This document shows positions 1 to 38,672 of a stretch of DNA of 38,672 bases, piece after piece (position 1 is the stretch's first letter; each line of letters opens with the position of its first letter). The DNA comes from a virus (taxonomy: Duplodnaviria > Caudoviricetes): IMG/VR virus record IMGVR_UViG_3300022218_000005, positions 1 through 38,672 of that record; one strand, given 5' to 3'. Below the pieces are notes generated by a model. The model had not been told where the DNA came from and did not search any database. It saw nothing but the letters and a program-made list of their open reading frames with translations. Both the position numbers and the translations under genes were made by a program.

Positions 1-137
1 AAGATTAATATTCTTTCGATTTGTTATGACAAAGTAACGGCTTATTTATTTCTTATGCAAGTTTTACGCAAAAAAAACGCAAATTAAATTGCGTTTTTTT
101 TGTAAAGGGTTGAAATTAAACAGGTAAGCAAAAAATA
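1..137. repeat. Left copy of the terminal direct repeat (circular overlap), containing terminator-promoter cassette copy A
   Basis: Identical to 38537..38672 except one base (caggtaagc vs caggtagc). Confidence 0.95.
30..60 (-). promoter_or_regulatory. Bacteroidota sigmaA-like early promoter inside the repeated cassette (also in the other copies)
   Basis: Minus strand TTG-N20-TTACTTTG, one mismatch from the TTG-N19/21-TAnnTTTG consensus, directly after a terminator hairpin. Confidence 0.7.
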
Positions 138-577
138 AAAGTTTTAGTTTTTTTTGTTTCTGCTTTTTCAAGCATCTTTTCAACCTTTTTTAAATTCTCG
201 GTGCTGTATTGTTTTGCAGCCTCTAAATTTTCCATAAGTAAAAACTCACAAATGTTTTTGAATTGGTTAAAATTCCAAACGAAAAAACCCAGTCCCGAGC
301 GGCTCTTTATGTTTTCAATAAAATGTAGCTGCTCCCTAACGTGTTTTATATCGTGTCGAGTACCATTTAATTTAATCTCCAAAGGGCAAAACAAGCCCTC
401 TTTTGTGCACAAAACCAAATCGGACGCTCCCTTGACAAGTCCTAATGCTTTACGGCTCGCCCCGTTGGTTGTACTGTTATTTATCTCTATTAAGGTTTTG
501 CGGTGTTTCTTGAATGTATTATGAAAATAAACAATACATTCGGCTTGTAGTTGGCTTTCTGATTTATAGGTTTTCAT
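116..577 (-). CDS. VRR-NUC domain nuclease (Holliday junction resolvase-like)
   Basis: SESQLQ N-terminus, G..KGASDL and LEIK PD-(D/E)xK motifs, later Q..F...I and G..F elements. Confidence 0.8.
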   Translation of the reverse strand: MKTYKSESQLQAECIVYFHNTFKKHRKTLIEINNSTTNGASRKALGLVKGASDLVLCTKEGLFCPLEIKLNGTRHDIKHVREQLHFIENIKSRSGLGFFVWNFNQFKNICEFLLMENLEAAKQYSTENLKKVEKMLEKAETKKTKTFIFCLPV

Positions 578-911
578 TTTGTGTTTTTTGGTAATATTCT
601 AATGCTTGCGGAATATCAAACCCTTTGTCAAAAATAAAATCGAAGTTATCTTTGTACCAATAACTAAACTCAGAAATAGAAATTAACATTTCACTTTTAA
701 CCTTTTCTTTTTTTTCGGCATCAAACCACCCCCCCCCAGTATTTTCTTTTCGGCTTATCTCTTTGATTTCGCCTGTTATATTAGTATAGTTTAAATCCAT
801 CTTTATTGCAGCTGCCCCACAATTACAATATTTTTTTTCTGAGCCTGAATATGAGACTACAACATCTTTGCAGTGTTCGCAGCCCCAAGTTAATCTAATT
901 ACTTTTTCCAT
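564..911 (-). CDS. Hypothetical zinc-ribbon protein
   Basis: CEHC...CNCG motif; overlaps the next gene in the operon. Confidence 0.65.
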   Translation of the reverse strand: MEKVIRLTWGCEHCKDVVVSYSGSEKKYCNCGAAAIKMDLNYTNITGEIKEISRKENTGGGWFDAEKKEKVKSEMLISISEFSYWYKDNFDFIFDKGFDIPQALEYYQKTQNENL

Positions 912-913
912 GG

Positions 914-1054
914 TTATTTGTTTTTAGTTGAAAAATAAAGAATTGCTATGTAAATTAAACATAAGAATACAGCTAAGATTGTCAATATACTTACAAAAAC
1001 CCCACCTGCTGAATTGTAGAAAAAATCAGGTATTAATAAAATTATTTTTTTCAT
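914..1054 (-). CDS. Small (46 aa) single-TM membrane protein, not in the ORF track
   Basis: Manual translation MKKIILLIPDFFYNSAGGVFVSILTILAVFLCLIYIAILYFSTKNK; ATGA overlap with the upstream gene; fills the gap. Confidence 0.65.
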   Translation of the reverse strand: MKKIILLIPDFFYNSAGGVFVSILTILAVFLCLIYIAILYFSTKNK

Positions 1055-1416
1055 GTTGCTTTATTGTTTATTTTAAGTTCTAAGTCGTTTTCTAAATGAT
1101 TTACAACGCTGTTTAAAAACTCGTTAAATTGCTTTTTATTTAGCTCTGAAAACGTACGAACATATCTAAACTCTTTATTGTTAAAAGTAACCATTTCGGA
1201 CAAGAAAATATTTTTAAAAATCTTATTCAAAAGGTTTTTTTCTATTTCCAGTTTTTTTGAAGCCTCGAGCAAAACTGCAAAATATTTCCTTTCCATTTGT
1301 AATTTACCGTAAAAAAGAGCAACTATTTTTTTAGCCGCGTCTTTTGTATCTGAGGCTTCAATCAAAATATTATCTATTTCTTGTACTTTTTTTGCAACTG
1401 CTAAGGGGTCTTTCAT
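1051..1416 (-). CDS. Hypothetical protein, C-terminus weakly NinB/Orf-like
   Basis: RTFSELNKKQFNEFLNSV resembles the NinB-family C-terminal helix; recombination-gene context. Confidence 0.45.
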   Translation of the reverse strand: MKDPLAVAKKVQEIDNILIEASDTKDAAKKIVALFYGKLQMERKYFAVLLEASKKLEIEKNLLNKIFKNIFLSEMVTFNNKEFRYVRTFSELNKKQFNEFLNSVVNHLENDLELKINNKAT

Positions 1417-1748
1417 TTGTTTAATTCTGAATATTTCAAAGCTAATTTTTTAATTTTTCGTAACTTTACTAAGGTTTCAGTAACTTCTTTTTTTATATCA
1501 GCTTTGTTGCGGTATGTTGCGTTTTTAAATATCATATCTAAGTTAAAAATGTCAGCTACTGCAATAGTATGAAAAGTTATTGGTTTAGAAATTCTAACTT
1601 CGATATTAGATCCAGAATTAGAAATCTCGAAAGTCATAGGGTATTTTACTTGATTTTCAGGTTTTAAAGCTTCGAGCATTGCGATAGTACTAATTTCGCT
1701 TACAATCTTAGTAATTCTTTCTTTTTGTGCTTTTATAAATGTTTCCAT
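1413..1748 (-). CDS. Hypothetical protein
   Basis: 111-aa ORF tightly packed in the operon. Confidence 0.7.
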   Translation of the reverse strand: METFIKAQKERITKIVSEISTIAMLEALKPENQVKYPMTFEISNSGSNIEVRISKPITFHTIAVADIFNLDMIFKNATYRNKADIKKEVTETLVKLRKIKKLALKYSELNK

Positions 1749-1751
1749 GAT

Positions 1752-2756
1752 TTAAATTTTGTTTAGTTCGATTAGTTCCTTTATTGAATAATTGCTGTAT
1801 TCTTTATAAGTTTCTTCTAAAATTTCGTTTAAGTCTCTATCTAATCCGCTTCTCATTAGTTTTTTTATTATTATTTCGCCTATTGCAGACCGTACAAGTA
1901 AAGCGTTGCAATGCACGGGGCTTTTTTCAACTAAAATAAGACCGAGCCTTGTATTTTTTGAAAGGATAAAAACATTATCAATGGGCGGGTGTTTCTTTGA
2001 AAGAAAAGACGGTTTTTCTTTTTTGCTCAAAACAGTGAATTTTGTCTTTTCTGGAAAGTCAGGGTGGTAGGTTGCGAATAAGCATTTATCTGCTTTTAAA
2101 GACAGCATTTCACTTTGCACCTGCCAAAAATAATCATGTCCCTCTGCTATTTGATTAGTCCTTAATTTCGCATGAGAAAGCAAAGTTTGAGGGCATTTTA
2201 ATTCAAAAGCTAAAGATACTTTTTCATTTTTGAAAATTTCTATTCCATAGGGTTTTAAATATTTGTTTTGCTCTAAACTTAAAACCGTTTCACCATCACC
2301 CGATGCACCGTTGTTTTTGCAAAACTTTACAAAGTCAAGTTCCTTAATAATTATTCTAAGCTCATTTTCTACGTATGTTTTGCCCTCTTTTTCGGTATTT
2401 GTCCCCCACTGCATAGCTGCGGTTTTTGGAATAGAAATATTTTTGCGTGTTATTCTTTCTATCGCCTTTTCTAAACAATAACTCAATGCTGTTTTACCGA
2501 AATCGAAAAGCCATTCTAATTGTGTCCAGTCTTTTGGATTTTTCTTTGTAGCTCTTTTTGAGCAACCCATTAAGTTAGTGTTTCCAGAACCTGAAAAACA
2601 GCCTCTACGTTTTGCAAACCATTCGGGAGTTCTTTGCAAATCGTTTTCGCTTTCGATTATTTCGGTGCTTTCTGGTTTTCCGCTACTTATTTTAATTTCT
2701 TCAAAACCTGTTTTTAATTCATTGAAAAAATCATCGGTTTTTTTGTTGTTTTCCAT
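1752..2756 (-). CDS. YqaJ / lambda-exonuclease family 5'-3' exonuclease
   Basis: QRTPEWFAKRRG, AMQWG...E, GASGDG, ELKCP and YFWQVQ motifs. Confidence 0.9.
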   Translation of the reverse strand: MENNKKTDDFFNELKTGFEEIKISSGKPESTEIIESENDLQRTPEWFAKRRGCFSGSGNTNLMGCSKRATKKNPKDWTQLEWLFDFGKTALSYCLEKAIERITRKNISIPKTAAMQWGTNTEKEGKTYVENELRIIIKELDFVKFCKNNGASGDGETVLSLEQNKYLKPYGIEIFKNEKVSLAFELKCPQTLLSHAKLRTNQIAEGHDYFWQVQSEMLSLKADKCLFATYHPDFPEKTKFTVLSKKEKPSFLSKKHPPIDNVFILSKNTRLGLILVEKSPVHCNALLVRSAIGEIIIKKLMRSGLDRDLNEILEETYKEYSNYSIKELIELNKI

Positions 2757-2763
2757 AATGTTT

Positions 2764-3207
2764 TTATTTATAAGTTATAGTGATACTCGAATCAACCCCG
2801 CCGCCACTTAGATTAGTGTTTGTTTCAATAATAAAAGTAACGAGCTTTAATCCATCAAAAGAGCCATTGTTAAAATAATAAGTCTCAAAAAATTTATTGT
2901 CTTTACGACTGGAGACAACAACTAAAGACTTAAAACGTTTTTTGCTTTCTTCTTTAAAATCAAAATTAATTCCTAAGATCCTTAGTTTTCCAATTATTAC
3001 TTTTTCTTTGATCGAGTTAAGTTTTTCAGTTAGTTTTTCATTGTTTTTTTGTATTTCTTCCAAGATAGAACAACAAGCATCTTTTCCGAAACCTGAATAA
3101 TATTTTCTTCCAGCTTCTAATTCTATTTTGTTTCTTTTTATTTCTTCTAAAGGAATTTCGTTTTGTTTTTCGCAATACTTTTTATAACCTTTTTTCCAGT
3201 TTCCCAT
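2764..3207 (-). CDS. Hypothetical protein, first gene after cassette copy B
   Basis: 147-aa ORF starting at the cassette's 3' end. Confidence 0.7.
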   Translation of the reverse strand: MGNWKKGYKKYCEKQNEIPLEEIKRNKIELEAGRKYYSGFGKDACCSILEEIQKNNEKLTEKLNSIKEKVIIGKLRILGINFDFKEESKKRFKSLVVVSSRKDNKFFETYYFNNGSFDGLKLVTFIIETNTNLSGGGVDSSITITYK

Positions 3208-3348
3208 GATTTCTAAGTGTTAAGATTAATATTCTTTCGATTTGTATATGACAAAGTAACGGCTTATTTGTTTATTATGCAAGTTTTACGCAAAAAAAAC
3301 GCAAATTAAATTGCGTTTTTTTTGTAAAGGGTTAGAAAAGAGTTGTTT
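3205..3348 (-). repeat. Terminator-promoter cassette copy B
   Basis: Near-identical to 38520..38645; A8-CGCAAATTAAATTGCG-T8 hairpin plus TTG...TTACTTTG. Confidence 0.95.
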
Positions 3349-4096
3349 CTGTTTTATAATTAGTTATCAAAATTTCGGTTCGCCTGTTTTTTATATTCAC
3401 ACGTTCGCCGATGTAAATAATGTTTAATTCTCTCTTTTCGGCTTCTTTAATGACAAATTCGTTGTTAAATTCAGATATTGCAAACTTGCAACCCGTAGCA
3501 ATGCAAGCATCTAACAATCTACAAAAATCGTTTTTGCTCCAGCTTTTGTTTTCATAATTAGAGCCTGTATCAATATAAGGCGGGTCGCCGTAAATAAAAG
3601 TTTTTTCCTTGTCTTTTTCACACCTGAAGTTAATACTCTTTAAAAACCGCTCAAAATCGCAATTATTAAACTGTACATTTTGTAGTGCATTGAAAGTTTT
3701 ATCTAATCGAGACAAAAACATTCGTTTATCATTGCTTTGTCCATATCTTATATTTGTCCCCTTCCCCAAATACGTAAAATTAGAAAGAAGTAAAAACCGC
3801 AAAGATTTTTTTATAGGGTCTTTTTCTTTGTTTTTTTTCCAGTATTCTAATAGATCGGAATGAATAGGCATAATTTCAAAAGCCTCTCGCAAAGATTCTT
3901 TTTGGTTTATTATGACTTGAAAAAGATTAAATACATCGCTATCCAAGTCATTAACAATATTGTATTTTGCTTTTGGTTTATTGAAAAACATACCACCCGC
4001 TCCGAATGTTACATCTACATAAGTAGTATGCCTTGGAAAATGCTTTATTATATCTTTGGCTATTTTTGTTTTGTTCCCGAGTCTTGTTAATATCAT
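3332..4096 (-). CDS. Orphan DNA N6-adenine methyltransferase (Dam/D12 class)
   Basis: GNKTKIA, FGAGG (motif I), VNDLDSD, DPPY (motif IV), C-terminal EILITNY. Confidence 0.92.
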   Translation of the reverse strand: MILTRLGNKTKIAKDIIKHFPRHTTYVDVTFGAGGMFFNKPKAKYNIVNDLDSDVFNLFQVIINQKESLREAFEIMPIHSDLLEYWKKNKEKDPIKKSLRFLLLSNFTYLGKGTNIRYGQSNDKRMFLSRLDKTFNALQNVQFNNCDFERFLKSINFRCEKDKEKTFIYGDPPYIDTGSNYENKSWSKNDFCRLLDACIATGCKFAISEFNNEFVIKEAEKRELNIIYIGERVNIKNRRTEILITNYKTETTLF

Positions 4097-4107
4097 ATTT
4101 TTAGATT

Positions 4108-4133
4108 AAAAAAAGCGGCAAAATAGCCGCTTT
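4108..4133 (-). terminator. Intrinsic terminator
   Basis: AAAGCGGC/GCCGCTTT stem followed by T7 on the minus strand. Confidence 0.7.
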
Positions 4134-4141
4134 AATTTTAT

Positions 4142-4405
4142 TTATGAATTTAGAAGTTCAATAGCTTCTTTTTTTATGGCTTCAAATTCCTTTTTATTTG
4201 AATTTATATGCTTTTTGCAATTATCTAAAATCGGCTGTGTTTCTATCTTGTCAATTCTATAAAAACAATGTTCGCCATCAAGCGAAAGATTGGTTTTGTG
4301 AATTGACAATATTTCATTGTGTTTAAGTCTGTGTAAAACAATTGTTTTACGCACTTTATCATGTTCTGCAATTTCTTTAAAATAAAGAATTTCGTCTTTT
4401 TCCAT
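4142..4405 (-). CDS. Hypothetical protein
   Basis: 87-aa ORF in operon. Confidence 0.7.
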   Translation of the reverse strand: MEKDEILYFKEIAEHDKVRKTIVLHRLKHNEILSIHKTNLSLDGEHCFYRIDKIETQPILDNCKKHINSNKKEFEAIKKEAIELLNS

Positions 4406-4416
4406 ATCTATTTTTT

Positions 4417-4839
4417 TTAAAATGGTAAATCATCCGCTCCCTCTTGGTCGCTTGTATTTACTTGCGGCGGCTCTGGTTTATTATTTTGCTGCGGCTGTTG
4501 TGTGTTATGGTTTTGTTTTTTACTCTCTAAAAAATCTATTATTCTAATATTTACAAAGCTGTAATATTTTTTTTCGCCGTCTTTTTCGTACTGATCATGA
4601 CTTTGCGAACCTTGTGCATAAATCAAAATTCCTTTTTTTAAGTGCTGATTAAGTTTTGCAACTTTGCCCCACTTTACGCAATTGTGCCATGTTGTTTTTT
4701 CTTGACTTTTGCCGTTTTTATCAGTCCATTTTTCGGACGTTGCGAGCGTAAATTTTATGTATTCTTTGCCACTTGTAGTGGTTTTTAATTCACTATCTTT
4801 GCCGATTCTACCAATTAGATGTATTATGTTTAAACTCAT
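4417..4839 (-). CDS. ssb: Single-stranded DNA-binding protein
   Basis: LIGRIGKD, LATSEKW, TTWHNCV OB-fold motifs and acidic DDLPF tail. Confidence 0.96.
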   Translation of the reverse strand: MSLNIIHLIGRIGKDSELKTTTSGKEYIKFTLATSEKWTDKNGKSQEKTTWHNCVKWGKVAKLNQHLKKGILIYAQGSQSHDQYEKDGEKKYYSFVNIRIIDFLESKKQNHNTQQPQQNNKPEPPQVNTSDQEGADDLPF

Positions 4840-5453
4840 TATTTTAGGAATTTTTTAATCGTTTTCATAGCTCCTAAAAGCTCAGGATTGTTATTTATAA
4901 GCGGTTTTATTTGGTTTGCGAAGTCTCTAAAAGCTCCATAGGGTGAAACGATTTTATTTATATAATCTTTCAATTTATCACCATGCAAAAGCTTTTTATT
5001 GTCATCGCACGGCGACAATTTGCCTTTGCTGTTTTTTACTGCATTAATATAATATTCTTTCATATCGACAAGATACGCGCCTATTCCAAATTGAGTAGCC
5101 GTTCTTTTTATAGCATCGGAAACACTGCCTTTTTCGGCTTCTGTTTTACTTGCTGTTCCTATATCTGTCCTATCGACCCACACATCCCCAAACAGTGCCG
5201 AAATAGTGCATAGTTTAGTACCTTTTTCGCCCTCTTTTATCGTACTTTGCCATCCGCCTATGCCGAATACTTCATTTAATCTTTTGACCACTTGGTGTTT
5301 GCGTAGATAGGGGAGGCATATTAATTTATCCCCCCACTCTCTTTGAGGCAGCCAGTAAACATCATTAAATAATTTACCGCTTATTTCTTGCATAAATGGA
5401 GCTGCGAGTTTAGTTTCCATTTCTTTGATTTGTTCTATTGTTAGATTTGCCAT
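4839..5453 (-). CDS. Sak / Rad52-22 family single-strand annealing protein
   Basis: VVKRLNEVFGIGGWQ and EAEKGSVSDAIKRTATQFGIGAYL motifs; adjacent to ssb. Confidence 0.88.
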   Translation of the reverse strand: MANLTIEQIKEMETKLAAPFMQEISGKLFNDVYWLPQREWGDKLICLPYLRKHQVVKRLNEVFGIGGWQSTIKEGEKGTKLCTISALFGDVWVDRTDIGTASKTEAEKGSVSDAIKRTATQFGIGAYLVDMKEYYINAVKNSKGKLSPCDDNKKLLHGDKLKDYINKIVSPYGAFRDFANQIKPLINNNPELLGAMKTIKKFLK

Positions 5454-5457
5454 GTTT

Positions 5458-5811
5458 TTAGATGTTTTTTTCGTTGTTATTTTCTTTAATATACAATTGC
5501 ATCAAAATATTTATATAAGTATTTTTTGTAACGTTTAAACCTTTGCTTATGAGAAATTTTTTATAGCCGCTAAACAATTCATTTTCGCAAAGAATAAAAG
5601 CGACTGAATTTCTTTGTAAGTCTTTAGCTTTAGAATGTTCTTTTAAAATCTTTTCGTTTTCGCCACTGTATTTATTTAGTAAGTAGATTAAAATAGAACT
5701 TGTATTGCTGGCGGGCGTATTTTTAGCTACTAACGCAAAACATTCTTTTCTTAACTTCGCGTCAATTACTAAATTATGGTGCGTCTTTTTTGTCTTTTTT
5801 AAGTTTGGCAT
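5458..5811 (-). CDS. Possible tandem ribbon-helix-helix DNA-binding regulator
   Basis: Two strand-helix-helix-like halves (HNLVIDAKLRKE...SSILIYLLNKY; VAFILCENELF...NTYINILMQLYI); first gene after cassette C. Confidence 0.45.
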   Translation of the reverse strand: MPNLKKTKKTHHNLVIDAKLRKECFALVAKNTPASNTSSILIYLLNKYSGENEKILKEHSKAKDLQRNSVAFILCENELFSGYKKFLISKGLNVTKNTYINILMQLYIKENNNEKNI

Positions 5812-5848
5812 TTTTATATTCTTTTAAGTTTTCAATAAGTATCTATTG

Positions 5849-5936
5849 CAAAGTAACGGCTTATTTATTTCTTATGCAAGTTTTACGCAAAAAAAACGCA
5901 AATTAATTTGCGTTTTTTTTATAAAGGTTTGAAATT
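5849..5936 (-). repeat. Terminator-promoter cassette copy C (core only)
   Basis: caaagtaacggcttatttatttcttatgcaagttttacgc...ttgcg-T8 core shared with the other copies. Confidence 0.93.
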
Positions 5937-8647
5937 CAGTCTTTTAATTTTTTCCCGTTATCTAAAATGTATTTTACTTTTGTCCCCCGCCCCTCTTTTT
6001 TATGCTTAATTTCGTAAACGTCAAGCATTTTTTTAATGTAACTGTAATATTTTTTAATAGAAAAGTCAGTAGGGTATATTTCATTTTGTTCTAAAAATTC
6101 CGAATAAAAAGCACGCGGGAAAAACTCGCCAGTTAAATAAACACTCATTAACCTTTCTTCCAAAACCCAAAACTCCGCAAAATAATCGTTTGTTTCTCGT
6201 GCAAAAGTCAATAAGGTGTCCGATTTATCCTTATGTTCGACTATTCCGTTTTTCAAATATTCTTTTACACAATTAAGTATAAAGCTGAAAAAACAGTTCC
6301 ATTCGTCTGTATTCCAATCTTTGAAAAAGACGTGCTTAAATTCGTCAAAAGGTGTATAATTAGCAGAAAAATAAGGCTCTACGCCAAAATCGATGCGGCG
6401 GCGGCGGTGCGAACCTGAACTGCCCTTTGGCTTAAAATTTCCAGTAAATATAAAAACGGGAGTGTCTTCAAACTCAATATAGAGCGGTTTTTTTTGTTTT
6501 TGTTCGATTGGTATTCCGTTTGTTATCCTGCTAAAAAACTCTTTCATATCTAAGCTTTCTGGCACTTCATCAATATGTGCAATTTGCGTACTTTCGTCTA
6601 ATTCCTGCAAACAAAATTGACTTTTAAAATTTATCCTGTCCCCTGGTATTTGAGTAATGTTTCTAATATGTTTTACAGCTTCCAATAAAAGAGACTTACC
6701 AGAACCGCCCTCAGCCTCACCATGTAACTGGCTAAGGTTTTTATCATAAATAACAGGGGCTTTTGCGTTAGCTGGGTTTTTGTAGTTATGGATTAAAAAC
6801 CCTAAAATACTCTTTAAACGAGCATGTTTTTGCTCGTTTTTGCCACTTATTAAATGTGTGAATTTCGAGAAATGCGAATTTGTCAATTCTTTATTATATT
6901 GAAAATCATTTTTCGTAATTTGCGAATCCCAAATATAAGAATCTCCCAAATCGGCAAAATCTATTTTCTCTATTTTTTCGGCGGTTGTTCTGTAAACGCA
7001 TTTAGTGGTTGCAACGAAAGAAGCCGTCGCGGTGTCTTTTAATATCTTAGGAATTACAACGGGCAAAGCATTTAAAACTTTAATATCAAAATATTTAGTT
7101 CCCTCTGCTAACTTGTTAAATACAACCAACATACCTCTTTTTTTTACGAAATTTAAAACAATCTCTTTAATTTCGCGGGTGTCTGCTAATTTTATTATAT
7201 TATTTTTTATTCTTACAATTTCGTACGCGTCAGGTTTTTTAGCCGAATAGTAAAGAAAAAAGCCTTTGTTATTGATAAATTCAATGTAGTCTTGCATATT
7301 TATTTTTGGCACACCTTTGTCATCTAAATACCAAAAAACACGTTCGGGCTTTTCTTTTATTTTGGGTTTTGGCAGCTCTTTATTTTCGCCTTTGGCAGCT
7401 CCCACAAGCCCAGTTTTTTTAAGGAAATCGTTATAATATAAAGTTTGTGAAGTTCCTTTTATTAAAGAAATATAGTCTTCTACTTCATTTATAATAGTGT
7501 CTTTTTCTTCTAAGGTTTTGGTATTTTCAAAATCGCAAATTTTAAGCAATAAGTCGATAAAGTTTATTTTATTACTTTTTAAATACTCTTTTGTTTCTTC
7601 TTTTGTTTTGTTTTTAAAAAAGTCGTCAGGGTCGCAACCTTTTTGCATTAAAATAAAAGTGGGTATCTTATTTTCTTCTAAACAAGTTTTTAAAGCTCTT
7701 TTTGCAGCTTTACGCCCTGCATTGTCGTCATCCCAAATAAAAGTAATTTCATTGTCTATAAAAAGTTTTAAATGGTCTTTTGTGAAAGCCGTGCCGCCCG
7801 TAGCGACTGTATTTAATACATTTTTCTCAAATAATCTAAAAACAGAAAGCGAACTTTCCATGACAAAACATTGCTTTTTTTCAAAGATGTTTTTACGACT
7901 TCGATTATAATTAAAAAGCTCTTTTTTCTTATTGTAAATCGGACTTTCCGCGGAGTTGATAAATTTGTATTCTTTTGCGTTTTTGTTTATAGAACGCCCG
8001 AAAAAAGCAACTACTTTGCCCGTTTTATTATGAATTGGAATCGTGTATCTGTTTTGCAACAGATCAAAATCTTTTTTATTCAGAACTCCAAATTCTTTTA
8101 AAATATCAAAATGATTTTTTAATTCAGTAGCTACGCTTTTAAAGCCGTTTCTTTCTCTAATGTACGAAATACCAAGCTCAAAATACTCTACTGTTTTTTG
8201 CTCAAAACCTCGCCACTTCAAAAAGCCATCTTTTGTTTCAGGATTGTTATTTAAATTATCTGTATAAATATTTTGTATTTTTTTGAAAACTTCAAATGCC
8301 TGCATTCTCTTTTTATCTTTTGCTTTATTTTCAGGGCTTTCAAAATCCGAAATGTCTATATTTTCTTTTTCGGCGATAAAATCCATAGCTTCGGGAAATT
8401 CTAAATTTTCGACTTTTACAATAAAATCAATAACATTCATTTTTTCATTGCTACACGAAAAACAAATACAGCTTTCTGTATTTTCGTAAACGTGAAAATT
8501 ACCCTCTTTTTTGTCATCGTGCAAAGGACAAAGGCCCGAGTAAGTATTTCCCTTTTTGGTTAGCTTAGTGTAATCCCCGACAATATCGATAATATTAACA
8601 CTTTCTAATATTTTATCTTTTAATTTTTTGCGGTTTTCTAAATTCAT
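5936..8647 (-). CDS. DnaG-type primase fused to a C-terminal P-loop helicase
   Basis: CHC2 zinc finger (CPLH...CFSC), FFGR and NSAESPIYNK core motifs, Toprim DDDNAG and DPDD, C-terminal Walker A GGSGKS and HIDE. Confidence 0.9.
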   Translation of the reverse strand: MNLENRKKLKDKILESVNIIDIVGDYTKLTKKGNTYSGLCPLHDDKKEGNFHVYENTESCICFSCSNEKMNVIDFIVKVENLEFPEAMDFIAEKENIDISDFESPENKAKDKKRMQAFEVFKKIQNIYTDNLNNNPETKDGFLKWRGFEQKTVEYFELGISYIRERNGFKSVATELKNHFDILKEFGVLNKKDFDLLQNRYTIPIHNKTGKVVAFFGRSINKNAKEYKFINSAESPIYNKKKELFNYNRSRKNIFEKKQCFVMESSLSVFRLFEKNVLNTVATGGTAFTKDHLKLFIDNEITFIWDDDNAGRKAAKRALKTCLEENKIPTFILMQKGCDPDDFFKNKTKEETKEYLKSNKINFIDLLLKICDFENTKTLEEKDTIINEVEDYISLIKGTSQTLYYNDFLKKTGLVGAAKGENKELPKPKIKEKPERVFWYLDDKGVPKINMQDYIEFINNKGFFLYYSAKKPDAYEIVRIKNNIIKLADTREIKEIVLNFVKKRGMLVVFNKLAEGTKYFDIKVLNALPVVIPKILKDTATASFVATTKCVYRTTAEKIEKIDFADLGDSYIWDSQITKNDFQYNKELTNSHFSKFTHLISGKNEQKHARLKSILGFLIHNYKNPANAKAPVIYDKNLSQLHGEAEGGSGKSLLLEAVKHIRNITQIPGDRINFKSQFCLQELDESTQIAHIDEVPESLDMKEFFSRITNGIPIEQKQKKPLYIEFEDTPVFIFTGNFKPKGSSGSHRRRRIDFGVEPYFSANYTPFDEFKHVFFKDWNTDEWNCFFSFILNCVKEYLKNGIVEHKDKSDTLLTFARETNDYFAEFWVLEERLMSVYLTGEFFPRAFYSEFLEQNEIYPTDFSIKKYYSYIKKMLDVYEIKHKKEGRGTKVKYILDNGKKLKD

Positions 8648-8871
8648 TTTTTGCGGTTTTTAATATGTTCAAAAAGAATACAAGCGGGATCACCCACTTT
8701 TATTTTCAAATCGCCATAAGCCGTGCTTTTTTGTCGTCTTTTGCTGCAATAAAACATTTTACCGTATTCATGTTTATATCTAAATACACACTGTCGGCAA
8801 GTGTACTTAGATATTTCTTTTTCTATTTCGCACCCTTCAAATAAACCGCTTAAATCTTTGTATGTTTTCAT
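8644..8871 (-). CDS. Small Cys-rich hypothetical protein
   Basis: TCRQC...YC...AC..F pattern. Confidence 0.65.
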   Translation of the reverse strand: MKTYKDLSGLFEGCEIEKEISKYTCRQCVFRYKHEYGKMFYCSKRRQKSTAYGDLKIKVGDPACILFEHIKNRKK

Positions 8872-8875
8872 GTTA

Positions 8876-9061
8876 TTAGTTGTTTTCAGTTAACCTAATG
8901 GTTTCTTTTATTATTTTTATTTCTTTCTCTTTTTCAACAATCAAATCTTTTAAGCCTTTTATTTGGTTTTCGGCTTCTTGCAATTCAATTTTCTTAAAAA
9001 AAGAAGCCGTTGGATTGATTGTTAGGAGTTTTTCGGTTTGCTCTTTTGTTAGTTTTTCCAT
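8876..9061 (-). CDS. Small coiled-coil hypothetical protein
   Basis: 61-aa ORF in operon. Confidence 0.65.
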   Translation of the reverse strand: MEKLTKEQTEKLLTINPTASFFKKIELQEAENQIKGLKDLIVEKEKEIKIIKETIRLTENN

Positions 9062-9109
9062 GTTTTAAGCGGTTTTTTAAATTCATTTTGTTGGTTGTTT
9101 TATGAAATG

Positions 9110-9415
9110 TTATATTAAGCAATACTCAACAGGACAAAGAACTGTTTGATTTAAAGACACGGCTATTAAATAACAATCAATATCTTTTGTAGATTGAAAA
9201 TAAATAGAACTGGGAGCGTTTTCAGAACTATCCCCCTCAGTCCAAAAACCATCTATTTTTCTTCTTTTGCCACAAATAATACCCGTTTCAGGTTTCAAAA
9301 GATTTATTACTTCCCACTCATAAATGACTTCTTTATATATATCAGTCCTTGTTCTTTTTGTTCTTTTCCCTATTTTTTTAAAAAAGGTTATTTTTTTTCC
9401 GATTAGTTTATTCAT
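9110..9415 (-). CDS. Hypothetical protein
   Basis: 101-aa ORF in operon. Confidence 0.7.
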   Translation of the reverse strand: MNKLIGKKITFFKKIGKRTKRTRTDIYKEVIYEWEVINLLKPETGIICGKRRKIDGFWTEGDSSENAPSSIYFQSTKDIDCYLIAVSLNQTVLCPVEYCLI

Positions 9416-9419
9416 GTTT

Positions 9420-11054
9420 TTAAGCTGTTTTTTGTTTTAAATTTGCGGGTATTCGGCTGTATGTTCGGTTTATCCACCCTGCCGAATAGTTTTTAAACTT
9501 AGCAAACTTTTTTAAATAATCAAGTCCACCTTGTAAGAATATTTGAGTATAAAGCCAACCTATTTTATAGTTACTGGTTATTTGAAACGCTTCTAATTCC
9601 GTGAAGTCCATATCTTTAAGAGGTTTAACGGTTTTGATTTTTCCTTTGTTATCAGTAGTCATTAATTGCAATTCTATTTTCTTTTCTTCTTTTTCTTGCT
9701 TAAAAACATAACCACAATGACAAATAGAAGCCGATGCGAAAACATAATCGCCACACCCGCTTTTTCCGTTTTTGTCGATTCCTTTTTCGCCGCATTCTTT
9801 CATCGCCGCAAGCCCGCCGCCTTTGCTTGTTTCATGGTATAAATTCCATTTTCGTTCCAACTTAAAAGAACCTAAACGCTCTACGTTTTTACCAAAGTCG
9901 AAAATATTAAAATGTGTTTTGCCGTCTGCTAATCGAGACCCCCGTCCCAACATTTGCAAATATAAAACCTCGGACGTGGTGGCTCGCAATAAAGCAACGG
10001 TTTCAAGTTCGGGAAAATCAAAACCAGTTGTTAAGATGCCACAATTAACCATGACTTTAAAATCCCCTGCTTTCCAGTTTTTAACCATTAAGTCCCTACT
10101 GCCTGAAAAATTATAATATGCTTCGATGTATTCCTTGTAATATTTTTCTTTCTCATAGTAAGAAACCCATTCACCATCGGCATCTTTTAAATTTTCAGGC
10201 TCGGCGGTTTCTGGTCTTTTGGGCTTTCCCATCTTTGAAGAAACAAACCTTGCTAAAATTCCATTCTCAACAAGTTCTTTACAGGTTCTTACGCTATGTA
10301 TAATACTGCTGCAAAAAACAATCATAACACTGTCGGTGGCGTTCTTTTTATAACAATCAATAAGACCGCCGTATATTTCGGCTTTGTCATATTTTTTAAA
10401 CATTTGAGAGCGTGAGTAATCCCCTTTTGTATCCAAAGAAACATCTTTCATGTCGGGAGCTAATCCAGAACCGAAAAACATATCACTACATAAAAACCCC
10501 TCTCTTACTAACTCCAAAGTTGTTTTGGTGTGTACTATTTTATCATAATCAGTACCTAGTTGTCTTTGTTTCCCGCCTCTTTTTGGGGTTGCGGAAAAAC
10601 CCAAAACAGTACCTTTTGTTCTGAAAACATCCTTTTCAAAAAAAACATTAAATTCTTGCTTGTGGCATTCGTCTATGATAATTAAATCAAATTGCAAAAA
10701 CCATTCTCGCCAGTTGCTTTTTTCTATCCTTTTTTTTAAGGTTTGAGCCATGCCCACAACACAATCCCCTTTATTTACATCAGGTGCAATCTTACGTCCT
10801 GCTATTACATATTTTGGCAAAACTCCGAACTTTTCCAAAGTCCCCCCTGTCCCTCGTAACAGTTCGGTTCTATCTGTCAATATCAAAGTCTTTGATTTTT
10901 TCCTACTTGCATTTTGCACTATGAAAGAAAAAACAACAGTCTTGCCGCCACCAGTGGGCATTTCACAAATTACTCTTTTTCGCTCACTTTCTTTAAGTGC
11001 TTTTATTGTATCCTGTACGGCTTTTTCTTGGTAGTCTCTTAATTTTATTTCCAT
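9420..11054 (-). CDS. SF2 (DExH) helicase with C-terminal zinc ribbon
   Basis: LRDYQ, PTGGGKT, DECH, SAT, LTTGFDFP and QMLGRGSR motifs. Confidence 0.93.
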   Translation of the reverse strand: MEIKLRDYQEKAVQDTIKALKESERKRVICEMPTGGGKTVVFSFIVQNASRKKSKTLILTDRTELLRGTGGTLEKFGVLPKYVIAGRKIAPDVNKGDCVVGMAQTLKKRIEKSNWREWFLQFDLIIIDECHKQEFNVFFEKDVFRTKGTVLGFSATPKRGGKQRQLGTDYDKIVHTKTTLELVREGFLCSDMFFGSGLAPDMKDVSLDTKGDYSRSQMFKKYDKAEIYGGLIDCYKKNATDSVMIVFCSSIIHSVRTCKELVENGILARFVSSKMGKPKRPETAEPENLKDADGEWVSYYEKEKYYKEYIEAYYNFSGSRDLMVKNWKAGDFKVMVNCGILTTGFDFPELETVALLRATTSEVLYLQMLGRGSRLADGKTHFNIFDFGKNVERLGSFKLERKWNLYHETSKGGGLAAMKECGEKGIDKNGKSGCGDYVFASASICHCGYVFKQEKEEKKIELQLMTTDNKGKIKTVKPLKDMDFTELEAFQITSNYKIGWLYTQIFLQGGLDYLKKFAKFKNYSAGWINRTYSRIPANLKQKTA

Positions 11055-11067
11055 GCTGTTTTTATCT

Positions 11068-11098
11068 AAAAAAAGCCGCTTTTGAAGCGACTTTTTTT
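11068..11098 (-). terminator. Intrinsic terminator (possibly bidirectional)
   Basis: A7-GCCGCTT/AAGCGAC-T7 hairpin. Confidence 0.65.
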
Positions 11099-11105
11099 GT
11101 TTGTT

Positions 11106-11363
11106 TTATAAACCGTTGTCAAACATTATTAAATTAATTTCCGTTGCTTTTGGTTCTGTTTTTTCACCATTATAACAGTTTGAAGTTTTTGCCTTTACTG
11201 CTGAAAAGGCAGTACAACTTTTAAAACTAACATGTTCGTCGGGGTCTAATAAATCCTTTACGGTTAAGTCTAATTTCAAAAGGTTCTCGTATGTTTTTTT
11301 TAGTTGCTTTGCTTTTCCCTCTATTTCGATTGTTATTATAAGTTTTGATTTTGCTTCGTTCAT
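11106..11363 (-). CDS. Hypothetical protein
   Basis: 85-aa ORF in operon. Confidence 0.65.
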   Translation of the reverse strand: MNEAKSKLIITIEIEGKAKQLKKTYENLLKLDLTVKDLLDPDEHVSFKSCTAFSAVKAKTSNCYNGEKTEPKATEINLIMFDNGL

Positions 11364-11375
11364 TTTGTTATTGTT

Positions 11376-11558
11376 TTATTCAATTATTTCGTAACTACTT
11401 TCTATATTTTCCCATACCCATTCTTCAAATTGTTTTTGAATAAAGTCTTCTTTTTCGTGTTCGTTAAACTCATCGGGTATCTCAAATTCGATGGTCTCTT
11501 TTACACTGGAGTTTATAAAAGGGGTAGATACATAAAATTCATATTTTTCTTTAGGCAT
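11376..11558 (-). CDS. Small acidic hypothetical phage protein
   Basis: 60 aa with EEWVWENI, a pattern seen in small phage proteins. Confidence 0.65.
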   Translation of the reverse strand: MPKEKYEFYVSTPFINSSVKETIEFEIPDEFNEHEKEDFIQKQFEEWVWENIESSYEIIE

Positions 11559-11566
11559 TTTGATAT

Positions 11567-13300
11567 TTATTTTAATTCGTTAAAAAATATTTCGCCACCC
11601 TCTACTAAAATTTCATTGTTAGAAAGTTTGTTTTTTTCAAAATCGCCAGTTACTGACAATATAATATTAAGACCGTTTTCGGCTGCAATTTTTGCAATTA
11701 TAGCACGGGCTTTTTTGTCGATTGGTACGTCATCGATAAAAATATAAGGTAAGCATTTCCCTTTCAATTTAAGCCGTGCTATTTGAAGTAAAACGCCGAT
11801 TATAGGTTTTTGCGTAGAGCTGTAAGAAACTAAAAGTCTTTCTTCTTTATTTGGGTTTTTAAAATATTCAGGATCATAATCACCAGTATAAATAGTTTTC
11901 ATTTCGAGTTTTCCCGTTTCGTTGAAAAACGGCTTAATTCGTAAACCAGAAACACCCGTGTCAATATTTGCGTAGAGTTTATTTAGTTCTTTTCGTTTCT
12001 CATCGACTTTTGCACAAGACTCTACCCATTTTCTATTAATATCAAATCTTTTAACTAATTTGTTATTATGTTCGGCTATTTCTATCTGTTTTTCGACTTC
12101 TGAAATTTGATTGTCTATTTCTGAATAGTCAATTTCAGCGGGTTTTTCGAGGTTTTTATACTCGGCTATTACTCTTAAATAATCTTTTTGTAGTTTCTCA
12201 AAACCTATGTAATTAATTCCATTTTCAAAATTAATAGTATTATTCCCTATTTGCGGCAAAATTGGTTTTTCTGGTTTTTCCGTGTTGTTTCTATTGTAAT
12301 AATCAATAAAACATCTTTTGAAGTAATCAAGCGTTTTATCTTTTTTTGCATTATCGACAAAGTAGATATTATTTAAAACGCCCGCTAATTCAGTATTTAC
12401 AAGTTCGTTATTTTCTTCTTTTTCTTTTAAGAATTGATTGTAAGTTTTCAAGTCAAACTCAAAATCGCTATTAATATCATTTACACGCTCTTTAATTTCG
12501 GTGGCTATATTTTGCCCTTTGGTTGCTATTTCGCTTTTTTTCTTTTCAAAAGCGGCTTTGCTTTCGCCGTTTAACTGTCCTTTTTTTATTAATAAAGCTG
12601 TTTTTTGCTCTGTTAAAAAATTAATATCTTTAAACATTAAAGTTTCTAAACTATCCAAGTCATAACCGTCTCTTTCAAAATCGGACATAAAAGCCCCTAT
12701 ATGAGTACATTCGGAGCGTAAACGGTCTCTTTTATCTACCAAGTCATCCAAAATACCAAGTAAAGAAGTTTTGTAGTCTGGATTTTTTTTGTCAAAAATA
12801 ATACCTTGTTTTCGCAATTCGTTTTTGAAAAGTTCAAACATTAATTTTGTTTGAATAGTATTATTTTCAGATAGAAAACCTTTTATACCAAAGGTTAATT
12901 CAGTGCCGACATATTCGATATATTTTGCGGGTGTGGCTTTCATGCCATTAATAACGGGATTATTAACCTTTTTGCCTTTATTATCTTTTTCATAAAGAGC
13001 AAATTTAGCACTTTGACCGTCTTTTTTGGTTGCACTTATAAAAATATTCTTTTCGCCGTCAAGTAATTGAGTTTCAATACTCCACGCATCGCCGTACTGC
13101 TCGCTGTCTGCTAAGGTTTTTGAGCCTTGTGTGCATATTTTTAAGCCTTTTTGTATTGTGCTTTTTCCCTCGCCGCTACCGCCTTTTATTTCTATTAGCT
13201 CGCCGTTTTTAAACCTACTTAAATCTAATTCAATAGCTTTTAAGTGTCCAAATTGAGACGCTGTAAAGTTTATGATTTTGATTTTTTTGTTGTTTTCCAT
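11567..13300 (-). CDS. SMC/Rad50/SbcC-like ABC ATPase with coiled coil
   Basis: N-terminal Walker A GGSGEGKST, long central coiled coil, degenerate signature YSSTQ, Walker B IFIDD. Confidence 0.8.
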   Translation of the reverse strand: MENNKKIKIINFTASQFGHLKAIELDLSRFKNGELIEIKGGSGEGKSTIQKGLKICTQGSKTLADSEQYGDAWSIETQLLDGEKNIFISATKKDGQSAKFALYEKDNKGKKVNNPVINGMKATPAKYIEYVGTELTFGIKGFLSENNTIQTKLMFELFKNELRKQGIIFDKKNPDYKTSLLGILDDLVDKRDRLRSECTHIGAFMSDFERDGYDLDSLETLMFKDINFLTEQKTALLIKKGQLNGESKAAFEKKKSEIATKGQNIATEIKERVNDINSDFEFDLKTYNQFLKEKEENNELVNTELAGVLNNIYFVDNAKKDKTLDYFKRCFIDYYNRNNTEKPEKPILPQIGNNTINFENGINYIGFEKLQKDYLRVIAEYKNLEKPAEIDYSEIDNQISEVEKQIEIAEHNNKLVKRFDINRKWVESCAKVDEKRKELNKLYANIDTGVSGLRIKPFFNETGKLEMKTIYTGDYDPEYFKNPNKEERLLVSYSSTQKPIIGVLLQIARLKLKGKCLPYIFIDDVPIDKKARAIIAKIAAENGLNIILSVTGDFEKNKLSNNEILVEGGEIFFNELK

Positions 13301-13317
13301 GATTTTAAAGTTGTTTG

Positions 13318-13440
13318 TTAATATTCTTTCGATTTGTTATGACAAAGTAACGGCTTATTTATTTCTTATGCAAGTTTTACGCAAAAAAAAACGCAAATTA
13401 ATTTGCGTTTTTTTTGTAAAGGGTTAGAAAAGAGTTGTTT
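13318..13440 (-). repeat. Terminator-promoter cassette copy D (ends the late operon, starts the early operon)
   Basis: Near-identical to copies A and B, including the 20-nt flank gggttagaaaagagttgttt shared with copy B. Confidence 0.95.
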
Positions 13441-13690
13441 ATGTATTATTTATTTCGATGTTGTTATTTTTTATTTTATCTCTCAATGAAAAATCCCCTA
13501 CCGTGTCATCGTAAATAAGTGAAGTTATACGCTCAGGTGCTGCCGCCCAGTAATTAGCAATTAAATCAAAATCTACGTTCAAATTATTATCGCTTGCGAG
13601 TTTGTATTTATATTGAGTGTTTCCATAAACATCAATGCAAACATCGTATAAAGATCGGGGTTTTTCTATCAAATAAGTTTTTGTAGCCAT
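13439..13690 (-). CDS. LysM/gpX-like baseplate protein
   Basis: SLYDVCIDVYGN...LASDN LysM-like pattern; last gene of the tail module. Confidence 0.65.
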   Translation of the reverse strand: MATKTYLIEKPRSLYDVCIDVYGNTQYKYKLASDNNLNVDFDLIANYWAAAPERITSLIYDDTVGDFSLRDKIKNNNIEINNT

Positions 13691-14022
13691 TATATTAATC
13701 CTTTCGTGTCGTCGGTTACTTTTTCGGCATTTAAAACGTTTAGTATTAAGTTGTTATCTTTATCTATGTCGATAGCAATATTATCAAGTTCCCACCCGTC
13801 CAACTCTAATGAATTAGTGATTTTGTTTACAAATCTTTGGACGTTTTCAGGGGCGTTTATATCTTTATACACATTTGCCCCTACCGTTGGGAAAAGCCTA
13901 AAATTTCCAGTACTGGCGGCTAAATTAGCCCCTATTAACTGTTCTTTTGCGTTCCCGTGAGCCAAATCCCCGTTTTCGCTGTAAATTTTACCATCTTTTA
14001 ATAAAATATCGCCGTTTTCCAT
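13690..14022 (-). CDS. Baseplate wedge / sheath initiator (gp25/gpW-like)
   Basis: NGDLAHG...GNFRLFPTVG...LELDG pattern; follows the spike gene. Confidence 0.65.
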   Translation of the reverse strand: MENGDILLKDGKIYSENGDLAHGNAKEQLIGANLAASTGNFRLFPTVGANVYKDINAPENVQRFVNKITNSLELDGWELDNIAIDIDKDNNLILNVLNAEKVTDDTKGLI

Positions 14023-14024
14023 AT

Positions 14025-14615
14025 TTAGTGAGTAATATTTAAGTTTTCAAAGTCATCTTTGTTAATAGCTTTTGCATCGGGAACTATGTTTGTGATCCAA
14101 CTTGTTAAGGCTGTTTTCAAAGCCGCCCCGCCATCGTTTGGAACGGGTATCCACGTGTTAAAAATAGATTTTAAATCTTTGATGTTTTGGTTTATTTCGT
14201 TTGTAGTATTTACGAGCTCGTTTAATTTTTCCGTTTGTTCTATGATTTTTATTAAGCCACCATTTTCACCATTTTGAAAAACAATTTTCTCTATTTTAGA
14301 ATACAAAGCAACAAAAGCCGTTGTTTTATCTGTAAAAGAAATTAACACTGGAAAGTCTTTTGCAGGCTCAATTAATAAGCCGCTTTCTGTTATTTGTTGC
14401 AACCTCACATCGGGCAAAATTTCGCCCTCTCCCTCGCTTTGGGTATTTGGAATTTCTACTTTACAAGTTGCGTCTTCTAAATTTACATCTTTTACAATAC
14501 CTAATTTTGAGTAAAAACACTCTCCGTCTAAATGTATATCCATTAAAGAAAATAAAGCGCCAGCAATGTCTTCTTTATTGCTTGTTTTTTGCTTTCTTGT
14601 TTGGTCTGTATTCAT
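14025..14615 (-). CDS. Baseplate central spike (gpV/Mu gp45-like)
   Basis: OB-fold pattern GIVKDV...TCKV...DVRL...P; C-terminal PVPNDGGAALK and terminal His. Confidence 0.7.
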   Translation of the reverse strand: MNTDQTRKQKTSNKEDIAGALFSLMDIHLDGECFYSKLGIVKDVNLEDATCKVEIPNTQSEGEGEILPDVRLQQITESGLLIEPAKDFPVLISFTDKTTAFVALYSKIEKIVFQNGENGGLIKIIEQTEKLNELVNTTNEINQNIKDLKSIFNTWIPVPNDGGAALKTALTSWITNIVPDAKAINKDDFENLNITH

Positions 14616-14617
14616 AA

Positions 14618-15634
14618 TTATATGCTTATTCCAAGTTCTAATATTTGTCTGAAACCCGTTTGTTTACCGAATTTTTTTGTAACTGATACAATGGCATAAT
14701 TTCCATTTTTTTCAGGGACTTCATTGTCTATTATTTGGCAAATTTCACCATGATTTGCACACGGGTTTTTCGGAAAACCGTAGATAGTAACCGAGCCGTC
14801 GCAGCCTGTAAAAGAAAGGGCTTCGAGCCTTATCTTTGCAAGTCGTTTCAAGTCTGTTATAGAAATTTCGGATTGCCCCCCTATGTTAAATTCATTTACA
14901 GTTCCGTTTTTAGGCTTTGTTTGACTGTAAATAATCTTTGCTGGAGTTCCTGAATAGTATGCAAAAACTGCTTTTTTTTCACCTTTTCGATTTAAAGCCG
15001 ATGCTTTTACGATAATTAAATCAGCACTTGCATTTTTAAAATTAAAATTGCTCTCTCCTGTAGGTATGTTTTTTTGAAAATGAGCTTTTAAATACCTACG
15101 GTTTTGCGTGAGCGGGTCGGCTTGTGAGCCAACTATCAAAACATCCCCTCTAAAATAAGAATAAATTTTAAATTTAGCCTGCAATTCACTTAAGACTTGA
15201 ATAACAGTTGCGTTTTTTGAAACCTTCCAGTCCCCTATATTAGCCTCGTAAACCTCGACTTTGCCGTCGTAAATCTCTTTTATTAACTCTAAGGTGCTGG
15301 TCTGCTTTAAAATAACATCCCGACCTATACTTTGTCTTTTGAGTTTATAAGTTTCGTTTTCGCAAAATATAGTTGCTGTTTTTTCAGGTACTATTTGTGA
15401 AACATAGCCTTCAAATTCAGTAAACAAAAAAGGCTCGTAACCTATTTCTATTTTAACGGGGCTGCCCAGTTCTATAAGTTCACTAATCTTTTGATTTTGT
15501 GCATTTATTTTGTTCGGAAACGTGAAAACAGCCGTATCAGTAAAAGTATTGCGACTTGTTTTGATAATAATATCATTTACAAGTGGCAGTACCTTATGGT
15601 TAATAGTTATTTTTTGTTTTAATATTAAGTCCAT
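14618..15634 (-). CDS. Baseplate hub (gpD/Mu gp44-like)
   Basis: TDTAVFTFP, IEIGY...EFEGYV, GNYAIVSV..FG..GFRQ.LELG; follows the tape measure gene. Confidence 0.78.
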   Translation of the reverse strand: MDLILKQKITINHKVLPLVNDIIIKTSRNTFTDTAVFTFPNKINAQNQKISELIELGSPVKIEIGYEPFLFTEFEGYVSQIVPEKTATIFCENETYKLKRQSIGRDVILKQTSTLELIKEIYDGKVEVYEANIGDWKVSKNATVIQVLSELQAKFKIYSYFRGDVLIVGSQADPLTQNRRYLKAHFQKNIPTGESNFNFKNASADLIIVKASALNRKGEKKAVFAYYSGTPAKIIYSQTKPKNGTVNEFNIGGQSEISITDLKRLAKIRLEALSFTGCDGSVTIYGFPKNPCANHGEICQIIDNEVPEKNGNYAIVSVTKKFGKQTGFRQILELGISI

Positions 15635-15638
15635 ATTA

Positions 15639-17699
15639 TTAAAATTTAATATCTGCTGTCGCCTCTAATAATACATTTTTAAACATTTGACCTATGTTTT
15701 CATAACCTTCTGAAATATTGCTTATCTGCATAGTTTTAACACCATTAGCTTCTGCAATATTAATATTAAAAGTGTTAATACGCCCGCCAGAAATTATGCT
15801 TTCTGTTTTATCTTTAAGACCTTTGTTTAAATTCAAAGGGTCGTCAAACATCGGCTTTTTAACTTTGGATTTTTGAGTTTTTGAGACTTCTTTTGCAATA
15901 GTTTCAAAGGGTTTTGTCCACGAAAAATTATTCTTATTTAATATTTTAGAATTAACATTGTTTAAGACTTTACCAATCAATTCTGCATCGGTAGCTTTTC
16001 TTGTTTCTAACCATGGCATGCCCCCGTGTTTAAGTTTTGTCCAAAAGTCATCTTTAAGCTCTGTAAAAGTGCCACTTTTTTTTATTATTTCACCTAAGTT
16101 AATCCTACTTTCTGACTTTGCAAGTTTTTCAAATATTTTTACTGAATTTGAAAACTCGGGCATATCCGCTGACGCTCTTATTTTATAAAGATCGCTTTTT
16201 GAATATCCTTTACTTACGGCTTTCTCAAATAAATTACTTAGTCTTTTTTCATTTACAGCCATTTGCCCTAAAATACGATTGGATCCACCAGAATTACCCG
16301 CTGCTTTTGCTTTTTCCAACCTGCTAACCATTGAATTAGCCTTGTTTGCTTTTGCCTCTACGTCTCCAAATAGTTTATTAAGCCCCTTTGCAATATCCTT
16401 AACAACTGACAAAGCAATTTTTAAAGGCGTTAAAATAGCCGTTGTAATAAATTTGCCGAGCGGGTGCGTTGTAAACCACCGAGCAACTTTTCCAAATACC
16501 TTAATAACATTAGCCGCAAATTTACCAACCTCAGAAATAGCATCGCCCAAAGTATCTATAAAACCGCTCATAAAAGGCGAACTTTCAATAAAATTACTTA
16601 TGCTTTGCCACGTCTTTACTATTTCGTTTTTAACAGTAAAAAAGACCCTTTTAACAGCATTAAACGTTTTTGTAAAAATCATTTTCAATTTGATAAAAAA
16701 AGCGTTTTTTGTTATGCTATTAAACATTTTATCAAAATTCTTAGTGAATTTAGTTACAAATTTACTTGTCGCTCTAATAACCTTTTGAAGTCCTTTGCTT
16801 GCTTTTGAGCCTATTTTAATAAAGAGTTGATCGAAACTGTCTTTTAAATTGGAAATTGCACCGCCCAAAGTTTTTGATTGTATCGCCATAAGACCTTGCA
16901 CGCCTGTTAATTTCCCCAAAGATAAAAGATAATTCCTTATACTTTCTTCGTCTCTTTTTATTTTAGTGGCAACCCCTTTATATCTAAACTCAACCGTCCC
17001 CGCTTTTGCGTTCTGTTTTGAAGTTATATTAAACTCCTTAAGTCTCTCGAATTCAAAAGTTTGAGCATCAGAAATTGCCTCTGCTAACATATTGAAGTTA
17101 TGCCCCGCCGCAGCCGCAACATCTCCAAGTAGATACATTTCTTTTTTTGTAGGAGCAAAACCTCGGGCGGCAAGTTTTGAATATCCTTTTGTAATTTCCA
17201 TAAGCTCAAAAGGAGTCTCCGCCGCAACCTCAGAAAGCATTTTTTGAGCCTCAGCCGCTTTTTTTGAACTTTGAAAGACATTTGTAAGAACAGCATTATA
17301 TTTTTCAAAATCGGCTGTTTTTTGAATTATATTTCGCCCTATTTCAATAGCCCCCAGTCCTGCAATCGCTTTTGTTATAGTGCTAAAATTAAATGACTTT
17401 TTAATTTTATCAGCCGTTTGTTGTGCCTTTTTCTGTATTTTATTAAATGAATTATCTATTTTGTTAGAAGCCCCCGAAACACCATTTTTCAACTTGCCGA
17501 AAGACTTATTAATATTTTCGGTTACTTTAATTCTATCAGCCGTTTGTTGTGCCTTTTTCTGTATTTTAGTAAATGAATTATCTATTTTGTTAGAAGCCTC
17601 TGAAATACCATTTTTCAACTTACCAAAAGACTTATTAATCTTTTCGGTTACTTTACTTACCCTGTCTTTTAAAGATATGGTATAAACTATATTTGCCAT
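15639..17699 (-). CDS. Tape measure protein
   Basis: Helical Ala/Lys-rich 686 aa; AAETPFEL, LGDVAAA and TLGGAISNLKDS tape-measure domain motifs; synteny. Confidence 0.88.
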   Translation of the reverse strand: MANIVYTISLKDRVSKVTEKINKSFGKLKNGISEASNKIDNSFTKIQKKAQQTADRIKVTENINKSFGKLKNGVSGASNKIDNSFNKIQKKAQQTADKIKKSFNFSTITKAIAGLGAIEIGRNIIQKTADFEKYNAVLTNVFQSSKKAAEAQKMLSEVAAETPFELMEITKGYSKLAARGFAPTKKEMYLLGDVAAAAGHNFNMLAEAISDAQTFEFERLKEFNITSKQNAKAGTVEFRYKGVATKIKRDEESIRNYLLSLGKLTGVQGLMAIQSKTLGGAISNLKDSFDQLFIKIGSKASKGLQKVIRATSKFVTKFTKNFDKMFNSITKNAFFIKLKMIFTKTFNAVKRVFFTVKNEIVKTWQSISNFIESSPFMSGFIDTLGDAISEVGKFAANVIKVFGKVARWFTTHPLGKFITTAILTPLKIALSVVKDIAKGLNKLFGDVEAKANKANSMVSRLEKAKAAGNSGGSNRILGQMAVNEKRLSNLFEKAVSKGYSKSDLYKIRASADMPEFSNSVKIFEKLAKSESRINLGEIIKKSGTFTELKDDFWTKLKHGGMPWLETRKATDAELIGKVLNNVNSKILNKNNFSWTKPFETIAKEVSKTQKSKVKKPMFDDPLNLNKGLKDKTESIISGGRINTFNINIAEANGVKTMQISNISEGYENIGQMFKNVLLEATADIKF
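17403..17654 (-). repeat. 126-bp (42-aa) tandem duplication in the tape measure N-terminus
   Basis: KVTEKINKSFGKLKNG...QQTADRI followed by KVTENINKSFGKLKNG...QQTADKI. Confidence 0.95.
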
Positions 17700-17700
17700 T

Positions 17701-17910
17701 TTATTTAGCTTTAAATATTATCGCAGCGGCTTCTAAAAAACCGTCCCGTGTGCTGTTTTTTATTATTTCTGAAAAAAGCCCAATAAGCAAATCAATAGAG
17801 TTTCTTTTCTCTCTAAAATCTTTTGCATTATTGGGCTTTTTGTCCAAAAGTTCTAAAATTGACAAAGTCCTCAAATAAGGATTGTTAATTATATCAGTTA
17901 TTTTTTTTTT
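17701..17910 (-). CDS. -1 frameshift extension of the tail assembly chaperone (G-T-like)
   Basis: After the A10 run, the -1 frame is open for 66 codons (ITDIINNPYLRTLS...AAAIIFKAK), has no ATG, and stops 1 nt before the tape measure start. Confidence 0.8.
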   Translation of the reverse strand, partial: KKKITDIINNPYLRTLSILELLDKKPNNAKDFREKRNSIDLLIGLFSEIIKNSTRDGFLEAAAIIFKAK

Positions 17911-18299
17911 GCGGTGTCGTCGTCGTCATCTATTAAGTTCAAAACCCAAAGCCCTAACTCGGCACAAACTTTTGCACGGAAAGACGGGGATGTTTGTAAA
18001 ATCTCTTTTTGTCCTTTTATCAAATTCATTGAGAAAATACGATTTCCTGCCTCTATTATTTGCAAGTGTTTAAGCTGTACATTTTCACCTTCTTTTGCTG
18101 AATACATAGAATCCATAAAAGGAGCTTGTGCTTTGGTTAGCTCGTAAAAATTAAGCTTTGCAACTACTAATATTTTTCCCTTTTTTGAAGAAAATTCACT
18201 ATGGAAAACTTCAAATTCGCCGCCATTTTTTAAGGCTTCAAAATTGCCGTTTTCTATAAACTTATCTATTTGCTCTTTTGTTAATGCTTTATTTTCCAT
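17898..18299 (-). CDS. Tail assembly chaperone
   Basis: Between tube and tape measure genes; ends GCA AAA AAA AAA TAA; start placed at MENKAL (the track start at 18335 overlaps the tube gene). Confidence 0.75.
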   Translation of the reverse strand: MENKALTKEQIDKFIENGNFEALKNGGEFEVFHSEFSSKKGKILVVAKLNFYELTKAQAPFMDSMYSAKEGENVQLKHLQIIEAGNRIFSMNLIKGQKEILQTSPSFRAKVCAELGLWVLNLIDDDDDTAKKK

Positions 18300-18306
18300 T
18301 GTCTTT

Positions 18307-18744
18307 TTATATTGTTGTTTGGTTAATTCCTGCAAAAATAATATCTACGCTTTTTGTTAAGTTTTCATCCCCTTGTGAACCACTTATGCCATCACCGTTA
18401 AACTCCATAAACGGGACTGATATTTTCTCAAAACCGCCATCAGTTCGTGCTAAGGTTATTTCCAAAAGTCCAGGGGGAATACTTGTTAATACATTGTCTG
18501 TATTTGCAAAGTTTTCTAACAATCGTTTCTTAGTGTCGTAATCCATTTCTAAGCTGCCAGAATATTCTTTTTGAGAGCGGGATCGACTTACGGGGTTTAC
18601 GCCCATGCCTAAATTGTTATTTTTAGACTGTTCTAAATTTAACTCGAAATTTGTAATGCCCGGAAGCTCCAAATCATTAAAAGTTATCTTTACATCCGCC
18701 GTCGAGTAGCCTTCCATTGAAAGAACCGTGTTTTCATTTGCCAT
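18307..18744 (-). CDS. Tail tube protein
   Basis: 145 aa directly after the sheath gene; GMGVNPVSRSR...YSGSLEM pattern. Confidence 0.8.
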   Translation of the reverse strand: MANENTVLSMEGYSTADVKITFNDLELPGITNFELNLEQSKNNNLGMGVNPVSRSRSQKEYSGSLEMDYDTKKRLLENFANTDNVLTSIPPGLLEITLARTDGGFEKISVPFMEFNGDGISGSQGDENLTKSVDIIFAGINQTTI

Positions 18745-18746
18745 AA

Positions 18747-19961
18747 TTAAGATAATTTAGGAACTAATCCAATATTAATAGTAAAAGTTTTTGAAGACCC
18801 TACCGGTACTAAATTTAGTTCTACGTTTACATTCTCTGTCACTAATACGTTCTGACTTGGGTTTATATAAACGCTTTCTAATGGTAAATTCCCATTGCTT
18901 ATAGAAAGCTCTACATTGTCTCCCGCTTTGTCAAGTATCATGTTGTTATTGATAGCATCGTAAACAAGTCTTTCGAGGTATGAAACTGTTGAAACACTAA
19001 GTTTGCCGTCTTTTGGATTAACATAAACAGGTGCGTTAAAACGCGGCAGTAAAGCATCGTAAGCTAATACAATAGCTTTATTTATAGTACGAACGTGTGG
19101 CAAAATCGCGTAGTCGTCGGTTATTTTTCCCGCCATTCGCGAACTGCTTACGTAAACATTGGAATCTCTTTTGATACGTTTCATTAAAACAACGCCCTGA
19201 GTTCCATAAGCTGCTATTTCGGTGTCTGTTTTATCCTCTACTGAAAGCCCGAAAATATCGCCTATCTTTTGCCAACGCCCGCCGCCGTTTACAATAAATT
19301 TAGTCCAAGAAATTTCTTGATGTACTTTTGCAAGTGTTGAAAGTCCCAAAAGGAAACCACCTGCTCCACACATTCCTAAACTATCAAAAACAGCTTTTGC
19401 GAGTCCGTTTTCCGTCAAATCGTTTGCGACATCGACTAAACAACGAAAATTTGAAGCGGTTGAAAAATCGGGAATAGTACCCGCTACGTCGTCAGCTTTT
19501 AAGGTAATAATACAAAAAGCAGGTTGTATTTTAGGGACTAAATTATTAAATTCAGTCTGCACACTTTCAACGTTTGCGGTTGTAAGTTTTAAGCTGCTTG
19601 ATATGTAAGCAAAATTTAAAACGTTATTTGCTTGATTATGGTTATGGAAAGCCTCAAAAACAGTCGCGGGCAGGTGCTTGTCGTCTGTTGTGGTGGCTAA
19701 TTGTAAAAACAAAGTACCATTTGCATTAATACGGAAAAATTCCGATGTATGCAAAAAAACTAATTTATAATAATCATTTACACTGTCTTCTTTTATTCCG
19801 TAGGCTTCCAAGTCGGTATCTTTGTAAATCTTTTTAACCTCGTTTTCCACCCAACCAGCGGGTAAAGTATCTACCTCTACAAATTTACCGCCCCACGTGT
19901 CAGTATTTGCAGATTGCCGCCCCAGACCGCCTTTTTGTATATTTATAATTACATTGCTCAT
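18747..19961 (-). CDS. Tail sheath protein (DUF2586-like)
   Basis: N-terminal GGLGR, DYA....RTINKA, INPSQNVL...VPVG C-terminus. Confidence 0.85.
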   Translation of the reverse strand: MSNVIINIQKGGLGRQSANTDTWGGKFVEVDTLPAGWVENEVKKIYKDTDLEAYGIKEDSVNDYYKLVFLHTSEFFRINANGTLFLQLATTTDDKHLPATVFEAFHNHNQANNVLNFAYISSSLKLTTANVESVQTEFNNLVPKIQPAFCIITLKADDVAGTIPDFSTASNFRCLVDVANDLTENGLAKAVFDSLGMCGAGGFLLGLSTLAKVHQEISWTKFIVNGGGRWQKIGDIFGLSVEDKTDTEIAAYGTQGVVLMKRIKRDSNVYVSSSRMAGKITDDYAILPHVRTINKAIVLAYDALLPRFNAPVYVNPKDGKLSVSTVSYLERLVYDAINNNMILDKAGDNVELSISNGNLPLESVYINPSQNVLVTENVNVELNLVPVGSSKTFTINIGLVPKLS

Positions 19962-19963
19962 AA

Positions 19964-20227
19964 TTATTCTTTTAAGAAGTTACTTAATGTGTCTTTATCA
20001 ATAGACACCATATATTCAAAATCGTGGCGTTCCTGACAAACAATAGCCGATCTTTTTTCGCTAAAAAGTTGTGCAGCCCCGTCTTTTTTCATGCAAAAAA
20101 CTCTTTCTATTCTTTTGCGTTCGCAAAGCCCGAGGGCAGCCTCTACTTCTTTTTTGTCCAATTCAAAATTTACGTTTTTCTTACCTTTTTCTGAAATGGA
20201 TATAATTAATTTATTACTTTTTACCAT
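19964..20227 (-). CDS. Hypothetical protein between capsid and sheath genes
   Basis: 87-aa ORF. Confidence 0.65.
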   Translation of the reverse strand: MVKSNKLIISISEKGKKNVNFELDKKEVEAALGLCERKRIERVFCMKKDGAAQLFSEKRSAIVCQERHDFEYMVSIDKDTLSNFLKE

Positions 20228-20248
20228 TTTCTTTAATGTATTTTAAAA

Positions 20249-20264
20249 TGTTTCACGTGAAACA
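20249..20264. promoter_or_regulatory. parS: parS-type palindrome #1
   Basis: Perfect TGTTTCACGTGAAACA, intergenic. Confidence 0.85.
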
Positions 20265-20274
20265 AATATAAGAA

Positions 20275-20290
20275 TGTTTCACGTGAAACA
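20275..20290. promoter_or_regulatory. parS: parS-type palindrome #2
   Basis: Perfect TGTTTCACGTGAAACA, separated from #1 by 10 bp. Confidence 0.85.
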
Positions 20291-20298
20291 AAAATTTT

Positions 20299-21465
20299 TT
20301 ACTCAGGTGCTTCAACTAACATAACAACCCCTTTGCCATCTTGACGTGCTTTTATTGCACCATGGCGAGTCTCCGACGAATATAAATCCCCGTAAAACTG
20401 CGGATTGTTCATATCTGGAAAAACAACTGGTTTACCTTTTGCTATCTTAACAGCGTCAGAGTACCATGCAATCCCCGCACTTAACATATTAGCAGCGGCA
20501 TCAGCACCGTCTTCTACTTTTGTAAGTGTAATATTATCCCCCGAAACACTTTGAGAATAAAGGATATTAGCCCCCCAGTCATCTCTACGGCGTGGATCTA
20601 ATATTTTAAATCCGTAAAGATCGCCGATAAGTCCTTTGTCTCTTTCGCCTCTGTATCCTGTTTGATTGTAGTCAAAAAAGCCGTCAATACTTCTAATATC
20701 ATGTATTTGGGCTTCAGTAGGCAAATAAACAAGGTCCCCGCTAAAAAGTTTATTTGCTCTTTGTAATTCTAATTTACTTTTAAGATTTTTAAAATCCTGT
20801 AAAGTTACTTTTTTTACATTTCCAGTTGTGCCCGTTACTGGGTTTTTACGAACAGCAGTTCCCGAAGTCATTACAAAAAAGTCTGTTCCCTCTGAAATGC
20901 TTACAATCTCGCCAACGCCAACAGCACCTTGAGACCATTCAACCAGAGTAAAATTAGAAATAGCTTCCATTAGTTTAGCTGCTTTGCTTCTCAATAAGTC
21001 AAGTAAAGCATTATAACCAACTTCGGAAGTTAATTCCATAGTAATAACCTGAGCGGGTGTTCTGAAGTACTCAATCACCCATTCCCATTTAGTGTTTTTA
21101 CGAGTATAAACTTTTTGAGCAGTAACCTCTTCTTCATTAACTAAGGCTTTGTCATATAAACGCCCTTTTATCGCCTTCATTCCCTCTACGGAACTTTGCA
21201 TTTTCTTAACCTCACCAGTCGCTGCAAATTGTGCATCGTTTATGGCGTAGCTCATAAAAGAGTCATCTGGATATGCGAACTCGTCAATTTCCGACGAATA
21301 AATTGCAATTCGTTGCTCGGTGCTATTTCTTATATCAGCACTTAACGAATTTCTTGCATAATTCAAATATTTTTGAAAGTCCGAGTCGCTTTTAACGCCG
21401 TGAGTTATCAAGGCATTTTGTAAGTCTTTATTTTTGGTAAAATTTTGTATTTCTGTTATGTGCAT
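20299..21465 (-). CDS. Major capsid protein
   Basis: 388 aa directly after the protease/scaffold gene; GLIGDLYGFKI and C-terminal YGDLYS...RQDGKGVV patterns. Confidence 0.8.
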   Translation of the reverse strand: MHITEIQNFTKNKDLQNALITHGVKSDSDFQKYLNYARNSLSADIRNSTEQRIAIYSSEIDEFAYPDDSFMSYAINDAQFAATGEVKKMQSSVEGMKAIKGRLYDKALVNEEEVTAQKVYTRKNTKWEWVIEYFRTPAQVITMELTSEVGYNALLDLLRSKAAKLMEAISNFTLVEWSQGAVGVGEIVSISEGTDFFVMTSGTAVRKNPVTGTTGNVKKVTLQDFKNLKSKLELQRANKLFSGDLVYLPTEAQIHDIRSIDGFFDYNQTGYRGERDKGLIGDLYGFKILDPRRRDDWGANILYSQSVSGDNITLTKVEDGADAAANMLSAGIAWYSDAVKIAKGKPVVFPDMNNPQFYGDLYSSETRHGAIKARQDGKGVVMLVEAPE

Positions 21466-21471
21466 ATTTTT

Positions 21472-22596
21472 TTATTTAAAAGAAGCGTTAAACAATTCAT
21501 TAAATTTAATAGGGTTTTTTGCTCTCAATTCTTTTCGAGCAGCCGCCGTCATGTTCGCAAACTCCGCTGCTTTTTCTTTTTGTGTTTGCGAGTCCCCGTT
21601 CGGCTCGATACCGTCATCAATACCATTGTTATTGATAATAATATCCTGAATAGGGTTAAGTGTTTTAAAAGCATCGAAATTGCCCTTTGCCATGTTTACT
21701 AACGCTTCACGATGTTCTTTTTTTGAAGCATCTTTTTCAATTAAAGCATCTACGTAGTCTTCAAACTTTTCGTTTTCAAGTTTTTCTGCTCTGTTTTTAA
21801 AAGCTGTATTTTCCGCTTTCAAATCTTTTATTTCGTTTTGCGACTCATTGTATTTGTTTTCAAAAGTCGTTTTTTCTGTTTTTAAATTTTGAATAGCAAG
21901 GCGAACATCGGCATCCCCCGCGTTTTCATTCAAATTTAAAATACCTATTAATTCTTTCATATACTTTAAGTTTTTGATTTTCGGAGTAAAGTTTTTAGTA
22001 ATATTATACACTTCTAACCTACTAAGGTTTTGAGCTATCTGTGGAGTATTGTCTATTTTTATAATACTGTCTATTAAACCCGCTTTTTTAGCCTCTAATG
22101 CTGTAAAAGTAGTTTCGTTTTCCATAAAAGAACGGACTTTGCTTTTTGACAGATTAGTATTAGCTGTAAATATATTTTCTATCGCGTCCGCAACACTTAA
22201 CAATTTATTTTTAAGCTCACCGTCAGGCAAATCCGCAGCGGTTAAACCGTCTTTTGTAGCTGGCGGGTGCAATAACATTGTGTTGAAAGGCATTACTTTA
22301 CGATAGCCTTTCGTGCCGCTTGCAACTATCCATCCTGCAACACTGTCGGTTATACCAAGCCCCAAAGTTTCGACAATTTCGCCGTTTTGAGTTTTTTGAT
22401 TTATAGCCGAAATAATTTCATAACCAGCCAAAACATTACCACCAAAAGAATTTACTCTAATTCTAATATGTTTAGAATCGGCATTTAAAATTTGGCTTGC
22501 AATATTTGCACCATCATAAAAATCAATATCCCCGCTTAAAATTATTTCAGGAATACCGTCTGTTTTGCTATTTATAAAATCCACTGTTTTCATCAC
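21472..22596 (-). CDS. ClpP-like (S14) prohead protease with C-terminal scaffold region
   Basis: VNSFGGNV, DSVAG (Ser), MLLHPP (His), ETTFTALEAKKAGLID; coiled-coil C-terminus. Confidence 0.9.
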   Translation of the reverse strand: MMKTVDFINSKTDGIPEIILSGDIDFYDGANIASQILNADSKHIRIRVNSFGGNVLAGYEIISAINQKTQNGEIVETLGLGITDSVAGWIVASGTKGYRKVMPFNTMLLHPPATKDGLTAADLPDGELKNKLLSVADAIENIFTANTNLSKSKVRSFMENETTFTALEAKKAGLIDSIIKIDNTPQIAQNLSRLEVYNITKNFTPKIKNLKYMKELIGILNLNENAGDADVRLAIQNLKTEKTTFENKYNESQNEIKDLKAENTAFKNRAEKLENEKFEDYVDALIEKDASKKEHREALVNMAKGNFDAFKTLNPIQDIIINNNGIDDGIEPNGDSQTQKEKAAEFANMTAAARKELRAKNPIKFNELFNASFK

Positions 22597-22605
22597 GCCC
22601 CTAAA

Positions 22606-23133
22606 TTAAGTATTTATTTCGACTTTTGCAATTTTCCCCAAAACTATTGGTTTTAAAACGTTCCCCTCGTTTGCATCTACTATATTTGTATTCTCTACAA
22701 ATTCCTTAACAATAAAAGAATAATTCATTAAATATTCATAATTTGCGGCGTGGTTTAAGTCTTCACGCTCGCCCATCTTAAGGACACGCCCATTTATACA
22801 GTCGTGTTTTACGCCTGAAAATTTCTTGTGTATTCTATCTGCAAAGTCGTATGCTGTATTTTGAGCGTTTCCATTATAATTGTTAAAAACAATTCTTAAA
22901 TCAATAGTTACAGGTATCTGTTCGGCTTGCTGTATTTTTTGTTGGTTAAGATATTCGCGACCATCCCCTATGTTTGAATAAGCAAAATAAACGGCTATTT
23001 CTGGGGCTGTTTCTTCATTTTCAAATCTTTGCATTTGATTATTCCAAGCCTCAAAACGTTTTATTTCATCACCCAAAGCCTCAACCGTTTTGATTTCGAA
23101 AAAATTCTTTAATTCAGTTCGCCAGTTACTCAT
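22606..23133 (-). CDS. Probable tail terminator / neck protein
   Basis: AWNNQ...AVYF pattern; next to the virion morphogenesis gene. Confidence 0.6.
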   Translation of the reverse strand: MSNWRTELKNFFEIKTVEALGDEIKRFEAWNNQMQRFENEETAPEIAVYFAYSNIGDGREYLNQQKIQQAEQIPVTIDLRIVFNNYNGNAQNTAYDFADRIHKKFSGVKHDCINGRVLKMGEREDLNHAANYEYLMNYSFIVKEFVENTNIVDANEGNVLKPIVLGKIAKVEINT

Positions 23134-23588
23134 TTTTTAAAGATTAAATTATTTATTTCTTCTTTTACTGCTTTTTCAACCTTTTTATTTAGTTCCGTAG
23201 AATATCCTAAGATTTCACGTTGTGGCATTTTATCCGTACCTTCATTGTGGTAGCTTGCGTAATCGGTTGCGTCAGTGCCTATAATAATTTCATTAAAAGT
23301 AGCTTTTTGAATATCAATATCATTTCGCATTTGCCCCGTATCCACTAACAAGGCTCTCCCTATTTGCCTTTTTGCTTTTAAGCGGGTTTTTCGTCCGCTT
23401 GTGAAGTCTTTTATTTTTAATTTGCGTTTTTCCCATCCGCTTATTGATTTATCAGTTTGCCCCCCGCCTTTTGCAAATCCTTTTAAATAATGGTTTTTTG
23501 CAAGCTCGGCTATAATTGTCGGGATTTCAATTTTAAATTTATCTACATTCTTTTGTAAATTTGGATATTTACCTTTTTGTTTTAACAT
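23130..23588 (-). CDS. Phage virion morphogenesis protein (Mu gpG / tail completion-like)
   Basis: LLVDTGQMR, YASYHNEG and MPQREILG motifs; start placed at MLKQKG (the longer track ORF overlaps the upstream gene). Confidence 0.8.
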   Translation of the reverse strand: MLKQKGKYPNLQKNVDKFKIEIPTIIAELAKNHYLKGFAKGGGQTDKSISGWEKRKLKIKDFTSGRKTRLKAKRQIGRALLVDTGQMRNDIDIQKATFNEIIIGTDATDYASYHNEGTDKMPQREILGYSTELNKKVEKAVKEEINNLIFKK

Positions 23589-23607
23589 AGCTTTTTTTGT
23601 TTGAAAA

Positions 23608-24219
23608 TTAAACATTTGCACGCACACCCTCGCCGCCTTGTCGGTCTGCCCCAAAGTCTCCAAAGTCTATGGGCGTATCACTCAGTAAAGAAATGGTTAA
23701 AATATAATCATTCACTTGTCTTTTTACGTCGAAACTTTGAATAACGAATTTTTTTAATCCAAACCTATTATTTAGAAACTTGTTTTCTATCTCAATAGCC
23801 CCTTGTACTTTTTCAAGTTTTACAATTTCGTTTAAAGTTTCAGTATCTGTAACGTCGGGCTGTACGTTTACAAGTCCTGCAAAACGGTTCGCGGTTGTGG
23901 CTACTAATGCCTTTTGTGCAGCTATTCCAAGTAAACCAGTAGCCGAAAAAAGCGGTGCTGCTATAATTATGCTTAAATTTACATTATAGTCTCCTTTTCC
24001 TGTATATTCTTTGATAGTGCCATTTTTGCCATTTACTCGACTGAAAACAATATCGGACTGTCGCGAAATATCTATTTGAGCAGCATTTAAAACAATCTCA
24101 TTATAAGCCCCGTTTGCAGGTGCGGGAAAAATTATATTATCATAAACAACACTGCCAAGCTCCGAAAAACCCACGGGTTTACTCTCTATTCCTATGTCAT
24201 TTACTAATATTTCAGCCAT
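23608..24219 (-). CDS. DUF6046-like tail tube initiator / baseplate protein
   Basis: GKNGTIKEY...DYNV, FLN..FG...VI and LLSD motifs. Confidence 0.65.
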   Translation of the reverse strand: MAEILVNDIGIESKPVGFSELGSVVYDNIIFPAPANGAYNEIVLNAAQIDISRQSDIVFSRVNGKNGTIKEYTGKGDYNVNLSIIIAAPLFSATGLLGIAAQKALVATTANRFAGLVNVQPDVTDTETLNEIVKLEKVQGAIEIENKFLNNRFGLKKFVIQSFDVKRQVNDYILTISLLSDTPIDFGDFGADRQGGEGVRANV

Positions 24220-24220
24220 A

Positions 24221-25003
24221 CTATTTGCTTATTTTTGGAAAACCAAAATTATTTTTTAATTCATTAGAAAACTCACGAGGTACTTTGAAATAATTATTTT
24301 TACCTTTTCCGCTTTCTTTAAAAAGATACTCTTTTTTGCCTACATTAAACGCAAATTCAGGGTTTTTTTTAAATTCTTTTTCTATTTCTTTTGTTTTGTC
24401 TTTTGTTTCGTTTTCGGTTGTTGTGTTCGCTTTACGGTGTCTTATGACAATGCAGCGACACCGCCAGCCGTTTGCGGGGAAAATAGTATTCCATATAGGG
24501 TCATCCACTGGTTTTTTTAAGCCATCTAATTTTTTATGCGATGGTCTTACTCGCTGGTCGCCCACGCTTACATATTCTAAAATAGGGAAAATATCTTTTT
24601 CGCTTTCGTATTTAATCCATTTTCGCGCGTTTTGAGCCTGTTTAATAGCTAAGTCATTCTCAGCTTTTAACCATTCTATATTATATTTTTCATTTATTTT
24701 TAGAGCTGTTTTTTTAAAGTCTGCAAATGGTCTTTTTATGCCATTTGGTAAAAAAACATTATCGCTTAACTCTTTTATATTTTGAAAAGTTTTCGCACCA
24801 GAAAAACGGCTTATATTTGTTCTGTAATTAAAAGCTTTTTGATTTAAAAATTTATCAGTTCCCAAAACCTCGCCAAATCCTTTTTTAAAAGAATTATCTA
24901 ACTTTTCAAAAGTCCAAAAATATAATAACTCGGGGAGTTTAAAAAGGCTTATTTCTCCCGAAAAAACTCCCTCTATTAACAAAGTAATTAAATCCTTGTC
25001 CAT
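24221..25003 (-). CDS. Mu gpF / SPP1 gp7-like minor head protein
   Basis: YVSVGDQRVRPSH..LDG...P.DDPIW...PANGWRCRC signature. Confidence 0.9.
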   Translation of the reverse strand: MDKDLITLLIEGVFSGEISLFKLPELLYFWTFEKLDNSFKKGFGEVLGTDKFLNQKAFNYRTNISRFSGAKTFQNIKELSDNVFLPNGIKRPFADFKKTALKINEKYNIEWLKAENDLAIKQAQNARKWIKYESEKDIFPILEYVSVGDQRVRPSHKKLDGLKKPVDDPIWNTIFPANGWRCRCIVIRHRKANTTTENETKDKTKEIEKEFKKNPEFAFNVGKKEYLFKESGKGKNNYFKVPREFSNELKNNFGFPKISK

Positions 25004-26223
25004 TACTCTATTGGTATTTTTGCATAAAAATCATAATCAAAACCGGCTGTTAATGCAGTATTTAATAAAACTATCCCTATGCCGTTTATGTTTGAGGTAC
25101 CTGCAACACCCTGTAATATTTCATTGTTTCCATACATAAAAACAGGAATTTCCATATTAGTGAGCAAAGGTAAATAATTTGTGAAATCAATATCAAAAAG
25201 AGCTTTATTGCCTATTGTTTGACTTATGAATTGAAAAATCCCTTTTATCTCTATAAAGTCCTTTTCATATCTATAAAATACACTTGTATTTGACACGTTT
25301 ACATTGTCAGTTTCGTAAGCACCTGAAGGGACAGCTGTCCACTCAAAAGGCAAAGATGTTTTTAATATAGGGAAAATCAGCGTATCTGTCCAGTCTGACA
25401 CTTCGATATTAAATCCATTAGTTGTAAAGTTTTCCCCTAGTAGTAAGAAAGTCCCACCATACGAAGCTCCTGTCCCTTTTTGAATATATAAGCTTGCTTT
25501 TGCAGGAGACTCTTGGTTATCTACAAGCACAAATTTAGGCATATTTTCAGTAGGTATTCCTATTGTTTTAACATTCAATTCTAACCCACTCCCGCTTTTG
25601 CCAAAATTAACCAAGAAAGAACACGGTTGAGCTTCGTGTGTAAAACCATTAAAAAAAACAGTAAAATTACAAAACTGGGCTGTTAAAAACTCCCCTATTT
25701 TAATAAAAGCGTTATCCGTCGAGTAGGTTGGCAAAACACGCCAGTTTTGCGACTTTTCAAATAAATTAGGCTTATATAAATCACCCAAACCTTCCAAATC
25801 GGTATTTATATTGCCCAAAAGTTCACCGTTTACATTTCTTAAAAATCTGTTATTTACTCGAGGAGTATCAGCATCTATTCCAAAAATACCACCCGCAACG
25901 GCTTTTTGTTCTCTTATTGTATTTCTTACAATGCCATCATTAAATTCGCGAGCGTCCGTATCTGTAACACTTAAAGTTACATTATAAGGTAAAGAAACGC
26001 CAGTTACAGCCTCAAAAGTTGCAAGTTTGTTTTCCAAAAAAACAATGCCTTCCGAAATATTAGCGTTTAAAGTTGTGCCTGTTACTATACAACCCGAAAC
26101 AATCGTATCTCCAAAATTTAATTCTTTGAAAATATTTTCTTGCATTTCCAAATTATCAATATAAGGCAGCATGTCTTCATTTTCTAAAGGTCTCCCGCCG
26201 TCTGGATTTAATATTTTTCTCAT
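25003..26223 (-). CDS. Tail fibre / receptor-binding protein
   Basis: Follows baseplate J and I genes; N-terminal GGRPL..ED, IVSGC and GIVF attachment-domain pattern; beta-rich C-terminus. Confidence 0.65.
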   Translation of the reverse strand: MRKILNPDGGRPLENEDMLPYIDNLEMQENIFKELNFGDTIVSGCIVTGTTLNANISEGIVFLENKLATFEAVTGVSLPYNVTLSVTDTDAREFNDGIVRNTIREQKAVAGGIFGIDADTPRVNNRFLRNVNGELLGNINTDLEGLGDLYKPNLFEKSQNWRVLPTYSTDNAFIKIGEFLTAQFCNFTVFFNGFTHEAQPCSFLVNFGKSGSGLELNVKTIGIPTENMPKFVLVDNQESPAKASLYIQKGTGASYGGTFLLLGENFTTNGFNIEVSDWTDTLIFPILKTSLPFEWTAVPSGAYETDNVNVSNTSVFYRYEKDFIEIKGIFQFISQTIGNKALFDIDFTNYLPLLTNMEIPVFMYGNNEILQGVAGTSNINGIGIVLLNTALTAGFDYDFYAKIPIE

Positions 26224-26225
26224 AT

Positions 26226-26729
26226 CTAAAAATATATAATATCGTAACCAGTGCCGTAGATTTGCACTAAGTTAATATGGTTTTTAATTTTATTTTCTAT
26301 GTTTTGGTATTCGATAGGTACAAAAACAGTAAAGCGAATAACAGAACTAAGTGGCTTTTGTTCGGTGCTGTTAAATGTATAAACTTTATCAAGACCACCC
26401 TCCCCCTTGTTTCCTAAAAACGTCTTTTGCGGGGCTGTTTCGCCACTATTGAAAACATACGGATTGATCACAACATTAGAGCTGTTATCAATTATAATAC
26501 GCTTCAAAACACTATCAAAAACATTATTAAGGCTATTTTCCAAAGAAAGCCGCTGTATTGAGTAGCCAAGTTGTATTTTTGTTTCGTTTTCAGTTGTTTC
26601 GAGTTTTTCGTTTACCGTATCAAAACAGCCGTGTAAAATAGTATCTATCAAACTGAAATTTTCTTCATTTTGATAAAAAAAAGGTATAAAATCCTTAATT
26701 ATATTATCTAAGTTATATTTCATAATCAA
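26226..26729 (-). CDS. Baseplate wedge subunit (gpI-like)
   Basis: SLENSLNNVFD...FTVFVP...GTGYDI pattern; between J and fibre genes. Confidence 0.65.
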   Translation of the reverse strand: MIMKYNLDNIIKDFIPFFYQNEENFSLIDTILHGCFDTVNEKLETTENETKIQLGYSIQRLSLENSLNNVFDSVLKRIIIDNSSNVVINPYVFNSGETAPQKTFLGNKGEGGLDKVYTFNSTEQKPLSSVIRFTVFVPIEYQNIENKIKNHINLVQIYGTGYDIIYF

Positions 26730-27583
26730 CCAGTTATATAATTAATATTGTCGCTTAAAATAAAGCCGCTTTCTAAGTTTACGTAGCCTGACAAAGCCTT
26801 AAAACTCTTACTTGGTAAGCTTAAAACATCTACAAAACCACTCTCTCCGCTTGCTTTTTTCTCTAAAAAGGTAAATACGGAATTTAAAACGCCGTCAGTA
26901 TTTAAAACCGATTGCATTAACTTATTTGCGTAAAAAGTGCCGCCAAAACTTACATTTTGAAAACCTGCAATATAATCATTTACAGCGTTTTCGACTGGCT
27001 TTGTCGTACCGTCGCTTAATAGCGTACCGTCCGAAATATTAATAATTTGACTATCTACTGTAACCGTGAAACCCACTCTAATTTCATCCCCATCTAAAGT
27101 AGTTATTAATATATCAAGCCCTGCGGGTTGCATATCGTTAATATAGTCAAGAAAAGCACTTAGGTTTGTGGGGGTTAGCGACACGGGCAAACCGCCAGAA
27201 AGCTCCGCCACTTTCAACTCTATACGCCCGTTTGCATCGGTGAAAACAGCGGCTCTTTTAATTATTTGCTTATCGACATCTATTACTTCATAGCCTAAAT
27301 TTCCATTAACGAAAGTAACCAAAGGGTCTCCAAGTTGGAAGCCTAAAGAGATACTTCGCCACCAGAAAGAAGTATGTACTTGCTTGCTTTCTAATATCGT
27401 TTTAACCTCACTTAAAAAGTCATCAAACGTAAGTTCAAACTCGCCTGTTATTTCTGCATAACAAGCAAACAAAGCTAAAAAAAACGACTGTTTACTTTGC
27501 GAGGTGCAAATGTTTGACAATATAGGGTCGGCATCTTTTCGAGCCAGTATTTCTTCTAATATCTCTGCTTTTGTCCGTGCCAT
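26726..27583 (-). CDS. Baseplate wedge subunit (gpJ-like)
   Basis: MART..EI, HT..W......FQ.GD, IIKRAAV, LKVA and YI....PAG motifs. Confidence 0.78.
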   Translation of the reverse strand: MARTKAEILEEILARKDADPILSNICTSQSKQSFFLALFACYAEITGEFELTFDDFLSEVKTILESKQVHTSFWWRSISLGFQLGDPLVTFVNGNLGYEVIDVDKQIIKRAAVFTDANGRIELKVAELSGGLPVSLTPTNLSAFLDYINDMQPAGLDILITTLDGDEIRVGFTVTVDSQIINISDGTLLSDGTTKPVENAVNDYIAGFQNVSFGGTFYANKLMQSVLNTDGVLNSVFTFLEKKASGESGFVDVLSLPSKSFKALSGYVNLESGFILSDNINYITG

Positions 27584-27596
27584 GAGTTAAATATAT

Positions 27597-27641
27597 AAAA
27601 AAAGGCTGCAAACTCCAAAAAAAAAGAAGTTTGCAGCCTTT
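27597..27641 (-). terminator. Strong intrinsic terminator
   Basis: AAAGGCTGCAAACT/AGTTTGCAGCCTTT perfect 14-bp stem ending in T7 on the minus strand. Confidence 0.85.
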
Positions 27642-27715
27642 GAAAACAACAAATAAAAAAAACAAAAAAGTGTATTAACCTAACAAATAAAAACCAACAA
27701 AAAACCATTTTGTCT
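27597..27715 (-). ncRNA. Candidate ~119-nt U-rich small RNA
   Basis: Bounded by a perfect Bacteroidota promoter (27720..27750) and a 14-bp-stem terminator (27597..27641) in a gap between structural genes; start site inferred. Confidence 0.6.
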
Positions 27716-27719
27716 ATTG

Positions 27720-27750
27720 CAAACATACAACTTTTTTTTGTTTCTGCAAA
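27720..27750 (-). promoter_or_regulatory. Consensus Bacteroidota sigmaA promoter
   Basis: Minus strand TTTG-N19-TATGTTTG, an exact match to the -33/-7 consensus. Confidence 0.82.
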
Positions 27751-27758
27751 CAAAACGT

Positions 27759-28118
27759 CTATTTTATTTTTTTTAGCAGTTCTTTTATATCTGAACTTAT
27801 TTCTTTGATACTTCCTTTTATTTCACTTGTTTCTTTTTGTAAATTTTCAATTCGGATTGTCAATTCGCTTTTAACTGAGCTTATAGCCTTATCTGTTTCA
27901 GTGCGAAATTTCGCAATCTCTTTTTTTAAATAATCTTCTGTTACAGCGTTTTTAATTAAATACTCTACATCGCTGTTCATTTTTATTCGTTTTGCATTTA
28001 TGTTTTTTAATAATTGTTTTACGATAAAAACCAAAGCCACCATAAAAACAACACAAAAAACCAAAACTACAAACCCTGTCAGAACAGGGCTTGACGCTAC
28101 TAATTTTGAAAAGTCCAT
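27759..28118 (-). CDS. Membrane-anchored coiled-coil protein (holin- or spanin-like candidate)
   Basis: One long N-terminal TM helix followed by coiled coil. Confidence 0.55.
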   Translation of the reverse strand: MDFSKLVASSPVLTGFVVLVFCVVFMVALVFIVKQLLKNINAKRIKMNSDVEYLIKNAVTEDYLKKEIAKFRTETDKAISSVKSELTIRIENLQKETSEIKGSIKEISSDIKELLKKIK

Positions 28119-28121
28119 TTA

Positions 28122-28283
28122 TTACTTATTTTTATTAATATTGTTTCCTATCTTTTTTTTGATAAGCTTTTGTTTATCTTTTAAGCCTTTATATTTCCTG
28201 TCGATCTTTCGCTTACCTATGATATAATAAATAATCGGTACAATAAAAACCATAGCAATGGAGCAAATAATAAAAATTTTCAT
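28122..28283 (-). CDS. Small (53 aa) TM protein with basic tail, not in the ORF track
   Basis: Manual translation MKIFIICSIAMVFIVPIIYYIIGKRKIDRKYKGLKDKQKLIKKKIGNNINKNK. Confidence 0.6.
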   Translation of the reverse strand: MKIFIICSIAMVFIVPIIYYIIGKRKIDRKYKGLKDKQKLIKKKIGNNINKNK

Positions 28284-28337
28284 TTTTTCATTTTTTTAAG
28301 ATTTAAAAACGCGGCTTAACCGCCCGCCGCAAAGGAT

Positions 28338-28353
28338 TGTTTCACGTGAAACA
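28338..28353. promoter_or_regulatory. parS: parS-type palindrome #3
   Basis: Perfect TGTTTCACGTGAAACA (palindrome extends to 20 bp, 28336..28355), intergenic. Confidence 0.85.
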
Positions 28354-28358
28354 ATTAT

Positions 28359-30629
28359 CTAAACTTCTGAAAAGTTAATATTTAAAGTGTTAAAAGTAAC
28401 CTGAGTATTTGCAATATTACTTTTAACATAAAGCTCGAAATAATCATTTTCCGCAATATTAAAAATATCTACTGCATTCGGAGTTATATCGCTATTTGGA
28501 GAGTTAACGCCGTGTGGAGTCTCAATAAAAAACGAACCGTTCTTATATAAAGCTAATGTTATAGTGCTTAACTTATCAACACTAAGAACCGCCGCAGCGT
28601 TAAAATGATATTTTCCCGCTTTTAAACAAGTTAACTTATTCGTTGCTAAGGTTGTAAAAAGCTCATTTATAGCGTCATCGGTAAAAATTCCAGTTATTTT
28701 ATAGTATTGCCCAGCGTTTGCTAAGTCCATAACTTCGATGTCCGACAAATTCATTTTACCAACTCCTTTTGGGTAAATAATAGGCTTTTCAAAGTTAAAA
28801 TAAGTGTCTTCTTCTGTAAAACCCGAATCTTTAAAAGTAGTTCCGTCTTTTACAGGAAACCTCTTATCTGAAATATTAGCACCGAAAACAGTTTGAACTT
28901 GTTCAGTTGTAATATTTTCAATGCCTAAAGTAGCCCAGTTGCTATTGTCGTAAGAAGTTGGCGTTTCTGCTGTCCATTTTTGAATTTTTGAATTGCTTTC
29001 TGAAATAATATCTAACCAAAAAGCTCTATTACCAAAAAATTCTAAGGTAAATACATTCTCACCACGTCCAGACAAAGTTGCTACTGCACTACCTATTCCA
29101 GTTACTACATTATAAATTTTATCAAATTCTAAATTACCATTAATATCAACATAATATATATATATAGATACAGGGTCAGGAAAATACTCAAGTGTGTATA
29201 GTTTGTTTTCATTGAAATACATAAAACTAGAAGAAGATACAGAATAAGAATCTTCAAAAGTCAAAGTGCCATCAATATTGATATTATATTTATATACTGT
29301 AATATCTCTCCCTATGTATAATTTACTGTTGTAAATAGCAAGTGAACTAAGGCTTGTATATCCAGTAGCTAAGTTATCGTCGTAAGTTAATGAACCATCG
29401 CCATTTATTATATACCAATAAACAGTAGTATTATTTTGAACATATAGCCTATTATCTTTTATAGCTATTTGTCCTAATCCTGCATAACCAGTAGCTAAAC
29501 TACCATCGGCGGTTAAAGAACCATCACCTGCTATCAAATACCAATATATAGTATTATCATTTTGAACATACAACCTATTGTCTTTTATAGCCATACCACA
29601 CAAACTAGCACTGAAACCTGAAGGAATAGATATTTCATTACTCAAAGTTCCATCCGCAGCAATATCATAGCTTTTGATATTAGGACCATCTAATACGTAA
29701 AGTTTTGTTTCTGTCGCTATGCTATATATTGGGTTGCTTAAAGTAGTGTTTACACCCCCGCCTAACTCTAAATAAGGCTCTCCTGTTTTTTCTTCAATTC
29801 CTATTTCTAAGCCTTTGTACAACTCATCTAATTTAGTCGGAAAATAAGCATCTCTTGCAGCTTCACTATCAAAAACATGTTCTGGCAAAATACTGTTAAA
29901 AGCAAATTCTAATCCGTCCTGAGTCTCATTTACTCGCAAAAATTTACGTTTTTGCCCTATGTAAGAAGTCGGGGTGTCTGTTAAATTAAGAAAAGAAACC
30001 AAGGCTACATTCCCTATAACAGACCACCCCGAACCATTCCAAACAATTATACTGCCGTTTGCAAAAGTCTGTCCTGTATTTGTTTTTGTCGGGTCATTAT
30101 CTATTACATCCGCTAATACAAAATAAACATCATTTGCAGCAACAGCCGTCAAGGCTGGAAAGTCGGCAGCTGTTAAAATTTCGCCTTTTGTTTCCAAGAA
30201 ACCAGAAAGCAGATTAAACCAGTCTAAAGGGCTTGTTTCTGGGTTTGCATTTGTATTGTCTCTTAAAGCAACGTATAGCATACCGTTGCGGTTTGTTATG
30301 TTGTTTGTTTTATAATTTTCATAATCTACCCAAGAGCCCAAAACAGACCCGCCCGTCCCTATACTATTTATTTTTTTTTTTGAAACAAAACCCGACAAAG
30401 TCGCCATTCTATCCTGTAAATCAACTGGAGTTATATCGACACCAGTGTCGTTTTCAAGCGTTACTGTTGCCATATCAATATCAAAGCTGGGCTCGTTTTG
30501 ATACATCGAATAAAGCCGCACTGCCGTAGGCGAAATAGCCGCAACCTCGAAAGATAAACCTTTAAATTTTCCATTTATAAAAAACCCGTTAAGATTGTCT
30601 TTAATTGTTAAATTTTTTAATATACTCAT
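28359..30629 (-). CDS. Large mosaic fibre/adhesin-like virion protein
   Basis: CBM5/12-like W...Y.......Y.A...N...P....W motif, FLNLTDTP.SY.GQ fibre linker, 42-aa propeller-like repeats, C1q/TNF-like C-terminus. Confidence 0.72.
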   Translation of the reverse strand: MSILKNLTIKDNLNGFFINGKFKGLSFEVAAISPTAVRLYSMYQNEPSFDIDMATVTLENDTGVDITPVDLQDRMATLSGFVSKKKINSIGTGGSVLGSWVDYENYKTNNITNRNGMLYVALRDNTNANPETSPLDWFNLLSGFLETKGEILTAADFPALTAVAANDVYFVLADVIDNDPTKTNTGQTFANGSIIVWNGSGWSVIGNVALVSFLNLTDTPTSYIGQKRKFLRVNETQDGLEFAFNSILPEHVFDSEAARDAYFPTKLDELYKGLEIGIEEKTGEPYLELGGGVNTTLSNPIYSIATETKLYVLDGPNIKSYDIAADGTLSNEISIPSGFSASLCGMAIKDNRLYVQNDNTIYWYLIAGDGSLTADGSLATGYAGLGQIAIKDNRLYVQNNTTVYWYIINGDGSLTYDDNLATGYTSLSSLAIYNSKLYIGRDITVYKYNINIDGTLTFEDSYSVSSSSFMYFNENKLYTLEYFPDPVSIYIYYVDINGNLEFDKIYNVVTGIGSAVATLSGRGENVFTLEFFGNRAFWLDIISESNSKIQKWTAETPTSYDNSNWATLGIENITTEQVQTVFGANISDKRFPVKDGTTFKDSGFTEEDTYFNFEKPIIYPKGVGKMNLSDIEVMDLANAGQYYKITGIFTDDAINELFTTLATNKLTCLKAGKYHFNAAAVLSVDKLSTITLALYKNGSFFIETPHGVNSPNSDITPNAVDIFNIAENDYFELYVKSNIANTQVTFNTLNINFSEV

Positions 30630-32034
30630 TTTGCAAATGTTTTTTATTTTCCGCTGTAACTTGCAAAGCGGGGTTTATTTTTTCTTCTTTTTCTTCTTTC
30701 TCGCTTAATTCTAAGCCTATAAAATCGCTTGCTACGACAATATCCACACTGTAACCACCATTTGAAAGAATGCTTAAAATTTCAGCTTTTTCTTTCATTG
30801 TGATTTTTTCCGAATTGTCAATTTCTAATCTTTGTCCCTCTTTAAAAGGAAAGCCAAAGTTTCGTAAACGTGGTAAAAGTTCTTTTGTTACAATATAAGA
30901 AACCGTCCGAGCTATCGAGTCTATAATGTCGTTTGTCGTATTAGCATGAACCTCTCCTTTATAATTCCCCCCCATCGCGTCCATTGTCATGGTTGAACTT
31001 AAAAGTCCCTTGCTCATTTGTTCGTCGCAAAGCCTCATAAGGTTTTCAAAGAATTGCTGCCCAGACCCGCCGCTTTTCCCACTGCTATCGAACGGCATAA
31101 CCTCATCGCTTAAATCCATTACTATGTAATTGTTAGTAATCCAATTCTCAAGTCCATCGACAGCATTTTGTTTTCTTACGGTGTCGTTTAAATTTGTCTT
31201 TGCTATAATTGGAGGGATACCGTATGTTTTATTATACTTTGCCCAAACCCTTGCAATTTCGCATTTGTAAACGTACCAACGTACGCATGCGTTTAGCTGT
31301 CCGAGTACATTATCAAAGATATAAATACAAGAACTTTTATATGGCTGCTTATCCCACTTTTTAAAAGGTTGCAAATCGTATTCCCTTTTAACAACACCGT
31401 TTAAATCTGGTCTTACGTGTTTACGATTTACTTCTTTTAAACAAATACTAAAATCTGTAAGATTTAAACTTTCTATCTGAATAAGTCCAAACCCCCAAAG
31501 CCTTACATTTACTACATATTTTATAAAATCAACAAACCATTGACTTTTTAATATATTTGTCCCTTTTGTGTCATGTTCTCCATTTTCGTTTGAAATAAAA
31601 AAATCTTTCTTCGCAACACCCTCTACTAATTTATTAATAGAACCTTGTATATGTGCATCGGTTATCATATTTGCAAATATATCAAAAAGCCCCCCCCAGT
31701 CAGGAGAAAAACCAACTCCAAAAGGCTGCGAGGCTGCACGCATAGCATAAAGCCATTTGTTAGTGGTTACAGCTGCGTAGTTAAAGCCTGTCATCTCTTC
31801 GACATCGCTATCTATTCCTTTTAGCTTCTTTTGTTGAGATGCTAATATTGTATTGAGTTTGTTCTCTATTTCATTTAAAGCATCCGTTTTTGCCAAATCC
31901 TGCAATTCTTTTTCAGGGAACATTTTTTTCAGTTGCTCAATAAAAGATATTTTTTCTTTCCCACCTTTTGGGTTTACGCGAACTTTTACTTTATTGTTGC
32001 TTTTCCGAAAAAACCGACTTATTTTTTTAATCAT
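30601..32034 (-). CDS. Portal protein (DUF935 / Mu gp29-like)
   Basis: DAHIQG, LWGFGLIQ, W..Y...YGIP, MSK.LL..TMT...G....GEVH and LLPRL...GF motifs. Confidence 0.88.
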   Translation of the reverse strand: MIKKISRFFRKSNNKVKVRVNPKGGKEKISFIEQLKKMFPEKELQDLAKTDALNEIENKLNTILASQQKKLKGIDSDVEEMTGFNYAAVTTNKWLYAMRAASQPFGVGFSPDWGGLFDIFANMITDAHIQGSINKLVEGVAKKDFFISNENGEHDTKGTNILKSQWFVDFIKYVVNVRLWGFGLIQIESLNLTDFSICLKEVNRKHVRPDLNGVVKREYDLQPFKKWDKQPYKSSCIYIFDNVLGQLNACVRWYVYKCEIARVWAKYNKTYGIPPIIAKTNLNDTVRKQNAVDGLENWITNNYIVMDLSDEVMPFDSSGKSGGSGQQFFENLMRLCDEQMSKGLLSSTMTMDAMGGNYKGEVHANTTNDIIDSIARTVSYIVTKELLPRLRNFGFPFKEGQRLEIDNSEKITMKEKAEILSILSNGGYSVDIVVASDFIGLELSEKEEKEEKINPALQVTAENKKHLQNEYIKKFNN

Positions 32035-32039
32035 ATCTT

Positions 32040-32648
32040 TTAATATATATCTGTTGTTTCAATATTGAAAGACCCATGTATAAAAGATTGCCCCGCGTCG
32101 TTTGGTGCAGTGTTTTCACGTGTTGGAATATCTAAGCATACGATACCTTTTTGAATTTCCTTTAAGCGGCTAATTGCGTTATCATAATCAAATATCCTTT
32201 GCTCTGGAATTTGTCGAGGGTTTCCACGTCTTGAAAGATTATGAATAAGCAAAAGGCATGTTATTTCTACTAAGATCGGATTACGGTCGTCTTTCTGCTC
32301 GAAAAATTCGGTATCCGTTATTAGAGTAGCTGCGGGTGCATCCTTAATACACAAATAAAGGGTGTTTTCGCCCGTTTGTCCATCTACTATATAAAGCCTT
32401 TCGTTTTCTAAGTGGTTTAAATTATCATCAAATAAAGACACCTTACGCGTTTCTTTGTCCATATCATACCAATGCCGCGTGAAACCGTTTACAGTTTCCA
32501 GTGCTGTTGGTATCAAATTTTGCCAAATAGTATCAGTTCCCGCCACCGCAGGTTCGCCGCCCATGGCTTTACGTCCGTTCGTTAATTCGGAAAGAGTGTT
32601 TTTTTGAATGTATTTAGTTAAGTCGTTTTTTGTTATATAGGTATCCAT
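32040..32648 (-). CDS. Head-tail adaptor (DUF1320 / Mu gp36-like)
   Basis: YITKNDL, RNPILV and IPEQR..DYDNAISRLKEI.KG motifs. Confidence 0.8.
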   Translation of the reverse strand: MDTYITKNDLTKYIQKNTLSELTNGRKAMGGEPAVAGTDTIWQNLIPTALETVNGFTRHWYDMDKETRKVSLFDDNLNHLENERLYIVDGQTGENTLYLCIKDAPAATLITDTEFFEQKDDRNPILVEITCLLLIHNLSRRGNPRQIPEQRIFDYDNAISRLKEIQKGIVCLDIPTRENTAPNDAGQSFIHGSFNIETTDIY

Positions 32649-32716
32649 AGCACAAATTTAATTAAATAATCTTAAAATAAGAAATTTAATCGCGAAAAGC
32701 CAAAAAAGGCGGCAAA

Positions 32717-33421
32717 GTGTAACTTGTGTAACATTGAGTCGCGTTTTATTTACTCCTATAAAAAACAGCGTATTTATATGACTTTTGTCATGTTTTGGTA
32801 TATATACTTTATTTACTCTTTATACTTAAATAGGTATATATACCTTGTTTTATTTTATATATACTCAATATATAAACCTATGTTACACTATTTAGATAAA
32901 AAAAGAGAAAGAAAAAGATATAAATAACTGATAGTAAGGCAATTAACCACCATTTGCGTAAGTTTTGCGTATGAAAAGTGTATGTTGCACGCTGTTTTGG
33001 TTAAATACAGCCGTACCCTTCTGATTTACAAACCGTTACTATACGTTTGCGTAAGAAAGATGTATGTTACACGCTGTTTTCGGTAAAATCTTACCTAACT
33101 GATTAACATATAGGCATCTAAGATTGTTTTTAGCGAAAAACCTATGTTACACCCTATGTTGCACTTTTAAGAACCTATGTTACACGTTTTACTCGAAAAG
33201 CAACACGCGTAAACTTTGCGTATAAAAAGTGGATGTTGCACTTTGCGTGTAACATAGAAAAATCACGCTCGTAACTGATTGAATTACAGGCACTATAAAG
33301 GTTGCGTATAAAAAGTGTATGTTGCACGGGTATAAATACCTATGCTGTAAATCAGGTCGTTACGGTGTTTTCGAGCGTCTGGAAACATCAAAATAGACAC
33401 CTTTTTTCACCTTTGTGTAAC
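32717..33421. repeat. Iteron-like repeat region with AT-rich tract: putative replication origin
   Basis: Four 26-bp units of TTGCGTA(t/a)(a/g)AAA..TG(t/g)ATGTT(g/a)CAC at 32965, 33047, 33216, 33302; CCTATGTT(a/g)CAC at 32877, 33141, 33153, 33174; inverted GTGTAAC at 32717, 32726, 33247, 33415; AT-rich 32760-32930; largest non-coding gap. Confidence 0.7.
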
Positions 33422-33452
33422 TTACATTTTCTTTACGTTGCTACATTAAAGC

Positions 33453-33486
33453 AAAAAAAACGCCTCTCAAAAGAGGCGTTTTTTTT
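33453..33486. terminator. Bidirectional intrinsic terminator bordering the putative origin
   Basis: A8-CGCCTCT-CAAA-AGAGGCG-T8. Confidence 0.85.
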
Positions 33487-33499
33487 ATTTGCAGATCAA

Positions 33500-34018
33500 T
33501 TAATAAATACAATCGAAAATTTTATACATATAAACAATAGCCCATTGAGGCATTTTAATGCCCTTTTTGTTGTTTTCATAATATTCTTTTGCCGTGTCTT
33601 CAAACATAAAACCCATAGCGACCCAATCGCAAATATTATGCAGTAAAGCTAATTCTTGATTTGTTCTGTTTGAATATTTAGTCCATGTTTGCCAGTGGTG
33701 ATTGTTATGTTTTTTGTGATGTTCCCATGCTTTATCATATAAAGACTTATCCTCTTCTTTATCATTAGCAGGATAAAAAAACTGTCTGTATTGTGAAAAT
33801 TCATTTTTAGACAATTTACTTAAATCATGGTTTTTAATATCATTATCTAATTGATTAAAAAGCCAGTCATCAGTAATAAAACTAAAATGTTTACATTTAT
33901 CTTGAATTAAAAGCCATGCTTTTTGAACATTATTATAATGTTCTTCTATATAGTTTAAATAGTTTAATTCTTCTTTGGTTTTTAAACTTCTTCTTAACGC
34001 TTTAATTTTTTCTTGCAT
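33500..34018 (-). CDS. DUF5662-like His-rich (HD-type) protein
   Basis: H...V, HDLSKL...E, HH...N.HH and ICDW motifs. Confidence 0.7.
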   Translation of the reverse strand: MQEKIKALRRSLKTKEELNYLNYIEEHYNNVQKAWLLIQDKCKHFSFITDDWLFNQLDNDIKNHDLSKLSKNEFSQYRQFFYPANDKEEDKSLYDKAWEHHKKHNNHHWQTWTKYSNRTNQELALLHNICDWVAMGFMFEDTAKEYYENNKKGIKMPQWAIVYMYKIFDCIY

Positions 34019-34094
34019 AATGTTTTTTTATATTAGAAACGCTCCCCCGAAAGAAGCGTTTTTTACTTTATATTTACAGATAAAATTAATTCAG

Positions 34095-34289
34095 CTAACC
34101 ATAATCAAAAATCTCTATAAGTGTGCAAATTCCGATTATTAAAACAATAGTTATTCTAATGCCTAAAATAAGCCCAAAAACGAAAGGGAATTTAATATCT
34201 ACATAAATACAGAACCCTATTACAAAAAGCAAAGGAATAAGCAGAAATGCAGCTATGAATATCTTTAAGAGTGTTTTTTTCATAATCAA
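34095..34289 (-). CDS. Small two-TM membrane protein
   Basis: Two hydrophobic segments in 64 aa. Confidence 0.6.
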   Translation of the reverse strand: MIMKKTLLKIFIAAFLLIPLLFVIGFCIYVDIKFPFVFGLILGIRITIVLIIGICTLIEIFDYG

Positions 34290-34489
34290 ATACTATTCGC
34301 GAAAGTTTCTAATTCTTTGGTTTTTTCATTATCGGTACTGCCGACAATATGATAACCTTCGCTTTTATTGAAATTGATTTTTAATTTTTCAGGATCGAGA
34401 CCAAGTTCTTTTGCCTTGTAAGATATTCGTAAAAGTTTGAAATACCCTTTTCGTACCTGTTTGGGTGTTTTCGGTTTTAATGGTCTCAT
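34286..34489 (-). CDS. Hypothetical protein
   Basis: 67-aa ORF overlapping the next gene by 4 nt. Confidence 0.6.
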   Translation of the reverse strand: MRPLKPKTPKQVRKGYFKLLRISYKAKELGLDPEKLKINFNKSEGYHIVGSTDNEKTKELETFANSI

Positions 34490-34492
34490 CCT

Positions 34493-34654
34493 CTAATACT
34501 TTTTAAGTTGATTTTGTATTTTTCTGTTTTTTCTGCTAAGTTTATAATGTTTGTATTTGTTGAAAATTGCAATTGACAATAAAAAAAGTCCTGCAAATAC
34601 CACCCCTACCAATTCATCGGGGGCATCTAAAAATAATTTAATAAATAAAATCAT
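34493..34654 (-). CDS. Small (53 aa) TM protein with basic tail, not in the ORF track
   Basis: Manual translation MILFIKLFLDAPDELVGVVFAGLFLLSIAIFNKYKHYKLSRKNRKIQNQLKKY. Confidence 0.6.
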   Translation of the reverse strand: MILFIKLFLDAPDELVGVVFAGLFLLSIAIFNKYKHYKLSRKNRKIQNQLKKY

Positions 34655-34675
34655 GTTCTTATTTGTTTTTAATGG

Positions 34676-35128
34676 TTAAATCTCAATTTCTTTGCCACCT
34701 ACTACTATAACGTTTTTAGTGGTGTTTACTTCCACTTCCTTCTTTTCGGCTAATCCTGTCAATCGAGATACTAAGTTCTCTTTATATGTACCAATGGCAG
34801 CCCCAGTAATTAAATAATCCTCTATAATTAGTTTAATTCGCTTTATGACCTCCGAGTATTCTTTAAAGTTTTCCCGCGTTTCATAGTCGTTAAACGTTGA
34901 GTAACCGATACTTGCATGATTACAAAAACCCCGAATAGTCAAAGGTCTTTCTATTTCTATCTCAATAGCAGTGCCTACATTTTCGCCGCTTTTGCAAACG
35001 TCTTTTTTAATACAAGGGTTTTCTATATTCCACTTAAAATAAGCTATTGCAGCCGCCCAAAGATCGGCGGGTGTCTCGAATTTACGAGGCTGTCCTATTT
35101 TGTTTTGTCTTATTATTTCTTTTAACAT
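34676..35128 (-). CDS. terS: Terminase small subunit (P22 gp3-like)
   Basis: GQPRKFETPADLW.....YF.W, RPLTI.GFC and GAAIG......VSR..GL motifs. Confidence 0.85.
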   Translation of the reverse strand: MLKEIIRQNKIGQPRKFETPADLWAAAIAYFKWNIENPCIKKDVCKSGENVGTAIEIEIERPLTIRGFCNHASIGYSTFNDYETRENFKEYSEVIKRIKLIIEDYLITGAAIGTYKENLVSRLTGLAEKKEVEVNTTKNVIVVGGKEIEI

Positions 35129-35129
35129 A

Positions 35130-35306
35130 TTATTTTATTTTACCCAAAGATAAGGCTTCAGTGTAAGCCATTATTTTGTTGTTTTTAAAACGTATTTGCG
35201 TGTTAGTAGGGTCTTTTTTAGCCTCTGAATAACTTATTTTCTTATCTGTGAAAATGTTCTCAAATTGTTTAATTTCCAGTGTTTTTTTTCCTATTGTTAA
35301 TATCAT
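35130..35306 (-). CDS. Small (58 aa) basic hypothetical protein, not in the ORF track
   Basis: Manual translation MILTIGKKTLEIKQFENIFTDKK...EALSLGKIK; fills the terL-terS gap. Confidence 0.55.
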   Translation of the reverse strand: MILTIGKKTLEIKQFENIFTDKKISYSEAKKDPTNTQIRFKNNKIMAYTEALSLGKIK

Positions 35307-35321
35307 ATTGTTTTTTTTTTA

Positions 35322-36737
35322 TTAAAAGTCATCTCCTATTACTTTGTCAATAGAAACGGAAATAGCCTTGTGAGGTGGCGAAAATCTGTTTTTCCAATTA
35401 CCGAATGTGTTGCTTAGTGCAGTGTATAAAAAATATCGTAAAGTATCAGAAATATGCCCATGTTCTTCATAGCTTTGCCCCGCTTCATTTTTCACCCTTG
35501 TTTTTAGCATAGTACCATCGGCATCTTTTTTTACGCTAAGATAATCATTTATACTTGTTTTGCAAGTTTCTGAAATAAGAATTTGCCACCCGTCGTAAAA
35601 TGATAATAAAGCGTTCACGAACTCGCCCGTCAATGCGACTTGCGGGTTGCTTTTACCCATGTAATCGCAAATCTTATATTCTTTTTTTACCTGTTCTGTA
35701 AAAATATCAAAGAAACTCCTTTTCTTTTCGTCGATGGCATTTTGATTTTTAGTAGTCGCATCACCATATATATATACTACGTTATCGTATTTGGTAGAGT
35801 TCAAATATTCGGAAACTTTTTGCCCCAACCCGCTGGCATGATTAAAAGGGTCGGCGGCTGTAATTTCTGCTATTTGCAAAACCTTTTTGTCATTTGGGTA
35901 TATTTGCCAAATAGTAGCCGAACAGTAGGGCAAAGTATTTGCATCAATACTCACATGCACGGTTGTATTGTTATTATATTCGGCAAGTCCTAAATGTTTA
36001 TTTATATCGAAAGCGTGCCAAAATGCGTTTTCCGCTTTCAATGCAACGTCCCAGTTTCCTTCGACAAAAACTTTATATTCGTAAAGGGGGAGGTTTTTTA
36101 TATTATCTAAATACGCCTGCTCTAAATAAGGGTTGTCCGTAACGTAAGAAGCTAAATAAAAAGCGTTAGCGGGCAAAGTTCCGTTTTTCCATTTATCGTA
36201 AATTTCTTGCTTTATCCACGTTTGCGTTGGGTTACAAGTCATTATAATAAGCGGCGGCGGCTGTCCTGCTGCGGGGGTGGGAGTTATTAAATAAGATCCC
36301 GCTCTTTCAATGAATTTTTTGAAAGTTTCGTAACGAATTTCGGAAACCTCCTCCCCTATAAAGCCGTTTACTTCCATCCCCTTAAATCTTTCTAAGGTTT
36401 TATCCTTATCATAATTTTCACCAATGAAAAGAATAGTAGAGCCGTTTGCAAAAGTAAAAGTTTGGTCGCTTTCATTTATTTTAACGCCTGAACCTTCTAA
36501 AAACTTATCTAAGGACGGGCGGGTATTGTTTTTTAGCCTTTTAAGGTCTTTCCTTACAATAGCCCATCTACTTTTTGGGTATATTTTGCAAAGTAAAATA
36601 GCTATTGCGAGGGCTACAAAAGTTTTACCGCCCCGAATAGCACCGCCAAAAAGCAAAACCGTATATTTTCCCGACAAAACAGCGTCTATGAACTGCTGTT
36701 GTTTTTCAGTGGCTCTAAATACTATATTTTTCTTCAT
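35322..36737 (-). CDS. terL: Terminase large subunit (PBSX-like)
   Basis: GGAIRGGKT Walker A, IGEE Walker B, TCNP, DNPYL, nuclease SIDAN and HISDTLRY. Confidence 0.93.
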   Translation of the reverse strand: MKKNIVFRATEKQQQFIDAVLSGKYTVLLFGGAIRGGKTFVALAIAILLCKIYPKSRWAIVRKDLKRLKNNTRPSLDKFLEGSGVKINESDQTFTFANGSTILFIGENYDKDKTLERFKGMEVNGFIGEEVSEIRYETFKKFIERAGSYLITPTPAAGQPPPLIIMTCNPTQTWIKQEIYDKWKNGTLPANAFYLASYVTDNPYLEQAYLDNIKNLPLYEYKVFVEGNWDVALKAENAFWHAFDINKHLGLAEYNNNTTVHVSIDANTLPYCSATIWQIYPNDKKVLQIAEITAADPFNHASGLGQKVSEYLNSTKYDNVVYIYGDATTKNQNAIDEKKRSFFDIFTEQVKKEYKICDYMGKSNPQVALTGEFVNALLSFYDGWQILISETCKTSINDYLSVKKDADGTMLKTRVKNEAGQSYEEHGHISDTLRYFLYTALSNTFGNWKNRFSPPHKAISVSIDKVIGDDF

Positions 36738-36933
36738 TTCTCAAAAACTCACTTACTTCATTTAAGTTATAGCACAATGCTGAATTGTCGCTTTTTTCAC
36801 TAAAAACTATAACCACATTAGATAGCTTGTTACTGAAAACATGATAAGCACCCAACAGATTATAAACTTTATAAATCGGATCTTGTGGCACTTTTGGCTT
36901 ATTTAATGTTGTTGTTATTTTAAATTTTCCCAT
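36715..36933 (-). CDS. Hypothetical protein
   Basis: 72-aa ORF overlapping the terL start. Confidence 0.6.
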   Translation of the reverse strand: MGKFKITTTLNKPKVPQDPIYKVYNLLGAYHVFSNKLSNVVIVFSEKSDNSALCYNLNEVSEFLRNEEKYSI

Positions 36934-36946
36934 TGTCTTAAGTTAT

Positions 36947-36977
36947 AAAAAACAGCCACCGAAAAACGTGGCTGTTT
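36947..36977 (-). terminator. Intrinsic terminator between early small genes and the terminase genes
   Basis: AAACAGCCAC/GTGGCTGTTT stem, T6 on the minus strand. Confidence 0.75.
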
Positions 36978-36982
36978 GGTGT

Positions 36983-37168
36983 TTAATTCTCATCTGCAAA
37001 ATTTACGTAACCGATTTCTTCTTTTATTTTTTCAATTTCGTCTTGCAACTCTTTCAAATCGGCTGCTATTTGGTTGTTTAGCTCTTTGATCTTCTTTTCG
37101 TTTTTAGCAATTTTATTTTCATAAAAAAGCCCAGTGAAAACCCATAAGCCTATAAGTAAGTAAGTCAT
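36983..37168 (-). CDS. Small membrane-anchored coiled-coil protein
   Basis: Hydrophobic N-terminus followed by coiled coil. Confidence 0.6.
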   Translation of the reverse strand: MTYLLIGLWVFTGLFYENKIAKNEKKIKELNNQIAADLKELQDEIEKIKEEIGYVNFADEN

Positions 37169-37176
37169 GATGTTGA

Positions 37177-37725
37177 TTATATTTGTTCGTGAATTTCGTA
37201 ACCTTGTTTGTTTAATGTTTTAATCAAAGGAATAAGATGGGAATTGCTAATAGGTTCACGATTGCGAATGAGTGCAAAAAAACGATTATCAAACTCTAAA
37301 AAACCCATTGAGACACCATTTTTGATAATCAAAAGCGGCTTTTCAGGATTGTAATTAATTTTTTCTTTTTTTAACAAAAGCGGCACAAATTCGTTATTTT
37401 CGTTTTGAGTTAAATAATGAAACTTGTCTTCAGGGTTTCTTTTTTCAAAGTCTCTTAAAATTACACCGAGTCGTCCAAAGCTAAGAGACGAATAATTTTG
37501 AAGAAAACGCCCGTTAAACATTAAAAAAACATTGTCATTTTCGCTCAAATCCTCCAAATAAACAGCGTTTTCTTTTGGTAGTTCTATAAGTCTTGTTTTG
37601 ATTTTCATGGTGTTTTTATTTTTAGTTTGGTTAATATTCTCAGTTAATTGCACGATTGCAATAAGTCTATTATGTACAGTAGGGTTTATTTTAAAAGGTA
37701 TCCTTGTTTTAAGAAAATTTCCCAT
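37177..37725 (-). CDS. Hypothetical protein (alternative start at 37608)
   Basis: 182-aa ORF; internal ATG at 37608 has a typical A-rich initiation region. Confidence 0.6.
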   Translation of the reverse strand: MGNFLKTRIPFKINPTVHNRLIAIVQLTENINQTKNKNTMKIKTRLIELPKENAVYLEDLSENDNVFLMFNGRFLQNYSSLSFGRLGVILRDFEKRNPEDKFHYLTQNENNEFVPLLLKKEKINYNPEKPLLIIKNGVSMGFLEFDNRFFALIRNREPISNSHLIPLIKTLNKQGYEIHEQI

Positions 37726-37732
37726 TGTTTTT

Positions 37733-37990
37733 TTATTTTAAAAGTTCATTTTCTATTTGTTCAAAAAGTCGCAAAGCCGATTCTATTGTTTTTGCTTTAA
37801 AATGTTTTTTTTCGGCTTCTCTCAAATACATTTCTTTGTTTTGGTAAACAGCAGAATAAAAAGCTATAAAAATTTCATTGTTTTCAGTAATATAGCCTTG
37901 TTTTATTTTTGTTTCTTGCTGTTTGGAAACTACCGAAATTATTTTTTCTTATACGTGAAAACGTTTTTTAATTAGTTGTATTTTACTCAT
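37733..37990 (-). pseudogene. 85-codon ORF interrupted by an in-frame TAA at codon 14
   Basis: MSKIQLIKKRFHV*EKIISVVSKQQETKIKQGY...FEQIENELLK; starts overlapping the upstream gene and fills the gap. Confidence 0.65.
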
Positions 37991-38270
37991 CTTTTAAAGC
38001 TTCTTTATTAAGGTTAATATAAACGTCTAGTTGTCGGCTTATAGTGATTAAATCGCGTTGGAACTGCTCTTCATTCTTTTTCATCTTATCAAAACGAAAT
38101 TCTTTTGACAAAACAGTGTCTAATCCTTTACTTGCTGTAATTCGGAACGAAAAGCCCCAGTTTGCAAGTTCGGTAAAAATTAAATATTTGCCTACTGTTT
38201 CACGCGGATTTATGCTTTCAACCTGTTTTGCAATAATCTCTCTTATTAGTTTTTTTGTTTCTGGTGTCAT
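37983..38270 (-). CDS. Hypothetical protein
   Basis: 95-aa ORF in operon. Confidence 0.65.
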   Translation of the reverse strand: MTPETKKLIREIIAKQVESINPRETVGKYLIFTELANWGFSFRITASKGLDTVLSKEFRFDKMKKNEEQFQRDLITISRQLDVYINLNKEALKDE

Positions 38271-38294
38271 AGTTTCTAAATTTTAAATTGTTAT

Positions 38295-38522
38295 TTAGTC
38301 GATTTCGTAAAGTTGTTCAAATGCTTTTTTAATATTTTCGCCTCTTACTTCTTTACATATTTTATTCGCATAACTCAAAGAATAATACTTTGATACAAAT
38401 GAGCTTTCATCCGCTTCTTTTTGTCTTTTTTGTGCTTTAATTCGCATTGTATTATCTTGAAATATTGTAATTTCAGTAACTACAAAAAGATTACTATTTA
38501 ATAATTCGGTCAAGCTTGTCAT
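38295..38522 (-). CDS. Hypothetical protein, first gene after the terminal cassette copy
   Basis: 75-aa ORF starting at the cassette's 3' end. Confidence 0.65.
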   Translation of the reverse strand: MTSLTELLNSNLFVVTEITIFQDNTMRIKAQKRQKEADESSFVSKYYSLSYANKICKEVRGENIKKAFEQLYEID

Positions 38523-38672
38523 GATTTCTAAGTGTTAAGATTAATATTCTTTCGATTTGTTATGACAAAGTAACGGCTTATTTATTTCTTATGCAAGTTT
38601 TACGCAAAAAAAACGCAAATTAAATTGCGTTTTTTTTGTAAAGGGTTGAAATTAAACAGGTAGCAAAAAATA
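38520..38672. repeat. Right terminal repeat / cassette copy E (same locus as A if circular)
   Basis: 38537..38672 matches 1..137; 38520..38536 matches 3205..3221. Confidence 0.95.

What the first reader, a model, noticed from the sequence alone, without database searches (positions are those of the whole stretch)
20249..28353. Three perfect chromosomal parS sites in a phage with no parA/parB and no integrase: possible use of the host ParB-SMC segregation machinery
Seen: TGTTTCACGTGAAACA occurs exactly three times that I could find (20249, 20275, 28338), always intergenic. Two copies are paired after the capsid gene and one follows the large fibre gene, about 4 kb from the putative origin. No ORF has ParA, ParB or integrase motifs. 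Established: this 16-mer is the canonical bacterial chromosomal parS bound by ParB/Spo0J, which loads SMC. Bacillus phage phi29 uses parS sites to be segregated into spores. Inference: in a non-sporulating Bacteroidota host, these sites could let a circular, non-integrating phage be partitioned as a plasmid-like prophage or carrier state using only host proteins. Alternatively they could titrate host ParB after replication, or let ParB spreading silence late genes. Three exact 16-bp matches in 38 kb are not plausibly chance.
Basis: partly seen in the sequence, partly recalled or inferred. Interest (0 to 1): 0.88.

Follow-up and report, generated by a model that had tools for sequence, protein, structure and literature searches.

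The report
Host centromere sites in Bacteroidota phage
A lytic-looking phage, probably of Bacteroidota, carries three exact copies of the bacterial chromosome's centromere word (parS) and no detectable partition genes, so it likely borrows the host's ParB protein, as Bacillus phage phi29 is known to do; its relatives that could be checked lack the sites.

Summary
Observation confirmed: three exact intergenic parS 16-mers (20249, 20275, 28338), where about 1e-5 exact copies are expected by chance. The genome is a complete 38.5-kb Winoviridae-like myovirus with its own primase-helicase. No ParA, ParB, integrase or transposase was found. Several signs point to a Bacteroidota host. That phylum uses this parS, and its ParB keeps the parS-reading residues. 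Best reading: host ParB loads on the phage DNA and likely ties it to host ParA. SMC: ScpA/ScpB were found in 0 of 82 genomes of the two likeliest host orders, though other orders have ScpA. Conservation: none of 90 related viral loci nor three cultured Winoviridae has parS, so it looks like a lineage-specific gain. A plasmid-like prophage is unlikely. One new lead: the pair overlaps a Bacteroidota-type promoter pattern ahead of the tail genes (chance about 0.2%, post hoc). The trick is known from phi29. parS is hugely over-represented in viral contigs (about 5,700 stretches against 2 for a control word). This scan has reported it before on other DNA (41 findings in at least 39 genomes, some Bacteroidota phages).

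The parts
20275..20290 (.). Exact parS 16-mer, upstream copy of the pair on the coding (minus) strand, just after the capsid stop codon
20249..20264 (.). Exact parS 16-mer, downstream copy of the pair, 21 bp before the start of the 87-aa ORF that precedes the sheath gene
28338..28353 (.). Exact parS 16-mer (palindrome extends to 20 bp, 28336-28355) after the fibre-like gene
20263..20292 (-). Bacteroidota sigma-A-like promoter pattern overlapping the pair: TTTG (20292-20289), 18-nt spacer, TATATTTG (20270-20263); predicted only
   Evidence: consensus from PMC7366714 passages; chance 0.2% for both boxes, 3.2% for the -7 box alone
28311..28330 (-). Separate GC-rich terminator-like hairpin with a T run just downstream of site 3
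20299..21465 (-). Major capsid protein (388 aa), by position after the Clp-type protease and weak similarity to the lotta8-1 structural protein
19964..20227 (-). 87-aa ORF of unknown function, conserved at this position in relatives L144, L146 and L149; first gene after the pair
18747..19961 (-). Tail sheath (DUF2586 / phrog_907), start of the tail block
28359..30629 (-). 756-aa fibre-like protein
   Evidence: phrog_20878, weak, E 3e-4
32649..33499 (.). Likely replication origin: 851-bp non-coding gap with ten GTG(T/C)AACAT repeats in both orientations around an AT-rich core
   Evidence: analogous clusters in parS-less FPSV-S1, lotta8-1, L157 and L158
5936..8647 (-). DnaG-type primase fused to a helicase-like domain; likely the phage's own replication protein
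5458..5811 (-). 117-aa predicted ribbon-helix-helix-like regulator; the one candidate phage repressor-type DNA binder identified, not ParB-like
   Evidence: feature score 0.90 to a cluster with RHH_3 in 22% of members; 0.89 to a ParG 28% cluster; lead only
11567..13300 (-). Rad50/SbcC-like AAA_23 coiled-coil ATPase; also present in parS-less relatives, so not tied to the sites
   Evidence: (L145, 50% identity)

Best explanation
The three exact parS palindromes are likely docking sites for the host's chromosomal ParB, gained by this one lineage of a lytic-looking phage that probably infects Bacteroidota. Predicted mechanism: after injection, host ParB dimers load at the sites and spread as CTP clamps. 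The ParB-coated phage DNA would then engage host ParA on the nucleoid, so a genome whose lytic cycle is stalled in a slow-growing cell is held in place and passed to a daughter cell (a transient carrier state, not a true plasmid prophage). SMC is probably not involved if the host is in Bacteroidales or Flavobacteriales. Shown: the sites, their excess over chance, no detectable phage par genes, the same word and cognate ParB residues in Bacteroidota, and absence from the relatives checked. Inferred: the host phylum, ParB binding (about 0.8 likely) and the segregation benefit (about 0.45 overall).
For: Exact 16/16 match three times, all intergenic. The word is the published consensus (PMC10197239 passages; PMC7022226 Table 1). 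[quoted passage not shown] TGTTYCACGTGRAACA occurs in 105 of 151 Bacteroidota genomes against 0 for the reversed control; the exact word occurs in 8 of 41 and 10 of 41 genomes of two orders. Host signs: sheath hits only Flavobacterium phages (11 of 11); portal hits are mostly Bacteroidota phages; 34 of 36 terminase-bearing genome contigs carry Bacteroidota titles; 1 of 49 starts has a Shine-Dalgarno-like core and A is enriched at -3, -5/-6 and -11 to -14, the Bacteroidota signature. No phage ParB. Site 3 sits beside its own terminator-like hairpin, so it is not needed as a hairpin. parS is over-represented across viruses: about 5,700 stretches against 2. Precedent: phi29 has five parS used through Spo0J (PMC2731898 passages).
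Against: No conservation: 0 of 10 capsid-related loci at up to 3 mismatches, 0 of 80 terminase-related viral loci (0.85 Mb) at up to 2, 0 of 90 with a relaxed pattern, and none within 2 mismatches in FPSV-S1, lotta8-1 or Peternella_1. The function is therefore dispensable for the family, and selection on these copies cannot be shown by comparison. The host is unidentified. No binding or persistence data exist. The sites lie among late genes, not at the origin. The pair can also fold as a 16-bp RNA stem (z -5.3). The origin repeats are one base from a parS half, so a phage-encoded binder is not excluded.
Confidence: 0.45

Rival explanations
1. Host ParB acts as a repressor: the pair is an operator over an internal sigma-A promoter for the tail genes, and repression would lift once replication multiplies the sites and titrates ParB.
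For: TTTG-N18-TATATTTG is built from the first bases of both parS copies on the coding strand. It is one of only 2 intergenic -7 boxes on that strand; the other precedes the first head gene. The chance of both boxes given random flanks is 0.2%. ParB represses promoters next to parS3/parS4 in Pseudomonas (PMC5521831 abstract).
Against: Post hoc, and the spacer window was widened to 17-21 after seeing 18 (19-21 is the range I recall). Two intergenic -7 boxes are what chance predicts (36 in the genome, 6.5% intergenic). The overlap is not general: 2 of 312 viral parS flanks against 0.65 expected. Relatives express the same genes with a few-base gap and no parS. Site 3 has no such pattern.
Confidence: 0.13
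2. Sponge: the replicated genomes soak up host ParB, disturbing host origin segregation and replication or division control to the phage's benefit.
For: Bacteroidota genomes mostly hold 1-3 perfect sites, so tens of phage copies with three each would outnumber them. Position on the phage would not matter, which fits the scattered placement.
Against: No direct evidence. It may be only a side effect of any ParB binding. parB is non-essential in several species (PMC7022226 Table 1 passages).
Confidence: 0.15
3. A phage protein (the origin-repeat binder or the RHH-like protein at 5458-5811) is the true reader of the palindromes.
For: Ten origin repeats GTG(T/C)AACA differ from the parS half GTGAAACA by one base. 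A predicted RHH-like protein exists.
Against: The two motifs never mix: 10 of 10 origin repeats have T or C where 6 of 6 parS halves have A. parS-less relatives have analogous origin repeats. A phage operator equal to parS at all 16 positions would be a large coincidence. No ParB-like helix-turn-helix was found.
Confidence: 0.1
4. The sites act only as RNA hairpins (terminator or stabiliser after the capsid and fibre genes).
For: The pair folds into a 16-bp stem with a 10-nt loop followed by U4 (-23.2 kcal/mol). Two of 11 relatives (L140, L153) have an unrelated intergenic hairpin at this junction.
Against: Any two copies of a palindrome pair with each other. The stem is AU-rich and was not called as a terminator. 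Site 3 folds no better than shuffles (z -0.97) and has a separate hairpin beside it. A hairpin does not need the parS sequence. Dual use of the pair remains possible.
Confidence: 0.08
5. One reading: a plasmid-like prophage partitioned by host ParB and SMC.
For: Terminal repeat consistent with a circular or permuted genome; no integrase; ScpA in 131 of 151 phylum-wide genomes and in a Chitinophagaceae genome; about 15 of 36 terminase-bearing genome contigs have Chitinophagales-type titles.
Against: ScpA 0 of 41 and 0 of 41, ScpB over cut-off 0 of 41 and 0 of 41, in the orders of G134 and G010; no condensin found in two gut Bacteroidetes (PMC10197239). All called genes lie on one strand behind four copies of one promoter-terminator repeat. 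No RepA, CI or toxin-antitoxin family was found. Pippivirus, the nearest cultured gene set, is described as lytic only (PMC7077304 passages). No capsid relative was found in bacterial genomes.
Confidence: 0.09

Closest known systems
parS sites of virulent Bacillus phages phi29 and Nf, read by host Spo0J/ParB (PMC2731898, passages; the original work is its ref. 21, not read)
   Same: Virulent phage with several host-type parS sites; host ParB is the proposed reader; proposed use is segregation of the phage genome.
   Different: phi29 is a linear terminal-protein podophage whose sites serve spore entrapment together with Spo0A boxes. This is an unrelated myovirus of a probably non-sporulating host, with three sites, two of them 26 bp apart, and no experimental evidence.
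Chromosomal ParABS centromere (PMC7022226, PMC7383237, PMC10197239; passages)
   Same: Identical 16-bp word; a few copies, two clustered; within about 5 and 12 kb of a likely origin.
   Different: Sits on a phage with no parA or parB in cis. The SMC-ScpAB partner was not found in the two likeliest host orders.
Winoviridae, Pippivirus-like group (lotta8-1, pippi8-1, FPSV-S1; PMC7077304 and PMC8776804, passages)
   Same: Mu-like head and tail module, Clp protease, DUF2586 sheath, ResIII-type helicase, AAA ATPase, origin-like repeat cluster; no annotated integrase or transposase in lotta8-1 and FPSV-S1.
   Different: Only about 20-45% protein identity; DnaG-type primase instead of VirE-type; the three cultured genomes checked have no parS.
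ParB repression of promoters next to parS3/parS4 in Pseudomonas aeruginosa (PMC5521831, abstract)
   Same: Intergenic parS overlapping or next to a promoter-like pattern.
   Different: There it is a host chromosomal effect shown by experiment. Here the promoter is only a pattern on a phage.

Membership tests
Chromosomal-type parS site | 16-bp palindrome matching the consensus | tested here: met
   16/16 three times; consensus
Chromosomal-type parS site | Host lineage has the same parS and a cognate ParB (R173, G201) | tested here: met
   Met at phylum level only: 105 of 151 genomes; 9 of 9 ParBs, read by eye. The actual host is unknown.
Chromosomal-type parS site | Bound by ParB with CTP-dependent spreading | not testable with these tools
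   Needs EMSA or ChIP
Chromosomal-type parS site | Loads SMC-ScpAB | tested here: inconclusive
   ScpA/B in 0 of 82 genomes of two likely orders, but ScpA in 131 of 151 phylum-wide; host order unresolved
phi29-type use of host ParB | Lytic phage with host-type parS and no own ParA/ParB | tested here: met
   the lytic lifestyle is inferred from gene content
phi29-type use of host ParB | Sporulating host; entrapment in the spore | tested here: not met
   Host signs point to Bacteroidota; that this phylum does not form endospores is general knowledge
phi29-type use of host ParB | Host ParB shown to segregate the phage genome | not testable with these tools
   No cultured host or phage
Phage-plasmid with ParABS (P1/N15 type) | Own ParA and ParB next to the centromere | tested here: not met
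Phage-plasmid with ParABS (P1/N15 type) | Plasmid replication initiator and immunity repressor | tested here: not met
   No RepA or CI-type family among 60 ORFs; only an RHH-like lead; 34 of the 60 have no Pfam match at all
Intrinsic terminator | GC-rich stem followed by a U tract | tested here: not met
   The parS sites were not called; a separate hairpin was called at 28323-28311. The pair can form an AU-rich 16-bp stem.
Winoviridae | Core genes: Clp protease, neck, capsid, sheath, baseplate hub, head morphogenesis/portal (PMC8776804 Table 2) | tested here: met
   tblastn homologues to lotta8-1 for all of these
Winoviridae | Placement by whole-proteome clustering | not tested
   No VirClust or VICTOR run; filed only as Winoviridae-like

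The most novel reading that the evidence does not exclude
The phage uses host ParB as a genome copy-number sensor. Two parS sites form the -33 and -7 boxes of a tail-gene promoter, so ParB blocks tail synthesis while the phage genome is single-copy and carried with the nucleoid, and replication titrates ParB away to switch the tail genes on.
Probability: 0.1. Interest if true: 0.8.

Novelty: new member of a known kind. Interest (0 to 1): 0.36.

Why it matters
Use of host ParB by a phage is documented for phi29, where it serves spore entrapment. The roughly thousand-fold excess of parS in viral contigs, and cases like this one in a probably non-sporulating host, suggest a wider and untested strategy for persistence or host take-over. 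This genome adds two points. The sites can be gained by one lineage of an otherwise parS-free family. In hosts that appear to lack SMC-ScpAB the benefit would have to come from ParA, gene control or titration. As a single uncultured case with no known host and no conservation, it is a modest addition. Cultured phages with parS-like matches on non-sporulating hosts (Microbacterium, Arthrobacter, Gordonia, Ruegeria, matches not checked one by one) are better test systems.

Tried and rejected
Conservation in relatives: searched through capsid, terminase (34, 37, 38) and baseplate hub (89). The nearest loci reach only 42-47% (capsid), 58-65% (terminase) and 61% (hub) and are mostly fragments. L148 (the window itself) and L150-L152 (duplicates of L147, L146, L145) were left out of the counts. 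Whole records were checked for 9 handles, 0 with a match at up to 2 mismatches, 1 of them complete; the L149 record was not held. No sequencing run was listed, which is no evidence either way. A preferred spacing of the pair was rejected: 78 distinct spacers from 6 to 30 nt among 120 viral loci, 9 of them 10 nt, and those loci are unrelated to this phage (one helicase hit). The phage's SMC-like ATPase as a partner was rejected: it is a common phage AAA_23 protein also found in parS-less relatives. No Rfam family or tRNA. The sigma-70 scan was uninformative (49 against 53 expected). GC skew follows the coding strand and does not mark an origin. Host order was not resolved by methylase, SSB or primase searches. 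The fold of the 117-aa protein did not finish, and a PDB sequence search gave nothing below E 0.45. Five literature searches on phages with parS listed no paper on parS in Bacteroidota phages and no survey of parS in phages. The library lacks most subscription papers, and no supplements were opened. A search on parS titration and one on phage P4 origin repeats gave nothing usable.
Full report
Observation. The 16-mer TGTTTCACGTGAAACA is present exactly at 20249, 20275 and 28338. At up to 3 mismatches there is one more match (6191); shuffles give 0.27 on average and 0 of 100 reach four. About 1e-5 exact copies are expected under Markov models. All three sites are intergenic in a genome that is 93.5% coding. 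The pair shares 20 bases in register and looks like a tandem duplication, so two independent gains are likely.

The genome. The window is a whole virus record, rated 100% complete, with a terminal repeat (1-134 against 38537-38670). All called genes lie on the minus strand. It encodes a Mu-like head and contractile tail (portal, Mu F, gp36 adaptor, Clp protease, sheath, tube, tape measure, baseplate hub) and terminases. Its replication and recombination set comprises a DnaG primase fused to a helicase-like domain, an SF2 helicase, SSB, Erf/Rad52, YqaJ, an endonuclease and a Dam-type methylase, plus a Rad50/SbcC-like ATPase. Four copies of one terminator-plus-promoter-like repeat head the early gene blocks. 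The nearest cultured phages are Winoviridae: lotta8-1, FPSV-S1 and Peternella_1. Pippivirus is described as lytic only (PMC7077304, passages). No ParA, ParB, tyrosine integrase, transposase, RepA or CI family was found. A ParB HMM from nine Bacteroidota genomes found nothing on the coding strand below E 4. Many small ORFs have no family, so a very divergent binder cannot be excluded; the 117-aa ORF at 5458-5811 looks RHH-like (a lead).

Host. Sheath hits are 11 of 11 Flavobacterium phages. Portal hits are mostly Bacteroides, Flavobacterium and Porphyromonas phages. Of 36 genome contigs with a related terminase, 34 have Bacteroidota titles. Only 1 of 49 ATG starts has a Shine-Dalgarno-like core (background 7.9%), and A is enriched at -3, -5/-6 and -11 to -14, matching the Bacteroidetes signature (PMC7366714, passages). 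The order is unresolved.

Does that host use this parS? TGTTYCACGTGRAACA occurs in 105 of 151 genomes of the phylum of G010 (Limibacterium by record title), against 0 for the reversed control. The exact word occurs in 8 of 41 genomes of the order of G134 (Flavobacteriales by my reading of its ParB; unnamed) and in 10 of 41 of the order of G010 (Bacteroidales, from general knowledge). Nine of nine aligned ParBs keep the residues matching R173 and G201, read by eye. PMC7383237 (section 8 and passages) reports these as absolutely conserved and shows all 17 tested ParBs binding parS. Host ParB binding is therefore likely but not shown.

SMC. ScpA was found in 0 of 41 and 0 of 41 genomes of those two orders, and ScpB over cut-off in 0 of 41 and 0 of 41. 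PMC10197239 (passages) found no known condensin in two gut Bacteroidetes. Against this, 131 of 151 genomes of the even phylum sample have ScpA, as does a Chitinophagaceae genome, while Pedobacter and a Sphingobacteriaceae genome lack it. About 15 of the 36 terminase-bearing contigs have Chitinophagales-type titles. The SMC leg is thus doubtful rather than excluded.

Relatives. None of 10 capsid-related loci has a match within 3 mismatches. None of 80 terminase-related viral loci (849,650 bases) has one within 2; of 36 bacterial loci, 2 have a 2-mismatch word and none is closer. A relaxed pattern finds 0 of 90 loci, and three cultured Winoviridae have nothing within 2 mismatches. Gene order is conserved in L145, L146, L149 and L157, yet at the capsid junction five of 11 loci have an ATG within 4-6 bases of the start of the stop codon and two have an unrelated intergenic hairpin. 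At the fibre junction, L157 and L149 have almost no gap (read by eye). The sites are therefore a lineage-specific insertion as far as these distant, mostly partial relatives show.

Generality. An exact parS lies in about 5,700 stored IMG/VR stretches (estimated from 2 of 64 parts), against 2 for the reversed word. Some of these may be host flanks or elements with their own ParB; I did not sort them. In the sample, 29 of 126 sites lie in an open frame. Close pairs occur in about 190 stretches with no preferred spacer. In GenBank phages, 421 records give a loose BLAST match to the pair, including phages of non-sporulating hosts (not verified one by one). This scan's earlier notes hold 41 such findings in at least 39 genomes, some in Bacteroidota phages. 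These are unchecked AI notes and not support.

Two local leads. First, on the coding strand the pair spells TTTG-N18-TATATTTG (20292-20263), the Bacteroidota sigma-A pattern, directly ahead of the 87-aa gene and the tail block. With random flanks both boxes arise in 0.2% of trials and the -7 box in 3.2%. The test is post hoc, intergenic -7 boxes are not enriched overall, and the overlap is not general among viral parS (2 of 312). ParB repression beside parS has precedent (PMC5521831, abstract). Second, the 851-bp gap at 32649-33499 holds ten GTG(T/C)AACAT repeats (shuffle mean 0.14, maximum 3 in 1000), one base from a parS half. parS-less FPSV-S1, lotta8-1, L157 and L158 have analogous clusters of other words. 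They never share the variable base with the parS halves, which argues for two different binders.

RNA reading. The pair folds into a 16-bp stem (z -5.3), as any doubled palindrome would. Site 3 folds no better than shuffles and has its own terminator-like hairpin beside it. A hairpin role alone does not explain the exact sequence.

Mechanism. Most likely, host ParB loads at the three sites (about 0.8). I commit to ParA-coupled positioning and passage of a stalled phage genome through host division as the main benefit (0.45), ahead of titration (0.15), operator control (0.13), a phage-encoded binder (0.10), an SMC-partitioned plasmid prophage (0.09) and hairpin only (0.08).

Comparison. It works like phi29, whose five parS sites are used through Spo0J for spore entrapment (PMC2731898, passages), but in an unrelated phage and a probably non-sporulating host. 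It is not a P1/N15-type phage-plasmid. Five searches listed no paper on parS in Bacteroidota phages, in a library that lacks most subscription journals; no supplements were read. A preprint on persistent virulent phages (10.1101/2024.12.31.630880, passages) discusses carrier states and phi29 but its searched passages name no use of host ParB. Verdict: real, a new member of a known kind, of moderate interest.

Noticed in passing
window 32649-33499: Ten GTG(T/C)AACAT repeats in both orientations around an AT-rich core. Winoviridae relatives have analogous clusters of other words (FPSV-S1 GTGTAACC x8, lotta8-1, L157, L158, L234), which suggests a family-wide origin design.
   Followed up: partly
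window 1-134/38537-38670, 3223-3356, 5820-5953, 13314-13447: Four copies of a cassette with a 32-bp palindromic terminator-like hairpin followed by a near-consensus Bacteroidota promoter (TTG-N20-TTACTTTG), heading the early gene blocks. A related hairpin lies at 33452-33487.
   Followed up: partly
window 11567-13300 (-): 577-aa Rad50/SbcC-like ATPase missed by Pfam, PHROG and NCBIfam but placed by the ESM Atlas among viral AAA_23 clusters.
   Followed up: partly
window 5458-5811 (-): Predicted RHH-like protein placed first behind an early promoter repeat; a candidate autoregulator.
   Followed up: partly
whole window: No endolysin was recognised by PHROG or Pfam; the small membrane ORFs at 27759-28283 are holin or spanin candidates only.
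   Followed up: no
orders of G134 and G010; G011, G012: ScpA and ScpB were not found in two whole Bacteroidota orders that keep parS and ParB, while most other lineages of the phylum sample have ScpA; the loss looks lineage-wide.
   Followed up: partly
G019, G057, G065, G081, G101 and others: Many Bacteroidota genomes carry exactly two parS about 1.9 kb apart, as if flanking one conserved gene.
   Followed up: no
window 17400-17651 and 29355-29594: 126-bp tandem repeats inside the tape-measure gene and the fibre-like gene.
   Followed up: no
L024, L066, L281, L331, L339: Unrelated viral contigs with arrays of three to five exact parS within about 1 kb or less.
   Followed up: no
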